Shown: positions 1-64,000 of the stretch, piece after piece
How the letters are laid out: every line of letters starts with the position of its first letter
Position numbering within the stretch: the stretch's first letter is position 1
Assembly (NCBI GenBank): GCA_018818405.1
Contig: JAHIRY010000038.1
Span: forward strand, 35,449 to 99,448
Direction: 5' to 3'
DNA length: 64,000 nucleotides
Source of the DNA: Patescibacteria group bacterium
GTDB lineage: Bacteria > Patescibacteriota > Patescibacteriia > UBA11705 > JABHMO01
Translations under genes and position numbers: made by a program
Notes under the pieces: generated by a model
The model's database searches: none
The model's input: the letters and a program-made list of their open reading frames with translations, nothing else
Told to the model about the DNA's origin: nothing

Positions 1-28
1 ATTCATTGACCTTTGCGCGGGAAATTTT

Positions 29-916
29 CTATTTCTTTTCCATCAACGCTTTCACCCAGTCCGGCGGATTTCCGTCGTAGACCTGTCTGAGAGCATCGCC
101 CACCGTCATATCGCCGAGCTCGGCGCGGATTTCTTCCGGCGTCAGCTCGGCAGAGGACAAATCGAGCGAATTTCCCTTTTCCGCGAGATAGTCCGCCAGG
201 TTCTGACCTTCTTCGGTCGAGAGCAAGGCTCGCGCCTCGTCTCTCGACAAAACCAAAACGCCGTCCGGCGACAGTCGCTCTCGCAAAAATGATTTGAAAA
301 TGTCAGCCGCTTCATTGCGCGCCAACTCTTCCTCCTCGGACATTTCTTCATCTTCCTCATCCGAAATAATTTCCGTGAACCACCAGTGATCCGGCGAAGC
401 TGGATCAGGCAGATCTGCCGCAAGGCCGGAGCGCTTCGGTCCGAGAACCGCACAACGCTGCAGAAGTTCTCGCAGTTCAGCATCGCAGGTGAATTTCATT
501 GAAATCTTTTCGCCGAACATCTCCCCCATCGCCAACCGAAATCTCTGCAGACGTTCACGAGCAATCAGCGCCTGCAGGATCTTCTCCTGAAGACGCTCCG
601 CTTGTCGCGGATTCCCGCTCAAAAGCGGAACATCATAGAAATCAGGCGGCGCATCTTTGGCCGATGCCAGAATCATCAAAATATTTTCCTCTTCAACCCG
701 ACAGGATTCCAAGAGGAGACAGGCAATTATCTGACGATCAGACTCTGTCAACTTCGCCATCATTGGCACCGCTTCATCCGGCTGCCACTCAGCCGCATAG
801 CCGAGCGCCAACAAAGCGTCTGACAGGTTGCATGCAAAAATCGCTTTCTCATAAATATCATCAGCACCATTCCAAGAATGAAAAAGATCACAGATCGTCT
901 GTCTCGGACTTTCCAT
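29..916 (-). CDS. hypothetical protein with an acidic EED-rich segment; GC-rich relative to the core. The ORF runs to 943, but an AGGAGG SD sits 5 nt before the internal ATG at 916.
   Basis: 295-304 aa ORF; SD AGGAGG upstream of MESPRQ start; no recognisable domain. Confidence 0.55.
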   Translation of the reverse strand: MESPRQTICDLFHSWNGADDIYEKAIFACNLSDALLALGYAAEWQPDEAVPMMAKLTESDRQIIACLLLESCRVEEENILMILASAKDAPPDFYDVPLLSGNPRQAERLQEKILQALIARERLQRFRLAMGEMFGEKISMKFTCDAELRELLQRCAVLGPKRSGLAADLPDPASPDHWWFTEIISDEEDEEMSEEEELARNEAADIFKSFLRERLSPDGVLVLSRDEARALLSTEEGQNLADYLAEKGNSLDLSSAELTPEEIRAELGDMTVGDALRQVYDGNPPDWVKALMEKK

Positions 917-1031
917 GGGAACCTCCTGTACGCCTGAGAACATATTACAATATCACTAAAAATTATTTTTGTCAATCCATTATCTAAAATTACTTAAAAA
1001 TTACATTTTTAATAAACTGTAAATTCTAACC

Positions 1032-1060
1032 TTGCCAATATTATAAAATTGCGTTAAACT
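1032..1060 (+). promoter_or_regulatory. putative sigma70-like promoter TTGCCA-17-TAAACT for the 1107 gene
   Basis: hexamers seen in sequence; same TAAACT -10 recurs at the rpmA and HAD promoters. Confidence 0.35.
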
Positions 1061-1106
1061 TTCGCTGAGTGTGAATTTCCCACAACAGCGGGCAAGGAGG
1101 TAAACA

Positions 1107-2090
1107 ATGGAAGTCGAACTGTTTCTCGATCAAATTACCAGAGGAATTGAAAGCTACCATGGCGCGAGTCTGCGCCAACTTGATCTTTCAATGCACAAAG
1201 CATTCGATGGCGGTGACGCAGTGCCGGACGAATTGTATGTGGTTGATTTTCCCGGTCTCGGATTGGGACAAGATCTCCTGCTCAACCGCCAACTGTGCGG
1301 CCTGCCTAAACTTCTGAGAATTCAAAAAACAGCGCACACCATGATGAGAACATTCGCGCTGTTTCATCCGGAATTTTTCACCGGTTCGAATCTCTCAGTC
1401 GCACAATTCGTCATTCACTGGGGCGGTCGGCCGATGGATCTGACAATCGCCAACCCGCCGCTGTTCCCGCAGATGATCGATACCTGTCTGCTCAAAATCA
1501 GACGATTTCCACAAGGAGATGATTGGAGAGGAGAACTGCAAGACAAAATCGGCGATTGGTATCAAGACGATCTTTATATCGCGGCTGAAGAATGCTCCGC
1601 ATCCGGCGCGTCATTCGAGTGCTTCGCTGAACTGGCATTTCAGAATCATGTGCCGAAAACGCTGATCGTCTTCCCTGTCTGCTGCAGTCTGGAAGGAATT
1701 CAGCGGCTGCACAAAGTTTGCCTCAAATACAATGTGCGGCTAATCGCTCTGCTCAATTCCGCACTCATCCAAGTAAACCCGATCGGAACAACGCTGCACA
1801 AGACCGATCTCGGTCTTCTGCCGAAAACAGTTGTCACTCGCGAATTTTACGATTTGCTTGATAAGCGATACCAAGGAACTCCGATCTGCTGGGTGGGAGA
1901 CATGGGCGAGAGCATTCACAAAATGCCAAAGCATATTCGAGACATGCTCGCCGATATGCGCAAACTGCAATTTGATCCAAAAAAAGAAAACTGGAAACTC
2001 TGGCCAACCTTCATCAGGGAAGCGCAATTCCAAACAGAACTCCTGCAAAAAGATCCGGAAACATATCGATACTTTCAGGAAATTTTCTAA
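1107..2090 (+). CDS. hypothetical protein (327 aa), GC-rich, divergent from the 29..916 gene
   Basis: strong SD AAGGAGG 7 nt upstream; long ORF; no recognisable domain. Confidence 0.6.
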   Translation: MEVELFLDQITRGIESYHGASLRQLDLSMHKAFDGGDAVPDELYVVDFPGLGLGQDLLLNRQLCGLPKLLRIQKTAHTMMRTFALFHPEFFTGSNLSVAQFVIHWGGRPMDLTIANPPLFPQMIDTCLLKIRRFPQGDDWRGELQDKIGDWYQDDLYIAAEECSASGASFECFAELAFQNHVPKTLIVFPVCCSLEGIQRLHKVCLKYNVRLIALLNSALIQVNPIGTTLHKTDLGLLPKTVVTREFYDLLDKRYQGTPICWVGDMGESIHKMPKHIRDMLADMRKLQFDPKKENWKLWPTFIREAQFQTELLQKDPETYRYFQEIF

Positions 2091-2096
2091 AAAAAA

Positions 2097-2133
2097 ACGG
2101 CGAACCGGAAACCGGTTCGCCGCATTTTTTTAC
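2097..2133. terminator. bidirectional intrinsic terminator between convergent genes
   Basis: A-run, hairpin CGGCGAACCGG-AAA-CCGGTTCGCCG, T-run overlapping the miaA stop. Confidence 0.7.
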
Positions 2134-3047
2134 TTCAAAAATTCCAAAGCTATTTCCTCCGCTTGTTCTTCATTTTTCACCCAATGAATCCGCTCGTCGC
2201 GCCGAAACCAAGTCATCTGGCGCTTCGCGTATCTTCGCGTGTCGCGTTTGATCAGTTCAATCGCTTGTTCCAAAGAATATTTTCCGTTCAAATAATCGCA
2301 AACTTGCCAATAACCGATTCCGGTCATGCTCGGCAAATCGCAGGAATATCCGCCAGCCATTAATTTTTTCACTTCTTCGATCAAACCCGATTCAATCATC
2401 CGGTCAACGCGCTGATTTATTTTCTCATAAAGTTTTTCCCGCGGCGCGCCAACGCCGATTTGCAAAAATTCAAATTCAGAATCAATTTCTTTTTTCATTC
2501 GTTCAAACGGTTTTCCCGTGGCAAAACAAATCTCAGCCGCGCGCGCAACGCGCCGGGGATTTTTTGCGTCAATTTTATTTTCAATTTTCGGATCGATTTT
2601 TTTTATCTCTTCCAAGACGGCCGCAATCCCCTTTTCCTCAATCATTTTCTCAAATTTAATTCTCAATTTCTCATCAAAGCCGCCTCGCAAATCATAATTA
2701 TCTATCAACGCGGAAACATACAATCCGGTTCCGCCGACAATTATCGGCAATTTCATCTGACCGACTTCGCTTATTTGTTTTCGCGCCGATCCGAGCCAAT
2801 CATCCAATGTAGAATTTTCATCCGGCGCAACAACATTCACCAAAAATTCTTCTATTCCGTCAAAAAAATATTTTCCGTTTTTCTCGGTCAGCGGATCTTT
2901 GTTTGTTCCGATATCCATTTCTCGATAAACCTGCCGCGAATCAGCGGAAATCAAAAAACCGTTGAACTTTTTTGCCAGTTCAAGCGCGACTTTTGATTTT
3001 CCAGAGGCTGTCGGCCCGAGTACGACAATGATTTTTATTTTTTTCAT
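2130..3047 (-). CDS. miaA: tRNA dimethylallyltransferase; the ORF extends to 3080, likely start is MKKIKII at 3047
   Basis: P-loop GPTASGKS, DSRQVYREMDIGT and overall MiaA-length match. Confidence 0.85.
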   Translation of the reverse strand: MKKIKIIVVLGPTASGKSKVALELAKKFNGFLISADSRQVYREMDIGTNKDPLTEKNGKYFFDGIEEFLVNVVAPDENSTLDDWLGSARKQISEVGQMKLPIIVGGTGLYVSALIDNYDLRGGFDEKLRIKFEKMIEEKGIAAVLEEIKKIDPKIENKIDAKNPRRVARAAEICFATGKPFERMKKEIDSEFEFLQIGVGAPREKLYEKINQRVDRMIESGLIEEVKKLMAGGYSCDLPSMTGIGYWQVCDYLNGKYSLEQAIELIKRDTRRYAKRQMTWFRRDERIHWVKNEEQAEEIALEFLK

Positions 3048-3258
3048 AATACTTGACCGAAAACACTTCAATCTGCTCATAACGCTAAATTAGCGCTTTA
3101 TTATATCAAAGCAGACAACAAAACATGGAACAATCCAATGTCGAATAAGTATATCTCATTTCTAATATTTTTGGAAGCGATTTGAACAAATATTATTATT
3201 CATAAAATTTTCGTGCTATAATTAACTCGTAAAAATTAATGAATAAACTTGTAAATTT

Positions 3259-3663
3259 ATGATGGGATTCAACGCAAACATTGAAAAAGAAACATTGGAA
3301 AATGAAAATTTCCGCAAAGTTTTGTACACAGCGAAACACAGCCAATTGGTGCTGATGAATTTAAAACCGAATGAAGAAATCGGAATGGAAATCCATGCGG
3401 ACAACGATCAATTCTTCCGTTTTGAAAAAGGCCAAGGGAAATGCGTAATCAACGGCAATGAATATGAAGTCAGCGACGGAAGCGCTGTCATTATTCCCGC
3501 CGGAGCGGAACACAACATAATTAACGCTTCAGATACGGAAGATTTAAAACTCTATACGATTTATTCACCGGCTCATCACAAAGACGGAGTTGTCAGATCC
3601 ACGAAAGAAGAAGCTGAAGCCGAAGGGAATGAAGAAGAATTTGACGGCGTGACAACGGAATAA
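3259..3663 (+). CDS. cupin-fold small protein
   Basis: EIHADNDQ...GAEHNI cupin His motifs, 134 aa. Confidence 0.65.
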   Translation: MMGFNANIEKETLENENFRKVLYTAKHSQLVLMNLKPNEEIGMEIHADNDQFFRFEKGQGKCVINGNEYEVSDGSAVIIPAGAEHNIINASDTEDLKLYTIYSPAHHKDGVVRSTKEEAEAEGNEEEFDGVTTE

Positions 3664-3806
3664 TTTTTAAACTTTTCTTCACCCCAAAAATTGCTTATAA
3701 AATAAAATTTATTAGCTATCACCGTTAACATCTAACAATGCCCCAAAATGAATAAACAAAAAAAGAGGCTCAAAATTGCTGGGAATATTGGGATTGCGAT
3801 ATTGAA

Positions 3807-4040
3807 GTGCGAAAAAAATGCGCCGCCTACACAACTGATTCGGGACGGGAATGCTGGATGCTCGCCGGATCATTTAATAAAGCGCCAAATTGTCCGAAAC
3901 TAAAACAGCATTTCAAAGATTGCTGGGAATGTCCATGGTTTTTGAAAATGAACCCGTCATTCAAAGATGAACCAGCTTCGTCGAGGGAAGAACTGTTCAG
4001 CAGTCTCTGGCGATCGGGAGAAACGCTGGGATCTTATTGA
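3807..4040 (+). CDS. small Cys-rich hypothetical protein (77 aa)
   Basis: ORF in a 430-nt gap; 5 Cys including CWEC; no SD; weak support. Confidence 0.3.
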   Translation: MRKKCAAYTTDSGRECWMLAGSFNKAPNCPKLKQHFKDCWECPWFLKMNPSFKDEPASSREELFSSLWRSGETLGSY

Positions 4041-4097
4041 AAAATAAATCCACATTTCAAAATGTCCGAACCGATTTTTTATAATTTTAAATAATCA

Positions 4098-4817
4098 ATG
4101 TCCATCCTTTACATCACATTGCTCACAATAGGCGCGGCCGCGATCGGAACAATAACCGGATTCGGAACTTCGACAATCATGCTTCCGATCCTGCTTTTGT
4201 TCTTTCCTTTGCATGAAACGCTTCTGCTCGTCGGAATCATCCACGGATTCGGCAATATCTGGAAAATATATTTTTTCAAAAAAGGCCTGCGCTGGAAATT
4301 GATTTTGTTATTCGGAATTCCCGGAATTTTCGCCTCTTACTTGGGCGCGCGAATCGTATTTTCTTTTCCGGAAAAAACACTGTCGCAAATTCTCGGCGGA
4401 TTTTTGGTCGCTTATGTAATTTTTTTATTTTTCAATCCGAAATTCAAAGCGCCGAAAAACAGTATTACCGCAATGGCCGGAGGAACTCTCTCCGGATTGT
4501 TCTCCGGAATTTTCGGAATGGGCGGCGCGGTCAGAAGCGCATTTCTCAGCGCATTTGATCTGCGGAAATCAATCTTCATCGCCACTGCCGGCGCGATCGG
4601 CCTGTTCATCGACACCACGAGAATCGCAACTTATCTGACAAACGGCGCGCGATTGGAAACAAATCTGCTGATCGGACTTTTTATTTTCATTCCCGCTTCT
4701 TTCCTCGGAGCGTTTGTCGCGAAAAAAATCGTATCGCGAATTCCTCAAAATAAATTTCGCATAATTATCACTGCATTTATATTTATCATCGGAATAAAAT
4801 TATTGGTATTCCCATAA
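4098..4817 (+). CDS. TauE/SafE (DUF81) family membrane exporter
   Basis: multi-TM, glycine-rich GFGTSTIM / GMGGAV motifs typical of the family. Confidence 0.75.
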   Translation: MSILYITLLTIGAAAIGTITGFGTSTIMLPILLLFFPLHETLLLVGIIHGFGNIWKIYFFKKGLRWKLILLFGIPGIFASYLGARIVFSFPEKTLSQILGGFLVAYVIFLFFNPKFKAPKNSITAMAGGTLSGLFSGIFGMGGAVRSAFLSAFDLRKSIFIATAGAIGLFIDTTRIATYLTNGARLETNLLIGLFIFIPASFLGAFVAKKIVSRIPQNKFRIIITAFIFIIGIKLLVFP

Positions 4818-4833
4818 AAAATAACGGCAACTT

Positions 4834-5307
4834 ATGAAACCATCAATAAAAAAAGGCTTCAGCTTCGGACTCACTTCCGGCATTATTACCACGCTCGGCT
4901 TGATTGTGGGATTGAATTACAGCACGCATTCGCAAATCGTCGTAATCAGCGGAATTATCGTCATTGCCATCGCTGACGCGCTTTCCGACGCATCCGGCAT
5001 TCATCTCTCCGAAGAATCGGAAAATAAACATTCGACAAAAGAAATCTGGGAATCAACCGTCTCAACATTTTTGTCAAAATTTTTTTTCGCCATAACCTTT
5101 GTAATTCCCTTTTTGCTTTTTTCCCTTTCAACGGCAATGATTATCAGCGTATTCTGGGGATTATTATTAATTTCCATTTTCAGCTTTTATATCGCAAAAC
5201 AAACAAAATCAAGATCATACAAAGTAATCGCCGAACATTTACTTATCGCCATAACGGTTGTCATCGTCACAAAGTTTGTCGGCGCGTGGACGGCAACCCT
5301 TCGTTAA
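4834..5307 (+). CDS. small integral membrane protein, possibly VIT1/CCC1-like
   Basis: GLTSGIITTLGLIVGL resembles the VIT-family N-terminal helix; 3-4 TM. Confidence 0.5.
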   Translation: MKPSIKKGFSFGLTSGIITTLGLIVGLNYSTHSQIVVISGIIVIAIADALSDASGIHLSEESENKHSTKEIWESTVSTFLSKFFFAITFVIPFLLFSLSTAMIISVFWGLLLISIFSFYIAKQTKSRSYKVIAEHLLIAITVVIVTKFVGAWTATLR

Positions 5308-5323
5308 TAAATTATTCTTTCTT

Positions 5324-5761
5324 ATGAATATAAAAAAAATACTGGCGCCAAATTTTTTCTCTCTTCTCGGAATTTTTGCGATTATTGCCGCTTATCTCGC
5401 GATTCCTTTTTCAATGGAACTGAAACAAAAACTTTTTCCCGCCATTGCCGTACTGGCGATTTTATTTTTTCTCCTCGGAATAGCATTGCTTGTCATGACG
5501 ATAAAATCAAAAACAAAAGGCAAACTCAAATTATTTCTTATTTTCACCGGAGCATCGGCAATCGCTTTTCCCGTCAGCGTCATTCTGCACAATGTCATTT
5601 ACGGATTGTTCATTCATTTCTTCGGAGAAAATTTCTGGGGAAACGGCGGAGACGAACCTGTTTTTTTCATTTTGGCGACAATGGTTTGTCCGATAATTTT
5701 TCTCATCGGAGCGATCGGAAGTTCGATTATTTTTTTCAAACAAAATAAAAAATTTTCATAA
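5324..5761 (+). CDS. hypothetical membrane protein; ORF from 5258, likely start is MNIKKIL at 5324
   Basis: hydrophobic ORF; upstream extension overlaps the previous gene. Confidence 0.5.
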   Translation: MNIKKILAPNFFSLLGIFAIIAAYLAIPFSMELKQKLFPAIAVLAILFFLLGIALLVMTIKSKTKGKLKLFLIFTGASAIAFPVSVILHNVIYGLFIHFFGENFWGNGGDEPVFFILATMVCPIIFLIGAIGSSIIFFKQNKKFS

Positions 5762-5807
5762 CACCGCCGTCCCGCTTATCAAATTTTAGAAATAGTTGCA
5801 AACAGCC

Positions 5808-5850
5808 AAAATAAAAAACTCGGACAAATAATTTCCGAGTCTTTTTGTTT
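5808..5850. terminator. bidirectional intrinsic terminator
   Basis: A-run, ACTCGGA-loop-TCCGAGT hairpin, CTTTTTGTTT. Confidence 0.65.
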
Positions 5851-5856
5851 AAAAAA

Positions 5857-7128
5857 TCAAACGATTAAAATCCAAGTCAACGCTTCTTTTATTTTAACAT
5901 TAACAATATCTCCCTTTTTGCAATTTGAATTGTAAATTCTCACGCGCTTCATTTCCCTTGAATTCCCTTCGGCAAAATCTTTTTCCGCTTTATCAATCAA
6001 CACTGAAACTTCTGTTCCCAAATATTTTTGATTCTTTTTCAGCGTGATTTTTTCCATCAGATCTTGCAACTCATGCCAGCGCCGCTTTTTTTCGTCGCGG
6101 GAAACATCGTCTTTCAACTTTGCCGCCACCGTTCCTCTTCTCGGCGAATACATGGCGAGAAAAGCGATATCGAATTTTATTTTCTCATAAAATTTCAAAG
6201 TGTTTTCAAATTGCTCGCGCGTTTCTCCGGGAAATCCGACAATAATGTCAGTGCCGATGGCAATATTCGGTTTGATTTTTCCTAGTTTCAAAATTATATT
6301 CTCATAATCTTCAACCGTGTACTTTCTGTTCATTGCATTCAAAATTTCATTGTCCCCTGATTGCAAAGCCAAATGCAAATAATTCGCCATTTTCGGCAAA
6401 GCCATCGCTGCTATCACTTCATCATTCATGTCCTTCGGATGAGCGGCAACAAATAAAATTCTTTCGATGCCGACTGTTTGATTCACTTCCCAGAGAAGCT
6501 TGGCAAAAGCATGATTGAAAGGATTTTGCTCGGAAAAACTTTCCGCGTCCTCAGGCGAAAAAGAATTTACATTTTGGCCGAGCAATGTTATTTCCTTGCA
6601 TCCGTTCTTTGCCGATTCATTTATTTCCGCCAAAATTTCTTTTATCTTTCTGCTGGATTCCCCGCCTCGAACATAAGGCACCGCGCAATAACTGCAATAA
6701 TTGTCGCAACCTGACATGATCGGAACATTTGATTGAAAATAATTATCATACTTCGGCAAAATATCAAAATAATTTTTACTAATATACAAATTTCTTCCGC
6801 TCAAAAACATTTCCAGTTCATTCAAATTTTTAATATTGAATACAAAATCAAAATTTTTTGACAAACGTTTTCTATCCTCCGGAAGCACGCAGCCGGTGAG
6901 AATGGTTGTCATCTTTTTTTCGTTTCTTTCATTTTCAAACTTTTTCAAAAATCCCCAAATGCGATTGATCGCGGTCTGGCGAACCGAACAAGCGTTGACA
7001 GCAACAATGTCCGCCCGTTCCGCGCTATCAGCCAAACGATAACCCAACCGTTCGAAAACAGCGGCCGCTCGCTCCGAGTCTGACCTGTTCATCTGACAGC
7101 CAAAGGTAATAATATGATATGTTTGCAT
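5857..7128 (-). CDS. miaB: tRNA-i6A37 methylthiotransferase (radical SAM, TRAM domain)
   Basis: TFGCQMN N-terminal MTTase motif, CSYCAVP radical-SAM CxxxCxxC, C-terminal TRAM. Confidence 0.9.
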   Translation of the reverse strand: MQTYHIITFGCQMNRSDSERAAAVFERLGYRLADSAERADIVAVNACSVRQTAINRIWGFLKKFENERNEKKMTTILTGCVLPEDRKRLSKNFDFVFNIKNLNELEMFLSGRNLYISKNYFDILPKYDNYFQSNVPIMSGCDNYCSYCAVPYVRGGESSRKIKEILAEINESAKNGCKEITLLGQNVNSFSPEDAESFSEQNPFNHAFAKLLWEVNQTVGIERILFVAAHPKDMNDEVIAAMALPKMANYLHLALQSGDNEILNAMNRKYTVEDYENIILKLGKIKPNIAIGTDIIVGFPGETREQFENTLKFYEKIKFDIAFLAMYSPRRGTVAAKLKDDVSRDEKKRRWHELQDLMEKITLKKNQKYLGTEVSVLIDKAEKDFAEGNSREMKRVRIYNSNCKKGDIVNVKIKEALTWILIV

Positions 7129-7281
7129 AAAAATTTGACAAAATAAAACATTTATTTCATTGTTTTATCTAATTTTATTTAATTAAATATATCAAATGAA
7201 AAAATAAAATTCAAGCGCCAAGCTCTTCAAAAATCATAAAAAAAATGTTATGATAGGGACATTACTTTCACATGACTTAAT

Positions 7282-7683
7282 ATGATTATCCATTTCTACA
7301 AATTCATCAACAATATTAAATCAAGTCCGGCCAGGAAAAACAAATTGCTTTTGATTTCCACCGGCATTGGCCTCGTACTAAACGGATTGATTTGGGCGTT
7401 AATTCTCCTAAAACTCCGACCGGTCGTGAGCCATCTTCCGGCTGACCAGGCATTCATTCCCCTGCATTACAACATTTATTTGGGAGTTGATTCCTATGGC
7501 CGCTGGGAAAAACTTTTTCTTTTGCCCGGAGCCGGAATATTATTTTGGTTTGTTAATTCCCTGTTCGCGGCGATTTTATTCAGCAAAAAAGAAATTCTCA
7601 GTTATTTTTTATCACTAACCTCAACGATTCTTCAAGTATTTCTATTGATCTCAACTATTTTTATAGTTCTAATTAACATCTAA
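7282..7683 (+). CDS. hypothetical membrane protein
   Basis: 133 aa, 3-4 TM helices, immediately upstream of mraY. Confidence 0.5.
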   Translation: MIIHFYKFINNIKSSPARKNKLLLISTGIGLVLNGLIWALILLKLRPVVSHLPADQAFIPLHYNIYLGVDSYGRWEKLFLLPGAGILFWFVNSLFAAILFSKKEILSYFLSLTSTILQVFLLISTIFIVLINI

Positions 7684-7697
7684 ACAATTTTATAATT

Positions 7698-8747
7698 ATG
7701 GAAACTTCCATTGTATTCAAAATCGGAGTACTTAGCATTTTATCTTTTCTCATAGCTTTTTTTTGCACTCCGTTGCTTTCTCATTTTCTCTATAAATTCA
7801 AACTGGGAAAACAAATTCGCGACGCAAAAGAAACTCCGATTTTTTCCAATTTGCACAAAGAGAAAGAAGGCACGCCGACAATGGGAGGAATTCTGATCTG
7901 GGGAGCGACACTGATTATCGCATTAACATTTTATATTTTGCATTTTTTCTTTCCCGGATCTTTTCTCGGAGATTTGAATTTTCTGACGAGAGGCCAGACG
8001 CTTTTGCCGCTCGGAGCGCTCATCATTGCCGCCATTCTCGGACTTGTTGACGATTATCTGGGAGTAAAAAAAATCGGACCCAAAGGAGGCGGACTGGGAA
8101 TGCTTTACCGGCTCGGACTTTACGCAGTCATCGCTCTTGGCGGCGCTCTCTGGTTTTATTTCAAACTTGGCTGGGATGTTTTCCATGTTCCTTTTGTCGG
8201 AAATTTTGAAATCGGATTTTGGTATCTCCCGCTTTTCATATTTATCATTGTGGCCACCGCTTTTTCCGTCAATGAAACAGACGGACTCGACGGATTGGCC
8301 GGAGGAACATTGGCCACCGCTTTTGCGGCTGAAGGCGCGATCGCTTTTGCGCAGGGAAAATTCGAGCTGGCCGCTTTTTGCGGAGTGATCATGGGAGCTC
8401 TGATCGCTTTTCTCTGGTTCAATATCAATCCCGCCAGATTTTTTATGGGAGACACCGGCGCGATGAGCCTCGGAATCGTGCTCGGTATTATTGCAATGCT
8501 CACAAACACCGCATTGCTCTTGCCGATCATCGGATTTATTTTTGTAATAGAATCATTGTCCGTCATTATTCAAATATTATCAAAAAAAATTCGCGGCAAA
8601 AAAGTTTTTCTATCCGCTCCCATTCACCATCATCTGCAAGCCATCGGCTGGTCGGAAACAAAAATAGTAATGCGTTTCTGGCTGATTTCCTCCATTACCG
8701 CGGTCATCGGCGTTGTAATATTTTTATTGGACAAAGGGTGGTATTAA
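7698..8747 (+). CDS. mraY: phospho-N-acetylmuramoyl-pentapeptide transferase
   Basis: GTPTMGG, DDYLGV, NETDGLDGLA signature motifs. Confidence 0.9.
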   Translation: METSIVFKIGVLSILSFLIAFFCTPLLSHFLYKFKLGKQIRDAKETPIFSNLHKEKEGTPTMGGILIWGATLIIALTFYILHFFFPGSFLGDLNFLTRGQTLLPLGALIIAAILGLVDDYLGVKKIGPKGGGLGMLYRLGLYAVIALGGALWFYFKLGWDVFHVPFVGNFEIGFWYLPLFIFIIVATAFSVNETDGLDGLAGGTLATAFAAEGAIAFAQGKFELAAFCGVIMGALIAFLWFNINPARFFMGDTGAMSLGIVLGIIAMLTNTALLLPIIGFIFVIESLSVIIQILSKKIRGKKVFLSAPIHHHLQAIGWSETKIVMRFWLISSITAVIGVVIFLLDKGWY

Positions 8748-8802
8748 ATAAGCGAGATAAGTTTATCCCGCCCGCGGCGGGGCGAGTTAAGTGTATCATT
8801 CA
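8748..8802. repeat. dispersed repeat family R3, copy 1 (AGCGAGATAAG...GTTAAGTTTATCCCGCCC)
   Basis: shares ~45 nt with 42398-42485 and a partial/inverted copy at 11329-11423. Confidence 0.7.
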
Positions 8803-8869
8803 ATATTCTATATTCTGTCACCTCAAACCCCTAAAATGAAAAAGCTTGCGCCAATGTTAAACGAACAGT

Positions 8870-10207
8870 ATGAAAAAATTTCCCAGTTTCAAAAACAAAA
8901 AAATTCTCATCCTCGGACTCGGTTTGCTCGGACGCGGAATCAAGGATGCTATTTTTTTTGCGGAAAAAGGAGCTGACGTTAGAATTACGGATTTGAAGAC
9001 AGCTGATCAACTGAAAGAATCATTGGAAAAATTGAAAAAATATAATTTTAAATTCACTCTGGGCGAACACAAGGAGCAAGATATTTTGGAAGCTGATCTT
9101 ATTATTCGCAACGCCGCTGTTCCCGCATCTTCCGAATTTTTAAAATTTGCAAAAAAGAAAAAAATTCCGGTTGACATGGATGAATCTTTGTTCGCCGAAT
9201 ATTGTCCTTGTCCGATCATCGGCATTACCGGCACCAGAGGCAAGAGCACCACAACCGCGCTGATCGGAAAAATTTTGCAAAACAATCTGGAATTTTTAAA
9301 AAGAAAAAATGTTTATGTGGCGGGCAACATAAAAGGAGAAGCCACGCTTCCGCTGATCGACAAAGTGACAAAAGATGATTTGGTTGTTCTCGAACTTTCC
9401 AGCTGGCAACTCCAAGGATTCGGCCGAAAAAAAATCAGTCCCCATATTTCGATTGTCACCAATATTTATCCGGATCATCTCAATTCCTACAAAAACATGA
9501 GAGAATACGCCAATGACAAAAAATTTATTTTTCTTTTCCAGAAAAAAAAGGACTTCTGCATTTTGAATGAAAAAAATCCTTACACAAAAAAAATGGGACC
9601 GGAAGTAAAATCAAAATTGATCTGGTTTTCAAAAAAAGATGTGCCAAAAAATTGGAAATTAACAATGCTCGGAAAACATAATTTAGAAAACGCGTCCTCC
9701 GCCATGGCAGTGGGAAAAATTCTCGGACTTTCAAAAAAACAAATGCAATCAAGCATCTCTGAATTTCCCGGTCTGGAACATCGGCTTGAATTTGTAAAAA
9801 AATTGAATAATGTGAACTTTATAAACGACACAACCAGCACCACTCCCATTGCCGGCCAAAAAGCGCTCGAAGCCATTCCCGGACCAATCATTCTCATCGC
9901 CGGCGGCGCGAGCAAAAATTTGATATTAAAAGATTTCGCGAAAACAATAGTAAAAAAAGCGAAAAGCGTTATTCTTCTCGACGGAAATGCCACGGACGCG
10001 CTGGAACGCGATATCAAATATTTTGGCGGCGATCATCTGATCATCGGACGCTTCAACGATTTCAATGAAGCTGTGACGCGAGCGTATGACCATAGCTTGC
10101 CCGGCGATACTATTTTATTGTCTCCCGGTTGCGCCAGTTTTGGATTGTTTGTCAATGAATTTGACCGCGGAGAACAATTCAAAAAAATAGTTAACAAACT
10201 TCAATAA
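8870..10207 (+). CDS. murD: UDP-N-acetylmuramoylalanine--D-glutamate ligase
   Basis: N-terminal Rossmann GLGLLGRG, GITGTRGKSTTT P-loop; stop overlaps the ftsW ATG (TAATG). Confidence 0.9.
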   Translation: MKKFPSFKNKKILILGLGLLGRGIKDAIFFAEKGADVRITDLKTADQLKESLEKLKKYNFKFTLGEHKEQDILEADLIIRNAAVPASSEFLKFAKKKKIPVDMDESLFAEYCPCPIIGITGTRGKSTTTALIGKILQNNLEFLKRKNVYVAGNIKGEATLPLIDKVTKDDLVVLELSSWQLQGFGRKKISPHISIVTNIYPDHLNSYKNMREYANDKKFIFLFQKKKDFCILNEKNPYTKKMGPEVKSKLIWFSKKDVPKNWKLTMLGKHNLENASSAMAVGKILGLSKKQMQSSISEFPGLEHRLEFVKKLNNVNFINDTTSTTPIAGQKALEAIPGPIILIAGGASKNLILKDFAKTIVKKAKSVILLDGNATDALERDIKYFGGDHLIIGRFNDFNEAVTRAYDHSLPGDTILLSPGCASFGLFVNEFDRGEQFKKIVNKLQ

Positions 10208-11328
10208 TGCTTAAATTTAAAAAAACATCAGGCTATCACGCGCCAGATTATGTTTTGATTGCCGCCTTCGGATTACTCGTCTTTCTCGGCATTATCATAT
10301 TGTCTTCCGCCGGAGCTGCCATCGGATATCAAAAATTTTCCGACAGCTATTATCTGGTAAAGCATCAAATATTCTACGGACTTTTGCCGGGAATTGCTTT
10401 GTTTTTTCTTTTCTCGAAAATCAATTATCAAATTTGGAAAAAACTGACGCTTCCACTGCTGGTAATTTCCATTCTTCTGCTCATCATTGTTTTTATTCCC
10501 GGAATCGGCGCTGAATACGGAACAGCGAAAAGCTGGATAAATCTGGGAAATTTTTCTTTTCAGCCGGCAGAGCTGGTAAAGCTGACTTTTTTGCTTTACT
10601 TGGCAACATGGCTGGAAAAAAGAGGAATTTTTGGCGTCAAAGATTTTTATTCCGGATTTTTGCCTTTTTTATTTTTGATCGGCGTGATTTCCATTCTAAT
10701 GCTCTTGCAACCGGACATGGGAACCTTGACAATCATAATTTTCATGTGCATTTCGGTTTTCTTCGCATCCGGCGCAAAATTCAAACATGTCGCTTCATTG
10801 CTCATGGCCGGAGCGCTGGCGATTTATCTGTTGATCGTCAAATCTCCGTATCGCGCGGCGAGGCTAACCACTTTTCTCCATCCGGAGCTCGATCCGCAAG
10901 GAATCGGCTATCATATCAACCAAGCTTTTCTGGCAATCGGATCCGGCGGATTTTTCGGCCGAGGATTCGGACATTCCAGACAAAAATTTCTTTATCTTCC
11001 GGAAGTCACCGGCGATTCCATTTTCGCGGTAATGGCCGAGGAGCTCGGATTTTTCCTCTGTCTGTTAATCGTCGGACTTTACATTTTAATTTTTCTGCGC
11101 GGATTGAATATTGCAAAAAAATCTCCCGATCAATTCGGGAAATTAATTGTAATCGGCGTTCTGAGCTGGATTACCTTTCAATCATTTTTTAACATTTCCT
11201 CAATGCTCGGACTCCTGCCCATGACCGGCGTGCCTCTTCCATTCATCAGCTACGGCGGTTCTGCGCTGGCCGTGGGAATGGCCGCTTTCGGCATTGTCAC
11301 AAATATTTCAAAACAAACGCAAGAGTGA
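10207..11328 (+). CDS. ftsW: SEDS-family peptidoglycan polymerase FtsW/RodA
   Basis: 10-TM SEDS architecture, conserved PEVTGDSIFA and C-terminal GGSA motifs; dcw context. Confidence 0.85.
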   Translation: MLKFKKTSGYHAPDYVLIAAFGLLVFLGIIILSSAGAAIGYQKFSDSYYLVKHQIFYGLLPGIALFFLFSKINYQIWKKLTLPLLVISILLLIIVFIPGIGAEYGTAKSWINLGNFSFQPAELVKLTFLLYLATWLEKRGIFGVKDFYSGFLPFLFLIGVISILMLLQPDMGTLTIIIFMCISVFFASGAKFKHVASLLMAGALAIYLLIVKSPYRAARLTTFLHPELDPQGIGYHINQAFLAIGSGGFFGRGFGHSRQKFLYLPEVTGDSIFAVMAEELGFFLCLLIVGLYILIFLRGLNIAKKSPDQFGKLIVIGVLSWITFQSFFNISSMLGLLPMTGVPLPFISYGGSALAVGMAAFGIVTNISKQTQE

Positions 11329-11423
11329 ACGAAGCGTTAAAGCGAGAAAGCAAGAAAGCAAGTTAAGCTTGTAAGCTCGCGAGCAAAATACGTTAATTCT
11401 TCGTACAATGCTTATCTCGCTAA
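11329..11423. repeat. repeat family R3, copy 2, with an internal inverted AGCGAGATAAGCA arm
   Basis: AGCGAGAAAGCAAGAAAGCAAGTTAAGC ... TGCTTATCTCGCT. Confidence 0.6.
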
Positions 11424-12605
11424 TTACGGCGCCATCTCCCGTAATTTTTTTATTGCCACGGTCAGAGATTTGATAAAAGTATTTACTTCAACTTCAGTAT
11501 TATCTTTTCCCAACGAGATACGAATACTGCCATGCGCCCATTTCGGCTGAACGCCCATGGCGGTCAGCACATGCGACGGTTCCAACGAACCGGATGAACA
11601 CGCGGATCCGGTGGAAACCGCAACGCCATCCATATCGAGAAGCATGAGAATGCTCTCTCCTTCGGCATTTTGAAAACTCACATTGATAATATTCGGCAAT
11701 TGAAATTCTCCTTTGCCGTTGAATCTCACATTTTCGAATTTTTCCAATTCACCGGCAATTTTACTTTTTATTTTTTTTATTTTCTGAATATTTTTTTCCT
11801 GTTCATCAGCCACCAGTTCGACCGCTTTGCCAAGACCGACAATCCCCGGGACATTCAATGTTCCCGGCCGCAAACTGTATTCCTGATGTCCGCCGAAAGC
11901 GAGCGGCTCAAACTTTATTCCTCTTTTTGCAAACAATCCGCCGATTCCTTTCGGTCCGAATATTTTGTGTCCGGAAAAAGAAAGAAAATCAACGCCCAGC
12001 CAATTTACCTGGCAGGGCAAATAATTAAAAGCTTGCACTGCGTCAACATGAAAATAAATCGGCAAACCTTTTTCTCCGCGCCGGTCTCTTTCAACTTTTA
12101 TGATTTCGCTGATTTCTCTGATCGGTTGAATTGATCCGACTTCATTATTGGCGTACATAATGGAAATCAAAACGGTATTCGGCTGAATCAATTCTTTCAA
12201 TTTTTCCAATTTCACAACGCCCGCCGAGTCAACTTCAACAAAACCAGCTTCAATCCCCTCTTTTTTTGAAATCGTTTTAAATACTTCCAAAACAGAAGGA
12301 TGTTCTATTTTCGAAGTGATGATATGCAAATTGTCTTGTGTCTGCAAAAGTGAATTTATAATTCCCTGAATCGCCAAATTATTACTCTCGGTAGCGCCGG
12401 AAGTAAAAATAATTTCCTGCGTTTCACAACTCAAATAATTGGCGATTTTTTCTCTCGCATCATCAATCGCGCTCAGCGCTGATTGTCCCGACGAATGCGC
12501 TGAATTGGGATTGCCGAAATTTTCCTGAAAAAACGGCAACATTTCCTGCAACACGCGAGGATCGACTTTTGTTGTCGCTGAATTATCGTAATAAATTTCT
12601 TTCAT
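11424..12605 (-). CDS. iscS: cysteine desulfurase (NifS/IscS class)
   Basis: PLP-lysine region SGHKIFGPKGIGGL, conserved C-terminal active-site Cys loop. Confidence 0.9.
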   Translation of the reverse strand: MKEIYYDNSATTKVDPRVLQEMLPFFQENFGNPNSAHSSGQSALSAIDDAREKIANYLSCETQEIIFTSGATESNNLAIQGIINSLLQTQDNLHIITSKIEHPSVLEVFKTISKKEGIEAGFVEVDSAGVVKLEKLKELIQPNTVLISIMYANNEVGSIQPIREISEIIKVERDRRGEKGLPIYFHVDAVQAFNYLPCQVNWLGVDFLSFSGHKIFGPKGIGGLFAKRGIKFEPLAFGGHQEYSLRPGTLNVPGIVGLGKAVELVADEQEKNIQKIKKIKSKIAGELEKFENVRFNGKGEFQLPNIINVSFQNAEGESILMLLDMDGVAVSTGSACSSGSLEPSHVLTAMGVQPKWAHGSIRISLGKDNTEVEVNTFIKSLTVAIKKLREMAP

Positions 12606-12641
12606 AAAAATTATTTTTAAAATTCGTGATAAATTTATTTC

Positions 12642-12902
12642 TTATTCCACGGCAATCACTTCCGTCACTTCAGGCACGGCTTTTTTTATTTTCGCTTCTA
12701 CGAAATTTTTCAAAGTAATCGAAGCCATGGGACAATGCTTGCACGCTCCCTGCAAACGCACTTTTACTATTCCATTGTCATCAACTTCGACAAATTCCAA
12801 ATCGCCGCCATCCATCTGAATCGCCGGACGAATTTCTTCTATTACTTTTTTTACATCTTGCAACATAAACAATTTATTATTTTTAAAATTTGTTAATCGC
12901 AT
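12642..12902 (-). CDS. NifU C-terminal-domain (Nfu-type) Fe-S carrier; the start may be the internal MLQDVKK at 12866
   Basis: IRPAIQMDGGDLEFVEV...CKHCPMAS motif. Confidence 0.75.
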   Translation of the reverse strand: MRLTNFKNNKLFMLQDVKKVIEEIRPAIQMDGGDLEFVEVDDNGIVKVRLQGACKHCPMASITLKNFVEAKIKKAVPEVTEVIAVE

Positions 12903-12928
12903 CAGGCGGGTGCAACCCGCCTCTACAT
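12903..12928. repeat. hairpin module R1 (AGGCGGGTGCAACCCGCCTCTACA)
   Basis: identical 25-mer recurs inside the composite repeat at 39262-39286. Confidence 0.7.
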
Positions 12929-12934
12929 TTTTGA

Positions 12935-13330
12935 TTATCTCGCTTTCTCGCTCACCAACAAATAATTTTCAATCGCTTTTTTCAACGCATTCTGCGCCAA
13001 AATGGAACAATGCTGTTTGATCAACGGCACGCCGCCCAATTCTTCCACAATATCTTGTTTTGTAATTTTCATCGCCGAATCCAAGGTTTTTCCTTTTGCC
13101 AAATCTGTCAGAGAAGAAGAGGCGGCAATGGCAGCGGCGCAACCCAAAGTTTCGAATTTGATGTCATCAATGATTTCCTCGCCGGCTTGATTCTTTTTCA
13201 CTTTAATATAAATTTTCATGATATCACCGCATTTGATATTTCCCGCTTCACCGACAGCGTCAGCATCTTTAATTTTTCCCTGATTGTGCGGATTTTTGAA
13301 ATATTCCAATAATTTTTTTGAATACTGCAT
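12935..13330 (-). CDS. iscU: Fe-S cluster scaffold IscU/NifU N-terminal domain
   Basis: three conserved Cys (GNIKCGD, LGCAAA, QHCSILA), 131 aa. Confidence 0.9.
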   Translation of the reverse strand: MQYSKKLLEYFKNPHNQGKIKDADAVGEAGNIKCGDIMKIYIKVKKNQAGEEIIDDIKFETLGCAAAIAASSSLTDLAKGKTLDSAMKITKQDIVEELGGVPLIKQHCSILAQNALKKAIENYLLVSEKAR

Positions 13331-13420
13331 ATTTTGTTGATTAATTAATGAATTTATAAATGCGACTAGCCAATAATTTATTCCAGGCTACATGATTTAC
13401 TGTTCTATTACTGATTTACG

Positions 13421-13540
13421 CAATTTCGAATTTAGGATTTAATTGAATTCTAGGCGCAAGATTTTGCGCCTCTACGAAATTCAAAATTTTAAATTGTGCT
13501 CCCTGCCAAGTGCTCTTTGCTCCCTGCTCATTGCTCGCTG
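13421..13540. repeat. composite structured intergenic repeat, copy 1 (nested hairpins plus CT-rich GCTCCCTGC tail) inserted between iscR and iscU
   Basis: near-identical TTTCGAATTTAGGATTTAATTGAATTCTAGGCGCAAGATTTTGCGCC and TGCTCCCTGC blocks at 39203-39345. Confidence 0.75.
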
Positions 13541-13574
13541 AAACCAAACTTTCAACTAACACTATATTCTAACC

Positions 13575-13964
13575 TCAAATCAACTCCGCCAAACTAATCT
13601 CACCCAATGTTTTTCTGATCTGGCTGTAAAGCTTTGCCCAGACAGGATGAATTTTGCATTTTTTCGAATTGCAATGGATTCCTTTATCCGCGCAAGAAAA
13701 CGGCGCAACAGAACCATCCAAAGCTTCAATCATTTCCAAAACACTGATTTCTTTTGCCGGCCGAGTCAAATAATATCCGCCCTTTGCGCCCAGATCAGCC
13801 CGAATAAGCTCAGCTTTTTTCAGCTGAGCGAACAATCTTTCCAGATAAGCAAGGGAAAGGCCTTCTTCCTTGGCAATCATTGCCAAAGAAACCGGATTTT
13901 CTCCGTTTTTGTCCAGATGCACGATGGCGCGCAATCCGTATTCCGATTTGGTTGAAAATTTCAT
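13575..13964 (-). CDS. iscR: Rrf2-family transcriptional regulator (IscR-like)
   Basis: N-terminal wHTH, C-terminal Cys cluster; heads the iscU-nfu-iscS operon. Confidence 0.8.
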   Translation of the reverse strand: MKFSTKSEYGLRAIVHLDKNGENPVSLAMIAKEEGLSLAYLERLFAQLKKAELIRADLGAKGGYYLTRPAKEISVLEMIEALDGSVAPFSCADKGIHCNSKKCKIHPVWAKLYSQIRKTLGEISLAELI

Positions 13965-13993
13965 AAAACCAACCCTTTTAGTAGGTCTTTGTC

Positions 13994-14021
13994 ATTATAG
14001 CAAAAAAATAAACCTTGTCAA
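13994..14021 (-). promoter_or_regulatory. sigma70-type promoter TTGACA-16-TATAAT for the iscR operon (minus strand)
   Basis: reverse complement of 13994-14021 gives TTGACAaggtttatttttttgcTATAAT about 30 nt upstream of the iscR ATG. Confidence 0.5.
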
Positions 14022-14027
14022 TAAAAA

Positions 14028-14078
14028 AATTCGCCCGGCAACAGTTGTTGCCGGGCTCGGTTTTTTTCTACAGCTCCG
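14028..14078. terminator. intrinsic terminator after prs (bidirectional form)
   Basis: A7, GCCCGGCAACA-GT-TGTTGCCGGGC hairpin, T7. Confidence 0.65.
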
Positions 14079-15081
14079 GATCAATGTCATCATAAAGCTT
14101 GCGCTTGTATGCTTCCAATGAACCGCCATCATGAATGATTTGAATCGCGTCAGCAAAGTATCTCATTGCCGAAAGAACTCGAAGTTTCGGAATTCTCTTT
14201 TCCGCGGGAATGGGAATCGTATCCATGAAAATAACTTCCTTGACCAAAGGATGCTCTTGCAACTTTCTCAAATTTGCCAGATTGGTCAAAACAGGATGCG
14301 TCACCGCGATTCGCAAAGAAGCCAATCCCTGTTCCGCTAAAAAATCGGCGGAAACGAGAATTGTCCCCAAACTCATCGCCTCATCATCAAACATCCAGCC
14401 GTGCTTGCCCTTGACCTCGCCGATCATTGCCACAGGCACCGCCTTTTCCGAGTCATCATAGCGCCGTTTATCAATAATCGCGATCGGAATTTTCAACATG
14501 CTGGCAATGGGACCGGCATGCTTCCCTTCATTGATATCCGGAGCAATAACCACCGAATCGGTCAAATCATAATTGAGAATAATTTCTCGAGAAAAAATTG
14601 CTTTGGAGCGAAGAGTTTCCACTTTGCACTTGCCTTCGTCGAAAAACCCATTTATTTGCAAAAAATGAGGATCCATCAAAAGAACGCCTTGCGCTCCCGC
14701 CTCTTGCAACAAATCCGCAAAAAGTTTGGCTCCGAGAGTTGATCGCGGATGATCCTTTTTGTCGCTTCGAATATATGGCATATACGGAAGAACCGCAATA
14801 ATCCGTTCAGAGCCATTGTCACGCAAAGTTCGAAGAAGACAGAGCAACTCGAGGATATGCTCGCTCACATTCGGCGACTGCGTCTGAATAACGAAACAAG
14901 TAAACCCGCGGACATTTTTTTTGACATCCACCAAAAAATTTCCATTGGAAAACAATTTGATTTGCGGGCTGTCCGGCGGTCCATCTGTCGGCTCTTCCAG
15001 CGGCACGCACAGTTGGCGCGCCACCATTCTGGCAAATTCGATATGCGAACTGCCAGAGAAAAGTCTGATTCCGTGCGACAT
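14068..15081 (-). CDS. prs: ribose-phosphate pyrophosphokinase
   Basis: N-terminal LFSGSS, RIIAVLPYMPY, divergent PRPP loop MFDDEAMSLGT; length 337 aa. Confidence 0.8.
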   Translation of the reverse strand: MSHGIRLFSGSSHIEFARMVARQLCVPLEEPTDGPPDSPQIKLFSNGNFLVDVKKNVRGFTCFVIQTQSPNVSEHILELLCLLRTLRDNGSERIIAVLPYMPYIRSDKKDHPRSTLGAKLFADLLQEAGAQGVLLMDPHFLQINGFFDEGKCKVETLRSKAIFSREIILNYDLTDSVVIAPDINEGKHAGPIASMLKIPIAIIDKRRYDDSEKAVPVAMIGEVKGKHGWMFDDEAMSLGTILVSADFLAEQGLASLRIAVTHPVLTNLANLRKLQEHPLVKEVIFMDTIPIPAEKRIPKLRVLSAMRYFADAIQIIHDGGSLEAYKRKLYDDIDPEL

Positions 15082-15200
15082 GATTTGTCCCTCCTTTTGC
15101 TGCGGAAATCCGCTTAAATTTTAACGCTAATCATTCATCGTGTCAAAAAAAAACGCCCGATTGTGGACAGTTTTGAAAAAATTAAATTAACCACTTATTT

Positions 15201-15331
15201 TACCTGTCAAACGGGGAGGAAAGAGATTGAGAGATTGAGAGATTCAGTAAATGAATAATTTTAGAACTAAAAATTACTCAATCTCTCTATCTCTAAATCT
15301 CTCAGTATCTCAATCCCACCTTCCGTCAAAC
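15201..15331. mobile_element. MITE-like hairpin element (~110 bp) with arms built from GAGATT hexamer repeats, flanked by a 7-bp direct repeat GTCAAAC
   Basis: GAGATTGAGAGATTGAGAGATTCAGTA ... TACTCAATCTCTCTATCTCTAAATCTC inverted arms; GTCAAAC at both ends. Confidence 0.45.
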
Positions 15332-16221
15332 TATTTGGAAATCAACAAAATCCGCTTTTGTCCTTCCAATATTTTCACGGCCTTTTCCGAGTCGCTCAGA
15401 TTAGACTCGTACATGCGGATCGGCGAACCGTTTTTGTCCGGCGGCAAGTCATGAATCGCGTTCATTATAACATCTTGCTTAAATTTAAAACCGTTTCCCT
15501 TTGTGCGAGTGCCCGGATCATTGGTAATAAAATATTTGCCGTCATATCCGCGAATTACCAAATAATGAAAAATCGGCCCGAGGCCGGAATAATACGGTCC
15601 ATTAAGCTCTCTGCCGGCGGTCGGAACAATCACAATCGAATTATCAGCCAATGCTTTTTTAATGGAATCAATGGAAACATCATCTCTTATCTCCGCTTTC
15701 AATCCGAAATATTCTTCAGCCATTTTTTTCGATTCATCCAAAGTCGTATCAGTATATGCTCCGAACATTTTCTTTTCCCACTCAACCAATTTTAAAATTT
15801 CCGTATTTGCAACCGATTCTGAAACTTCTTTTTCTCCCTTAAAATATTTGGCCGCTGAAATCAAGGCCGCTTCTTCGCAAGCTTCCTGATACGGCAATCC
15901 CCAATCGCCGGTCGGAGCTTGAGATACGAAAGGAGCTTTCAAATCCAAACTTTTCGGCAAATCCGATTCATCATCTTGATTCATATTTGCAATATTCGCG
16001 ACAGTTTCTCTGATCGGTTCTGTCACTTTCGCCACGGCTTCAACCGCTTTTTTTACAACAGAAGTTTCCTCTTTTTCCACAGCGACAACCGCGGCTTCTT
16101 CCTTCACTGCGGGAATATTATCAATCTTTGTTTCATTCAAATCAAAATCTGCTTCACTCGTACATCCGGAAAGCAAAAATGCTAAAATTAGAATTCCCAG
16201 GATTGAAATTTCTTTATTCAT
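15331..16221 (-). CDS. lipoprotein with papain-like C39-like peptidase domain (ORF to 16269; likely start is MNKEISIL, lipobox LLSGC)
   Basis: QAPTGDWGLPYQEACEEAAL Gln/Cys block and downstream His/Asn-Asp; signal peptide plus lipobox. Confidence 0.7.
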   Translation of the reverse strand: MNKEISILGILILAFLLSGCTSEADFDLNETKIDNIPAVKEEAAVVAVEKEETSVVKKAVEAVAKVTEPIRETVANIANMNQDDESDLPKSLDLKAPFVSQAPTGDWGLPYQEACEEAALISAAKYFKGEKEVSESVANTEILKLVEWEKKMFGAYTDTTLDESKKMAEEYFGLKAEIRDDVSIDSIKKALADNSIVIVPTAGRELNGPYYSGLGPIFHYLVIRGYDGKYFITNDPGTRTKGNGFKFKQDVIMNAIHDLPPDKNGSPIRMYESNLSDSEKAVKILEGQKRILLISK

Positions 16222-16262
16222 ATTGGATAATATACAACATTTCGTATATTTGCACAAATCGC

Positions 16263-16291
16263 TTGACATTTGGGAATATTTTGGATAAACT
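16263..16291 (+). promoter_or_regulatory. putative promoter TTGACA-17-TAAACT for rpmA
   Basis: hexamers seen 35 nt upstream of rpmA. Confidence 0.4.
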
Positions 16292-16325
16292 GATTAAGCG
16301 ATAAAATAATAATAATTTTAGCGAT

Positions 16326-16607
16326 ATGGCACATAAGAAAGCGGGCGGCAGTACCGCCCTGGGCCGAGACTCTGCCGGACAAAGGCTCGGAATAAAAAAA
16401 TCTGGCGGACAGACGGTAAAATCGGGAAATATCATTGTGCGCCAGAGAGGAACAAAGGTTCATCCCGGTAAAAATGTAATGATCGGCGGCGATGACACGC
16501 TCTTCGCCACATCAGCCGGCAATGTAAAATTCCTGCGCAAAAAAGTCAAAAATTTTACCGGCAAATTGAAAAAACGAATTTTTGTCAGTATTGTAGCGGC
16601 AAAGTAA
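16326..16607 (+). CDS. rpmA: 50S ribosomal protein L27
   Basis: [10 protein letters not shown]...IIVRQRGTK near-universal L27 sequence. Confidence 0.95.
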
Positions 16608-16618
16608 AACTTCTAAAA

Positions 16619-16680
16619 ACAGAGTTAAATCTCTGTTTTTTGTTTGACAAAAAAATGCGGGAGAAAATGTTATTTCTCCC
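16619..16680. terminator. two back-to-back intrinsic terminators, one per strand
   Basis: ACAGAG-TTAAAT-CTCTGT plus T-run for rpmA; A-run plus GCGGGAGA-loop-TCTCCCGC for the minus-strand gene. Confidence 0.6.
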
Positions 16681-16689
16681 GCGTATTAC

Positions 16690-18720
16690 TCATTCAAAGC
16701 ACTGAAAATCCCTGAACCAAATTTCTCCTTCTCCTCGAGGATCGATTTGGCCGGGAATGATATCGATTTCATGATTGCATGAAACATTGGCCGCCCGCCA
16801 ATCATAACAGCTCCATTCATGCGGAGCGATGCAAGCGCAATTGAAATCAATCCACGAATTTCCCCGCAGACAGATCTCATCAATGTCCGAATCGATCACC
16901 GCCGGATTGCCGACCGCGCTCTTGTCCGCGGAATACCACGCATACGCGCGCATTCCCGCCGGACAAGTGATGGTGCAGCGAACCGACAAATCGATTTCAT
17001 CGCTCGCTTCGTTTTCTTCTTCCCGCTCAACTCCTTCATCATCAATCGCTTCTTCCGGCACATTTTCCGCTGATTCAACTTCTTCTTCCGGAGGATTTTC
17101 CAACGCTGGGGATTCTTCTTCAGGCAAAGAAACTTCCTCTTCTTCAACCGGTTCTTCTTCCGACTCCGGTTCTTCATCATCAATCGCTTCTTCCGGCAAA
17201 GATTCTGCCGGTTCTTCCGGAGGATTTTCATTCGGTATTTGAAATTCTTCCTCATCCAGAATCATTGTGCATTGGCCATTGACGCAAGAGCAGTCCGCCG
17301 GACACCAAGATCCGACATCCACCGCTCCATCGCAATCATTGTCCAGTCCGTCGCAAACTTCTTCCGCTCCCGGAAAGATTCGCGCATTGTTGTCATCGCA
17401 ATCGCCTTCTTCAATGCCGGAACCGTCGCCATCCGAATCAGTTGATTCCACCTCGGCAACGCCGGCGACGCTCAGAAGTCCGTCCATCAAACATTGGCTC
17501 GCGCTTTCCATGGAAATCATCTGTCCGAGTGAAGAAACACTCGAATTGAACTGTTCCTCATTTGCGAGCCAATAAACCTGGCGGCTGTATCCCATCAAAT
17601 TGAAAACTTCCCAGCCGTCAAAAGGCATCAATTCTCCATTTCCCGTCACAAAGAAAATCACTCCGCTCCCATAGCCCGGAAGATCGAATGACGGCTTGAT
17701 CAACGTTCCCGCCCGGCTATAGAGAACTCCGCCAAAATTGCAGCGGTTGTAATATTCGGCTCTGGCGACCGGTTCTGCCAGATTGCGGAGCGCTCCGGGA
17801 ATTTTCCATGTATTGAAACTGAATTCCGATGAAAATTGATAGTAAGCGCAAGACTCGCTGTCAGCGCTCTGCCGTTCCATGAGATAAATTCTTGAATTGA
17901 CTTGAAAAACTTCTCTATACGGCTCCCAGGAAATTTCTCCGCCATATTGATAGCAGGAGAGCTCGCGCTGAGAAACCGTCAGAATTCTCTGCCAATCGAA
18001 ATTGTGCGCATTGAAAACATCTTCATCGAAAATCCAAAACGCGCTTCCGCCGATCAGCAGATATACGCGCGGATCACCGGCCACTTTTATCAACGAATCA
18101 TTCGGATGCCAGGAAACCGCATTGTTGTCATCATGGACAACGAGCGCGCTTCTATTGGATGTTCGCCACGAACGGTCAAAATCATCCAATGAATAGCGCA
18201 AAAAAGCGCCGTGCGTTTTTCCCGGATCATGGACAATCAATTCTTCTCCTTCGATGCCGACCGCAACCATGAAATGTCCCAACCTCTGCGGATCCATTTG
18301 GATATTGACTCCGACGATCACCGGATTTCCGGCTGACAATTCATCTCTGATAAAATCAATATTGCTGTTCGCCTGACTGCTGACAAGACTGAACTGGTAA
18401 TAAACCTCCAAAATATCTTTGAGCTGACTGATGGAAGTGACATTTCCGTCGTAATATTCGGCATTTGCCTGAGGAGAAATGTAATCCCAATGGTACAGCC
18501 AATCAACGATGCTCATGGTGTCGCCGGCGGTCGGCTCGAATTGCAGATGGTAGGCCGCAACCATGAGCGCGCTTGTCGGTCCGCAATTCATGTTTTTGTT
18601 CCAATCTCCGGGCGGTGATTGCGGAATGAACGGCGCGCCGTCCAACAACGTTGCTTGCGCTGAGGTTGCTGAAAGCAAAAGACCGATGATGACGGCAAAG
18701 GCGAAAACTTTACGGTTCAT
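16690..18720 (-). CDS. secreted multidomain protein: signal peptide, C39-like peptidase domain, acidic PEE-rich repeats, MopE-like DNDCDG Cys-rich motif, Cys-rich C-terminus
   Basis: QSPPGDWNKNMNCGPTSALMVAAY block; repeats ENPPEE/ESEEEPVEEEE; CDGLDNDCDGAVD; SD CAGGAGAA. Confidence 0.75.
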   Translation of the reverse strand: MNRKVFAFAVIIGLLLSATSAQATLLDGAPFIPQSPPGDWNKNMNCGPTSALMVAAYHLQFEPTAGDTMSIVDWLYHWDYISPQANAEYYDGNVTSISQLKDILEVYYQFSLVSSQANSNIDFIRDELSAGNPVIVGVNIQMDPQRLGHFMVAVGIEGEELIVHDPGKTHGAFLRYSLDDFDRSWRTSNRSALVVHDDNNAVSWHPNDSLIKVAGDPRVYLLIGGSAFWIFDEDVFNAHNFDWQRILTVSQRELSCYQYGGEISWEPYREVFQVNSRIYLMERQSADSESCAYYQFSSEFSFNTWKIPGALRNLAEPVARAEYYNRCNFGGVLYSRAGTLIKPSFDLPGYGSGVIFFVTGNGELMPFDGWEVFNLMGYSRQVYWLANEEQFNSSVSSLGQMISMESASQCLMDGLLSVAGVAEVESTDSDGDGSGIEEGDCDDNNARIFPGAEEVCDGLDNDCDGAVDVGSWCPADCSCVNGQCTMILDEEEFQIPNENPPEEPAESLPEEAIDDEEPESEEEPVEEEEVSLPEEESPALENPPEEEVESAENVPEEAIDDEGVEREEENEASDEIDLSVRCTITCPAGMRAYAWYSADKSAVGNPAVIDSDIDEICLRGNSWIDFNCACIAPHEWSCYDWRAANVSCNHEIDIIPGQIDPRGEGEIWFRDFQCFE

Positions 18721-18753
18721 GGCTATTCTCCTGTTGTCTGTGAGTTTGCCGGG

Positions 18754-19479
18754 TTAAAACCGAAACCAACGAAGAAACGTGTTGAAAACCCGTTTCAATT
18801 CTTCCTGATTCCGGCCGGCGGGAAAAAAGGCAATGTCGTAAATGAAACCGGAACCCTGGACAAAAATTCTCGGTTCTCCGTAATAAATTCCGGAAACCCG
18901 TTTTGCTTGAATTGCGTTCAACTCTTTTCGCACGGGGATGACCAGCTTTTCATGTTCAGTGACAATTCCGCTGTAGATTTCTTCGAAAAATTGATTCCAA
19001 TCAGACACAGTCGTCTGATATACATCCACGCTGATCAAATTGAATTCCGTCGCGTATTTCTCAGAATTCACTTCCACGCTTCCCGACTCTCCGGTAAAAT
19101 AATCCGCCGGCGCCGCGCCTCCCTGAGCAATGAATTTTTCCGTGTCTTTCACTCGGATCGAATAGCGGATGAATTTTCCTCCGCCGCTGTCATTTCCCAG
19201 CAATTCCACTTGCCAACCGGCCGGATACTTGAAATCAAAACGATTGACGGAAAACTGCAGCCAATTGTCAGCCGGAATTGTGTCCGCGGTCAGAGCCGCC
19301 GGAGCGACAGCGTCGCCGAAACGGGTTTGCTTCACTTCTCCCGCTTCCGGCAAAAGCTCTGTCTCGATCTCTTTCTGTTGCCGGCATCCGGCGAGAAAAA
19401 TGAGCGACCAGAAAACGATCACTGTGAAAACCGGCAAATTTTTTTTGAAAGTTGTCATAGCGTTTCTCCTTTTTGCCAA
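18754..19479 (-). CDS. secreted lipoprotein, hypothetical (lipobox LAGC)
   Basis: signal peptide; same operon as the 16690 gene. Confidence 0.6.
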   Translation of the reverse strand: MAKRRNAMTTFKKNLPVFTVIVFWSLIFLAGCRQQKEIETELLPEAGEVKQTRFGDAVAPAALTADTIPADNWLQFSVNRFDFKYPAGWQVELLGNDSGGGKFIRYSIRVKDTEKFIAQGGAAPADYFTGESGSVEVNSEKYATEFNLISVDVYQTTVSDWNQFFEEIYSGIVTEHEKLVIPVRKELNAIQAKRVSGIYYGEPRIFVQGSGFIYDIAFFPAGRNQEELKRVFNTFLRWFRF

Positions 19480-19502
19480 ACAAGTTGTTCAGCTGTTATT
19501 TG

Positions 19503-20159
19503 TTAGTTGCTCCGAGCCAAGGCTCTCCACGGAAATTTATTCATGAGACGATTGACATACGATTGGCTCAAACCTCGGTAAAGCAGAGTCATCTCGTAGG
19601 AAGAACCCTCGCTTTTTGCCATGACGCGAGGCGCGTCCCAATAATGATCTCCGCTCGCATTGAGCAAAGTCACTTCGATTTCTCCGACTTTCGCGACTTC
19701 GTGCGCGCCGGAAAAAGAGGTTCTCAGCATTTTCGATGAATTTACGGAAGCGCCTTCCATTTTTTTGATCAAGAACAAAGAATATTCAGCTGACTTTTTT
19801 CGGCTCTTGTATTCCACCGCGTTCGGTCTGATCAGACAAAACAATGATGACGCTCCGACCTGTTTCACAACATAAATCTGTTTTCCCAAATCCCGCTGTT
19901 GCAGCCACATGACGGGGAAAAGAAAGTTTTGCAATTCAGATTCCTGCCACTGCCGTTCATTGCCGGCAAAAACCGTCGGACTGACATTCTGATCGCGAGG
20001 CAAAATCATATCCGCCTCCGGCGGATCCACTCCTTCCAGAGAAAACCGATCTTCAAAATGCAACTTTCTTCCGATTGTTTTTCCATGGCCTGCGCAGCCA
20101 ATGAAAATCGTTGCAAAAAAAACGAGAGACAAAACCAGCTGAAACTTTTTCATTTCCAT
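19503..20159 (-). CDS. secreted lipoprotein, hypothetical (lipobox FIGC)
   Basis: signal peptide; first gene of a three-gene minus-strand operon. Confidence 0.6.
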   Translation of the reverse strand: MEMKKFQLVLSLVFFATIFIGCAGHGKTIGRKLHFEDRFSLEGVDPPEADMILPRDQNVSPTVFAGNERQWQESELQNFLFPVMWLQQRDLGKQIYVVKQVGASSLFCLIRPNAVEYKSRKKSAEYSLFLIKKMEGASVNSSKMLRTSFSGAHEVAKVGEIEVTLLNASGDHYWDAPRVMAKSEGSSYEMTLLYRGLSQSYVNRLMNKFPWRALARSN

Positions 20160-20392
20160 TCTCCTTGTTCAAAAGGTTGAATTGTCAAAGAACCGAATTC
20201 ATTTCATGCGAACCTCCGTTTCCAAAAAGTCAGTTCAACCATCCCATTTCTCAACTTCATTGTATGGAGGAATCAAGCGCAACCGAAGAAAAATGTTATA
20301 AACACTCGTCAAAAAAATTAAAAATCAAAAATCTCCTTGGTAAAAAGAGATTTTTCTTGTCGAAAGACTTCAACAAAAATCACACAAGCCGA

Positions 20393-20421
20393 TTGACAGT
20401 GGCGTTTTTTACGGTTAAACT
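20393..20421 (+). promoter_or_regulatory. putative promoter TTGACA-16-TTAAAC(T) for the HAD pair
   Basis: hexamers seen 40 nt upstream of the 20460 ATG. Confidence 0.35.
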
Positions 20422-20459
20422 GATGACGTTCGTTCATTTCACAACAAAGGAGGCGCGGT

Positions 20460-21308
20460 ATGACGAAAAGGCTTGTTCTGATTGATATTGATAATACTCT
20501 GGTCAACATTGATCTGGGATTTGACGGCTGTTCCGCCGACCAAATAAAAATCGCCTTGAGAAAAGCGATGTCAAGCGGACTGACGATAGGATTGCATTCG
20601 GATCGCCCCGCATTTGACCTGTTCGCGATTCACAAAAATCTGGGACTGAACGGTCCTATCATTGCGGAAAAAGGAAACATTCTTCACTTTCCTCCCAAAT
20701 GGGACATGGAGCCGAATCAAGATCACCGGTTTCTCATGTTTCAATTTCTAAAGACCGAACTTCTGAATATTCTGCTCACCGAATTTTCCGATATTGATGT
20801 ATTTGTCGGCAAAAATCAGAAAATGTTTCGCTTTCTGGCGCAAAACAGGCCGGCTGAAAATCGCAAAATTGTTCTGATCAATAATTACCGAAAGCTGAGT
20901 TTGGCTTTCAATGTGTGCGAGCAAGATCCTGAATCGGAAAATTTGTGCATGAATTTGGTGGAACAAACAGCCAAGATTATTCGCAACTTGTTCACTGCAA
21001 TCTTTGAACAAGAGCCGACAATAGAAATCTATCCGGCGACCAGAGCTTGCATCATCCATCTCCGCGATTCCCACAAACGCAATTCTCTGCCAAAACTCTT
21101 CAGACAATACGGCGCGGGACACAAAATTATTATGATCGGCGATTCGGCTTTTGATTTTCTCGGCAAAGACATCACTCACTGCGCAGTGGAAAACGCATCC
21201 GCCGAATACAAAGCTCTTTGCAACTTTATCGCGCAAAAAGACAGAACCTGCGGTGTGATTGAATGCCTGAAATGGATTCAACGAGGAGGCCACCATGGAA
21301 AAAGATAA
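20460..21308 (+). CDS. HAD-superfamily phosphatase (HAD-IIB/Cof-like)
   Basis: motif I LIDIDNTL (DxDxT), motif IV IMIGDSAFD; SD AAAGGAGG. Confidence 0.75.
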   Translation: MTKRLVLIDIDNTLVNIDLGFDGCSADQIKIALRKAMSSGLTIGLHSDRPAFDLFAIHKNLGLNGPIIAEKGNILHFPPKWDMEPNQDHRFLMFQFLKTELLNILLTEFSDIDVFVGKNQKMFRFLAQNRPAENRKIVLINNYRKLSLAFNVCEQDPESENLCMNLVEQTAKIIRNLFTAIFEQEPTIEIYPATRACIIHLRDSHKRNSLPKLFRQYGAGHKIIMIGDSAFDFLGKDITHCAVENASAEYKALCNFIAQKDRTCGVIECLKWIQRGGHHGKR

Positions 21309-22128
21309 ATTGATTCTCATTGATGTTGACGGAACATTGACCGACGCCTCGTATCAAATCACCGACTCCGGAATCACAAGAAAAATAATGGAAATGCAGA
21401 AACAAGGCTGGACAATCGGGCTGAACTCGGATACGCCGTTTTCTCGTTTGGAAGCAAGAGCGCGGGCTCTTCATTTGAATGGACTGCTCATCTGCGAGCT
21501 GGGCAACAGCATTCATCAAATCAATCCGACGCAACTGATTTGGGAAGAACGGCACAAAGAATCTTTTGCCGAGCTGAATGAAAGATTTCAAGAGGCTGCC
21601 AAAAAATCATTCCCGGAAATAATTCGCAGAGAAAACGACCTGAAATTTTCCCTCGAACGCTTCCGGAATGAATTGCTCCCACACGGATCCGAAATCTGGA
21701 TATTGCATCATGCATCCCGCCGGCACAGCTTTGCGTTTCAGCTGATAAAAAAAACGCCGAGAGGCGACATTTTCGTTGACAGACTCCTCATTCGACTGGC
21801 CGAATGCGCGCAACGGCTTTTCCTCGAAATTTTCCATAAAGAGCCGCTTGCCGATGTGAATCACAAATACGGGGTCTGCATCCTGCATCACAAAGATTCA
21901 CGCAAATCAAAAGCCGCGGCCGCCGTTTTCGCGATCCTCGGCTATGAAAAAATATATATGATCGGAGACAGCATGTCCGACTTTCTCAATCATCCATGCG
22001 TTGTGCAATGCGCGGTCGGCAATGCCTCAATCGAATACAAACGAGAATGCTCCATTGTTGCCAAAAATCACCTCGCCTCAGGTGTAATCGAATGCCTGGG
22101 GCAAATCAAAGAAATGAAAGACGAATAA
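21295..22128 (+). CDS. HAD-superfamily phosphatase, tandem paralog (overlaps the upstream gene by 14 nt)
   Basis: LIDVDGTL, YMIGDSMSD; colinear similarity to the 20460 protein. Confidence 0.75.
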   Translation: MEKDKLILIDVDGTLTDASYQITDSGITRKIMEMQKQGWTIGLNSDTPFSRLEARARALHLNGLLICELGNSIHQINPTQLIWEERHKESFAELNERFQEAAKKSFPEIIRRENDLKFSLERFRNELLPHGSEIWILHHASRRHSFAFQLIKKTPRGDIFVDRLLIRLAECAQRLFLEIFHKEPLADVNHKYGVCILHHKDSRKSKAAAAVFAILGYEKIYMIGDSMSDFLNHPCVVQCAVGNASIEYKRECSIVAKNHLASGVIECLGQIKEMKDE

Positions 22129-22133
22129 ACAAA

Positions 22134-22170
22134 AAAGCGCCGGACAATGTTCCGCCGCTTTTTCATTTTT
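22134..22170 (+). terminator. intrinsic terminator after the HAD pair
   Basis: AAGCGCCGG-ACAATGTT-CCGCCGCTT, T-run. Confidence 0.6.
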
Positions 22171-22269
22171 CGCTGATATTAAATAAACAAATTTCACGCA
22201 TGATTGACGTAAAAAAATGAAAATGATAAATTTCAAATGGAAATAACCTGCGCACAAGGAGGAAAAAGC

Positions 22270-22923
22270 ATGCGCAATGCGAAATTTGTTCCGGTCATTC
22301 TTTTCTTTGCGGCGACCATGTTCGCCGCTTGCACAGACGAAAATGACAATTCGAAAAAAAAAGCAAGCGAAGGTGAAGCAGAATCGGTCGGCTCGATGAC
22401 AATCATTTCCATGCCGGTGGAAGACGCGGAAATCATTCTCAATGAAGAGGAAACCGGCCACCGCACGCCGCAGACTTTTCACAATCTTTCGCTCGGTCTT
22501 CACCAAATAGAACTGAAACTCGCCGGTCGGCGGCAAGCTGATATTCCGCTGGCGGTTTCTCTGACCGCCAAGGAGGAAGACTCCGATACTCCGCAATTAT
22601 TGAATGTTGAAATTTTCCTGTACCGAGAACTCTCGGGGGGATGGAAAGATGAATCCGGCGCGCGCGTCGAGGCGGAAATGGAAATTGTGACCGAGGAATA
22701 TGAATATCTGTGTCCTGACACGCCGCTCAGCGTTCGCGGATTCGATCCTGTCGGATCGCTCTGCGTGGAAAAAGACGATACGCTCTCACTCTGCAAAACG
22801 CATGACGCGAAATGCGGCGAGCAGTTTGCTCAAGGCAGGATCGCTGATGACGGCAATGTCGTGGAATTCACGGTAGCCGAATCTGAAAAAGTGATTCGCT
22901 ACACCAGACTCCCGACAATGTAA
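22270..22923 (+). CDS. lipoprotein with PEGA-like beta-sandwich domain (ORF from 22237; SD indicates the 22270 start)
   Basis: signal plus lipobox FAAC; MTIISMPVEDAEIILNEEETGHRTPQTF...HQIELKL PEGA-like pattern; paralog of 24046. Confidence 0.7.
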   Translation: MRNAKFVPVILFFAATMFAACTDENDNSKKKASEGEAESVGSMTIISMPVEDAEIILNEEETGHRTPQTFHNLSLGLHQIELKLAGRRQADIPLAVSLTAKEEDSDTPQLLNVEIFLYRELSGGWKDESGARVEAEMEIVTEEYEYLCPDTPLSVRGFDPVGSLCVEKDDTLSLCKTHDAKCGEQFAQGRIADDGNVVEFTVAESEKVIRYTRLPTM

Positions 22924-22954
22924 TCCGCGCGCAAACGCGCAATCAACTGAAAAA

Positions 22955-22990
22955 CCCGCGAACGCGCAGAGCGTCGCGGGAATTTTTTTT
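22955..22990 (+). terminator. intrinsic terminator
   Basis: CCCGCGA-loop-TCGCGGG hairpin, T8. Confidence 0.6.
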
Positions 22991-23030
22991 AAGTGAAACT
23001 ATTTATAAACCTGCGCCCCGATCAGCGAAA

Positions 23031-23250
23031 CTACGACGACAGCAGACTCTGAATCGAGTTCAGAGTGACAGGTGTGGGGCGCGAATTACTAACAATTGCA
23101 ATGAACCTCGAATAGTTGCCACAGTTTCGCAAATACGCAAATGCACAGTTACTCTTACTCCGTCGTCGGCTCTCCCATCGTCACTCTGAACTCGATTCAG
23201 AGTCTGCTTCCGGTTCGCTTAGTCGATTCGCTTACAATGTCGTCATCGCG
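23031..23250. repeat. palindromic repeat family R4, units a (inverted) and b (direct) (core CGTCACTCTGAACTCGATTCAGAGTCT plus ~45-nt tail)
   Basis: 23045-23069 and 23178-23250 are mutually inverted copies; core is itself a 9-bp-stem hairpin. Confidence 0.8.
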
Positions 23251-23267
23251 CAACAACTCACATACCG

Positions 23268-23573
23268 CTAATTCCACGTTGCGCTCAAATCTTCAAAATT
23301 AGGATTTTCCTTTTTTATCAAATCAATTTTCCACGGCCGATGCCATCGCTTCAATTGTTTTTCTCTGGCAATGGCAGAATACACATCCGTAAAATCCTCG
23401 TAATAAACTAATTTTTGTAAACAATAACGAGCGCTGAATGAATTTGGATTGTATTTATTTTTGTGTTCCCACAAACGCCGCTCAACATTGTTCGTCACGC
23501 CAATATAAAAAACCGTATTCCTTGTGTTTGTAATAATATATACATAATAATTACGTTGAACAAATTTTCGCAT
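23268..23573 (-). CDS. small GIY-YIG nuclease (YhbQ/COG2827-like)
   Basis: YVYIITNTRNTVFYIGVTNNVERRLWEH GIY-YIG core; 101 aa; paralog of 33838. Confidence 0.8.
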   Translation of the reverse strand: MRKFVQRNYYVYIITNTRNTVFYIGVTNNVERRLWEHKNKYNPNSFSARYCLQKLVYYEDFTDVYSAIAREKQLKRWHRPWKIDLIKKENPNFEDLSATWN

Positions 23574-23676
23574 ATCATTTTTTAAATCATGCTAACTAAT
23601 ACTTTCAGAATAGCACAATTTTTTTTCGACCGGAATAAACAACGAAACAATCGCGCCTTCGTTCAGCGAAACTTCC

Positions 23677-23905
23677 GACGCTAACAGACTCTGAATCGAG
23701 TTCAGAGTGACGGGGTGCGGCGCGTCGTCTCATCATCATCATGATTATCCTCGTCACTCTGAACTCGATTCAGAGTCTCCCTCCGGTTTCACCTAGTCGG
23801 TTCCGCTACGACAGCGTCCGCCCGCCCCTCCTCATCGTCACTCTGAACTCGATTCAGAGTCTCTTTTCGGTTTCGCTTAGTCGATTCGACTGCAACGGCG
23901 TCGCG
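23677..23905. repeat. repeat family R4, units c (inverted), d and e (direct, tandem)
   Basis: 23677-23712, 23749-23819, 23833-23905 share the CGTCACTCTGAACTCGATTCAGAGTCT core and tail. Confidence 0.8.
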
Positions 23906-24045
23906 AAACATTCGTCTGCCGTGTACAGGCGTCACAAACGCAAACATTCCCGTAAATTTACACGCAACCTTGACAAAAACCAAAGCAAATGATATATTCG
24001 GCATAGAAAGAAATCACATGGCGATTTAAACAAGGAGGTGTAGCC

Positions 24046-24756
24046 ATGAAGACGAGAACCATGTTTCTCTGTGTCCTGTTCCTTTTTTTGACAACCGTAG
24101 CCGCATCCTGCGGCGAAGACCCCACCAACGCGCCGGGCGAAGGCGAAGGCGAAGGCGAAGGCGAGGGTGAAGGCGAGGGCGAAGGCGAAGGCGAGGGCGA
24201 AGGCGAGCAGCTCGGCTCGCTTACCGTCACCTCCGCGCCGCACGACGGCGCGCAGATCATCATGGATGGCGTGGACACCGGATTCGTCACCCCGCACACG
24301 TTCGACGAGATCAGTGTGGGACGGCACGAGGTCGAGCTCAAGCTCGACGGCCGGATCCAGGCCTACATCCCGCAGGAGGTCGTCCTGACCTCCGGCAAGG
24401 AAGACAGCACCGTGCCGCCAAGCGCCACGGCCGAAATCTTTCTGTATCTGGATCTGACGGGAAAATGGTATGAAGCGGAAATAAATCGGACGACCGAAGC
24501 AGTGGTTTTCCCAAGTGCCAGACTCCAACAACCGGAAATCTCCTGCCCAACCACGGAGATGGCGGCAGGCAAATTTCCCCTATACAACACACTGTGCATC
24601 GAGAGAGACGACTCTCTCTCTCTCTGCAAAGACCATGCCAGCGACTGTTATGGAGCCGAAGTCCGCGGCTCCGTTCAGGAAAACGGCACGAAGATCGAAG
24701 TCACAGATTTCTTTTTTTCTCCGCCGAGGGTACTACACTACACTCTGGTGCAGTGA
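24046..24756 (+). CDS. PEGA-domain lipoprotein paralog with (GE)13 low-complexity linker, strikingly GC-rich (~60%)
   Basis: signal plus lipobox AASC; LTVTSAPHDGAQIIMDGVDTGFVTPHTF aligns colinearly with the 22270 protein; SD AAGGAGG. Confidence 0.75.
   Translation: MKTRTMFLCVLFLFLTTVAASCGEDPTNAPGEGEGEGEGEGEGEGEGEGEGEGEQLGSLTVTSAPHDGAQIIMDGVDTGFVTPHTFDEISVGRHEVELKLDGRIQAYIPQEVVLTSGKEDSTVPPSATAEIFLYLDLTGKWYEAEINRTTEAVVFPSARLQQPEISCPTTEMAAGKFPLYNTLCIERDDSLSLCKDHASDCYGAEVRGSVQENGTKIEVTDFFFSPPRVLHYTLVQ
24136..24207 (+). repeat. (GGCGAA/GGCGAG)n hexanucleotide tandem repeat encoding (GE)n
   Basis: about 11-12 tandem hexamers seen directly. Confidence 0.85.
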
Positions 24757-24794
24757 ACTGCTCTATAGTGTAGTAGCATTTGGCCAATCAAAAA

Positions 24795-24826
24795 CTCCCA
24801 CCGTCAAGAACGGTAGGAGTTTTTTT
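24795..24826. terminator. bidirectional intrinsic terminator between convergent genes
   Basis: CTCCCACCGT-CAAGAA-CGGTAGGAG, T7. Confidence 0.65.
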
Positions 24827-24831
24827 AATTG

Positions 24832-27800
24832 CTACGGTAATACTATAATTTTTCCATCGAAAGAAGTCCCCGGCTCTCCGTGCTCATCCAGTGGATCACA
24901 CAATGGAAAATCACCTTCATTATAACACCCATCCGCACCCCCGCACGTCCCATTACACCACCCCCAATTATCCGTCACAATCACCCGCGGAATATACTGG
25001 CAGGCGGGATTGCCTTGGTATGTTGTTCTGCAGTAATTCGGGTCTGCGCCGGCAGTGCCGCAATCCTTCAAAACAGGATCAGACAAATTACAAGTATAAG
25101 TATTATTGTAAGAGAAATACGATTCCATGCATGCATCAGTCGTGTCGCCGAAACGATCATCCTTTTGATCGGAACATTTCCCGGTGAAGAAACATCTGCT
25201 CGGATCGCTTCCCTCTTCACATCGCGGATCGTCAGCATCATAGCACGCGGAATCATCAGAGCAAGCCAGACCGGAAACTCCGTTGCATATTCCCAACGGT
25301 TCATTGGCCGGTCTCTGACATCGAGGCTTATGATTTTGGTACTTTCCATCAACGCCCACTCCCTGAACTCTCTCACCCCAATCGATCGTCACATTTCTTA
25401 TCGGCATCTGATCATCATTCGCCCAAGCATAGAAATTCATTGTCACTGCCAACTGACCATCCAGACTTACAATATCGCCGCTCGTCTGTCCGCGAATGGT
25501 CATCGTATTGGGAATAGCGCCATACAAAACATTTCCTTTCGCGTCAGACCTGCCACTGGGTATTGCGGCCGCAATCATCGGAACACCGACTTTTTGCTCA
25601 TTACTGATATCCCAAATTTTATTAGGATTATTCAAGTAGCCTATTCCATCGGCATTGCTCGGAATGTTAATAATATTTGAGCAGGATGCGCTCGGATCGC
25701 TTTTCATTTCCGGAGGATTTGTCGCGACCACTTCTTTTAGAATAACCGTGCCGACATACCCAAATGGAGTATGCTCATATTTTTCTATTGGGCAACTATT
25801 ATTCTCCAATGTCCTGCCGACATAACATTCCGCAGATATTTCCTGCTGTGCAAAGTTATAACTGTCTATGAAAAGCCAATGTTCTGCCAAAATGCTCCGA
25901 TCAGCTTTCTGCCATATGCAATTCGCCTCATTGCGTTCAATATTTGGCAAATTGGCAGTGCAATAAACACGATTTCCAGCATTGCCGACTACCGGAGCGG
26001 TATTCACACATTCGGTATCCCAGAAGCAAGGATTGCCGGAATTCGCTCCCGATTGATTATTGCAATGGCGAAGAGTAAGAATATTGCATTCCAACGGATA
26101 TTGAGCGGTTGTACAAACATTTGAATCACTGGTGCAAGACAATCCGTTTATTTCAGGATGAATGCTGGTGCAGGTTTTTTCTTCAATATTTTGAATTTTC
26201 ATTTCGTAATAAGTCTTTGCCGCAGCAAAATACTTTTTCAAAGCATCAATACTTTGATAAACAATTCCGCCCTCAGGATAGTTCTCTTCCTGATTGCACC
26301 CAGCACCCAAAAATAAATTGTAAATAGTCTCGCCAATACCGCCCGTCAATGCCAAGGCTCCAAGCGGATTGCACTTTGGCTGATCAGGAATTTGAACGGA
26401 TTTATAAATTTCATTAGTAAATGCTTTGTTTTTTCCATTCTCATCGGATACTCCGACAGCAGTATCACAGCTTTGCTTTGATATTTCGCCGATCGCCGCA
26501 TTCGTATTGCCGGCTGCATCCTTGTACCAGCCAGCCGATTGATCAGCGGGCATATTTATCGGTTTACATTGATATGTCATTTTAAACCAATCTTCATCCT
26601 CTAGGCTACACTCATCTGTAGCGCCATCATGGTCGAATATACCGCCATCATGTTCGAATGAATTCGCTCCGCCGATATTATAATTCTTATCACAACTGGG
26701 ACGTTCAAACTTCTCGCCACCGCAATCTCTGGTCCAACAAGATGCTGTATTTCCAATGCCTCCAAACGGATCAGTATTCGCATTAATTGTTCCGGCTGAA
26801 ACATTGGAGCTTCCCACCAAGCGATCCCATAATTTGTCCGCTGTCCACCGAGTATAAACATTTGGATTGCCGCTCACGCAAGCGGAACCGTTTCCATCGC
26901 ATTCTATTCCGGCAGTACTGGAAGCTAGGCCGGCCGGCAAACAATTTTCACGAACTTCTTTTGTTTCTCCATTACACGCATCCAGAGCCCCTCCATCGCA
27001 ATCCCTATACCCTTCTTCCGTTTGATTATAATTCTGTCTCTTTTCCCAATTACTGCTTTTCAGACAATAGTAAGGACTGCCATCGCTAAATCCATAATCT
27101 TGCGGCCAGAAGCCGGCGGAATCATATTGATTCTGCAAATCCTGCAATCCGGCCAACGCTTCCGTCGGATACCAAGTAATGCAAGGATGTTCTTCTTGTT
27201 TGTTATTTTTCGGCAGACTGATGTCCTCTTGCAGACAATATCCTTCCCAGCCATGATAATCTATGGCAGTGCCTTTCTTTTTCATGCATAACCCCGGTTC
27301 ATTTCCTTTTGAGATAGGTTTTGAAGAATTGAGAGAACACTGGATAGAAGAACACATTGTTTTATTATTTATCTTTACCATGGGAGAACTATCAATTTGC
27401 GGATAATCAAAATCATCGCACTGACATTGAATATCAGGTGAATCCTGACAAAAGCCTTGTTCCGGATCTGCTGGCGAATATAATTCTGTTTTCGGCACAT
27501 ATTTTGTGATCGCCCCACCACCATATTGAACCTCTCGATAATAACAACCGTAGTCTTCATTTTTATTAATTTCCGCAAAATCCACATCCAGCCAAGAAAT
27601 ATTCGCGTTTACGTATAAATCAGTGCCTGCAATACCGGCTGGAAACGGCGAATCATCCTTCGGATAAGCACGGCATTCCGGAGCTGCAGCTTCTTGAAAT
27701 GTTCTTTCTGATTCCGAGGTCTGCACACAAATTCCACTCAAACATCGACAATTTTCTCCGCTTGGATTTGCAACAGTACAAGCATCCGTGCAATCACTAT

Positions 27801-30800
27801 CCTGTTCACAAGAGGTATCGGTTAATTGATTTACCAATCTAAAATCTTTTTCTTTATAAACTTGCCCGCGAACTTCTTCACAACTAACGACTGCCTCAAT
27901 CCTGCAAATATTGCCTAAGGAAATGCAGTTTCGTCCTCCGCTACAATCATCGGCTGCTTCGCAACGGCCATATTCTCTTTCTCCACCGCAATAACTTCCG
28001 CAATCAGCATCCGTGGAACACAACCCTTCGTTCGGATTACCAAAACAATATTGTTGACCGCAATCATTGTCATTCACACAAAGATTGCCTGAAGTTACTC
28101 CTCCGCATCTCTTGTCCGGTTCAACCCCGCGTCCCTGCCTCAAATCAAAAGAATTATAAAAATTTACCGGCGCCATATCCGGAATCGCCATTCCGGTATA
28201 ATCGAGCGAAGACCAGCTGACATTTCTATTCTGATAACCGTCAGTTTCATCCGTTCCCTTCAAAGGTTTGTTCAATGACAATAAATTATTATTATCTTCA
28301 CCGACAATGAAATGCGCGCACTTCAATGTATCTTCCGCCGGACTGAGCTTGTCGCAAACTCCGACATCATCGCAAACCTCAATATATTTATTTTTATTCG
28401 AATCCCACGCCCAGTGACTGGACTTGCAATCGTACCAAGCCGCGCATTCGCGATCGCGGACGACTTTTACTATGGAATTCGCATCATTTTTTGAAGCAAT
28501 CAATTCAAATGTACAGGCAATCTGTCTATCAGTACATGTATTAATCTGCTCGGCGCGCGCTTCTCCTGCGCAAGTCAAATAATCTTTTTCAGCATTCACA
28601 CAAGATTCGACTTTTTTACAATAATCATCTTCAGTACAATCACCCACCCGCCCCAGAGCATAACTATCAAACGTCGAAGCATTCTTTGGCGGAACAGCAC
28701 TTTGTTTATCATTTCCTTCAAAATATGTTAAATATCCCTGCCATTTCAAATCAGGTTCGCCATTGGCATTTAACATAGAGGTATCATTCATCAAAATACA
28801 ACCTTCTTTACGACTGACATCTGAACAGGAAGTCTTGTCTATGTCTTCATTATTAACATAATAATAAGCTTTTCCTTTGTCTGACAAAGTTTTATCAGTG
28901 GGATCCACGAACGCGGTGCACAAATCCGCGCTTGACTTGCAGATACCGGCCCAGCCTGAGAAATCTTCATCATTTATTCGAATAATCTGCGAATTTCCAT
29001 CTTCATAATAATTCTTTGTCTCGCATAGTACATCCGGATCATTATCATTCAGTTTCTTTTTGAACCATCCAAATATACTCTCAGAACCTTGCTGAGCTTT
29101 TCTGTATTCGCAAGTTTTATCACCCGGATCCTTAAAATAATAAGTTTCACCTTTTACTCCCTTGAATTCCTCACATCTCAAATCACTATTAGCGCACAGA
29201 GGACTGTTCTCACTATCAAAAGTATCAGGATCCAGTTTGTAAAATACATTGTTCCATTTGTCCTGGGATGGAATATAATTCCCCTCAGCATCCACCATCA
29301 AAGTCGGCAATCCCAGAGCCGTACAACCCTTTTCCGTGTTTTTACATTGTTTATCTTTTGTGTTAACGAGATAAATCAATGAATCTTTTTCTATTTCTTG
29401 AAGGTAGCAGACACCATCGTTCCAATTTCCATCCAAATAACCACACATGTTTTCATAAGTCTGTGAAAGAGCGGGAGGTTCACCGCCAACCTTTGCACGA
29501 ACTTGGAATGTACATGCTTGCAAATTTTCATTCACAACGGCTGCAGTTCCCGGTATCTGGAAAAAATTATTCGTTGGAACTGCCTCCCATTTACTCATAT
29601 AAGAGGAACACAATTCAACATTCAACGGAATTTTCTTGTATCCTTGTTCAAATGGAGACGAACTGTTCTTCGTATCAATCATCGTCTCGCAACCGACCTT
29701 GTCAGCCGAACAGATATTGGTAAAGTTTTTCAGATAATGAGTATTCTTGCCGCTGTCGCGATATTCGCGGCAACCCAGCTGAGCTTGCGGAATTTGTCTG
29801 TCAGCTTCATTTGCCGGAGTATGGGTCAGCTCATTGTCGCAGATCGCCGGAGTACTCCATGAATTTTTGATTAAATATTTGAGATCATTTACTTTTGTGA
29901 TTTTGAAATTGTCGATGTAAAAAGTTCTTTCGCACTGGGACGCGCGTATGCCTATAACACCGGAGGCATAAGTCTCATCCACACTCAAATTAAAAGTATG
30001 AAACTGCCAATCAGCATTAACCGTGCCGTCACCCAATAAAAATTTTCGATCTCCGGTGTTTATATTTTCAACCGGCCTCACATCAACATTGAAATTCGTG
30101 GGATCGCCTTTGATCCAAAAAGAAACAACATAATCACCGACTGCTGATAAAAGCGCATTTTTTGTATATATTCTTGGTGATTCAACACAACTCAATCCCT
30201 CAATCCCGTTAACAGACTCTATTTCAGTCTTCTCTTCCACCATTAAATACTGCCCATCCGCTTGTGTCGTAAGCGACATTGGACTTCCTTGCAAACTAGT
30301 TACCTCTCCGGTCGCAAAATTATTCTCATAAACAATTTCCTCATCACCGCTGAAATTGCCTTTGTATTCTCTGCAGCCGGCGGCAGGCGCTGAACATTTC
30401 TTGCCTTCGCCCGGAATTGCCATGAAAACGCATTCGCCAGTGTTCCACTGCCCCTGCCTCAGTTCGCATTGAGCCTGATCCGCGTATTGCAATGTTCGGC
30501 GATAAGGATGACAATTTTCCGAACAAGTCAGAGTCTTTGAATACAAACGATAAGAAACTCTGCCGGCATCATCGTAAAATTCACGGCAGTCGGGATTTGA
30601 TTTTACAGCGAATATTTCCGCGTTGCACCGGGTTAGATTTTCTTCCTCTGCAATCGTCATTGCCGGAGCATTTCCTCCGAGTTCTTTTTTCAATACATAA
30701 TTCTGCAATTGATAACCGGAAACTCCGCCTCCGACCCAAGTATAATAATTGGCGCACTGAGCCTCGCCCTCGGGAAGTTTCTGGCATTGCCTCAATTCGG

Positions 30801-33753
30801 AATAATATTCTTTTGATTCTCCGCCTCGCGACAATTCATCCAGATTGGTAAATTCATCGCATCCGGCGCTGGCCGCGCTGCAAGTTTTTGCAGTATTCGG
30901 CATGAAATAAAGCGGAAACTCTCCATTTTCAAAATAAGTTTTCGACTGGTTGAATGTCGCATAGCCAGCGCATTGCTGAGGACAATAATCCGCGAATCCG
31001 GCAACGCCGTTGATAGCGCGTCCGCGATCAGTCGGCGTGAAATTCTGACAGCCGACATCTTCGGCAGAACAAAGTCCGGCAAAATCAGAACAGCCTTTGT
31101 TTTTCTCGGTTTTTACCGCATCATCGGAAACATCAATATCAGCCTCAGTCTTCGGCCTGCCATAATCCGCCTCTTCAATTGTATTGTAGCAACCCAAATA
31201 TTCAGGCGCTTTTTTCACATAAACAACATTCTGGCTGGCATATTCATTGAATTCATGCATTTCGGAAATTGCCGGCAGAGAAAGTTCCTCAACCATTACA
31301 TTGTCCACGATCGCGTCTCCGCCGGCCACAGCCAATTGAAATTGCAACTTGTCAAGTACGATTGGATTCGCTCCGGTCGATACTTTCACTTGCCAAATTT
31401 TATAAATTTTTTCCCAGCTGTCCGTTGCTGTCGCCGCTGTAATATCTTTATTGGCAACAGCTGACATGGCCAATCCATCTGCATCGGGAGCAACCAATTC
31501 GATCACTGCCGACGCATTGGCCTGTTTCTTTTTCACAAACCCGGAAACCGCAAAATATCGGGCTGTTTTCTTTGGCGCGATTTCAATATTCGGAATAATT
31601 AAATTTTCCAAAGCGGCTAATTTAACGGCCGCTCCTCCTTCATAAGACTCGGAAACCACATTTTTCCCGCCCGCCCAGCCGGTGACAATGTTCGTTGATT
31701 GCAATTCATCAATTCTCCCTGAAAAAATTTCAAAATCTCCGTTTACCACCAGATTCGTTCCCAATCCGCTCGCTGTTTTCACAAATCTCGTGCAACCCTC
31801 TTGATTCGGATTGCATTGCGCGTTTTCGATATTTTTATTCAATAAAATTTTTGAAGCATCCGCGTCCACCCAATTCCAAGAATTATCCGCCAATATTTTC
31901 TCAGTGCTGTACCACTTGCAACCCGCGTTCGTCGCGTCGCAAACCGATCGATCGACAGTGTTCATCACCAAATTAACGGATTTTCCCTTCCTCATCTGCA
32001 AAGAACGGCAACTGTCATAAACGCCCGAACATTCATCTCCGCCCAATCGGAAAACATTTTTCTCAGCCGCGCAATATCCCCAGGAAAGACACTTGCCCTT
32101 TGCATCAGTGCGCACACAGCTCGGCATATCAACGCAGACTTCAGCTCGAGTGTTCGAACCCGCGTCAATCAACAATGGTCCGTTAACCAACGCATTGCAT
32201 TGCGTTGCCGGATATTTCAAAATCCAATTCGGATCAATCAACTGCCTGAATTTATAACCCGCGTCATTTGGATTAGTTTGATTGAATTGACTGATTACAT
32301 AATTCAATGAGACAACTTCTTCCGAACCAACCTGACTGGCGGCAAGCTCCCAGCCGATTGGAATTATTCTCGCTGTTCTCAGTTTCACCAAATTGGAATA
32401 ACAAAAACCGTATTGATAGCAATCGGCATTGGAATTTCTCGCATCATACTTTCCGATCAAACGGCGCTTGCCGTCAATCAGTCCCTGATCAATGGCCTCC
32501 TGCACTGACAGCGGCTTGTCCTGAGTTGAACGGCGAACAGCATCGGCAAACGCATTATCCATGACGCAATTGTTTATCTGCCTTGTCCGGGGACAAGAGG
32601 TATATTCAGTCAATAAATCAATTTGCTTGGTGGAATAAGTGAAATTAACCTGCTTTATTTTTATTACGTCTTTTTCCACCTGCTTTTTCGTATCAAACAT
32701 ATTGTCAGCCGGCTGATAACTCTCCGAAGTTTGCACCAATCCCTTTTCAAAAAACTTCTTGCTCATGAAGTCAACAAATCCTTTTGAAATAAAAGTATTA
32801 ACAAAAGCGCCGATTACCGATTCCGGTATATCGGAAATCACATAACTGGCCGGTTCCATTTCAGTATTCTTCGCCTCGGTAATTGCTTGCAGTTCGTTTG
32901 TCATGTGTCCGCGCAAAAGGAAAGAAGGCGTTTTTATAATATCGCCACTCAGACTGGTTATCGCCTTTGCTCCTAAATTTTCCGTTCTTTGCTTTTCTTC
33001 CGCCATGCTTGTAATGCGCTGTTGTCTCTGCAATTCATCTTCCATTGTCAGATACATCCCGATGTCAGAACTTTTGCGATCAAACTTCACTTCAATGATT
33101 CTCTGCAATGCGATAAGAGTACCGGCGGCCGGATTATCAGAAATATTATCAGCTGTTCGTTTAACATCCTCGACAAATGATTCCCAATTATCTAACAAAT
33201 TACTTAAAGAACAATCCGGTTTTACCCTTGTTTTATCTTTTAGATATTGATTATCCAAACCAATAACGATTTTCAATTTTACATCAGCTCCGGGATCGCA
33301 AATATCAAATCCCAAATCATCCCAAAATACATCTCTGACATAGGTAATGAATGTCGCTGCCGTGTAATCCATTATATCCTGCTTGAATTTTTCCCACGAC
33401 TGAGTGTAAAACATCGGTCCCTCGCCCTTGTCGCCGGTAGTGACAAAATTATAATATTGAGACGCCGCTGTTTGCGCCAGAAAAACCATAGTATTGCGCA
33501 AAGTAATGGCTGCGGATAAAATCAATGCTTTCTGCAAACGATTTTCCACATTTTTTTGAGTTTTATCAACCGTTTTCTCAATGTTGCGCTTGACTTCAAA
33601 ACCCATATCCTGCGCATTTTTAGCGGGATCAATGACCGGCAATTCAGCGCGAGCCTCTCGCGGGAACAACATGCCGGCAGCAATGAAATTTGAAAACGCA
33701 AAACAAAACACCAAAATCGCGATTGATATTTTTTTGTTTTTATTTAAAGTCAT
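24832..33753 (-). CDS. giant (2973 aa) Cys-rich secreted/surface protein with CBM4/9-like beta-sandwich segments
   Basis: uninterrupted 8.9-kb ORF; N-terminal signal/TM; many Cys; NGDFE...GW CBM-like blocks. Confidence 0.85.
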   Translation of the reverse strand: MTLNKNKKISIAILVFCFAFSNFIAAGMLFPREARAELPVIDPAKNAQDMGFEVKRNIEKTVDKTQKNVENRLQKALILSAAITLRNTMVFLAQTAASQYYNFVTTGDKGEGPMFYTQSWEKFKQDIMDYTAATFITYVRDVFWDDLGFDICDPGADVKLKIVIGLDNQYLKDKTRVKPDCSLSNLLDNWESFVEDVKRTADNISDNPAAGTLIALQRIIEVKFDRKSSDIGMYLTMEDELQRQQRITSMAEEKQRTENLGAKAITSLSGDIIKTPSFLLRGHMTNELQAITEAKNTEMEPASYVISDIPESVIGAFVNTFISKGFVDFMSKKFFEKGLVQTSESYQPADNMFDTKKQVEKDVIKIKQVNFTYSTKQIDLLTEYTSCPRTRQINNCVMDNAFADAVRRSTQDKPLSVQEAIDQGLIDGKRRLIGKYDARNSNADCYQYGFCYSNLVKLRTARIIPIGWELAASQVGSEEVVSLNYVISQFNQTNPNDAGYKFRQLIDPNWILKYPATQCNALVNGPLLIDAGSNTRAEVCVDMPSCVRTDAKGKCLSWGYCAAEKNVFRLGGDECSGVYDSCRSLQMRKGKSVNLVMNTVDRSVCDATNAGCKWYSTEKILADNSWNWVDADASKILLNKNIENAQCNPNQEGCTRFVKTASGLGTNLVVNGDFEIFSGRIDELQSTNIVTGWAGGKNVVSESYEGGAAVKLAALENLIIPNIEIAPKKTARYFAVSGFVKKKQANASAVIELVAPDADGLAMSAVANKDITAATATDSWEKIYKIWQVKVSTGANPIVLDKLQFQLAVAGGDAIVDNVMVEELSLPAISEMHEFNEYASQNVVYVKKAPEYLGCYNTIEEADYGRPKTEADIDVSDDAVKTEKNKGCSDFAGLCSAEDVGCQNFTPTDRGRAINGVAGFADYCPQQCAGYATFNQSKTYFENGEFPLYFMPNTAKTCSAASAGCDEFTNLDELSRGGESKEYYSELRQCQKLPEGEAQCANYYTWVGGGVSGYQLQNYVLKKELGGNAPAMTIAEEENLTRCNAEIFAVKSNPDCREFYDDAGRVSYRLYSKTLTCSENCHPYRRTLQYADQAQCELRQGQWNTGECVFMAIPGEGKKCSAPAAGCREYKGNFSGDEEIVYENNFATGEVTSLQGSPMSLTTQADGQYLMVEEKTEIESVNGIEGLSCVESPRIYTKNALLSAVGDYVVSFWIKGDPTNFNVDVRPVENINTGDRKFLLGDGTVNADWQFHTFNLSVDETYASGVIGIRASQCERTFYIDNFKITKVNDLKYLIKNSWSTPAICDNELTHTPANEADRQIPQAQLGCREYRDSGKNTHYLKNFTNICSADKVGCETMIDTKNSSSPFEQGYKKIPLNVELCSSYMSKWEAVPTNNFFQIPGTAAVVNENLQACTFQVRAKVGGEPPALSQTYENMCGYLDGNWNDGVCYLQEIEKDSLIYLVNTKDKQCKNTEKGCTALGLPTLMVDAEGNYIPSQDKWNNVFYKLDPDTFDSENSPLCANSDLRCEEFKGVKGETYYFKDPGDKTCEYRKAQQGSESIFGWFKKKLNDNDPDVLCETKNYYEDGNSQIIRINDEDFSGWAGICKSSADLCTAFVDPTDKTLSDKGKAYYYVNNEDIDKTSCSDVSRKEGCILMNDTSMLNANGEPDLKWQGYLTYFEGNDKQSAVPPKNASTFDSYALGRVGDCTEDDYCKKVESCVNAEKDYLTCAGEARAEQINTCTDRQIACTFELIASKNDANSIVKVVRDRECAAWYDCKSSHWAWDSNKNKYIEVCDDVGVCDKLSPAEDTLKCAHFIVGEDNNNLLSLNKPLKGTDETDGYQNRNVSWSSLDYTGMAIPDMAPVNFYNSFDLRQGRGVEPDKRCGGVTSGNLCVNDNDCGQQYCFGNPNEGLCSTDADCGSYCGGEREYGRCEAADDCSGGRNCISLGNICRIEAVVSCEEVRGQVYKEKDFRLVNQLTDTSCEQDSDCTDACTVANPSGENCRCLSGICVQTSESERTFQEAAAPECRAYPKDDSPFPAGIAGTDLYVNANISWLDVDFAEINKNEDYGCYYREVQYGGGAITKYVPKTELYSPADPEQGFCQDSPDIQCQCDDFDYPQIDSSPMVKINNKTMCSSIQCSLNSSKPISKGNEPGLCMKKKGTAIDYHGWEGYCLQEDISLPKNNKQEEHPCITWYPTEALAGLQDLQNQYDSAGFWPQDYGFSDGSPYYCLKSSNWEKRQNYNQTEEGYRDCDGGALDACNGETKEVRENCLPAGLASSTAGIECDGNGSACVSGNPNVYTRWTADKLWDRLVGSSNVSAGTINANTDPFGGIGNTASCWTRDCGGEKFERPSCDKNYNIGGANSFEHDGGIFDHDGATDECSLEDEDWFKMTYQCKPINMPADQSAGWYKDAAGNTNAAIGEISKQSCDTAVGVSDENGKNKAFTNEIYKSVQIPDQPKCNPLGALALTGGIGETIYNLFLGAGCNQEENYPEGGIVYQSIDALKKYFAAAKTYYEMKIQNIEEKTCTSIHPEINGLSCTSDSNVCTTAQYPLECNILTLRHCNNQSGANSGNPCFWDTECVNTAPVVGNAGNRVYCTANLPNIERNEANCIWQKADRSILAEHWLFIDSYNFAQQEISAECYVGRTLENNSCPIEKYEHTPFGYVGTVILKEVVATNPPEMKSDPSASCSNIINIPSNADGIGYLNNPNKIWDISNEQKVGVPMIAAAIPSGRSDAKGNVLYGAIPNTMTIRGQTSGDIVSLDGQLAVTMNFYAWANDDQMPIRNVTIDWGERVQGVGVDGKYQNHKPRCQRPANEPLGICNGVSGLACSDDSACYDADDPRCEEGSDPSRCFFTGKCSDQKDDRFGDTTDACMESYFSYNNTYTCNLSDPVLKDCGTAGADPNYCRTTYQGNPACQYIPRVIVTDNWGWCNGTCGGADGCYNEGDFPLCDPLDEHGEPGTSFDGKIIVLP

Positions 33754-33781
33754 TTGATTTTATATTTATGATTTTATTAAT

Positions 33782-33860
33782 GTCGCACTTCGACAAGCTC
33801 AGTGTGACAGGGGGGGGGAAGCGCCCCCTCTCACTTGTCAGGCTGAGCCTGCCGAAGCCC
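33782..33860. repeat. repeat family R5 (inverted unit, G9/C5 hairpin, partial direct unit), downstream of the GIY-YIG gene
   Basis: GTCGCACTTCGACAAGCTCAGTGTGAC, AGGGGGGGGGAAGCGCCCCCT, CTGAGCCTGCCGAAG. Confidence 0.75.
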
Positions 33861-34143
33861 CGTTCGACAACTCCTTCAATCTTTCAATATTCCCCTCAAT
33901 TAATGCAACTTTCTTTCTGCGGCTCCAACCTTTTATTTGTTTTTCTCTGGCGATCGCGTCATTCACATAATAATGTTCTTCCGCATATACCAATCGAACC
34001 GGCCGCCGCGAATATGTATAACTTTTTTCGCTTATTCCCAAATTATGTTCATCCAGCCTTCGTTCAATATTATTTGTTATTCCCGTATACAAACTCCGAT
34101 CGCTGCATTCAACTATATAAACCGTGTATATCTTTCTAAACAT
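33838..34143 (-). CDS. small GIY-YIG nuclease, second paralog (ORF to 34167; likely start is MFRKIY at 34143)
   Basis: YTVYIVECSDRSLYTGITNNIERRLDEH GIY-YIG core; C-terminus is read through the R5 repeat. Confidence 0.8.
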   Translation of the reverse strand: MFRKIYTVYIVECSDRSLYTGITNNIERRLDEHNLGISEKSYTYSRRPVRLVYAEEHYYVNDAIAREKQIKGWSRRKKVALIEGNIERLKELSNGASAGSA

Positions 34144-34160
34144 TTGCAATAAACTTTTAT

Positions 34161-34311
34161 GTCGCACTTCGGCAGGCTCAGTGTGACATGAATTTAACTG
34201 TCACACTGAGGCTAAAAGCCTGTCCCGAGTCGCATCGAGCGGAAGCGTGCTATCATCGTCATCGCAATAACTGTCACACTGAGCCTGCCGAAGTGCCGCT
34301 TCGCTTAACAC
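34161..34311. repeat. repeat family R5: one inverted and two direct units (GTCACACTGAGCCTGCCGAAGTGC...TTCGCTTAACAC)
   Basis: 34161-34187 (inverted), 34200-34222, 34273-34311; 11-bp stem between the first two. Confidence 0.8.
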
Positions 34312-35162
34312 TAATCCCCCTGCTTCGCCTGTTCCAACGCGTCCAAATACATCTGCTTCAAAGTCGCATCATCGAATTCCTGCAACATTGATTCCTCTAC
34401 GCCCTGATCCAACAACAACTGTTTTATTTCCGCTACCGACAAATTTTCCGGAGCCGTTGTCGGCGATCCGTTCATTGAATCCTGCAAATCCGGATTATCT
34501 TTCAATGTTTGTTTGTATGCTTCGAGAATTGTCGCGTCATCGATCGCGTCAACTTGTTCTCTGGTAAAATTTCCCGAGCTGACCAAAATCTCGCGCAATT
34601 GCGCCGGCGAAATATTGTCAACATTCACTTCAGCGGTTGAACTTTGTTCCGCTGCCGCTTCACCGGTTGAACTGCGGAAACATTCCTGTCCGAGCGGACA
34701 ATTCGGATCTTCTCCTTTTGAAATTTCATCAAAATCGGAAATTCCATCACTGTCGCTGTCAGCCAAATACGGACTTGTTTCATAGACATACATTTCATCA
34801 AAATCATTTATCTGATCGCTGTCAGTGTCTTTGCCTTTTAAAACCGCCGGATCTTCATCGGCCGGATCAGTTGTTTGTTGTGAATTTGCTTGCGTATCCG
34901 TTGTTTTTCCGCCGATCAATGGAAATGGAATTGAAAGCGCTCTGGTAATTTGAATAAATCCCAGCGCAATTATGCTCAATCCGATAAACCCAATAAAAAT
35001 CAAAGCAACTTTTTGATTGCGTTTCAACGCTTCAGGCAAAATAAAATTTTCTTTATTCCCATCAAGTTTTTCTCCGAGAGAATTGCCTTCCGCGATAATC
35101 TCATTGCCGTTTTCATTATTTAAATCATTCAGCTCATCTTTCTCCGGCTGATTTTCATACAT
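34311..35162 (-). CDS. single-pass membrane protein with thrombospondin-type-3-like Ca-binding repeats
   Basis: TM helix ALIFIGFIGLSIIALGF; DSDSDGISDFDE, DTDSDQINDFDE motifs. Confidence 0.65.
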   Translation of the reverse strand: MYENQPEKDELNDLNNENGNEIIAEGNSLGEKLDGNKENFILPEALKRNQKVALIFIGFIGLSIIALGFIQITRALSIPFPLIGGKTTDTQANSQQTTDPADEDPAVLKGKDTDSDQINDFDEMYVYETSPYLADSDSDGISDFDEISKGEDPNCPLGQECFRSSTGEAAAEQSSTAEVNVDNISPAQLREILVSSGNFTREQVDAIDDATILEAYKQTLKDNPDLQDSMNGSPTTAPENLSVAEIKQLLLDQGVEESMLQEFDDATLKQMYLDALEQAKQGD

Positions 35163-35295
35163 AGTCTATTGGTAATTTTTCTATGTTAATTATACCACAA
35201 GAAAGCTCTTTCCCCAAAGGGAAAGTGGATAAAATATTTAAACTCGAAAAATTAAAAAATCTTATTTTTACAAACAAAATTTTTGAATGGCAAAT

Positions 35296-36138
35296 TCACC
35301 ATTTTAAATTCCGCGCCAAGAAAATCCAGTCTTCCACTGACAATTCCTGCGCGCGAACCGTCTCCTTCAAACCCAACTCGTGAAAAACGCTGAGAATCTT
35401 CAAAAGAGGAATATTCAATTTTTCCGCCAGATTGCTCTTTAAAAGTTTTCGCTTCGCGCCAAAACCCGCGCGCGCTATTTCAAAAAGCCGCGTTGAATCA
35501 ATATTATATTTATCGGAACGAATCCGACCGAGTCTGATCACCGCGCTTTCCACTTTCGGTACGGGAAAAAAACAATTGTGGCTGACGGAAAAAAGAATCT
35601 TCGGCTCGCAGGAAAAACGGACAGCCAATGACAGCAAATTCATATCGCCCGCGCGCGCCAAAATCCGCTGAGCCACTTCCTTTTGAATCATGAGAATCAT
35701 TTCTTCCGGCGGATAATCGCATTCCAAAAATCGTCTGATGAAATTGCTCGTAATATTGTAAGGCAAATTGGCGACAATCTTGTACGGTTTTCCGCCAAAC
35801 TCTTTCTTTATCTCAGCCATCGGTATTTTCAAAATATCAATGTTTTTTATTTTTAAATTTTCATATTTCTTTCCCAATTCTTCGGCCAAAACATCTGACA
35901 ATTTTTTGTCTTTTTCCACCGCGAGAACATGGCCGGTCCGCTCCGCCAGCTCAGCTGTCAAAAATCCGAGGCCCGGTCCGACTTCCAGCACATTGACGGT
36001 CTTTTTTAATTCCGCCGAATTGATAATTTTCTTCAATATATTTTTATCAATCAAAAAATTCTGGCTGAAATATTTTTTCGGCATCAATTGATATTTTTCC
36101 AATAATTCGAATATCTCTTGTTTCATTTTGAATAACAA
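35296..36138 (-). CDS. rsmA: 16S rRNA (adenine1518/1519-N6)-dimethyltransferase
   Basis: FSQNFLID, LEVGPGLGFLT SAM motif, NLPYNIT. Confidence 0.85.
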   Translation of the reverse strand: MLFKMKQEIFELLEKYQLMPKKYFSQNFLIDKNILKKIINSAELKKTVNVLEVGPGLGFLTAELAERTGHVLAVEKDKKLSDVLAEELGKKYENLKIKNIDILKIPMAEIKKEFGGKPYKIVANLPYNITSNFIRRFLECDYPPEEMILMIQKEVAQRILARAGDMNLLSLAVRFSCEPKILFSVSHNCFFPVPKVESAVIRLGRIRSDKYNIDSTRLFEIARAGFGAKRKLLKSNLAEKLNIPLLKILSVFHELGLKETVRAQELSVEDWIFLARNLKW

Positions 36139-36180
36139 AAATTATTTGTAATATTCCGCCGTCATCCGAAACAATCCGTT

Positions 36181-36238
36181 CGGAAATGTGGAATTGTAAG
36201 GGTTCAACATGTTGAACCCTTACAATTCCACATTTCCG
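36181..36238. repeat. 58-bp perfect palindrome (29-bp arms) between prfB and rsmA
   Basis: CGGAAATGTGGAATTGTAAGGGTTCAACA|TGTTGAACCCTTACAATTCCACATTTCCG verified base by base. Confidence 0.9.
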
Positions 36239-36262
36239 CAATTCCGTTATAATTCAACGTCC

Positions 36263-37357
36263 CTATTTTACGATGCTGCGCAAATACGATTCCATTAGCG
36301 GCATCAATTCTCCATCCAAAACCGCGTCAACATCAGTTGCTTCAAATCCGGTTCGATGATCTTTTACCAATTTGTAAGGATGAATCACATACGATCGCGC
36401 CTGATTTCCCCAGGCGGCTTCCGTGTATTCGCCGCGCAATTTTTGCCGTTCTTCTTCATGCTCGGCTTCAAAATATTTTTGCAATTTTGATTTCAAAACT
36501 TTCATTGCCGTTTCCTTGTTTTGCAATTGCGATCTTTCATTCTGACAGCTGACAACGATTTTTGTCGGCAGATGCGTTATTCTCACCGCCGAATCAGTCT
36601 TGTTCACTCCCTGCCCTCCGTGTCCGCCCGCCCTGAAAGTATCAATCCGCAAATCATTCGGATCGATTTCAATTTCTTTCAATTCTTCCACCATTGGCAA
36701 AACTTCAACCAAGGCAAAAGAAGTATGCCTCATCTTTTCCGCGTCAAAAGGAGAAATGCGCACCAATCGATGAACGCCGTTTTCGCTTTTGAAATAACCG
36801 TAACTGTTTTTTCCCGACACTTCAAACAAAACGCTTTTTATTCCAGCCTCTCCGCCGGATGAGATCGTGATTATTTTCGAATTCCAATTTCGCTTTTCAC
36901 AAAACCGCAAATACATTCTCAAGATCATTTCCGCCCAATCCTGCGCGTCTGTTCCGCCGGCTCCGGCATGAATGGCAACAATGCAATCGCCGCGATCGTA
37001 TTTTCCCTGAAACAACAAATCGATTTCCAGCTCATCAAATCTTTTTTCCAATCGGCCAAGCTGTTCTTCAATTTCTTTTTGCAGATTAACTTCCCTGTCT
37101 TCCTTGTCCATTTGCGCCAATTCTTCCAGATCTTTTATTTCATTTTTCATTTTTTCCCAATTTTCGATTTCCTGCTCAAAATCACTCGCCTCTTGACTCA
37201 CTTGTTTTGCTCGAGACTGATCGCTCCAAAATCCGGGCCGGCTCATTTGTTCTTGCAATTCAATGATTCTCTGTCTTTTTTCATCAATTCGAATAAGTTG
37301 CCAGACTTTTTGCAGGCGGTCTTTCAATTCTCCAATTTTTATTATTGTTTCATTCAC
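36263..37357 (-). CDS. prfB: peptide chain release factor 2, single uninterrupted ORF (no programmed +1 frameshift)
   Basis: SPF tripeptide, GGQ motif (GGHGGQGVNKT), RF2-specific N-terminus. Confidence 0.9.
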   Translation of the reverse strand: MNETIIKIGELKDRLQKVWQLIRIDEKRQRIIELQEQMSRPGFWSDQSRAKQVSQEASDFEQEIENWEKMKNEIKDLEELAQMDKEDREVNLQKEIEEQLGRLEKRFDELEIDLLFQGKYDRGDCIVAIHAGAGGTDAQDWAEMILRMYLRFCEKRNWNSKIITISSGGEAGIKSVLFEVSGKNSYGYFKSENGVHRLVRISPFDAEKMRHTSFALVEVLPMVEELKEIEIDPNDLRIDTFRAGGHGGQGVNKTDSAVRITHLPTKIVVSCQNERSQLQNKETAMKVLKSKLQKYFEAEHEEERQKLRGEYTEAAWGNQARSYVIHPYKLVKDHRTGFEATDVDAVLDGELMPLMESYLRSIVK

Positions 37358-37371
37358 AATATTTTTTCGTG

Positions 37372-38598
37372 TTATTGATTATCCTCCCGTTCAGCCAATT
37401 TAACTTTCAATGTTTTTTCCGCGTCTTTGTGAAAAATTTTCAAAGTAATTTCATCGCCCGGTTTGAATTTTGCGATAAAACCGACAAGCGAGTGTTCATG
37501 ATCAATCTTCTCGCCGTTTATTTCCAAAATAATGTCATTTTCCTCGATTCCCGCTTTTTCCGCCGGACTGCCGGGAACAATGGCAACACTGTCATCTCCA
37601 TCGCCGCGAACAATCAGCGCGCCGTATTCATATTTCAAATTTTCGCTTCTTGCCAATTCTTCATTGATTCCCGCATAACGCACACCCAGCCACGGCCGAA
37701 CGATTCTCCCAAAGGTTTTCACGCTTTCAATAACATTCTTCGCCTGATTTATCGGAATGGCAAAGCCGAGTGACTGACCGCCGTTGTTTACCGCCGTATT
37801 GATTCCAATAACCTGACCGGCAATATTCAAAAGAGGACCGCCGGAATTTCCCGGATTTATCGCCGCGTCCGTCTGCAAAGCTTCTTCAATCACCTCTGAA
37901 AAACCTCTGCCATCACCGGCAATGATCCGCCGATTGATTCCGCTTATGACCCCGCGAGTAACGGTATTTCTATATTCATCCAACGCATTGCCAATGGCAA
38001 TGGCTGTTTGTCCGATTTCAATTTTGTCAGAATCGCCAATATCGATCACCGGCAAATCATTGGCGTCAATTTTCAAAATGGCAAGATCGTAAACCGCGTC
38101 GCGGCCAAGAACCTTGGCTTCAAATTTTTTTCCGTCATTGAACACAACCGAATATTCCGCGTCAGGATCTGCCACCACATGTCTATTTGTCACAATCAAT
38201 CCGTCACTGCCGACAACAAAACCCGAACCTCCGCCAATCGCTTGCTTTTCCCCGTCGGCGCTCGGCTGTTGAAAATCATTTCCGAAAAAATCAAACGCAT
38301 CCGGTCCGGTCATATTGAAAACATTATTCACTTCTTTTGTGACAAGAATACTGACAACGGACGGAGAAACTTTTTTCACCACATCAATAGTGGAAGATTC
38401 TTCTGAAACTTCATAAACTTTCTTTTGGCCGGTAATCTGCTGAGTCAGATCATTTTCCAAAAATTTCTGTCCCCAAGAACTTCGCTCCAAATACGGCTTG
38501 ATAAAAAAAGAACCGCAAGCGCCGCCAAAAGCGCCGACAATCAAACTCACGATAACCAACATGGCGAACAATCCGCGAAAATCTTGTTTTGTCTTCAT
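37372..38598 (-). CDS. htrA: HtrA/DegP-family serine protease with PDZ domain, N-terminal TM anchor
   Basis: catalytic-His region GSGFVVGSDGLIVTNRHVV; GNSGGPLLN catalytic Ser motif; C-terminal PDZ. Confidence 0.85.
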   Translation of the reverse strand: MKTKQDFRGLFAMLVIVSLIVGAFGGACGSFFIKPYLERSSWGQKFLENDLTQQITGQKKVYEVSEESSTIDVVKKVSPSVVSILVTKEVNNVFNMTGPDAFDFFGNDFQQPSADGEKQAIGGGSGFVVGSDGLIVTNRHVVADPDAEYSVVFNDGKKFEAKVLGRDAVYDLAILKIDANDLPVIDIGDSDKIEIGQTAIAIGNALDEYRNTVTRGVISGINRRIIAGDGRGFSEVIEEALQTDAAINPGNSGGPLLNIAGQVIGINTAVNNGGQSLGFAIPINQAKNVIESVKTFGRIVRPWLGVRYAGINEELARSENLKYEYGALIVRGDGDDSVAIVPGSPAEKAGIEENDIILEINGEKIDHEHSLVGFIAKFKPGDEITLKIFHKDAEKTLKVKLAEREDNQ

Positions 38599-38752
38599 AT
38601 TTTTTTGCTCAAGAAACCGCTGATAAATATTTTTTTACACGAATTTTTTTATAAATTCCTTCATTCCGCCCGGCAAAAGAAAAAAAACTCGATTGAAAAA
38701 AATTTTTCAGAAGCTTCCCTACAAGTTAAAAATTTTTATTTGCTCATTATAC

Positions 38753-38785
38753 CAAAAAAAATACTGTTTCAAAACAGTATTTCTT
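38753..38785 (-). terminator. intrinsic terminator for the 38793 gene
   Basis: ATACTGTTT-CAA-AACAGTAT hairpin with adjacent A-run (U-run on the minus strand). Confidence 0.45.
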
Positions 38786-38792
38786 ATATTTC

Positions 38793-39062
38793 TCATTGGC
38801 CTAAAAAACCCTTCAAAAAATCACCCGGCACGCTCGAGCCGCCGCCAATATTCCCCATTAATTGTTTGTAGGTTTCAATCGCTTCGCGCAAAATCGGAAC
38901 CGCGTACAAAATGGCCAAAACCACCGGAACAATAATTATGACAAGCTTGATAATGCTGAAAATCTGCGACCACAAAATATACCGCTGAGTCCGAACCATC
39001 ATTTTGTGGATTCCTTTTGAATATTCCAAATTCTGACGCAACAACTTTTTTATTTCCTCCAT
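38793..39062 (-). CDS. small hypothetical membrane protein
   Basis: 89 aa, one TM helix; located downstream of the composite repeat. Confidence 0.45.
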   Translation of the reverse strand: MEEIKKLLRQNLEYSKGIHKMMVRTQRYILWSQIFSIIKLVIIIVPVVLAILYAVPILREAIETYKQLMGNIGGGSSVPGDFLKGFLGQ

Positions 39063-39202
39063 ATTATATTTTTATTTCGAATTTCATTTTGAGGTCGCTA
39101 ATTTACCGCCGCAGCGTGCGGGGTTCCGCTCGCAGCGGGACGAATGTCACAAATATTACGAATTATCCTTTGCAACTAAAAAATTTATAATTTATTATTT
39201 TA

Positions 39203-39345
39203 GTATTTCGAATTTAGAATTTTATTTAATTGAATTCCAGGCGCAAGATTTTGCGCCGGATTAGGCGGGTGCAACCCGCCTCTACAAAAATTGTTACATG
39301 CTTCATGTTATGTGCTCCTTGCTCCCTGCTCCTTTCTCCCTGCCA
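39203..39345. repeat. composite structured intergenic repeat, copy 2 (includes the R1 hairpin module)
   Basis: same blocks as 13421-13540 plus the AGGCGGGTGCAACCCGCCTCTACA module. Confidence 0.75.
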
Positions 39346-39348
39346 ACG

Positions 39349-40035
39349 CTACCGAACCCTGCAAACCCCGAACCAATCTTCAAATTTCCGACAGATTTCC
39401 TGCAATTGTCTTTTCGTATAAATATTCTCACTGATAAAATCCATATTTACCAGCTTTACCGCCGGACGGAATTGCTGGAGAAAAAATTTGTCAGCGCCTT
39501 TTACCTGCTCCGCCATTGCGACAATGTCATCTTCGGAATGAAGGCGCGGCAAAACAGTGGAACGAAATTCATGAGGCAATCCGCTCTCTTTTATTATTAT
39601 AACACTTTTCTTGATTGAATCTAAATCAACTTTGCGGCCGATAATTTGCGGATACTTTTCCCACGGAAATTTTATATCCATCGCCAGATAATCAACCAGC
39701 TTTGCCTTTACAAGATTTTCCAACACTTCCGGCCGGCTGCCGTTGGTGTCGATTTTTATGAGATAATCCAAATCTTTTAATTTTCCGACAAAAGAAATCA
39801 GATCATTCTGCACTGTCGGCTCTCCGCCGGTAATGCAAACCGCGTCAGTCAAATTTTTTCTTTTTTTCAAAAAATTCAAAACCGTTGACACCGGAATCAC
39901 CCGCGAAATTCCCTTGACAATTTCCGGATTATGACAAAAAGAGCAGCGAAAATTACACCCGATGGTGAAGATTGTCGCTGCCACTTTGTCCGGATAATCA
40001 ATGAGAGTTGTCTTCTGGAGTCCCCCGATTAACAT
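39349..40035 (-). CDS. nrdG: anaerobic ribonucleotide reductase activating protein (radical SAM)
   Basis: CNFRCSFCHNPE CxxxCxxC radical-SAM cluster; adjacent to nrdD. Confidence 0.8.
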   Translation of the reverse strand: MLIGGLQKTTLIDYPDKVAATIFTIGCNFRCSFCHNPEIVKGISRVIPVSTVLNFLKKRKNLTDAVCITGGEPTVQNDLISFVGKLKDLDYLIKIDTNGSRPEVLENLVKAKLVDYLAMDIKFPWEKYPQIIGRKVDLDSIKKSVIIIKESGLPHEFRSTVLPRLHSEDDIVAMAEQVKGADKFFLQQFRPAVKLVNMDFISENIYTKRQLQEICRKFEDWFGVCRVR

Positions 40036-40110
40036 TTGATTTCAATTAATCCAATCGAGTATTTAACGCGATTTTAAAAACAAAGAATTATAACAGATTA
40101 AACTTTTTAT

Positions 40111-40254
40111 CTATTTATTCAACATGCGGCTGAATGTTTTTCTGTCGCCGAATTCAGCTTTTTTTCCGTCATTCCACCGCTGAATCGGACTCAAGTATCC
40201 GACAACCCGTGAATAAACCTCGCATTTTTGTCTCTCAAGTTTTCTTGCTGCCAT
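40111..40254 (-). CDS. standalone 47-aa glycyl-radical domain ORF (the C-terminal tail missing from NrdD)
   Basis: MAARKLERQKCEVYSRVVGYLSPIQRWNDGKKAEFGDRKTFSRMLNK; RVxGYL glycyl-radical motif and downstream N.GK..E..R as in NrdD C-termini; not in the ORF track because it is under 60 aa. Confidence 0.6.
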   Translation of the reverse strand: MAARKLERQKCEVYSRVVGYLSPIQRWNDGKKAEFGDRKTFSRMLNK

Positions 40255-40300
40255 AATTTTTTTCATTTTATTTTTATTAAATTAAATTCTTTTTTTCGCT

Positions 40301-42367
40301 TTATTGAAATTGCTTTACTTCATTCGCCAGCAGAATATTCTCCGCATATCCCATTTCTTCGTCGCATGTCGGACAATATTCATATTCTCCTTCCAGATAT
40401 CCATGAATCGGACAAACGCTGAATGTGGGAGTAATGGTAAAATACGGCAAACGGAAATTTTCCGCGATTTTCCGAACCAATGCTTTTGTGCTCTCGGCCG
40501 ACGGCAGGCTCTCGCCGACAAATCCGTGCAAAACCGTTCCGCCGGTATAGCGCGTCTGCAATTCATCTTGCAATCTCAACGCTTCGAAAATATCATCAGT
40601 GTAATTCACCGGCAGATGAGTGGAATTCGTATAATACGGCGCAGCGCCGGTATTTTTGCACGCTTGTTCATTGGCAACGACAATTTCCGGATATTTTTCC
40701 TTGTCCAATCGGGCGAAACGATAAGAAGTTCCTTCAGCCGGAGTTGCTTCCAGATTGAAAAGCTCATTGCTGGCATTCTGATAATCCATCAGCCGCTCGC
40801 GCATGAAATCCAATAATTGCATTGCGAATTTGTGTCCTTCCGGAGCGGCGATATTTTCTCCCAACAAATTCAAGCAAGCTTCATTCGCGCCATTCAGTCC
40901 GATGGTATTGAAATGATTTTTCCAATATTCGCCGAAACGTTCCTTGATCCCGGTCAGATAATGTCTGGAATACGGATACAGACCGCCGTCAATGAATTTT
41001 TCCAAAATTCCGCGCTTCACTTTCAAGCTGTCTCTCGCCAGATCCATGAGTCTTGCCAATTGTTCAAAAAATTCTTCTTTTGTTTTCGACAAATATCCGA
41101 GCCGAGCCAAATTGATAGTCACAACTCCGATCGAGCCGGTCAGCGGATTGGCGCCGAAAAGTCCGCCTCCTCTTTTTCTCAATTCCCTATTGTCCAGACG
41201 CAGTCGGCAACACATGCTTCGCGCATCTTCCGGCGACATGTCGCTGTTGATAAAATTTGAAAAATACGGAATTCCGTATTTCGCGGTCATTCCCATTATT
41301 TTTTCAATAATCGGCGCTTCCCAATTCCAATCTTTGCTCACATTGTAAGTCGGAATCGGCCAGCTCAGAACTCTGCCCTTGCGATCGCCCTCGGTCATTA
41401 CTTCTATAAACGCCTGATTGAACATGTCCATTTCAACTTGATATTCGCCGTAAGTTTCATTTTGCGGTTCGCCGCCGATGAGAACTTGTTCATTCGCCAG
41501 ATTGCTAGGAACGAACAGATCCAGCGTCACATTGGTAAACGGAGTTTGAAAACCCACGCGCGTCGGCACATTCATATTGAAGAGGAACATTTGCACTTGC
41601 TGTTTCACCTGATCGTAATTCAAATTGTCATAACGGATAAACGGCGCGACCAAAGTATCCAAATTCGAAACAGCCTGCGCTCCTGCCGCCTCGCCCTGCA
41701 ATGTATAGAAAAAATTTACCAATTGGCTGAGAGCGGTTGTCAAATGTTTCGGCGGTTTGCTCTCCACTTTTCCGCGCACTCCGCCAAATCCGCGCAACAT
41801 CAAATCCTGCAAATCCCAACCGCAACAATATGGCGCCAGAAGTTGAAGATCATGAATATGAAAATCGCCCTGCACATGCGCGTCTCTGATTTCCGGAGAA
41901 TAAACTTTGTTCAGCCAATAATTCGTACTGATTGTAGATGCAACATAATTGTTCAATCCCTGAAGAGAATAATCCATGTTGCTGTTTTCGCGCACTTTCC
42001 AGTCCAACTGTTTCAAATATCCCTCCATCAATTCATCGGAATTTATCATGTTCTGAATATCGCGCATTTTCGAATGCTGATCGCGATATATGATGTAATA
42101 CTTTGCAACTCGCAACAGTTTGCTTTCGATTAAAATATTTTCAACAATATCCTGAATCTCTTCAACCGCGGGAATTGATCTCTCATGAAATTTTTTGTTC
42201 AATGTCTCAACCACCAAATCCGATAATGCCTCGGCTTTTTCCCGGTCAGGCTCGCCGGCCGCACGCATTGATTTAAAAATAGCCAATACTATTTTTTCCT
42301 GATCAAAATCAACGATTCGGTCGTCTCTTTTTCTTATTTGAATGATTTTGTTGGCAGAATAGGTCAT
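40301..42367 (-). CDS. nrdD: anaerobic ribonucleoside-triphosphate reductase, class III, truncated before the glycyl-radical loop
   Basis: N-terminal ATP-cone; class-III core; C-terminal CPIH...CPTC Zn-ribbon remnant, then stop; no RVxGY in this ORF. Confidence 0.9.
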   Translation of the reverse strand: MTYSANKIIQIRKRDDRIVDFDQEKIVLAIFKSMRAAGEPDREKAEALSDLVVETLNKKFHERSIPAVEEIQDIVENILIESKLLRVAKYYIIYRDQHSKMRDIQNMINSDELMEGYLKQLDWKVRENSNMDYSLQGLNNYVASTISTNYWLNKVYSPEIRDAHVQGDFHIHDLQLLAPYCCGWDLQDLMLRGFGGVRGKVESKPPKHLTTALSQLVNFFYTLQGEAAGAQAVSNLDTLVAPFIRYDNLNYDQVKQQVQMFLFNMNVPTRVGFQTPFTNVTLDLFVPSNLANEQVLIGGEPQNETYGEYQVEMDMFNQAFIEVMTEGDRKGRVLSWPIPTYNVSKDWNWEAPIIEKIMGMTAKYGIPYFSNFINSDMSPEDARSMCCRLRLDNRELRKRGGGLFGANPLTGSIGVVTINLARLGYLSKTKEEFFEQLARLMDLARDSLKVKRGILEKFIDGGLYPYSRHYLTGIKERFGEYWKNHFNTIGLNGANEACLNLLGENIAAPEGHKFAMQLLDFMRERLMDYQNASNELFNLEATPAEGTSYRFARLDKEKYPEIVVANEQACKNTGAAPYYTNSTHLPVNYTDDIFEALRLQDELQTRYTGGTVLHGFVGESLPSAESTKALVRKIAENFRLPYFTITPTFSVCPIHGYLEGEYEYCPTCDEEMGYAENILLANEVKQFQ

Positions 42368-42397
42368 AATTACTGACTAATAAAAATTAAATAATGG

Positions 42398-42485
42398 TAA
42401 GATAGTAAGCGAGATAAGCAAGAAAGAGAGATAAGCAAGTTAAGTTTATCCCGCCCTCGGTGGAACGAGTTAAGTTATAATTCGC
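42398..42485. repeat. repeat family R3, copy 3
   Basis: AGCGAGATAAGCAAGAAAGAGAGATAAGCAAGTTAAGTTTATCCCGCCCTCGG...GAGTTAAGT. Confidence 0.7.
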
Positions 42486-42766
42486 AATTATTCCTACAAG
42501 CTAAACAGCTACAACTTTTACAAATTAAAAAAAGATAGCCCCGCAAGCATATAAATCATCTCCATATGCTTAACTACATTATACGCCAATTGCAATGTCA
42601 CGGCAACTTACCGAATATTAAATTTTTTCACCTAAAAATCAGAAAAATTAAGTGTCGCCAAATTTTCAGGGAAATGCATTCTTTGTACTGTGGATAAATA
42701 AAAACTCGATTCATCTATTACAAAACCCGGACAATTGCCCGGGTTTAAACTATTTTAAAGTTTATT

Positions 42767-44080
42767 TTACATCATTTTTCGTCGAATAAATGCCGGGATT
42801 TCCAGATCTTCATCATCATTTGAAAGCAAATCATCATTTGAAGAATTCGACTCCTCCTGTTTATATCTGCTAAAATCATCCAACTGCGGCGGTTGTTGCC
42901 TCGGTTGTTGTTGCGGTTGTTGCTGAGGTTGCGGTTGCTGTTGCGGCTGTTGCGCCGGTTTTTCCGGCCGGCGGAAATCAAACAACGGTCGTTCTTCTTC
43001 CCGTTCCTTTGGCGCCGGAATCGGTTCTTCGCGAGGACGGATAGGAGCCGCAAAAAAATTCGGCGTTGGCTGTACCGGCTGAGAATTGGAATTTATTTTC
43101 GGAACAGATGAGAACGAAGCGGGAGATTTTTCATCAAATCCGGTTGCCACCACAGTCACTTTTATCTGCTCCTTTAAATTTTCATCAATAACCGCGCCAA
43201 AAATGATTCTCGCGTCATTGTCAGCTGATTCTGTGATTGTCTTTGCCGCTTCGCTCACTTCATACATAGACAAATCCGGTCCACCGGTGACTGTAAACAA
43301 TATTCCTTTCGCGCCTTCTATGGAAATTTCCAAAAGAGGACTGGCGATCGCGGCTCGCGCCGCTTCGACCGCGCGATCATCACCGCCCGCTTCGCCGATT
43401 CCCATGAGCGCTGAACCGCTGTTTTCCAAAATTGTTCTTAAATCAGCAAAATCAATATTGATCAAACCGGGCAGAGTGATCAATTCGGAAATTCCTTGCA
43501 CACCCTGACGCAGAACTTCATCCATAACCATGAAAGCCTCGATGAGCGGAGTTTTTTTGTCTATAATCTGCCAAATCTGATCATTGGGAATTGTTATCAA
43601 AGTATCCACTTTTCCTTTGAACTCTTTTAATGCTTCTTCCGCGATTTTCTTTCGCGGCGCGCCTTCAAATGAAAACGGTCTGGTCACTACCGCGATTGTA
43701 AGAGCTCCGATCTCTCTGGCAACTTCCGCGATCTTCGGTCCTGCGCCGGAACCTGTTCCTCCGCCCGCCCCGCATGTAATAAAAACCAGATCAGCGCCTT
43801 CCAATGCTTCTTTAATTTCCATTTGCGATTCTTCGGCCGCTTTTCTACCGATACTCGGGTTCATGCCAGCGCCCAATCCTCGGGTCGTCCCCTTTCCGAT
43901 GTGAATTTTATTTCCAGCCAAATTTGCATAGAGAGCTTGCAAATCATCATCCACAACAATAAATTCAACCCCTTTAATGCGAGATTGAATCATTCGATTA
44001 ATTGACGCTCCGCCAGCCCCTCCCACGCCCACTACCTTGATTCTGGCAAATGTTTGTATTTCCGGTTTTACTTCTGGCAT
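42767..44080 (-). CDS. ftsZ: cell division GTPase FtsZ with Q/P-rich C-terminal linker
   Basis: GVGGAGGASIN, tubulin signature GGGTGSG, C-terminal QQPQ repeats. Confidence 0.95.
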   Translation of the reverse strand: MPEVKPEIQTFARIKVVGVGGAGGASINRMIQSRIKGVEFIVVDDDLQALYANLAGNKIHIGKGTTRGLGAGMNPSIGRKAAEESQMEIKEALEGADLVFITCGAGGGTGSGAGPKIAEVAREIGALTIAVVTRPFSFEGAPRKKIAEEALKEFKGKVDTLITIPNDQIWQIIDKKTPLIEAFMVMDEVLRQGVQGISELITLPGLINIDFADLRTILENSGSALMGIGEAGGDDRAVEAARAAIASPLLEISIEGAKGILFTVTGGPDLSMYEVSEAAKTITESADNDARIIFGAVIDENLKEQIKVTVVATGFDEKSPASFSSVPKINSNSQPVQPTPNFFAAPIRPREEPIPAPKEREEERPLFDFRRPEKPAQQPQQQPQPQQQPQQQPRQQPPQLDDFSRYKQEESNSSNDDLLSNDDEDLEIPAFIRRKMM

Positions 44081-44154
44081 ATCATCGGCAGTTAATGTTA
44101 TTCATACAAAAAGACTTTTCAATTCCTCGATTTAATTATTTAATCATATTATTC

Positions 44155-45405
44155 TTATGAAATCAAATGCTTGAACCAATTTTTTATTTTGTCGGAAGTT
44201 TCTCTGACTGACATGAATTTATTGGAAAAATTAAATCGTCCGCCGCCTTTTTCATTCAACACATTATATCCCCACATCACCAGGCCCAAGGCCGTTGCGA
44301 ATGACAAATCATTCACCTTGTCAACCGCGGTATTGAATCTTCGGCTCACGCCGAGAGAAACCGGCAGCATTGATTTCTTTTTGCCCACTTCTATAATTCC
44401 GGGCAATTTCGCTCCGCCTCCGATCAACATTATCCCGGCAGGCAAGAGTCCGCTGCGATTTATTTTCTGCAATTCTCCGTCTATTTTTTCAAAAATCTCT
44501 TCTGTTCTCGCTTCAATTATTTCAGCAATATATTTTTTTGAAAAAGTTTGATCATCGCCGCCGAAATCGCGCAGATTTATTTCCACTCCCTTGTCAAAAA
44601 CACCGGGGATTGAATGCCCGACTTCCAATTTGATGCGCTCGGCAACATCAAGCGATGTCTGAAGTCCGATCGCCAGATCAGCTGTAATATGATCCGAACC
44701 AAGCGGCAAAACCGCGACATGAATCACATCGCCTTCTTCAAAAACGATTATTTTTGTTGTTGACGCTCCGATATCAACCAATGCAACGCCCAATTCTCGC
44801 TGTCGGACAGAAAGAACCGCTTCCGCTGCCGCCAAAAAAGACAGCACCAAATCATTGATATCCAAACCGGTGCGATAAATTCCTTTTGTTAAATTTTTAA
44901 TATGAGAGCTGAGTCCGCGCACTACCTGAGTGGATACTTCCAGCCGAATTCCCGACATTCCGATGGGATCTTTGATACCGATCTGATTGTCAATGGAAAA
45001 AGTCTTTGGAATTACATGCAAAACTTCATAATTTACCGGAGCCGCCACCGAGCGCGCGGCTTCTATTACTCTCTCAACGTCATTTTCCTGAATTTCTCCG
45101 CTGGTTCTGGAAATCGCGATCACGCCATTGCTTTCCTGAGAATTGATATGAGTTCCTCCCAATCCGACCCAAGCATTTTCAATCGGAAGGCCGATCATTC
45201 GTTCGGCTTTTTCCAAACAAGCGGAAATACTGGAAACCGCGTCTTCAATACTAACAACCGAGCCTTTGTTCAGGCCGGCTGACGGGACTTCCACCACGCC
45301 AATGATATTCAATTGTTCGGCTTCACTGTTCTTTGTGATTTGCCCTACCACTATACGAACATTGGCAGAGCCAACATCCAAGCCGGTTATTATATGTTCT
45401 GCCAT
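44155..45405 (-). CDS. ftsA: cell division protein FtsA
   Basis: actin-fold ITGLDVGS start; adjacent to ftsZ. Confidence 0.9.
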   Translation of the reverse strand: MAEHIITGLDVGSANVRIVVGQITKNSEAEQLNIIGVVEVPSAGLNKGSVVSIEDAVSSISACLEKAERMIGLPIENAWVGLGGTHINSQESNGVIAISRTSGEIQENDVERVIEAARSVAAPVNYEVLHVIPKTFSIDNQIGIKDPIGMSGIRLEVSTQVVRGLSSHIKNLTKGIYRTGLDINDLVLSFLAAAEAVLSVRQRELGVALVDIGASTTKIIVFEEGDVIHVAVLPLGSDHITADLAIGLQTSLDVAERIKLEVGHSIPGVFDKGVEINLRDFGGDDQTFSKKYIAEIIEARTEEIFEKIDGELQKINRSGLLPAGIMLIGGGAKLPGIIEVGKKKSMLPVSLGVSRRFNTAVDKVNDLSFATALGLVMWGYNVLNEKGGGRFNFSNKFMSVRETSDKIKNWFKHLIS

Positions 45406-45596
45406 AAATAATGAATGTACAAAACTAATAGTAAAAACTATCTTTTTGTCGTTTTTTTGTTTTATTTTTGTTTTTTATCATGAATCCCGCTCGATCGCGA
45501 GCTGGATGCTAATACCAGTATAGAATAATTTTTAAAAAACTCCAACTAACAAATTTATTCACATGAACAAAAAGTTATGTGAATTCGAGCAATTTT

Positions 45597-45956
45597 CTAG
45601 TTCAAAAAATACGGAACAAATATAAGCAAAGCAATCGCCGCGCTCGCCATTGCGGAAACCAGAACAACCGCTGACATAATATCCTTTATTTCTCCTACAT
45701 ATTCATGCAGTCGAGGCTTGAACATATCCACAAGCCGTTCAAATGCGGTGTTTAACATTTCCAGAATAATCACTGCCGCGATCATCAAAATTATCAGGCA
45801 CCATTGCCACAACTTTATCTGCAAATACACTGACAAAAAAACCACAACCATGGTCGCAATCAATTGAAGACGGAAATTCTGTTCCTTTTTCACCAAAAAA
45901 GAAAAACCTCGGAAAGCGAACTTAAAACTCCGCGCCAATCGCTTTAAATTAATCAT
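45597..45956 (-). CDS. dgkA: diacylglycerol/undecaprenol kinase, DgkA family
   Basis: ILEMLNTAFERLVD and KDIMSAVVL match the DgkA core; 3 TM; overlaps ybeY by 8 nt. Confidence 0.75.
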   Translation of the reverse strand: MINLKRLARSFKFAFRGFSFLVKKEQNFRLQLIATMVVVFLSVYLQIKLWQWCLIILMIAAVIILEMLNTAFERLVDMFKPRLHEYVGEIKDIMSAVVLVSAMASAAIALLIFVPYFLN

Positions 45957-46371
45957 AAAATAATTTTAATATTTTTTTCTCCAGCGCTTCCATTTTTTCA
46001 GCTTCCGTCTCTTTTTCATGATCATAACCGAGCAAATGCAGATAACCGTGAAGCGCCAATCGCGCCAATTCATCGGTCAATCCGTTTTCAGCCTGGCGTT
46101 TTGCCCGGCTCGGACTGATAATAATCTCGCCCAGCGGTTCTTCCGGCAATTCAGCGCTCGGCTCTCCGCAAAAAGACAAAACATCGGTCGCCTTGTCTTT
46201 CTTCCTGTAAATGCGATTCAACTTCTTGATCTGATAATCGGAAACCAACGCAAGAGAGATCAACTGTTTCTTGTTAATTTTCAATAATTTTTGCGCTAAA
46301 CTCAATAAATCATTCAATTGCTTTTTCGGCGCTCTAAATTTTGTCTGATTATTTATTTCCAGTATTATCAT
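45949..46371 (-). CDS. ybeY: rRNA maturation endoribonuclease YbeY
   Basis: HGYLHLLGYDHE zinc motif. Confidence 0.85.
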   Translation of the reverse strand: MIILEINNQTKFRAPKKQLNDLLSLAQKLLKINKKQLISLALVSDYQIKKLNRIYRKKDKATDVLSFCGEPSAELPEEPLGEIIISPSRAKRQAENGLTDELARLALHGYLHLLGYDHEKETEAEKMEALEKKILKLFYD

Positions 46372-46397
46372 AATTCATCAGTCTTTCGGCAATAATA

Positions 46398-47486
46398 TTA
46401 TTTCGTCAAAAATTGAAAACTGTTTACAATCATGCCAAACAATGCCGGAAAATCAGCTGTTTCCTTCAGACCGATATTATAATTGATAATGTAAACTGTG
46501 TCCTCTTTTGCCAGATAAACGGTAAAAGCATCCGGACTTTCGATCACTGTCAATTTTTCAGTTGTGGTATAGGATTTCAAATCGGATTTGTTTACATCCG
46601 GAGCTTTTTCCAGATACCAATCTTCCAGACTTTGCTCCGGCGCTTTTTCCGACATCAGAACATTTACAAATTCATTGCGCGCTGAAGTGATCATAACATC
46701 TCGACCGGCTTCATCCACAGCATTCAAAAGCCATGTGGACGGATACAAGAGACTATAACCCCATTGTTCATTTGTATATAATTTCACAAAATCTTTTTCC
46801 GACAACATGACAGCTGTCGCGTCAATCGGGCTGTAAAGATTTTTCAATTCACCTCCATCCGGATAACCATCGCCGTCAGTGTCTGACAATCCCGCGTTAG
46901 TTCCGATTAAATTTTCCTCAACATCAGTCAATCCGTCTTTGTCAGTATCAAGACTGCCAACCATGGAAAGAGCTGTTTGGCGAATTTTAGATGGATCAAA
47001 TGCTTCTATTTCCGGAATTTCCTCTTCCGCAACTTCAGTTTCAACTACCGGAATCTCCGTAATTGCGACTTCCTCTTCCGGAACAACAGGAACTTCAACT
47101 GCCGGCGCGGCCGGCGCTTCGCCCAACTGCGGAGTCACTGCCGGAGCCGGTGTTTGCATGCTTTGATACAAGAGCCAGGCAGAACCGGCGACAAGCACAA
47201 CCAAAATTATTATCACAATGATTGTCAATCCTTTTTTACCGCCCTTCTTTTCTCCGGCCGGAGCGGCAACATTTCCCGAAACGCCGGCAGATGTTTTTAC
47301 TCCTTGATAATATTCCATTGGCATGGTGTGAATAACTTCCGCGCCAACAGGTTCAGCGGTTTTAACAGGAGCGCTCGCTTCCATCGGTTGAGCCGGTGCA
47401 ACGGGCGGCGGAGGCGCGGCAACTTGCGGTGCCGGAACTGCGGCCGGCGTCGGTTGATTTTGTTTTGGTGTCAAATCATCGAACAT
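46398..47486 (-). CDS. membrane protein: P/A-rich N-terminus, single TM, thrombospondin-type-3 repeats (ORF to 47516; start taken at MFDD)
   Basis: DTDKDGLTDVEE, DTDGDGYPDGGE; paralog of 47694, which also starts MFDD. Confidence 0.65.
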   Translation of the reverse strand: MFDDLTPKQNQPTPAAVPAPQVAAPPPPVAPAQPMEASAPVKTAEPVGAEVIHTMPMEYYQGVKTSAGVSGNVAAPAGEKKGGKKGLTIIVIIILVVLVAGSAWLLYQSMQTPAPAVTPQLGEAPAAPAVEVPVVPEEEVAITEIPVVETEVAEEEIPEIEAFDPSKIRQTALSMVGSLDTDKDGLTDVEENLIGTNAGLSDTDGDGYPDGGELKNLYSPIDATAVMLSEKDFVKLYTNEQWGYSLLYPSTWLLNAVDEAGRDVMITSARNEFVNVLMSEKAPEQSLEDWYLEKAPDVNKSDLKSYTTTEKLTVIESPDAFTVYLAKEDTVYIINYNIGLKETADFPALFGMIVNSFQFLTK

Positions 47487-47526
47487 ACAATATTTAAAAT
47501 AAAAATTAATTCGCAATGAATTTTTA

Positions 47527-47669
47527 TCGTTTCATGGCGGTGTAGAGACGCATTGCAATGCGTCGCTACATCGCCATGAAGCGATGACGGCGGCGTGTGT
47601 TTTGTCGCGACAATATACGGCGCGGCGGTAAGTAGCGGCGGGTCTAGACCCGCCGCTACTTACCGCCGC
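47527..47669. repeat. GC-rich nested palindromes: a 9-bp outer stem enclosing an 18-bp perfect palindrome, plus a separate 48-bp perfect palindrome
   Basis: TTCATGGCG...GACGCATTGCAATGCGTC...CGCCATGAA; GCGGCGGTAAGTAGCGGCGGGTCT|AGACCCGCCGCTACTTACCGCCGC. Confidence 0.85.
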
Positions 47670-47693
47670 TACACATTTTCAAAAAATAAACAA

Positions 47694-48464
47694 TTACAAT
47701 TTCCCCGGACCATTCGGATTATAACCGCCGTCCACCTCGTCGCCATCGCTGTAAGTATCTTTGTCAGTATCAGGATCCAGCGGATTTGTTTTGTGAACTT
47801 TTACTTCATCATAATCAGACAAACCGTCTCCGTCAGTATCAACAACTTTTTCATCTGTTTTCAATTCCATTTCTTCAGCATCAGTCAGTCCGTCTCCGTC
47901 AGTATCAAGACTATCATTGGTCGGCGCAACATTCGCCTCCACCGGTTTTGGAATTTCAACCGCAGGCGTCGGAGTCGGCTTTGCGGGCGCCGGTTCTATT
48001 GTTTCTTTTATAACTTGCACATTTTGATCGACAATGACAAAAGGATTTTTTTCTCCTTCCAAGCGCGCCGATATAAATCCATACAAAACATAACCCGAAG
48101 CGCCGAGCAATATTAAAAGCAATACAAGCACGGCAATCCATTTCACTTTTCCGGGACTTGACGGCGCGGGCATTGCCGGCTGAGTCGGCATATTTGCCGC
48201 TGGCGGAGAAACCGGAGCCGACGGTTTAATGTTTTCATAAATATCAACAACTTTTTGTTCGCCTGTCGGTGCCGGGTTCAATGGTTGTTGCATCGGAGCC
48301 GAAACATTCGGCGCGGGCGCAACCGGCGGAGGCGTTGGAACCGCGGGTTGCGGTACGGAAGCTGGAACCATTGGTTGAGGAGCCGGAGCCGGCGGAGTTG
48401 TTGATTGCGGAGCCGGAACAGCTGGCTGAGTCGGCGCACTTGATTGCGATTGATCATCAAACAT
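47694..48464 (-). CDS. membrane protein with P-rich N-terminus, TM helix and thrombospondin-type-3 repeats
   Basis: DTDGDGLTDAEE, DTDGDGLSDYDE, DPDTDKDTYSDGDE. Confidence 0.65.
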   Translation of the reverse strand: MFDDQSQSSAPTQPAVPAPQSTTPPAPAPQPMVPASVPQPAVPTPPPVAPAPNVSAPMQQPLNPAPTGEQKVVDIYENIKPSAPVSPPAANMPTQPAMPAPSSPGKVKWIAVLVLLLILLGASGYVLYGFISARLEGEKNPFVIVDQNVQVIKETIEPAPAKPTPTPAVEIPKPVEANVAPTNDSLDTDGDGLTDAEEMELKTDEKVVDTDGDGLSDYDEVKVHKTNPLDPDTDKDTYSDGDEVDGGYNPNGPGKL

Positions 48465-48488
48465 AATATTTTTCTATTATCGATTTAA

Positions 48489-51400
48489 TTATTTACACAC
48501 AGGGAAAGCAAGCCCCGGCACAACACTGTAATTGTAAGTATAACCGTCGGAGTTTGTTTCCAATCGATATTTCAATTCATAACAATTTTGCAAGCCTGAA
48601 GCGGAAGCTTTGTATGAATAAACCGGATGATCGGTTTCATGCCCGGCGTAAATATTGGCAAAAAGCTGATTACTGCTATTATAACATGTTTCGCCGTTAT
48701 AGCCTTGGGCGCAGTTGACGCAGGCAAATCCCGGAACAGCGCATTGATAACTCAAATCCGGACATTTCAAAATCGGAGTTTCGTCCTCGACCGAGCAAAT
48801 TTCACCGGTATAATCGCCGCTCTCCGCCGGTGTTTCCCATTTGAAATGATTCTCCGGATCTCTCGGCAATTCCGCGCCGAGTTCCCGACCCAATTCTCCC
48901 TGCCATGACGGCCAAACGCTGAATGTTTGTCCGCGGACATAAGATCCCGATTCGAGCATTGGGACTTTATTTCCATGAGCATTCTTGTAATTTTCCAGAT
49001 AAATTCTCATCAAAACCATGTCGCTGATTCTCTTTGTATCGCGAATGATTTGCGATTTGTCCGGATCAGAGCTCGCGTCGCGGTTCAGATTGAACTTGAT
49101 GTATTTCACCATTTGGCTGTAAATGTTCATTGTTTCCGCGCCGGAATTTCGGGAATAACCCAGCAAATAAATATTATTGTAAACCGTCTTGTTAGCGGAA
49201 ATATTGGCCGCTGAAATATAAATGCTCGAACCGTCCTGCGCCGCAGCATAACAATTTCCCTGAAGATCGCAATCCACTTCCACTTTTGAAGTGCTCGCAG
49301 CCGGATTCGGCGCATAATTCTGATACCACACATCAGGCGGCAATGCTTCCGGATTTTCATAAATTCTGAGAGAAATAACATCAGCTGACGGAATTCCGTC
49401 CGGAGTGAAGAAATATTGCGCCAAGAGTTTCGGCTCCTCAGCCGGATCATCGGCGGAAACGCATTTTTTGTCATCCGGAAAATCAATCAATCCGTTTCGA
49501 TCATTGTCAATTCCGTCTCTGCATTGATTCTCGGATTGAAGACGCACTTGCTCTGCCGCCGCTCCCACATCCGAGCCGAATTGGCTGAACAGATTTACAT
49601 AATTAAATGAACCGCCAGAACAATGATCATCTCCGGTACAAACGCCGATCGCGTTTTGCTGATCATCGGAATTTTTCAAATTATGTTCAAAATCAAGATG
49701 AACAATCAAATTCGGATCATTCTGATCAGTTAAAACATATTGATTTGCAATTATCTCTCCGGTTGTTCTTGCCGTTTTCCAAATTCTAAAATCTTCCAAA
49801 TACCCGTTCAAGCCTCTATCCGGAGTTCCAAAAGATGAACCCACATAAATATCTTTATTCTGAGAAACGCCAGCTACAGGAAAGCTGGAAGCAGCAAAAT
49901 TGCTTCTTTCTCCATCAATAAAAATCTGATACTGCAATCCTCCCGGATGTTCTCCGTCATAAACGACCGAAATTGCATGATACCCTGCAGAAACCGATTG
50001 CGTTGTCTGCAATTTGATGGAATTTAACTGACCATATCTCAGATTCCAATAAACTTTGTTTACCAATCGACCATTTTCCTGAATCGGAAACAAACCAATC
50101 AAAATCTGCGGACATCCTCCGGGAACGGCAGCTTCACAATTGAGATTTTTCGTAAAAATCGGTTGAAACACTTGCCCCGACGGCTCCGGCACATATATCA
50201 GTGATTCAATAGTCCACGGTTTGCTGAAATCTGAAAAGTCCAATTTATTTTGCAAAGCGTCGGTATATGGAATTCGCAATTTATCGTTTTGATCAAATTT
50301 AATGGCAAATCTGTTCGGCGGGATTGCCACTGCCGGCGATTCTTTCAATTTCGGCAGATCATCCGTCGTGTCATTTCCTTCGCCGAAATCGCGGCAGTAG
50401 AAGAGACCGACATTATATTCTTTTTCATTCAGATGAACCGGTACTTTTGTTCCCGTTCCGGTTTCATATTCCAACAAATCCCATTTATCCTCTTCAAAAT
50501 GTTCCGGCGACCATGGATTCTCGCAAATCATCATTTCTATTGTTGCCGCGCCTTCGACAAATGCTCCGGTCGAATCAGCGGAATTAACATCAGCGCAAAC
50601 GCAATTTTCCGCGCCTTCCGCACAGGCGACCGCCGGATCCTGCGTCGCGTCGCGGCATACGCGGCGAATCTCGCCCAGAAAACCGCCTTGGTCAAGGCCC
50701 AATTTGTCAACCGTTATCACCGCTTTCGCGTGAATCTGAGTTTCTCCGTTTTTCGCCGTTGTTGTCACTTTAACCTCGTTTTTATTCTTTTTATCAGATC
50801 CGTTCTGCACAACATTGCAAACTTCCTCATCCTGTCCTTCCACCGCTTCCATCGAACAAATTTTCCCGACAATGGAAGAATCATCGGTTCTCCATTCCCA
50901 GCGCCAATCATAAACTCCGGGAATTGCCTGAATCAAATTTCCTTTGCTCTTGGCGATTGCCCTGTAATCTTCCACATGATCCTGATCGAGAATCAATCGG
51001 TAATCAGGATCCAGACTCACCTGATCGAGCTTGCAAACTTCATTGCCGGTTGAAAATTGAGTGGTGAATTGTCCCAAAACATCGCCGCAAATATTGGTCA
51101 TGTCATCCATTACAACCAAGATTTGTTTTCCGGCGGGCAGAGCTTGTTTCGGAGTAATCATAATGGCGGTTCTTCTGTCAGCCGGATTTTGCTCGCCCGT
51201 GCTCTCAACCGAAACATTATCTATCTCAATACGGCACAAATAAGCTTCCTGCGCAAATGTCACTTTTGCCAATAAATTCTTCAGCGCCAATTTCAATCTC
51301 TGGAAAAATCCCATGGCAGTCTCCGCCGGACATGCCTCTGCGCTCAAATAAAATAATTTTATATTTGTTGAAATATTTTGCTCTCCGATTTTCTTGTTGA

Positions 51401-54400
51401 ACGGAATATAAATCAATGCATTCCGGCAAACACCCGCCGAATTTCTAGCCGGAACTATGTTATTCACATCCATGCGAATATCCGGAGACACGCATTGTCT
51501 GTCGCGAAAAGTCAATTCCGTTGTTCCTGTTTTTGAAATCGGATTATCGCCCGTTTCAGTGCCGGTGGCGCTGATATCGGTGCTGTCCTGCGCATAATGC
51601 TTTTCCGGATCATACAAATTCAGAATATCAATATTGCCGACAACCGTTGCCGACTGATACGGACTCTGACCGATGGACTGACCGCCCGGCTCGCATTGAT
51701 CATCCTCTCCGCTTCCAACAATTCCATCTCCGCAGGCAGAGCCGGCTTCAACCGATGAACCTTGATTCAGACATTTTCCATTGCAATATGAAGGAAATCG
51801 ACAGACGCATCCCTGATCAACGCCATAGACGCAACCGGAACCATCGGCTTTTTTGCATTCTGACTCGCATTCTTCATTTCCATCAATCGTTCCATTTCCG
51901 CAACAATTCTCCGTCACCGCGCCGATACAGCTCGTAAATCCTCTCCACAAACATCTTTCATTGCAATCCGGATTGTCAGCCAATGAACAGACACAGCCCT
52001 GAACTCCGTAAGCGCAAGCTGAATTATTGGCGTTTTTACAAATGGCTTCGCATTCTTCTCCGCCTTCCAGCTCTCCGTTGCCGCAGAGCGCTGACGCCGC
52101 CGGCTCTCCTTTTTTATATTTTGAACCTTCATTTAAACATTTGTTCGAACAACCGTCTCCATTGGAAGTATTGCCGTCATCGCAATCTTCGCCTTCTTCC
52201 ACTATTCCATTGCCGCAGACAAATCCGGCAGCGGTTCCCGCTTTCAAACAACCGGCAGTGCAAGCAGGATCCTTTGCCACGCAAACGCAACCTGCATCTT
52301 CATCTTCCGGGTCGCAGGCTTCGCCATCTTTCAAGAATTGACAAGCGAAATCGCATTCTTCCGTATATGCAATATCTTCGATCGAATAAGTTCCGTCTTC
52401 CCTGCCGTTGCCGCAACATTTTTCATTTTCCGCTCCGGTGCAAAGATTCGGCACCGCCTCGCGCAAACAGTTGGCGGAACAACCGTCTCCATTGGCAATG
52501 TTATCAATTACATCGCATTCTTCACCGCTTTCCCTGATCCCGTTTCCGCAAACCGATGCCAAAGAACCGCTGCCTCTGGACAAACATTTGTCAGTGCAAA
52601 ATTCCGGCAACCCCAAATGATAAAGCGTATCGGAAATTGTCGCCACATTCGGCTTGCCGCTCATCCATGCCCAAGTATAATCATATTGATTCAAAATCTG
52701 TCCCTCCGGATCGCAAGCATCCGGCGCGCTCCTCGGCAGAGCTGAATATGAGATTCTCTGTTCCTTCGTCTCGCTGAGATAACTCTGAGGCATGACTGAA
52801 ACCGAATTGATCCGGCATTTCTCTTCTGTATTTTTTGTTTTGAAAACCCAGCTGAACGAGTCCGTTGTTCCTTGTTCCGCTAGCGCGGTGCTGTAATTCA
52901 AACCTGTCAGATCGACTCCGCTCGCACTCTGAGTATTTCCGGAGATTACCACTCGATAAAATTTGTTCGGCAGTAATTCGTTGCTCGGATTTACAGTCAA
53001 TCGGTTGGTCAGTTTTCCCTCTGCGTCCAATTCGAATTGATAATTCGGAATACTTCCCGCCAAATCAACTTCATCAAAAGTGACGCAATCGGCGCCCGCT
53101 CTGCAGGCAAACAATTTAACATTATCCGTATTCAAGGTTTCAGACCCGTCGACAGCAACATTAATCAAACTTGAAGATTTCATCTGAATATTGAAATCAG
53201 CGCCAAAACCGGCATTAATGCACGCTTCATCGCAAGCCGGAAAATATGAAACCACTTTCGGATCAGCGAATTTTATTTCCAGTTGCGCGTCCTTTGAAAC
53301 ATTGCCGGCAGTACGGAAAATCATTGAATCGGTCGCGATGGTTGCGTATGCTCGCACTCCGACAAGTTCATCAACGGTTGTTTCCAAATTTACCGGATTC
53401 GCTTTTGCCTCGGCTGACAATCCGAAAATTCCAATATCTTTTCGCAATCCATCTTCATCGAATGCGTTTCTCTGGAATGAAACTCGCTCGCTGTTCTCCC
53501 GCGGATCATTCGCCGTCCAGCGCCAATTTTCATCCATTAGCGAAATATCCTGGCACTGATATTGTCCGGAAACCATGAAAGATTCCGTGTCATCCAGTGA
53601 ATCAATCAAACCTTTGATCGGCTTCATCAACAATGTATCGGCAGAACACAATTCCGGCAAAGTTCTGAATTGCCATGAATAATCTCTGGGCATGAATTCT
53701 CCTTTTTCTGTCGCAATACCGTCCGCGCCTCCTTTTATTTCAACTTTATACAATGTATTTTTGAACAAATTGGCGTAAAATCTTGGACCCTCCGCTATCG
53801 GAGCCGCTCCGCCCTTAAACAAAGACTTATTCAAAGTTCTGGCCAAATGAAATTCAGTCAACTGTTTTCCGGAAACTTCACACTCGCAATTCGGCGTTCC
53901 GGCGGCGCAAGAACTTCCGTTTCTGAGACAAACGGCAGATTCATTGGTCGTGCCGATATCATTCGGATCAATCGCCCCGACCGGCTGAGTAATGCAATTC
54001 TCTTCGCACTTGTCCAGATCGCATTGGCCGAGATCAACGGTGCAAGTGCAGGCAGCGGAAGTTTCAACGCATTCTTCACTTTTATTTTCCTCGCATCTCA
54101 GCGTACGCAGAGGATACTCGCATTTTTTTATCGTAATATTATTATTCAATGTCGCTGAATTGATAATCATGTTAAAAGTTCCGGAAATCATTCCATTCGG
54201 ACAAGCGTCAATAGAACCTCTGAACGGCGAAGGCGATTGCGGCAAATATCCGCGAGTGCAGGATCGCTCCAATATTTTCGGGACTTTCGGCAAGGAGCCG
54301 GTGCTCACAATCCAGGCAAACTCAGAATCAGCGCCCTCTGCCGGAGCAACGCATCCGTCTGCAAGGTTTGCGCAAATTCCGGTTGCGCAACATATTCTTC

Positions 54401-56957
54401 CTTCACCGCAACTTTCTCCGCTGCAACTGCCGACAGTAAAATGAACTTCATTGCTTTTCTGCGCATTATCATTATTCTCAACATAAACTTTTCCGGAAAC
54501 CGCTTCAGCCGGAATACGCGCTTTCTTAATGGCAGTGTTAGCCCAAGCCGCAGTTTCAGTCACCTCAATTCCCGGATCATCAGCCACTCCTGTTTTGGCA
54601 AATTTAAGTGTGTAATTCGCTTTCGCTCCGAAATTTTGTCCGCTCAAATCCACCAAAATTCCTCGCGGACCATTGTCCGGAGAAATAGAACAAATCGCCG
54701 GACCGGCAGACTCTTCATTTACCGCCAAATTCTTCGGTTCACTGCGAACAGCATCGGAAGTCACCAGCACAACGCCGTAAGTTCCGGCCGGCAGAGTATC
54801 GGAAATTTTTACTTTTACCTCAGAATCATTCCAGCTGTTATTCTCACAACCAAGGCCGGCATTCGTTTTTTCTCCAGCCGCATCCAACAATTCCACCCAG
54901 CCGACTTTTGTTCCGAAATTTTCTCCGCTCAGAGTAATAATTTGTCCTTGTGGCGCCGGACTCGGCGAAATTTCTTTTATTTCCGGCAAATTCTCCAACA
55001 CGGAAATTCTGAAACGAACCGGATTGCTCACAATAAAAGTGCAGACGCAACCGTCTGTTCCTTTTTCACATTCTTTATTATCAACATTAATGCAACGCTC
55101 GCCCTGGCTGACGGAAACATTTACCAACCCTGATTTTAAATTCGGAATTTGTATTTTTGTAATTCTATCTCTAGTCCATTGCGCGCCAGCTGACAACTGC
55201 GTGGGATTTTCTCCGAAATAAACGCGATATTCCGCCGCGCCCGGATCATTGGACGAACCAAAATTGGTTCCGTTCGCCACGACGCTCTGTCTCAGATCGC
55301 CGGCCAGACAATTGGAGCACTCCGCTCCTTCGCAAACGCAATCTTCCCGCGCAACCGAGCACAATCCCGGATATGTCAGCGTTTCATTTATTACAAAATC
55401 TTTTTTCCACCCGCGATCATTTATTGTGTCATCATATTTATTGTCCTTGTTTACAATTTTAATCGGACCGTCGGTCGCGCCTTCCGGCACTTTTGCGATC
55501 ACTTGCCGGTCAGACCAAGCGAAATTATCAGCGCAGCCCATTTCCGCTTCAATATAAACCGGATTATTGTCACTATCAAGTCCGCCGGTAAAATAAACTT
55601 TGCTTGTTCCGGCGACAAAATTTTTAAATCCCGAACCGTAGACGGAAACCAGATTTCCCGTTGCGCTCTCATCGGGCGTCACATTTGTAATTACCGGCAA
55701 AGCAATACATTTATTCGGTTCATCAACGCCTTGCTCGGCGCAATAATATCCGCTCGCGCAATCAACATCATCGCGGCAAGCGCCGTCGCAAGCTCCGCAC
55801 TCGGCTCGTCCGCAAACAGCGACTCCGTCTTCAAAACATGATTCAGGCAAAACTTTCACTCTTATTTGCTTTGTCGCGGAATGATCATCCACATCATCAG
55901 CCTTTGCTTCCAGAGTATGCATTCCTATTGCCAGATCCGCCGTGTCCCATTCAAAGGAAGATTCTCTCGGCGTGGCTCCGTCTTTGCCTTCTTCTGCGAC
56001 CAGCTCGCCGTCAGCGGAAAATGAAATCGCGCTAATGCCCGAATCATCGACAGCCGAAATATTCATATCAACAAAATCATTGACAGAAACCTTGGCTCCG
56101 TCCAGCGGCGAAGTGAAACTGACTTGCGGCGCGGTGACATCAACATTTTCACCGGTTGTAAAATCCGATCGGCACACACTGCCGGGAGCGCAAGACAATC
56201 CCTTTCCGCCGGTCGATTTTATTTCCGTCGGAACAAGAGAGACCGAATATTCGGTATTCGCGCCAAAACATTTTAAATTATCATTCGGCGCCGGACATTT
56301 TTCAGATGGAGTAAATACAACTTTACTGCCAATGACCACAAAATCGCCGGCAACCGCATTACCCTCTTTGTCAATTATCTTTACTGTTTGATCATTAATT
56401 GTTCGAGAATTTACGGTCGAAGAAAAATTGATGCGGACTTTTACATTTCGCACTTTCAATTCAGTACTCGGCGAAATGGATCGTCCGACAAAAGATCGGA
56501 CATTAGCGACTTGCAAACCGCCGATCGGCGCCGCGCCTTGAATTTCAACTCCCGGTCCGGCCTGCAAACCGGTTGCTTCTGACAATCGGCTGATAACAAA
56601 AGATGTAATCGCGTAAGCTGAAAAAACAATTGCCAAACCGATAAAAGAATTGATTAAAATTTTCTTTGCTTTCGCCACTTTCGCCTCTTCTCCTCCGCTC
56701 GTCATGTAAACAAAGCCGCCGTACAAAACCAAAACAATCGCGATCACGCCGACAAAACCGAGAATAATTCTGATAATATTGCCGATCGTCACGCGCAGAT
56801 CAACTCCGGCTGAAAGTCCGGTCGCCTCGCCCACTGTTTCCACTCCCAGATCCGGCGCCTGAGCAAACACTCCGCTTGCAAATGAAAATCCGCTGACAAT
56901 TATGAAGAATATTATCAGCCATTTAATCAATTTTTTTATTTTTCCTTCGTTAAACAT
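48489..56957 (-). CDS. giant (2822 aa) surface protein: pilin-like two-helix N-terminal anchor, Myxococcus-type Cys-rich repeats, LamG/ConA-like domain
   Basis: N-terminus YMTSGGEEAKVAKAKK between two TM helices; repeats CGNGxxExGEECDxxxxxxGDGCSxxC; GYLEDFRIWKTARTTGEI LamG_3-like. Confidence 0.85.
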   Translation of the reverse strand: MFNEGKIKKLIKWLIIFFIIVSGFSFASGVFAQAPDLGVETVGEATGLSAGVDLRVTIGNIIRIILGFVGVIAIVLVLYGGFVYMTSGGEEAKVAKAKKILINSFIGLAIVFSAYAITSFVISRLSEATGLQAGPGVEIQGAAPIGGLQVANVRSFVGRSISPSTELKVRNVKVRINFSSTVNSRTINDQTVKIIDKEGNAVAGDFVVIGSKVVFTPSEKCPAPNDNLKCFGANTEYSVSLVPTEIKSTGGKGLSCAPGSVCRSDFTTGENVDVTAPQVSFTSPLDGAKVSVNDFVDMNISAVDDSGISAISFSADGELVAEEGKDGATPRESSFEWDTADLAIGMHTLEAKADDVDDHSATKQIRVKVLPESCFEDGVAVCGRAECGACDGACRDDVDCASGYYCAEQGVDEPNKCIALPVITNVTPDESATGNLVSVYGSGFKNFVAGTSKVYFTGGLDSDNNPVYIEAEMGCADNFAWSDRQVIAKVPEGATDGPIKIVNKDNKYDDTINDRGWKKDFVINETLTYPGLCSVAREDCVCEGAECSNCLAGDLRQSVVANGTNFGSSNDPGAAEYRVYFGENPTQLSAGAQWTRDRITKIQIPNLKSGLVNVSVSQGERCINVDNKECEKGTDGCVCTFIVSNPVRFRISVLENLPEIKEISPSPAPQGQIITLSGENFGTKVGWVELLDAAGEKTNAGLGCENNSWNDSEVKVKISDTLPAGTYGVVLVTSDAVRSEPKNLAVNEESAGPAICSISPDNGPRGILVDLSGQNFGAKANYTLKFAKTGVADDPGIEVTETAAWANTAIKKARIPAEAVSGKVYVENNDNAQKSNEVHFTVGSCSGESCGEGRICCATGICANLADGCVAPAEGADSEFAWIVSTGSLPKVPKILERSCTRGYLPQSPSPFRGSIDACPNGMISGTFNMIINSATLNNNITIKKCEYPLRTLRCEENKSEECVETSAACTCTVDLGQCDLDKCEENCITQPVGAIDPNDIGTTNESAVCLRNGSSCAAGTPNCECEVSGKQLTEFHLARTLNKSLFKGGAAPIAEGPRFYANLFKNTLYKVEIKGGADGIATEKGEFMPRDYSWQFRTLPELCSADTLLMKPIKGLIDSLDDTESFMVSGQYQCQDISLMDENWRWTANDPRENSERVSFQRNAFDEDGLRKDIGIFGLSAEAKANPVNLETTVDELVGVRAYATIATDSMIFRTAGNVSKDAQLEIKFADPKVVSYFPACDEACINAGFGADFNIQMKSSSLINVAVDGSETLNTDNVKLFACRAGADCVTFDEVDLAGSIPNYQFELDAEGKLTNRLTVNPSNELLPNKFYRVVISGNTQSASGVDLTGLNYSTALAEQGTTDSFSWVFKTKNTEEKCRINSVSVMPQSYLSETKEQRISYSALPRSAPDACDPEGQILNQYDYTWAWMSGKPNVATISDTLYHLGLPEFCTDKCLSRGSGSLASVCGNGIRESGEECDVIDNIANGDGCSANCLREAVPNLCTGAENEKCCGNGREDGTYSIEDIAYTEECDFACQFLKDGEACDPEDEDAGCVCVAKDPACTAGCLKAGTAAGFVCGNGIVEEGEDCDDGNTSNGDGCSNKCLNEGSKYKKGEPAASALCGNGELEGGEECEAICKNANNSACAYGVQGCVCSLADNPDCNERCLWRGFTSCIGAVTENCCGNGTIDGNEECESECKKADGSGCVYGVDQGCVCRFPSYCNGKCLNQGSSVEAGSACGDGIVGSGEDDQCEPGGQSIGQSPYQSATVVGNIDILNLYDPEKHYAQDSTDISATGTETGDNPISKTGTTELTFRDRQCVSPDIRMDVNNIVPARNSAGVCRNALIYIPFNKKIGEQNISTNIKLFYLSAEACPAETAMGFFQRLKLALKNLLAKVTFAQEAYLCRIEIDNVSVESTGEQNPADRRTAIMITPKQALPAGKQILVVMDDMTNICGDVLGQFTTQFSTGNEVCKLDQVSLDPDYRLILDQDHVEDYRAIAKSKGNLIQAIPGVYDWRWEWRTDDSSIVGKICSMEAVEGQDEEVCNVVQNGSDKKNKNEVKVTTTAKNGETQIHAKAVITVDKLGLDQGGFLGEIRRVCRDATQDPAVACAEGAENCVCADVNSADSTGAFVEGAATIEMMICENPWSPEHFEEDKWDLLEYETGTGTKVPVHLNEKEYNVGLFYCRDFGEGNDTTDDLPKLKESPAVAIPPNRFAIKFDQNDKLRIPYTDALQNKLDFSDFSKPWTIESLIYVPEPSGQVFQPIFTKNLNCEAAVPGGCPQILIGLFPIQENGRLVNKVYWNLRYGQLNSIKLQTTQSVSAGYHAISVVYDGEHPGGLQYQIFIDGERSNFAASSFPVAGVSQNKDIYVGSSFGTPDRGLNGYLEDFRIWKTARTTGEIIANQYVLTDQNDPNLIVHLDFEHNLKNSDDQQNAIGVCTGDDHCSGGSFNYVNLFSQFGSDVGAAAEQVRLQSENQCRDGIDNDRNGLIDFPDDKKCVSADDPAEEPKLLAQYFFTPDGIPSADVISLRIYENPEALPPDVWYQNYAPNPAASTSKVEVDCDLQGNCYAAAQDGSSIYISAANISANKTVYNNIYLLGYSRNSGAETMNIYSQMVKYIKFNLNRDASSDPDKSQIIRDTKRISDMVLMRIYLENYKNAHGNKVPMLESGSYVRGQTFSVWPSWQGELGRELGAELPRDPENHFKWETPAESGDYTGEICSVEDETPILKCPDLSYQCAVPGFACVNCAQGYNGETCYNSSNQLFANIYAGHETDHPVYSYKASASGLQNCYELKYRLETNSDGYTYNYSVVPGLAFPVCK

Positions 56958-56984
56958 TTTATTTTTATTTTAAATTTTTTCCTT

Positions 56985-58916
56985 TTACTCCGCGCTCGGA
57001 AGAGGACAAGAATCCGCCGACACCTTTTGCAATGGGAAATTCGCTTCGTTCAAATTCGGACAACAAGAAGTTCCCGATCCCGCATCCGTGCAGTCAGCAA
57101 ACGATTTTGTCGGACTGAAACAATTTTGTCTGGAATCCCGCACCGTTGATTTGATAATCGGCGTATATTTCGGCGAAGCATTCGCAGTCTCCGGACTGAA
57201 CGCGCCATGATTAATTTCAATCTTAGCATCATCAACTTCACCGTCAGCCGTTTCTCCCAGATTCGCGTCAAACCAAGAAGTAAAATCTTCTCCAATCAAA
57301 GCAACCTCCCGATCAACCGATTCCGCGTCCAATCCTTCATTGAAAGTCGCAGACAAAATAACATTTACCGGCAATGAATCGCTGGCATTGTTCGGTTCAA
57401 GCAATGTAATCCAAGGCGGAGTCAAATCAAGCGAATCGCCGGTTTTGAATTTCCATTGAAAATCATCGGTGAGCGGACCGTCGCATTTATCATTAGCATT
57501 TCCATCCAGAGAATTTCCCGCCATATCCATAATTCCCGTGCCCGGAGTGCCCAGACAGCCTTCGATCAAATCAGCTGCCAATGCTTTGCCGGTAATTTCA
57601 ACATTGCTCGGCAAGCAAAATACCGGCTCGCCGCAAGAATTTTCTTGCACTCCCTCGCACGGAGTATTGCTGATAAACTGAATTGTTTTATAACTATTGA
57701 TTCCGACTTTCCAGTCGCCGGGAATATGATTTGTTTCACAATCATCTTTTGCATGATCCGGACCGAAGAGCTGCGCTTCATTGTCATTGTCAGCCGCATT
57801 GCACACCTGCTCCTGGCTCAACGGAGGAATCACCGGTTCATTGAAATTTATTGAAACTATTTGATTCAAATACACATAACCTTGTTTGTCCAACGCTCTA
57901 TCGCTCACATCAGGATATTCATGATCAGCCGGCACAACCGAACGAATCTGCGGCGGAATATTGTCAATGGTCGTGTTTGTCAGAAATCTCCATTTGTAAT
58001 CAGGCGTTGCCAGATTAAAAATGCTTTGGCCGTCCGATCCTTCTCTCAGAATTCCGGAGGTTAACTGAACAATATAAGAAACTTCATTTTCCGAACTGCC
58101 CATATGTTCATTGGCGCTTTGGCCGTACGGATTGAAAATAATTGTCCTGTGATCAGCGGTAATCATCGCATAACCGGGAACTTGTAATTCCGCGTTGCCC
58201 GGAACTTCCTTGCAATCCATCATTTTTTCTTCCGCGCACCCGAAAACCTTGAATGATTCGGTCAGCGAACCGCATATTCTTCCATCCGCCATTGCCGGAC
58301 ATGGATAAGCCGCGTTCGCAGATCCGATGACAGACGCCGGATCAACCGGCAAACGAAATGTCACAAGAATCATTGAATTGCGCGGCACTCCGGTCTGCTC
58401 GGGCAATGGATAATGGCTCTGAATCACCGAGCCGAAAGCTCCGCCTGATAAACTTACTCCCGGTCCGCCTCGTCCGGCGATTGTAACTCCGCCTCCGCCA
58501 CCGCCCGCGCCGACCAATCTATTGACAACAAAAGAAACGATCGCGTAAGCGGAAAAAATTATTACCAATCCTATGGCTCCGTTTATCATCCATTTTTTTG
58601 CTTTTTCCACCTTGGCCGGCTCTCCTCCGCTGGTCATGTAAAGCGCGCCCGCATACATGACAATGATTATCGCGATCGCGCCGACAAAACCGAGCGCGAT
58701 TTTGATAATATTTCCAATAATTACTCTGGGATCCTGCGCCGTGAGTATCGTTTGCTCGCCCACCGCAGTCAGTCCGGCTGTAATCTCAGACTCCGCCGCT
58801 TGCGCGTGAACCGAAACCGGCGAAAATAAAAAAATCGCCAAAACAAATATAAAACAACCGGCAGTTATCTTGATTATAAAATCCAACTGATTTGATTTTA
58901 TTTTGTTTGGCATCAA
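56985..58916 (-). CDS. 643-aa membrane/surface protein sharing the same N-terminal pilin-like anchor, then a Gly-rich linker
   Basis: DPRVIIGNIIKIALGFVGAIAIIIVMYAGALYMTSGGEPAKVEKAKKWMINGAIGLVIIFSAYAIVSFV aligns with the N-terminus of the 2822-aa protein. Confidence 0.75.
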   Translation of the reverse strand: MMPNKIKSNQLDFIIKITAGCFIFVLAIFLFSPVSVHAQAAESEITAGLTAVGEQTILTAQDPRVIIGNIIKIALGFVGAIAIIIVMYAGALYMTSGGEPAKVEKAKKWMINGAIGLVIIFSAYAIVSFVVNRLVGAGGGGGGVTIAGRGGPGVSLSGGAFGSVIQSHYPLPEQTGVPRNSMILVTFRLPVDPASVIGSANAAYPCPAMADGRICGSLTESFKVFGCAEEKMMDCKEVPGNAELQVPGYAMITADHRTIIFNPYGQSANEHMGSSENEVSYIVQLTSGILREGSDGQSIFNLATPDYKWRFLTNTTIDNIPPQIRSVVPADHEYPDVSDRALDKQGYVYLNQIVSINFNEPVIPPLSQEQVCNAADNDNEAQLFGPDHAKDDCETNHIPGDWKVGINSYKTIQFISNTPCEGVQENSCGEPVFCLPSNVEITGKALAADLIEGCLGTPGTGIMDMAGNSLDGNANDKCDGPLTDDFQWKFKTGDSLDLTPPWITLLEPNNASDSLPVNVILSATFNEGLDAESVDREVALIGEDFTSWFDANLGETADGEVDDAKIEINHGAFSPETANASPKYTPIIKSTVRDSRQNCFSPTKSFADCTDAGSGTSCCPNLNEANFPLQKVSADSCPLPSAE

Positions 58917-59008
58917 TTCCTCGCTGTCCTGTATTTACAGAACGGAATTATTTTTTATTTTTCTTTTAACAACTCTGCTTTTTTTATTTCACTAATTCTT
59001 CCAATGAT

Positions 59009-59470
59009 TTATCTCTCTATAATTTCTTTCACAATACCGCTCACAGTATTTCCATCCGCTTTTCCTTTTAATTCTTTCATTGCCGCTGACATTGCTTTGC
59101 CGAAATTTTTTCTGTCTTCTTCCGGCAAATTTTGAATCGCCGCCTCCGCCAGCGCTCTGACTTCTTCGACCGGCGCTTCATCCGGCAAAAAATCTTGCAG
59201 GATTTCGATTTCCGCTTTTTCTTTGTCAGCCAATTCCCTGCGTCCGCCTTGTTCAAAAGCCACAACAGATTCATTGCGCTTTTTTATTTCATTGCGAACG
59301 ATGGAAACAAAATCCTCCTCTGTCAATTCCCGCTTCAGCTCAATGGATTTATTTTTCAATCCGGCTTTCAGCATGCGCAGAGTATCTATCGTCAGACTGT
59401 CTTTCTTTTTTAATGCCTCGGTAAAAACCGCGTCAATTTCTTTGAATGATTTCATAAGATAATTATACAA
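59009..59470 (-). CDS. yqeY: GatB/YqeY-domain protein (the start may be MKSFKE at 59455)
   Basis: YqeY-like helical protein; conserved rpsU-yqeY neighbourhood. Confidence 0.7.
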   Translation of the reverse strand: MYNYLMKSFKEIDAVFTEALKKKDSLTIDTLRMLKAGLKNKSIELKRELTEEDFVSIVRNEIKKRNESVVAFEQGGRRELADKEKAEIEILQDFLPDEAPVEEVRALAEAAIQNLPEEDRKNFGKAMSAAMKELKGKADGNTVSGIVKEIIER

Positions 59471-59496
59471 TATTTTATTAAAAATGAGAATCCACA

Positions 59497-59621
59497 GGCA
59501 GCGGCGGAGAATTAAGATTAAGATTAAGGAGAAAAATTAAGGAAATAAAAATCCAAGCCCTAATTCTTAATCTTATCCTTATCCCTAATTCTTTCACCGC
59601 AACGGCGCCGGCGGAGAATCG
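59497..59621. mobile_element. second hexamer-repeat hairpin element (TAAGAT-type arms) flanked by an 11-bp direct repeat CGGCGGAGAAT
   Basis: GAGAATTAAGATTAAGATTAAGGAG ... CTAATTCTTAATCTTATCCTTATCCC; direct repeats at 59503-59513 and 59609-59619. Confidence 0.4.
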
Positions 59622-59739
59622 AAAACATTTCATCCGATCGCCGGCCGTACGGAACAAAAATCTTTGTTCCCCGTTTTCATTAAAAAAATTTTAAATTATT
59701 CATAAATAAAATATCAACGCAACATCCCGCGCAAAATAA

Positions 59740-59768
59740 AAAAATTCCGCAAACTGCGGAATTTTTTG
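59740..59768 (-). terminator. intrinsic terminator after rpsU
   Basis: AATTCCGCA-AAC-TGCGGAATT with flanking A/T runs. Confidence 0.7.
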
Positions 59769-59781
59769 AATGAATTCGAAT

Positions 59782-60024
59782 TTAATATCGTCGTCTTCGC
59801 TGCGGTTCTTCCGGCAATCGGCCGATCTTTTTCATGTATTCATGCGTTTCCCGTTTTTCTTTTTTCACGAGAGCGCTCTTCCGGCGCATGTTTCGATTGA
59901 CATCGCCCTTGAAAAAACGAATCTTCTTCGCCTGCAACAGCAAACCGCTCTGCATCAGCCGCTTGTTAAAGCGCCGAATAAAAGCTTCAAAAGTTTCGCC
60001 TTTTTTTCTCTTTGAATAAACCAT
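59782..60024 (-). CDS. rpsU: 30S ribosomal protein S21 (ORF to 60066; the SD GAAGGAG indicates the MVYSK start)
   Basis: IRRFNKRLMQSGLL...AKKIRFF, C-terminal RRRRY. Confidence 0.9.
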   Translation of the reverse strand: MVYSKRKKGETFEAFIRRFNKRLMQSGLLLQAKKIRFFKGDVNRNMRRKSALVKKEKRETHEYMKKIGRLPEEPQRRRRY

Positions 60025-60067
60025 TGTTTCGACTCCTTCTAGTAAAAATTTAATTATATTAACCACC

Positions 60068-60185
60068 CGTCACACTGAGCCTGCCGAAGTGCGCATTCGC
60101 CTAAAACGCCATCACCGCCCGTCACGCTGAGCCTGCCGAAGCACGCTCTTCTCTGTCACGCTGAGCCTGCCGAAGCGCACCTTCA
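60068..60185. repeat. three direct R5 units (GTCAC[A/G]CTGAGCCTGCCGAAG...TTCGCCTAAAAC), remote from any GIY-YIG gene
   Basis: units at 60068, 60121, 60157; same family as 33782-34311. Confidence 0.8.
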
Positions 60186-60236
60186 CTTAAACGTCGCCCA
60201 CATATTACCGCAAACATTCACTTCCGTCAAGATCCC

Positions 60237-61574
60237 CTATTTCTTCAACTTTTTCTTCAACTCAGCCACCACTCTCTTCGCGTTCACCACTTCCTGAATT
60301 CCGCTCTCCATGTCGCGCAAAATAACGGTTCCCTCTATCACTTCCTTTTGTCCGAGAATCAACACGAATTTCGCGCCGAGCTTTATCGCCGTATCCAGCT
60401 GAGCTTTCAGCGCGCCTTTTGTGAGATTTGCTCTGACTGAAAAATTTTCCTTGCGCAAAGCTTCAAAAAATGAAAAAGTCTTTTGTCTCGCCTGCTCGCT
60501 GATCTGAGCGACAAACACATCCGGCGCCGGCAAATTTGGAATTTCGCATTTGTTCACTTTCATCCGGCTGATCACTCGTTCGATTCCCATTGTAAATCCC
60601 GCGGCCGGCGTAGCTATTCCGCCCAACATTTGAATCAGATAATCGTAACGCCCGCCTCCGGCCAATGACAGCCGCGCGCTCTCGTCTTCGCCTTCTTTCT
60701 TTTCTTGTTTTTCCAGCGGATGAATTTCAAAAACCGTTTTCGTATAATAATCGAATGTTCTCAAAAGCGTTGGATCCAGCTTGTAGGGAATTTTCAATTC
60801 ATCCAAATATTCCAAAACCTTGAACAAATGATTGCGGCAATCATCGCACAACCAATCCATTGTTTGCGGAGCGTCTTCTTTCAATTTAACGCATTTGACG
60901 CTCTTGCAAATTAAAAATTTCATGGGATCTCTTGTCATCCTCTTTCGGCAATCCAGACAAACCGCGCCTCTTTTTGATTTTAAATATCCGCCCAGCGCTT
61001 TTGCGTATTCCACGCGGCAGCTCGCGCATCCGATGCTGTTCAGTCTGATCTCCGAATCAAGTCCGAAATTTTTCAATAAATAATGTCCGATAATAATCAA
61101 TTCCGCGTCAACCGCCGGCGACTTGTCTCCGATAATTTCAAAACCGACCTGAGTGAACTGGCGCAACTTTCCGGCATCGACTTTTCCCCGCCTGAACATC
61201 GGGCCGCAATAATAAAGTTTAATCGGCTGAGGCTGATTGTCCATATTATGATCAATATAAGCTCGGCAAGTCGACGCTGTTCCTTCCGGCCGCAACGCCA
61301 CTTTTTCTCCCTTGTCAATGAAATGAAAAATTTCTTTTTCCACAATGCCTCCTTGCTTGAAAAGAGTATGATTGAACAATTCATATTTTTCGAGGAGCGG
61401 AGTACGCATTAATCTGAAACTGTAATCGCGCACAACTTTTTTTATTTGTCCCTCCACAAAATCCCAATATTTTTCTTCAGGCGGAAGCACATCTTTCATC
61501 CCTCTTAACAAGGGCGGAGTTTTGATCACTTTTATTTCTTCCTGAGGCTGTTCTTCTTTTTTTCTTCGAGGCAT
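60237..61574 (-). CDS. hisS: histidine--tRNA ligase
   Basis: class-II motifs, LRGMKD N-terminus, GGGRYD motif 3. Confidence 0.9.
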   Translation of the reverse strand: MPRRKKEEQPQEEIKVIKTPPLLRGMKDVLPPEEKYWDFVEGQIKKVVRDYSFRLMRTPLLEKYELFNHTLFKQGGIVEKEIFHFIDKGEKVALRPEGTASTCRAYIDHNMDNQPQPIKLYYCGPMFRRGKVDAGKLRQFTQVGFEIIGDKSPAVDAELIIIGHYLLKNFGLDSEIRLNSIGCASCRVEYAKALGGYLKSKRGAVCLDCRKRMTRDPMKFLICKSVKCVKLKEDAPQTMDWLCDDCRNHLFKVLEYLDELKIPYKLDPTLLRTFDYYTKTVFEIHPLEKQEKKEGEDESARLSLAGGGRYDYLIQMLGGIATPAAGFTMGIERVISRMKVNKCEIPNLPAPDVFVAQISEQARQKTFSFFEALRKENFSVRANLTKGALKAQLDTAIKLGAKFVLILGQKEVIEGTVILRDMESGIQEVVNAKRVVAELKKKLKK

Positions 61575-61607
61575 ATTTTTTTAATTCAAAAATTATAAAA
61601 GAAATTT

Positions 61608-62255
61608 CTAATTGTTTTCAACGGTTATTCCATAATCAACTTCCGGAAAAACGGTCAATCGCCAGATCGGCCAGCCGCGCAACCAGACTTTGCCGACGAT
61701 AAGTTCGCGATTGAGCGGACCGAAACTTCGGGAATCCAAACTGAATTCTCTGTTATCGCCCATAACATAATATTCGTTTTTATTCAATTCCCATGTCTTG
61801 GGACCGCCCAGATGCAGACCTTCCGGCAAATATGCGCTCTCATCTATCATAAACTTTTTTCCTTCCAGAGTATAAATATAAATATGCTCATCAACTATTT
61901 CTATTTTTTCGCCCGGCAATCCTACAATTCTTTTAATAAAATATTGGCTCGGATCTTTCGGATAACGAAAAACCACAATATCTCCTCTGTTCGGCTCGCC
62001 GATGGGGACTATTTGTCCGTCGCTGAAAGGAATCTTCAAACCATAACTTATTTCATTGATAATCAAATATTCATTGTCATAAAAACTGGGCTCCATTGAC
62101 GCGCCCTTGACATAAAACGGTTTTATCAGAAAATATCGCACCGGTAAAATTATCATCAGTGAAATAACCACCACCTTTAACAAATCCCAAACAAAATGTA
62201 TGACTTTTTGCATTGGCGTTAATTCTTCGAAATAATCTCTTTCATCAAAATCCAT
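61608..62255 (-). CDS. lepB: signal peptidase I
   Basis: GASMEPSF catalytic Ser box, GDNREFSLDSR box E. Confidence 0.85.
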   Translation of the reverse strand: MDFDERDYFEELTPMQKVIHFVWDLLKVVVISLMIILPVRYFLIKPFYVKGASMEPSFYDNEYLIINEISYGLKIPFSDGQIVPIGEPNRGDIVVFRYPKDPSQYFIKRIVGLPGEKIEIVDEHIYIYTLEGKKFMIDESAYLPEGLHLGGPKTWELNKNEYYVMGDNREFSLDSRSFGPLNRELIVGKVWLRGWPIWRLTVFPEVDYGITVENN

Positions 62256-62588
62256 AAGCTTTGAATAAATATTCCATTCAATTATTTTAAAATAAAAATA
62301 TAAACTGTTCTTTTTCTAAAATCACGTTTTCGATCTCGATTTTCTTCATGCGCAAACTTCCGAAAATCTCTCAAATTTTTTTCATAAAAAAACCAATCGA
62401 ACCTCGAGCAACAGAACATTTACCGGAGATTCCAATACAAACGGAATTATATCATTGCAATCTTTTTTGGGCAAGAGCAATGCTTGTCAGATGAGTAATA
62501 TTGTTATATAATAAGGCGGTATATGGAATAACTTTCATACAGCGCATTGTTTTATTTGAAAATGGCTGTTTTTTATAATAATCATTTT

Positions 62589-64000
62589 ATGTTCGATAAA
62601 TCAAATAATCCGAAAGAAGAAGATATTGAACTTTCAAAAACAAGAATCAATCTGCTTTCAGCGGACTCAAATACCGGCCCGCGAAGCGCTAAAATATGGG
62701 GCGTCGGCAAATTCGTGCTCTATCTCACTGTCATCTGCTTTATCGCTTTTTTGGTTTTCTCCTATCAAGTGCTCCTGACCGGCAGCAGCATCACGGAAAT
62801 GTTTAATGGAAAACTGAATATTTTCAAACAATTGAACACTTGGGCCGGAGAATCCGGCAAATTGCAAGGAGAAGTTGACGATCGCGTCAACATTATACTT
62901 TCAGGAATGGGCGGACCCGGACATGACGGACCGTATTTGACAGACACTATCATTATTGCCAGCATTCAGCCGTCAACAAAAAGAATCTCTTTTATTTCCG
63001 TTCCGCGAGACTTGCTGGTGGAAATTCCCGGCTACGGCTGGTGGAAAATAAACAATGCCAACGCTCTGGGAGAACAAAAAAGCGAGGGACAAGGCGGAGC
63101 ATTATTAAAAGAAGTCATCCAGCGAACATTTGACATGCCCATTCATTATTATGTGCGAGTTGATTTTTCCGGATTTGAAAAAATTATTGATGATCTGCAA
63201 GGCGTGAGAGTTTATGTTGACAGGAGTTTCATTGACTACCAATTTCCGGCTGATGATTACAAATATCAAGTCGTTTCATTTGAACAAGGCTGGCACACCA
63301 TGGACGGAAAAGAAGCGCTGGAATTCGCCCGCTCCAGACACGGAAACAATGGCGAAGGATCTGACTTTGCCAGAAGCAAACGCCAGCAAAAAATATTGCA
63401 GGCTGCAAAAGAAAAAATATTTTCTTATAATTTTCTGCTCAATCCCGCGAAGATAAGCAGTCTGACAAAAGAACTGGCCAATCATCTCACCACCGACCTG
63501 GAACCTTGGGAAGTCATAAAACTGGCGACTCTGCTGGAAAAATGCGACACGGAAAATATTCTGAGCGGAGTTCTGGACGACAGTCCCGGCGGTTATCTCT
63601 ACGCGAATGTGGTAAATTCAGCCTATGTGCTCGAACCGAGAGGCGGAGATTTTTCAGAAATTCAAGCGATGGCAAAAAATATTTTCAACGAACAAACCAA
63701 AATCACTGAAAAGAAAATCGTTAATCTGGAAATCAGAAACGGAACGGTTATCCCCGGACTGGCATCGCGCAATGCGGAAGAAGTGAAACTCTTGGGTTAT
63801 CGAGTGCTGAACCTCAGCAACGCGCCGGAACAAACATATCAAGAAACCGTTATTTATAAATTATCAAAACATGACCTGCCTGAAGAAACAAAATTTCTGG
63901 CAGACAAATACGCAACAACAATTACCGCGGAATCAATACCCGACTGGATAAATGAAACAGCCGCGCCTGACATTGATTTCATAATAATTCTCGGGAAAAA
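62589..64000 (+). CDS. LytR-CpsA-Psr (LCP) family protein, partial; continues past the window end
   Basis: TM anchor, ILSGMGGPGHDGPYLTDTIIIASI...SVPRDL LCP core, C-terminal LytR_C-like region; no stop before 64000. Confidence 0.8.
   Translation, partial: MFDKSNNPKEEDIELSKTRINLLSADSNTGPRSAKIWGVGKFVLYLTVICFIAFLVFSYQVLLTGSSITEMFNGKLNIFKQLNTWAGESGKLQGEVDDRVNIILSGMGGPGHDGPYLTDTIIIASIQPSTKRISFISVPRDLLVEIPGYGWWKINNANALGEQKSEGQGGALLKEVIQRTFDMPIHYYVRVDFSGFEKIIDDLQGVRVYVDRSFIDYQFPADDYKYQVVSFEQGWHTMDGKEALEFARSRHGNNGEGSDFARSKRQQKILQAAKEKIFSYNFLLNPAKISSLTKELANHLTTDLEPWEVIKLATLLEKCDTENILSGVLDDSPGGYLYANVVNSAYVLEPRGGDFSEIQAMAKNIFNEQTKITEKKIVNLEIRNGTVIPGLASRNAEEVKLLGYRVLNLSNAPEQTYQETVIYKLSKHDLPEETKFLADKYATTITAESIPDWINETAAPDIDFIIILGK

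Follow-up and report, generated by a model that had tools for sequence, protein, structure and literature searches.

A repeat-armed hairpin in the S21-yqeY spacer of a Patescibacteria group bacterium and its possible origin in place

The S21-yqeY spacer and the E2 hairpin

The hairpin that is our subject, which we call E2, occupies part of a 326-nt spacer; the genes on either side, both on the minus strand, are a probable gene for ribosomal protein S21 upstream and yqeY downstream. We analyzed E2 together with the 64 kb of DNA around it from an uncultivated Patescibacteria group bacterium (positions 1 to 64,000, hereafter the window). Read along the minus strand from S21, the spacer contains a terminator-like hairpin, a promoter-like site, a small palindromic hairpin, a short GC-rich helix, E2, and a promoter-like site for yqeY. 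The genes and the smaller features are as follows:

59782..60024, minus strand: probable ribosomal protein S21 gene, the upstream neighbor of E2 (TIGR00030, E = 1.8e-4, under that model's cut-off)
59739..59767, minus strand: intrinsic-terminator-like hairpin of the S21 gene (13-pair stem and U run)
59688..59717, minus strand: promoter-like site TTGATA-18-TAAAAT, upstream of the structured spacer (a consensus match only, 10/12)
59651..59670, strand not assigned: small palindromic hairpin GGAACAAAGATTTTTGTTCC, terminator-like or REP-like
59462..59490, minus strand: TG-extended promoter-like site TTCTCA-17-TATAAT; 6 nt separate the end of its -10 box from the yqeY ATG
59009..59455, minus strand: yqeY (GatB/YqeY domain), the downstream neighbor of E2 (PF09424 is on record for an identical protein)

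The NCBI record for the encoded YqeY is named [quoted passage not shown] The probable S21 is 60% identical to its orthologue at a related locus (L061), and a match to PF01165 is on record for that protein. The canonical terminator-like hairpin of the S21 gene is 120 nt upstream of E2. At the other end, the predicted yqeY promoter-like site (59462..59490) abuts the 3' foot of the E2 hairpin, which also has a weak terminator-like site (TCCGCCGCTGCCTGTGGA and then TTCTCATTTT). The small hairpin GGAACAAAGATTTTTGTTCC has two more copies past the end of the window (L064, 871-1000) and another beside the Pth gene of a relative (L066, 913-973). The E2 locus is 100% identical in two other assemblies (SRR6514274 and ERZ27247128), with no variation in repeat number, so E2 is not an assembly artefact. 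The three assemblies with the locus (L001, L064, and L065) are 100% identical and show no polymorphism.

E2 itself has these parts:

59491..59615, minus strand: full predicted hairpin, including two short outer helices (RNA fold; 59486-59620 gives 51 pairs, -45.7 kcal/mol)
59501..59600, minus strand: core stem-loop, with the closing helix GCGGUG/CGCCGC, then the repeat-unit arms and an AU-rich loop (RNA minimum-free-energy fold)
59511..59528: perfect tandem hexamer ATTAAG x3.0, which is the 3' arm on the minus strand (CUUAAU x3; Tandem Repeats Finder, period 6, 100% matches)
about 59558..59593: degenerate complementary arm, with CCCTAATTCTT twice, 25 nt apart (repeat and inverted-pair search)
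59502..59512: left copy of the 11-bp direct repeat CGGCGGAGAAT, which forms the stem base (exact match)
59609..59619: right copy of CGGCGGAGAAT, 9 nt outside the core stem (exact match)

A first-pass annotation of this DNA had claimed an imperfect long hairpin here, and the predicted folds bear this out. Minus-strand RNA from 59490-59630 folds into a single unbranched stem-loop with 49 pairs and an energy of -47.0 kcal/mol. Its z score is -3.87 against dinucleotide shuffles of the same sequence, which average -32.2; none of the 200 shuffles was as stable. The minimum-energy structure makes up 16% of the ensemble. When we regressed energy on GC content over all 130-nt windows on both strands, E2 was the 8th strongest fold in the 64-kb window, and a second element, E1 (described below), was the 4th. 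Extending the minus-strand fold to 210 nt of the spacer gave z = -3.6.

The predicted hairpin is strand-asymmetric: it is more stable as gene-sense (minus) RNA than as plus-strand RNA, and it is weak as DNA. Of the 49 minus-strand pairs, 22 are A-U, 17 are G-C, and 10 are G.U; there are three 1x1 mismatches, one C.U and two A.A (none is A.C). Plus-strand RNA forms 37 pairs, including one G.U, at -35.0 kcal/mol (z = -2.63). As single-stranded DNA, the two strands give -19.6 and -17.3 kcal/mol with diffuse ensembles. We considered whether E2 is an intrinsic terminator and rejected this: the core stem is followed by GCUGCCUGUGGAUUCUCAUUUUU, with no U tract directly after it, and the one terminator-like score there comes from a sub-hairpin of 5 pairs at the foot.

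The arms of E2 are built from repeats. The TAAGAT hexamer that had been claimed earlier is present as the perfect ATTAAG array at 59511-59528; the two names are one repeat read in different frames. The other arm (59558-59592) is 71% complementary over 35 nt, and the inverted repeat can also be drawn as 17 nt at 88% (both at the DNA level). On the minus strand, this 5' arm is a purine-rich degenerate complement (...AGAAUUAGGGAUAAGGAUAAGAUUAAGAAUUAGGG...), with G frequent where the exact complement would be A. Besides the CCCTAATTCTT pair, there is a second pair with 25-nt spacing, GGCGGAGAATTAAG and GGAGAAAAATTAAG, in the opposite arm at 59503 and 59528. Both arms of E2 therefore carry a duplication with 25-nt spacing, at mirrored positions (59503/59528 and 59558/59583).

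The 11-bp repeat was correctly reported to occur on both sides of the hairpin, and its right copy was correctly placed at 59609-59619, but the left copy lies at 59502-59512, not at 59503-59513. With 88% identity allowed, the repeat lengthens to 16 nt (59497-59512 and 59604-59619), and CGGCGGAGAAT has no third exact copy in the 64-kb window. The left copy pairs within the stem: CGGCGG with CACCGC (on the minus strand, CGCCGC with GCGGUG) and AGAAT with ATTCT. In predicted folds, the right copy could pair alternatively with the base of the 5' arm or with the outer flanks.

A second element and the recurrence of the architecture

The sister element, E1, lies at 15.2 kb in the window:

15206..15331, minus strand: E1, a hairpin of sister architecture with 8-nt units (AGAGATTG x2.9, perfect, in one arm; CTCAATCT x4.9 at 74% in the other)

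E1 starts at the stop codon of a gene for a C39-like peptidase. On its 3' side there is a short, weak terminator and then the promoter of prs (ribose-phosphate pyrophosphokinase). The fold of E1 has 49 pairs and reaches -52.9 kcal/mol on the minus strand (z = -6.65) versus -40.8 on the plus strand (z = -4.0). GTCAAAC is found at both ends of the stem; as GUUUGAC on the minus strand, it pairs with itself via G.U and forms the outermost helix. E1 and E2 have a common build: 49 pairs each, one perfect and one degenerate tandem-repeat arm, a GC-rich closing stem, and an AU-rich loop. Folds of the other tandem-repeat tracts in the window (at 11.3, 13.5, 39.3, and 42.4 kb) were not significant (z between -1.0 and -1.5).

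The first-pass annotation had likened E2 to the element at 15201-15331. This likeness holds for the architecture but not for the sequence, where the similarity is at chance: the best local score is 23, shuffle nulls give 17.6 +/- 2.7 and 18.5 +/- 3.3 (p = 0.05-0.11), and 2.5% of genomic windows reach the same score. Judged by these alignments, E1 and E2 are not demonstrably homologous.

We also considered whether E2 might be a biologically meaningless chance feature of AT-rich, low-complexity DNA. The chance-level similarity of E1 to E2 would fit, and so would some G/U-rich spacers of relatives, which fold solely through G.U pairs (for instance, L055 367-596). However, 0 of 200 dinucleotide shuffles fold as well as E2, and E2 is in the top 8 of the GC-normalized folds of the window. 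In addition, its inverted repeat is detectable in the DNA itself (35 nt at 71%, 17 nt at 88%), and the exact 11-mer is present twice where none is expected. The architecture common to E1 and E2 is not a product of chance. We consider this reading most improbable; the shuffle statistics effectively refute it.

We then scanned for hairpins of this build, folding with RNAfold and scoring each arm for tandem repeats. The best cases were located in spacers. Members of this class at related loci include 4914-4989 (CGAATTAACR 10-mers), 7424-7540 (CAAAGNN 7-mers), 2402-2522, and 6345-6428 in L066; 1923-2037 in L055; and hairpins with CUACGAAA units in L057/L067. In L066, most spacers between co-directional genes contain a long hairpin, and four of these have CGAAT-type units. 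Applied to 270 kb of unrelated yqeY loci, the scan again gave clear cases: 7- and 9-mers in Pyrinomonadaceae (L013, L020, and L037) and perfect 9-mers in a Chthoniobacterales MAG (L045). The rate was 1.5-1.9 per 100 kb in these Pyrinomonadaceae and Chthoniobacterales loci versus 2.7-4.5 per 100 kb in the clade of E2. Across the class, units have periods of 6, 7, 8, 9, or 10 and are unrelated in sequence. The architecture is real and recurrent, and it is neither hexamer-specific nor limited to the lineage. The earlier proposal of a class of hexamer-repeat hairpins is thus upheld insofar as the architecture recurs in relatives (L066, L067, and L055), but the periods run from 6 to 10 and other phyla have such hairpins too.

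Both E1 and E2 have a bias toward G.U pairs on the sense strand. This is not a rule for the class: the elements of relatives favor the sense strand, the antisense strand, or neither. Because the bias is mixed among relatives, we make no claim of RNA-level selection for the class, and the strand bias may reflect local composition instead of selection on RNA.

In the literature that we searched, such elements are not described for Patescibacteria, nor are arms made of short tandem units that recur with unrelated sequences across spacers and phyla. It is conceivable, although rather unlikely, that the class consists of functional RNA elements at gene boundaries that are recurrently regenerated in streamlined Patescibacteria and in some other phyla. 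Stems that can shift register and tolerate G.U pairs would be selected as cistron barriers or processing sites. Genome-specific units, such as the CGAAT-type units in four spacers of L066, would have co-evolved with a dedicated factor that binds RNA or DNA, or would owe their presence to an unknown dispersal mechanism.

Mobile-element, RNA, and operator readings

A common mechanism for the hairpins had been suggested at first pass, either a mobile element or replication slippage. If E2 were a miniature non-autonomous mobile element (MITE-, REPIN-, or ERIC-like) that was inserted into the spacer, then the 11-bp repeat would be its target-site duplication. An exact 11-bp repeat within 120 bp has a chance expectation of ~0.002 (a rough estimate), and this one extends to 16 nt at 88%. 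Also, E1 has GTCAAAC at both stem ends; the hairpins of L066 have a common unit motif; dispersed short repeats are abundant (GTCACNCTGAGCCTGCCGAAG has 7 copies in the window, and several spacers contain the small hairpin); and the length of E2, ~100-125 nt, resembles that of ERIC elements and REPINs as generally known.

The anatomy of E2 speaks against insertion. The interval between the CGGCGGAGAAT copies (59513-59608) begins with TAAGATTAAG and ends with CACCGCAACGGCGC, and these ends are not complementary. Because the left copy forms the stem base and the interval lacks terminal inverted repeats, the pair does not qualify as a target-site duplication of the transposon kind. A duplication of 11-16 bp is also atypically long for bacterial DNA transposons.

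The copy number of E2 is no more favorable to this reading. E2 is single-copy in the 64-kb window at up to 3 mismatches, whereas a true dispersed repeat such as GTCACNCTGAGCCTGCCGAAG, with its 7 copies, is readily detected there. A 20-mer comprising arm repeat and GC-rich base had 2 unrelated, apparently protein-coding matches in 241 million metagenome records, in a collection that does not include the source contig. Besides E1 and E2 not being alignable above chance, no spacer of the relatives that we fetched aligned to either element above the null. An apparent match of E2 to an arm in L055 (TTAGGATAAGGA...) did not stand out against the null. Neither do the arms behave like REP or REPIN sequences: ATTAAG units are not over-represented elsewhere in the window, and E1 uses a different unit. 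Finally, 42 ORFs of the window, scanned against Pfam or NCBIfam, showed housekeeping genes, with no RAYT/IS200-type transposase or reverse transcriptase among them. We therefore think it unlikely that E2 is a mobile element.

Could E2 instead be part of a functional RNA? It might belong to a small RNA of ~200 nt that starts from the promoter-like site at 59717-59688, or to a structured 5' leader or attenuator of yqeY in which two copies of AUUCUCCGCCG compete for GCGGUGAAAGAAU. Several features are consistent with this: the promoter-like site (10/12 matches) just after the S21 terminator, the weak terminator-like site at the 3' foot of E2, the significant 210-nt minus-strand fold (z = -3.6), the enrichment of G.U pairs on the sense strand, and the alternative pairings offered by the duplicated 11-mer.

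The spacers of relatives argue otherwise. We found no YqeY between 100% and 53% identity to the window protein in 5.8 billion proteins, and the best YqeY match among GTDB representatives (one genome per species) is 53% identical, so that no close relative was found there. At ~50% identity, relatives have a common gene order: signal peptidase, HisRS, S21, YqeY, a T4SS-pilin-like protein, and a giant protein. The S21-yqeY spacers of these syntenic relatives are 81, 159, 207, and 234 nt long, versus 326 nt in the window, and their content is unrelated. E2 is absent from all of them. The shortest, the 81-nt spacer of L059, has a modest hairpin and a TGGTATAAT box only. Since relatives have such short, hypervariable spacers at the same synteny, the extra ~250 nt, including E2, are dispensable for the operon.

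What is conserved in these spacers is a promoter box. A TGnTATAAT box lies 0-9 nt before the yqeY ATG in the window, L055, L059, and L057/L067 (4/5 genomes). In L061/L066, the box is ~175 nt upstream of the ATG and two hairpins lie between; one of them is a long repeat-armed stem that ends in seven U and is unrelated in sequence to E2. L066/L061 are the only syntenic relatives with a long hairpin at the orthologous position. The comparison of the yqeY-S21 spacer that had been proposed thus turned up a repeat-armed hairpin, but not E2 itself. The hairpin modules sit at differing places relative to the conserved landmark, the TGnTATAAT box.

An RNA gene or leader that included E2 would therefore not be conserved: in the same gene order, a spacer of 81 nt manages with one hairpin and a promoter box. 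The box of yqeY itself is 6 nt before the ATG and is kept in 4/5 genomes, so a long leader is unnecessary. Low-complexity repeat arms are also untypical of leaders that sense ligands or proteins. Rfam 15 had 0 matches in the whole window at the gathering thresholds; in the spacer, searched at E <= 10, the best matches were miRNA and snoRNA look-alikes (E = 0.09 or worse, 21.7-23.7 bits against thresholds of 47-80). On balance, a functional RNA of this kind seems an unlikely explanation of E2.

We also considered several more specific identities, and favor none of them. E2 has no central bubble and no Rfam match, in contrast to a 6S RNA. Triplet or GGA arrays of the TRAP, HutP, or CsrA type resemble it only in having purine-rich repeats. 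A conserved cis-regulatory RNA of the S21-yqeY operon does not agree with the 81-234 nt of unrelated content in relatives. E2 does not seem to be coding either: a 59-aa ORF on the minus strand (59478-59657) lacks a ribosome-binding site, matches no NCBIfam family at E <= 1, and translates into low-complexity repeats, and an 18-aa plus-strand ORF (MRIHRQRRRIKIKIKEKN) has no ribosome-binding site.

Alternatively, E2 might act as DNA: an oligomeric DNA-binding protein would recognize its direct and inverted hexamer array, immediately 5' of the yqeY -35 box, as an operator- or iteron-like site. Short units in direct and inverted orientation do abut the promoter-like site at 59490-59462, and the units of L066, which recur in four spacers, have the 10-bp period of a helical turn. 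However, the complementarity of E2 reaches beyond the repeat units into the GC-rich closing stem and the loop-proximal segments, which an array of binding sites would not need. Unit periods also vary among elements (6, 7, 8, 9, and 10), E1 is not beside a promoter (a terminator separates it from the prs promoter), and no candidate regulator is encoded nearby among the window ORFs that we scanned. We regard an operator-like role as quite improbable.

A possible origin in place, and comparison with known systems

In the reading that we prefer, E2 is no transposon, no conserved RNA gene, and not coding. This explanation, to which we give about an even chance (roughly 0.5), is that E2 is a lineage-specific, single-copy, non-coding quasi-palindrome that was built in place by slippage and by template switching from arm to arm. 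As a transcribed stem-loop located between the terminator of S21 and the near-leaderless promoter of yqeY, it would be tolerated and might have a use. We read this history from the internal repeats of E2.

Two steps would be needed. First, replication slippage could have produced the hexamer array, the 25-bp duplication, and the 11/16-bp duplication of the flank. Slippage had been one of the two mechanisms suggested at first pass, and it agrees with the hexamer array, which is perfect, and with the abundance of local direct duplications, but a second step is required for the inverted repeat. Second, intramolecular template switching, in which one arm was copied from the other, could have produced the inverted repeat and the mirrored duplication. 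We infer this step because slippage alone cannot make an inverted repeat. Template switching is a known mechanism for creating and repairing hairpins. It is documented (PMC8794818 and PMC13100816) to yield perfect stems in a single event and to expand the arms of inverted repeats.

The mirrored 25-nt duplication is the strongest internal evidence for template switching: two independent duplications with matching boundaries are unlikely, so one templated copy is favored. In addition, the inverted copy of the left flank, together with a direct copy at the far side (the 11/16-mer), is the type of footprint that template switches leave. The recurrence of the architecture with unrelated sequence, in the spacers of relatives and of other phyla, is a prediction of a generic mutational route. 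One arm is perfect and the other is degenerate, so any copying between them was not recent. The four L066 hairpins with common CGAAT-type units in separate spacers count against purely local growth; these common units hint at dispersal or at a shared constraint.

If E2 acts at all, then RNA of the gene-sense strand is the plausible agent, as a predicted 49-pair stem-loop in read-through or spacer transcripts. Such an RNA could block 3' exonucleases, be a substrate for a double-strand RNase, or insulate yqeY from upstream transcription. There is no sign of a new biochemical system in these results.

If E2 was indeed built in place, then E1, E2, and their counterparts are snapshots of long, RNA-foldable stems arising de novo in bacterial spacers; the birth of hairpins by such a slippage and template-switch route has been argued so far mainly from the histories of rRNAs and miRNAs. 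For annotators, there is a caution: in genomes of the candidate phyla radiation, a hairpin may be long and statistically significant without being an RNA gene or a MITE. And if the hairpins prove to be selected elements at gene boundaries, they would be an inexpensive way into the transcript architecture of unculturable organisms.

E2 can be compared to several known kinds of elements. Like intrinsic terminators, it follows a gene and folds into a stem-loop whose base is GC-rich, and the L066 counterpart ends in seven U. However, the 49-pair stem of E2 is 5-10 times the usual length, and the S21 gene already has a canonical terminator-like hairpin. MITEs of the ERIC, Correia, and RPE types are imperfect palindromes of ~100-150 bp that are intergenic, are co-transcribed with their neighbors, and may affect mRNA stability; their ends are inverted repeats, their target duplications are short and of the TA type, and their copies number from tens to hundreds. 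As these families are generally described, E2 is similar in its length, its imperfect palindrome, and its intergenic position, but it has neither terminal inverted repeats nor TA-type target duplications nor, in the window, multiple copies. The STRRs of heterocystous cyanobacteria, which were reportedly described by Mazel et al. in 1990, are heptamer tandem repeats whose short, genome-specific units fill intergenic spacers. In L067, arrays of GCAACTGA directly after several stop codons are similar to these; STRRs, however, are plain direct arrays, whereas E2 has two complementary arms.

REPINs are roughly 100 nt in size. E2 resembles REP sequences and REPINs (PMC3116915) in being extragenic, in its predicted hairpin in single-stranded DNA or mRNA, in its place between co-directional genes, and in having a genome rich in dispersed short palindromes. 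It differs in that REPINs are multi-copy, with a conserved REP sequence and an associated RAYT, whereas E2 is single-copy in the window and has no relatives in sequence.

Template-switch quasi-palindromes (PMC8794818 and PMC13100816) are the known kind that our preferred reading invokes. E2 shares with these an imperfect inverted repeat beside direct duplications, with a duplication mirrored in the arms, and a long, RNA-foldable stem that comes with neither an enzyme nor an element boundary. E2 differs in that its arms are now ~71% complementary at the DNA level, so any such event would be old, and in that its tandem-repeat arms add a component of slippage. Overall, neither template-switch quasi-palindromes nor long imperfect intergenic palindromes are new as kinds of elements; arms made of repeat units, as in E2, are a variant.

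Promoter box and mRNA start of yqeY

Four of the five syntenic genomes (the window and three relatives with about 50% protein identity to it) have an extended -10 box, TGnTATAAT, 0 to 9 nt 5' of the start codon of yqeY:
Window 59462-59469, TGnTATAAT box of yqeY
L055 about 2493-2500, TGnTATAAT box of yqeY
L059 about 714-721, TGnTATAAT box of yqeY
L057 about 2485-2492, TGnTATAAT box of yqeY

No Shine-Dalgarno sequence is present at yqeY where the box adjoins the start codon (those same four genomes). Because the box is so close to the start and there is no Shine-Dalgarno sequence, the sequences suggest that yqeY has a conserved leaderless or near-leaderless mRNA. In the relative represented by L061 and L066, the box is about 175 nt upstream of the yqeY ATG, with two hairpins in between.

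Large genes, composition, and a nuclease unit

Two giant ORFs and a protein with a T4SS-pilin N terminus and Big_5 domains are found downstream of yqeY, and this arrangement is kept in all of the syntenic relatives:
Window 24832-33753, giant ORF (2973 aa)
Window 48489-56957, giant ORF (2822 aa)
Window 56985-58916, 643-aa protein

The minus strand carries most genes from 11.4 kb onward, and the plus-strand GC skew is strongly negative (-0.05 to -0.23) across the whole window (1-64000). Neither a tRNA nor a member of any other Rfam family was found in the 64-kb window.

A GIY-YIG nuclease ORF of 101 aa (PF01541, E = 1.4e-16) is flanked on both sides by inverted copies of AGACTCTGAATCGAGTTCAGAGTGAC that match exactly or almost exactly:
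Window 23041-23208, 23268-23573, 23683-23865, GIY-YIG ORF and bracketing inverted copies

The ORF and its flanking copies may together form a small unit of the mobile or homing type. The start of AGACTCTGAATCGAGTTCAGAGTGAC, GTCACTCTGA, is similar to the GTCACNCTGAGC repeat family.

Palindromes and small hairpins

The strongest folds in the window come from three additional long intergenic palindromes of unrelated sequence:
Window 36181-36238, 47526-47585, 47622-47669, palindromes

Two of the three have perfectly matched arms (29+29 nt and 24+24 nt) that meet with no loop between them. These palindromes may be young inverted duplications.

The small hairpin GGAACAAAGATTTTTGTTCC is found at these sites:
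Window 59651-59670
L064 871-1000
L066 913-973

In L064, an identical locus from another assembly, it recurs near the Pth gene as an inverted pair, just past the end of the window; in L066 (only about 50% protein identity), a near-identical copy adjoins Pth. It appears to be a conserved bidirectional terminator of which a copy also reached the spacer between S21 and yqeY.

Dispersed and tandem repeats

The dispersed repeat GTCACNCTGAGCCTGCCGAAG has seven copies in the window:
Window 60066-60190, 33788-33857, 34164-34296, GTCACNCTGAGCCTGCCGAAG sites

The HisRS-S21 spacer is taken up by three copies in direct orientation; at about 34.2 kb, inverted pairs form a long hairpin. Spacers of L055, L057, and L066 hold related CCTGCC...CGAAG motifs.

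Tandem repeats occur at several sites:
Window 13411-13560 and 39201-39350, minus strand, paralogous spacer modules
Window 11335-11365 and 42405-42445, related purine-rich tandem tracts
L067 9263-9310, 10445-10480, 7686-7720, GCAACTGA post-stop arrays

The two modules, downstream of Rrf2 and NrdG-like genes, each carry purine-rich tandem repeats of the GGGAGCA type, in which the AGGAG motif occurs several times; after these come the hairpin GGCGCAAAATCTTGCGCC and GAATTCAATTAAAT. Neither module has a significant long hairpin fold. The second pair (AAGCGAGAxAAGCAAG...AAGCAAGTTAAG) has one tract 3' of ftsW and the other antisense in the nrdD 5' region. In L067, the 8-mer GCAACTGA, with GACCAAC variants, is repeated in tandem directly 3' of the stop codons of HisRS, YqeY, and signal peptidase. 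These arrays are genome specific, and they recall the STRR repeats of cyanobacteria.

Follow-up and report, generated by a model that had tools for sequence, protein, structure and literature searches.

Three hairpin units between hisS and rpsU of a Patescibacteria genome as probable dispersed copies of an Ssn-like, nuclease-associated repeat

Our analysis of a 64-kb stretch of DNA from a Patescibacteria (CPR) MAG (the window) reveals three same-strand hairpin units between hisS and an S21-like gene (rpsU) that are probably dispersed, non-coding copies of an Ssn-like, nuclease-associated DNA hairpin, inserted at this site in this lineage. In particular, the repeat has the anatomy of an oriented hairpin, its stem covaries across phyla, copies of it flank genes for small GIY-YIG nucleases, and the copies between hisS and the S21-like gene occupy an insertion. 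The system shares the architecture of the Ssn/SRM system and is a divergent, very widespread variant of it, not a new kind of element. Relative to the literature, it differs in its consensus, in having a conserved loop in place of stem strength, in the apparent sister clade of proteins with which it is associated, and in its CPR host.

Units in the hisS-S21 spacer and copies around a GIY-YIG gene

The three units are located at 60069-60179 on the + strand, as same-strand copies of GTCACRCTGAGCCTGCCGAAGYRC (Table 1). A search with the 24-nt core GTCACGCTGAGCCTGCCGAAGCGC places them at 60069-60092 (two mismatches), 60121-60144 (one mismatch), and 60155-60178 (no mismatch), all on the + strand, and, at up to three mismatches, finds six matches in the window, as compared to 0.00 expected from 100 shuffles. 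The search bears out the original prediction of three direct units between hisS and rpsU, 5′ of the minus-strand rpsU. For the hisS product, NCBI has a protein of identical sequence (100%) from a Patescibacteria group bacterium. The S21-like gene, for which the PF01165 and TIGR00030 scores are both under the curated cut-offs, is assigned from the syntenic genes of 80-83 aa in six relatives; YqeY is encoded downstream, and a signal peptidase upstream, of the hisS-S21 pair.

Table 1. Coordinates of genes, repeat copies, and leader elements in the 64-kb window
Feature	Position	Strand	Evidence or remark
g2, GIY-YIG ORF	23268-23573		PF01541 E=1.4e-16
Outer copy, variant loop GAGCTTGTCGA	33784..33808	-	repeat comparison
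Gene-proximal copy GTCAGGCTGAGCCTGCCGAAGCCCC	33837..33861	+	stem GGCT/AGCC; left end of IS-like repeat-gene-repeat unit
g1, 101-aa single-domain GIY-YIG nuclease gene	33838..34143	-	PF01541 E=2.5e-18, residues 14-86
Gene-proximal inverted copy	34163..34187	-	right end of repeat-gene-repeat unit; 25/25 identical to unit 1
Outer copy with 3′ extension	34273..34311	+	87% identical to unit 1 over 39 nt
S21-like (rpsU) gene, 80 aa from ATG	59782..60024	-	PF01165 E=1.6e-3, TIGR00030 E=1.8e-4
S21 ribosome-binding site GAAGGAG	60033..60039	-	spacer comparison
135-nt lineage-specific block holding the three units	60063..60197	+	comparison with spacers of relatives L126, L127, L128, L130
Unit 1	60069..60107	+	core GTCACACTGAGCCTGCCGAAGTGCG 60069-60093, stem CACT/AGTG, loop GAGCCTGCCGA, 3′ extension CATTCGCCTAAAAC
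Unit 2	60121..60145	+	GTCACGCTGAGCCTGCCGAAGCACG; one mismatch weakens stem (AGCA for AGCG)
Unit 3	60155..60193	+	core GTCACGCTGAGCCTGCCGAAGCGCA, stem CGCT/AGCG, 3′ extension CCTTCACTTAAACG
Predicted sigma-70-type promoter of S21 gene	60202..60230	-	TTGACG 60230-60225, 17-nt spacer, TAATAT 60207-60202
hisS, histidine-tRNA ligase	60237..61574	-	TIGR00442 E=5.8e-114

The conserved unit is ~25 nt in length, and units 1 and 3 carry in addition a lineage-specific 3′ extension of ~15 nt, YTTCRCYTAAMAC, which they have in common with the copy at 34273; in unit 2, the 3′ extension is curtailed by unit 3. Units 1 and 3 are related by a compensatory double change in the stem (CACT/AGTG versus CGCT/AGCG). 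The regular 45-nt tandem that had been proposed is ruled out, because the start-to-start distances are 52 and 34 nt and no array at 60068-60185 reaches a score of ≥30 in Tandem Repeats Finder. Other identities considered for the units and dropped were a CRISPR-like array (the inter-unit spacers are 27 and 10 nt), an intrinsic terminator (the spacer is without a U-tract terminator), and a decayed gene fragment (coding similarity is absent beyond the 25-nt core). A literature search for the motif sequence gave chance primer matches only with 12-mers and no match with 16-mers.

About 26 kb from these units, the gene g1, a candidate for the cognate enzyme of the hairpin family, is bracketed by four repeat copies with their GTCA ends outermost. 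The core of the inverted gene-proximal copy spans 34164-34187 on the - strand, and the core of the 34273 copy spans 34273-34296 on the + strand. The kinship that had been claimed between the spacer units and the repeats around this GIY-YIG gene is thereby substantiated, by the six core copies and by the full identity of unit 1 to one of the gene-proximal copies. None of the seven copies in the window lies within coding sequence, apart from those at the ends of g1.

Hairpin anatomy and comparison with the Ssn/SRM system

The unit has the layout Y-GTC-[A-N-N-C-T]-GAGCCTGCCGA-[A-G-N'-N'-T]-C, in which GAGCCTGCCGA is a conserved 11-nt loop. We assessed covariation in 130 unique copies from other genomes, taken from among the matches listed for the scan pattern GTCANNCTGAGCCTGCCGAAG, which has 19 specified bases and was run on one genome per species, and in which only the pattern-free positions can covary. 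Pair 6-22 is Watson-Crick in 122/130 listed copies, with four pair types, and pair 5-23 is Watson-Crick in 120/130, with three pair types; no other column pair reaches the mutual information of these two. An A4-T24 pair is present in 92/130 listed copies. The stem ranges from 4 to 5 bp, with a mode of 5 bp. A pyrimidine (T or C) occupies position -1 in 118/130 listed copies, and C directly follows the palindrome in 84/126 listed copies, versus 35% C in the flank background; units 1 and 3 have this C. The GTCA is fixed by the search pattern, yet is also present in motif variants recovered by protein sampling.

Loop variants at other loci (GAGCTTGTCGA, GAGCCTGTCGA, GAGTTTACCGA, GAGCGAAGTCGA, GAGGAACGA, and GAGGCTCTCGA) retain GAG at the 5′ end and CGA at the 3′ end. 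This pattern of conservation suggests that tandem G·A pairs and a G-C pair may lengthen the stem, or that the protein may read the loop directly. The predicted energy of the ssDNA hairpin is -1.3 to -4.1 kcal/mol for the units (z ~0), as compared to -6.4 kcal/mol (z -2.7) for a second hairpin family in the window (family 2, below) and -8.9 kcal/mol (z -4.6) for the Neisseria NTS. As RNA or as DNA, and on either strand, the units have the same predicted stability as shuffled sequence. The description of the units as structured repeats is accordingly upheld for the stem, through cross-phylum covariation, and gains no support from thermodynamics, because folding is no better than in shuffles. A generic window scan for GTCA followed by a perfect hairpin gave 29 matches versus 22 ± 5 in shuffles, with no enrichment, and has no value as a detector.

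Among the matches listed, the exact core is present in at least eight phyla, including Bacteroidota, Chloroflexota, Nitrospirota, Eremiobacterota, Patescibacteria, Bacillota, and Pseudomonadota, and 115 of 132 listed copies (87%) are outside ORFs of ≥90 aa.

A 2025 paper presented the Ssn proteins, 94-aa single-domain GIY-YIG nucleases (CDD cd10448), as the first endonucleases with site specificity on ssDNA (Chenal et al., Nat Commun, PMC11893778). Oriented hairpin repeats (NTS, CGTCATTCCCGCGMAVGCGGGAATCYRG; in generalised form, SRM) flank the ssn genes in an NTS-ssnA-NTS layout, and NTS/SRM repeats have hundreds of intergenic copies, most of them remote from the nuclease gene (PMC11893778). 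On ssDNA, Ssn binds to the hairpin and cleaves the DNA upstream, and it is inactive on dsDNA, on RNA, and on the reverse strand; cleavage by SsnA needs the three nucleotides 5′ of the palindrome (conserved GTC), binding by SsnA needs the C just 3′ of the palindrome, and the identity of the loop is dispensable in N. meningitidis (Nm) SsnA (PMC11893778). In N. meningitidis, SsnA reduces transformation by NTS-bearing DNA (PMC11893778). The SRM repeats were defined from a few proteobacterial models, and a domesticated IS200/IS605-REP-like origin of Ssn was raised by the authors as a hypothesis (PMC11893778).

The system in the window resembles Ssn/SRM in gene, layout, and repeat. Specifically, g1 encodes a single-domain GIY-YIG protein of ~100 aa with intact catalytic residues and has inverted repeat copies on both sides, and the repeat is an oriented hairpin with a conserved 5′ (Y)GTC-A abutting the stem, with C favoured directly after the palindrome, and with dispersed, mostly intergenic copies, many of which are far from the gene. 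The remoteness of the hisS-S21 units from any nuclease gene, to which the original prediction drew attention, is real but not odd; it is expected, because most Ssn/SRM copies are likewise remote (PMC11893778).

The differences concern the repeat, the host, and the protein. The stem is 4-5 bp with a conserved 11-nt loop, in contrast to the ~8-bp stem and free 3-nt loop of SRM; the loop is the most conserved part of the repeat, whereas it is dispensable for Nm SsnA; and the hairpin is marginal in predicted stability, whereas the NTS is stable. The host is a Patescibacteria (CPR) MAG, whereas the main text of the Ssn paper names neither Patescibacteria nor Bacteroidota (PMC11893778). The g1 protein appears to belong to a sister clade and is as near to UPF0213 as to NTS-flanked Ssn proteins. 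The published SRM pattern, HGTCWYN(0-2)YYVSBRHN(0-5)WNVSBRGN(0-2)RNCYNB, matches the canonical NTS but has no match on either strand of the window, and none at five plasmid loci with g1 homologues. The repeat represents a second, very widespread type (short covarying stem, GAGCYTGYCGA loop) that the published search pattern misses, and current SRM censuses probably undercount such systems, because this type escapes the pattern and appears to pair with a sister clade. For biotechnology, nucleases from a clade that recognises its sites differently would add to the range of programmable ssDNA cutters.

A bolder reading, which we regard as rather unlikely and entertain only tentatively, is that the GAG...CGA-loop hairpin and the g1-type GIY-YIG clade ('KGWSRxKKEALI') constitute a separate nuclease/site family beyond Ssn/SRM, and one that is truly mobile. 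Were it correct, the site would be common, near base-for-base, to at least eight phyla (among the matches listed), the enzyme would read the conserved loop or a G·A-extended stem and not a long Watson-Crick stem, and the filled 135-nt site versus the empty orthologues described below would be direct comparative evidence of hairpin insertion. The family would then be a GIY-YIG counterpart of REPIN/RAYT, such as the Ssn authors hypothesised. GIY-YIG/Ssn enzymes are not known to transpose.

The g1 clade and its association with the repeat

The g1 product matches an NCBI protein of a Patescibacteria group bacterium (P0001) at 100% identity, its homologues are 95-115 aa in length, and residues Y9, Y19, R29, H33, and E67 are invariant in the alignment of the clade with g1 (alignment A1). 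As a proxy set for Ssn we used seven small GIY-YIG genes that adjoin an exact canonical NTS core in a metagenome scan (loci L145, L180, and L213 included); three of the seven are in an NTS-gene-NTS arrangement, and the proxy genes are homologous to both g1 and g2. The g1 protein scores 97-106 bits against proteins adjoining GAGCCTGCCGA motifs, 41-59 bits against NTS-flanked Ssn proteins, and 49-59 bits against UPF0213 proteins. On these scores, the repeat appears to pair with a sister clade that is as distant from core Ssn as from UPF0213.

The second GIY-YIG gene of the window, g2, is surrounded at 23.0-23.9 kb by a distinct hairpin family, family 2, with the form GTC-ACTCTGAA-CTCGA-TTCAGAGT. 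Judged by sequence similarity, g2 with family 2 is clearly a plain Ssn member, because the g2 protein scores 84-98 bits against the NTS-flanked proxy proteins versus 25-30 bits against UPF0213. The gene-plus-hairpin architecture extends to CPR/Patescibacteria, and a single 64-kb window contains two putatively orthogonal nuclease/repeat pairs.

The best relatives of g1 in a search of the PDB are the uncharacterised UPF0213 structures 1ZG2 and 1YWL. UPF0213 proteins (B. subtilis YazA and E. coli YhbQ) resemble g1 in size, in having a single GIY-YIG domain, and in sequence (~40% identity), and similarity alone would be compatible with membership of g1 in UPF0213. Context separates them: in B. subtilis, yazA is part of the housekeeping operon trmNF-yazA-rsmI and has no hairpin repeats beside it, whereas genes of the g1 clade are repeat-flanked and are located in unrelated, variable contexts. 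GIY-YIG homing endonucleases (I-TevI, Seg) bind DNA through an additional C-terminal domain, and each cleaves one long target in duplex DNA. They have in common with g1 the type of catalytic domain and a link to mobile DNA, but g1 consists of that ~100-aa domain alone, and the sites associated with it are hairpins present in many copies.

Sampling by protein shows the association of gene and repeat. The motif family flanks the gene in 6 of 6 cellular loci, and is present on both sides of it in all five (5/5) that were sampled only by g1-type protein, in Falkowbacteria, Ignavibacteriaceae, Salegentibacter, Bacteroidales, and a JGI contig. Related repeat variants also flank the plasmid homologues of g1 in Sphingomonas, Spirosoma, Novosphingobium, and Methylobacterium. 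The homologues in viral contigs (IMG/VR) are uninformative for the association: of 25 loci, one has the motif, and no further repeats, whether inverted or direct, flank the genes.

Sampling by motif gives a different yield, and can be read as evidence for the reverse order of events, in which pre-existing hairpins acquired the GIY-YIG gene as a selfish passenger, which homed into them or was kept between them. Copies would then be dispersed by another host process, through replication slippage, recombination, or an unlinked enzyme, and g1 would neither spread nor use the hisS-rpsU copies. Among the listed motif-sampled loci, 7/119 have a small GIY-YIG homologue of g1 or g2, and six of these seven genes are located ≤80 nt from a copy; 112/119 have no GIY-YIG gene within 8 kb, as such a history would predict. 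Against it, protein clade and repeat type covary, both in the window and across phyla, with g1-type proteins accompanied by GAG...CGA-loop hairpins and g2-type proteins by long-stem NTS-like hairpins. Gene-less inverted pairs are common, since neighbours ≤150 nt apart among the listed copies form 65 inverted versus 29 direct pairs; the 29 direct pairs make same-orientation tandems, such as the one between hisS and the S21-like gene, a recurrent arrangement. The last eight codons and the stop codon of g1 fall within the repeat at 33837-33861, so that the C-terminus comes from the repeat, as expected of a gene that landed in or beside one, and targeting of REPs by IS elements is documented (PMC1525189). 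Weighed against these points is the behaviour of the related Ssn proteins, which bind and cleave the flanking repeat in a sequence-specific manner (PMC11893778), and we consider a passenger origin, the main rival to our preferred reading, improbable.

REP/REPIN elements are short oriented hairpins, in which a conserved 5′ GTAG precedes a stable imperfect palindrome. They flank the genes of RAYT enzymes (TnpA-REP, IS200/IS605-type Y1 HUH), which recognise them as ssDNA, and occur intergenically as dispersed singlets, inverted doublets, and clusters. The units share with REP/REPIN-RAYT the oriented hairpins, a conserved 5′ tetranucleotide, flanking of the enzyme gene, and intergenic dispersal and clustering, but differ in that the partner fold is GIY-YIG, not HUH, the tetranucleotide is GTCA, not GTAG, and the hairpin is marginal in predicted stability. 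It is very unlikely that the units are REP/REPIN- or MITE-type elements moved by a transposase (RAYT/Y1 HUH or IS-type) with its gene elsewhere in the genome, and with a coincidental link to GIY-YIG. Short, oriented, clustered intergenic hairpins in both orientations would fit such elements, and the survey covered 64 kb of genome; against them, no transposase, integrase, or Y1/RAYT (PF01797) was found in a domain scan of 45 window ORFs (93-688 aa), the 135-nt block that holds the units has no terminal inverted repeats, and the motif family flanks a GIY-YIG gene at every protein-sampled cellular locus. The REP-like behaviour attributed to the repeat is therefore apt only as an analogy, since the partner gene is a small GIY-YIG and the scanned ORFs include no RAYT or transposase.

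Insertion in the S21 leader and proposed role of the hairpin

Six relatives, with hisS 64-69% identical to that of the window, retain the synteny der-lytR-lepB-hisS-S21-yqeY. In four of the six, the hisS-S21 spacer is 72-81 nt in length and comprises a promoter, a ~40-nt AT-rich leader, and a ribosome-binding site, and is repeat-free; in one, the spacer is 115 nt in length and is without the motif; and in one, a Falkowbacteria MAG, the spacer is 244 nt in length and has a different variant, GTCATGCTGAGGCTCTCGAAGCATGAC, upstream of the promoter. The spacer of the window, by this comparison, represents a lineage insertion, i.e. a presence/absence polymorphism and not a conserved leader, because four of six orthologous spacers are short and repeat-free. 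The dispersal of the repeat that the original prediction proposed is thus borne out, and the relatives do not jointly keep the units as a functional leader.

The block edges come from a manual register against the spacer of relative L127; MAFFT misplaced the gap, because the insertion parts the promoter from the leader. On the + strand, CCAC marks both edges of the block (60063-60066 and 60198-60201), which is possibly a 4-nt target duplication, or else junction ambiguity alone. On the far side of the block, the promoter predicted for the S21 gene by consensus scan begins 6 nt past the hisS stop codon, and a TTGACT-17-TAATAT/TATAAT promoter is present at the same place in L126, L127, L128, and L130. 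On the near side, a remnant of the original AT-rich leader is present at 60025-60062, with the leader end, GGTTAATATAATTAAATTT...GAAGGAG, retained. The units are therefore located downstream of the predicted promoter, within the 5′ UTR, and not in the promoter region as had been supposed; the block lengthens the predicted 5′ UTR from ~36 to ~171 nt. The filled site versus the empty orthologous sites provides comparative evidence of hairpin gain by insertion, even in the leader of an essential ribosomal-protein gene.

That the block acts as a functional RNA element, either as a regulatory leader of the S21 mRNA or as a 3′ stabiliser or terminator of hisS, is highly improbable: although the block is positioned between predicted promoter and ribosome-binding site and would be transcribed, and although REP elements can be 3′ UTR regulators in E. 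coli (as reported in a preprint), the block is missing from four of the six orthologous spacers, the motif of the Falkowbacteria relative precedes its promoter, RNA folding shows no gain over shuffles (spacer z +1.23, units z -0.8 to +1.8), a terminator-like site was looked for in the hisS-S21 spacer and none was found, Rfam gives no match at the gathering score in the whole window, and copies across phyla have no orientation bias versus codirectional flanking genes (30 sense and 26 antisense among the listed copies). At E values up to 10, Rfam gives two chance-level matches in 59950-60300 (E=0.44 and 9.3), neither of which overlaps the units.

For the reading that we prefer, dispersed copies of an Ssn-like hairpin, the following mechanism is proposed. 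The hairpin family travels with the clade of ~100-aa single-domain GIY-YIG nucleases, of which g1 represents the copy in this genome. By analogy with Ssn, we infer that g1 binds and cleaves ssDNA at the hairpin; specifically, g1 would recognise the + strand hairpin on ssDNA and nick a few nucleotides 5′ of GTCA, ignoring duplex DNA, RNA, and the complement. In this lineage only, the insertion placed the 135-nt block of three same-orientation units behind the -10 box and ahead of the ribosome-binding site. By the same analogy, the role of the system would be the processing of ssDNA, either incoming transforming DNA or replication/repair intermediates, and not the regulation of rpsU. Any effect of the block on S21 expression is probably incidental, and for annotation of the genome the block is probably best regarded as no rpsU regulatory element.

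The strand that carries the motif is the template strand of hisS and rpsU, and the mRNA therefore bears only the complement. It is also the C-rich strand, with a GC skew of -0.15 across the window, and is presumably the leading-strand template.

A second nuclease/repeat pair in the window

The GIY-YIG gene g2 and the hairpins that surround it (23037-23902) are a second, independent nuclease/repeat pair of the window. The hairpin, present in five copies, has the form GTC-ACTCTGAA-CTCGA-TTCAGAGT, unlike the other repeat family of the window, and on either side of the element lies a PEGA-domain gene (22237-22923 and 24046-24756), the two being paralogues. The g2 protein clusters, at 84-98 bits, with proteins bordered by canonical Neisseria-type NTS, the hairpin repeat of the Neisseria Ssn nuclease system (Chenal et al. 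2025, PMC11893778). Far from being specific to Neisseria, the motif is abundant in metagenomes: a scan for the exact "Neisseria" NTS core GTCATTCCCGCGNNNGCGGGAATC gave at least 120 stretches on contigs from soil, sludge, sediment, and marine samples (L132-L251).

Features of the window and of the Falkowbacteria relative L131 (last row, contig coordinates)
Feature	Position	Strand	Remarks
g2 GIY-YIG gene	23268-23573	-	
g2-family hairpin copies	23044, 23180, 23686, 23753, 23837	-, +, -, +, +	
Direct units near g2	23748-23818 and 23832-23902		two, 71 nt each
(GGCGAA)x12 tandem repeat	24136-24206		within PEGA-domain ORF 24046-24756
Giant ORF	24832-33753		2973 aa
Perfect 58-nt palindrome	36181-36238		two arms of 29 nt, 100% complementary and directly adjoining
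Overlapping palindrome	47526-47585		32-nt arms, 91% complementary
Giant ORF	48489-56957		2822 aa
141-nt direct repeat	56661-56801 and 58593-58733		73% identical
L131 regions	2578-2955 and 4330-4573		JACRNX010000030.1

GTCA repeats at g1 and in relatives

At the locus of g1, the other small GIY-YIG gene (33838-34143), the GTCA repeat at 33837-33861 itself supplies the end of the reading frame: the C-terminal residues …NGASAGSA (eight codons) and the stop codon, TGA, which is the TCA of GTCA read on the opposite strand. A protein of locus L087, unrelated to g1, has the same …SAGSA terminus, since the repeat encodes its end too. Between the copies at 34187 (-) and 34273 (+), a possible degenerate or long-loop unit (34201-34250; GTCACACTGAGGCTAAAAGCCTGTCCCGAG…) is similar to long-loop variants of Salegentibacter (L290) and Methylobacterium (L121).

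In L131, a related hairpin variant, GTCATGCTGAGGCTCTCGAAGCATGAC, is inserted upstream of the rpsU promoter, and this insertion is an independent event; an additional 23S-rRNA-intervening-sequence-protein gene (PF05635) is located between lepB and hisS. Homologues of g1 on viral contigs (IMG/VR, L252-L282) are 41-57% identical. Flanking hairpin repeats are absent from 24 of the 25 distinct IMG/VR loci with such homologues, where no other inverted or direct flanking repeats were found; in phages, the homologues may serve another function.

Other palindromes, repeats, and giant ORFs

The perfect palindrome, which has prfA (36263-37357) on one side and a gene for an rRNA adenine dimethylase (35296-36138) on the other, is without relation to the GTCA repeats; the overlapping palindrome is located between two TSP3-repeat protein genes. 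The (GGCGAA)x12 repeat yields a Gly-Glu run in the PEGA-domain product. The 141-nt direct repeat is common to the starts of the 2822-aa ORF and a 643-aa T4SS-pilin-like ORF (56985-58916), and in L001 and relatives the annotation of the counterpart of the 2822-aa ORF lists T4SS-pilin-like and Ig-like domains.
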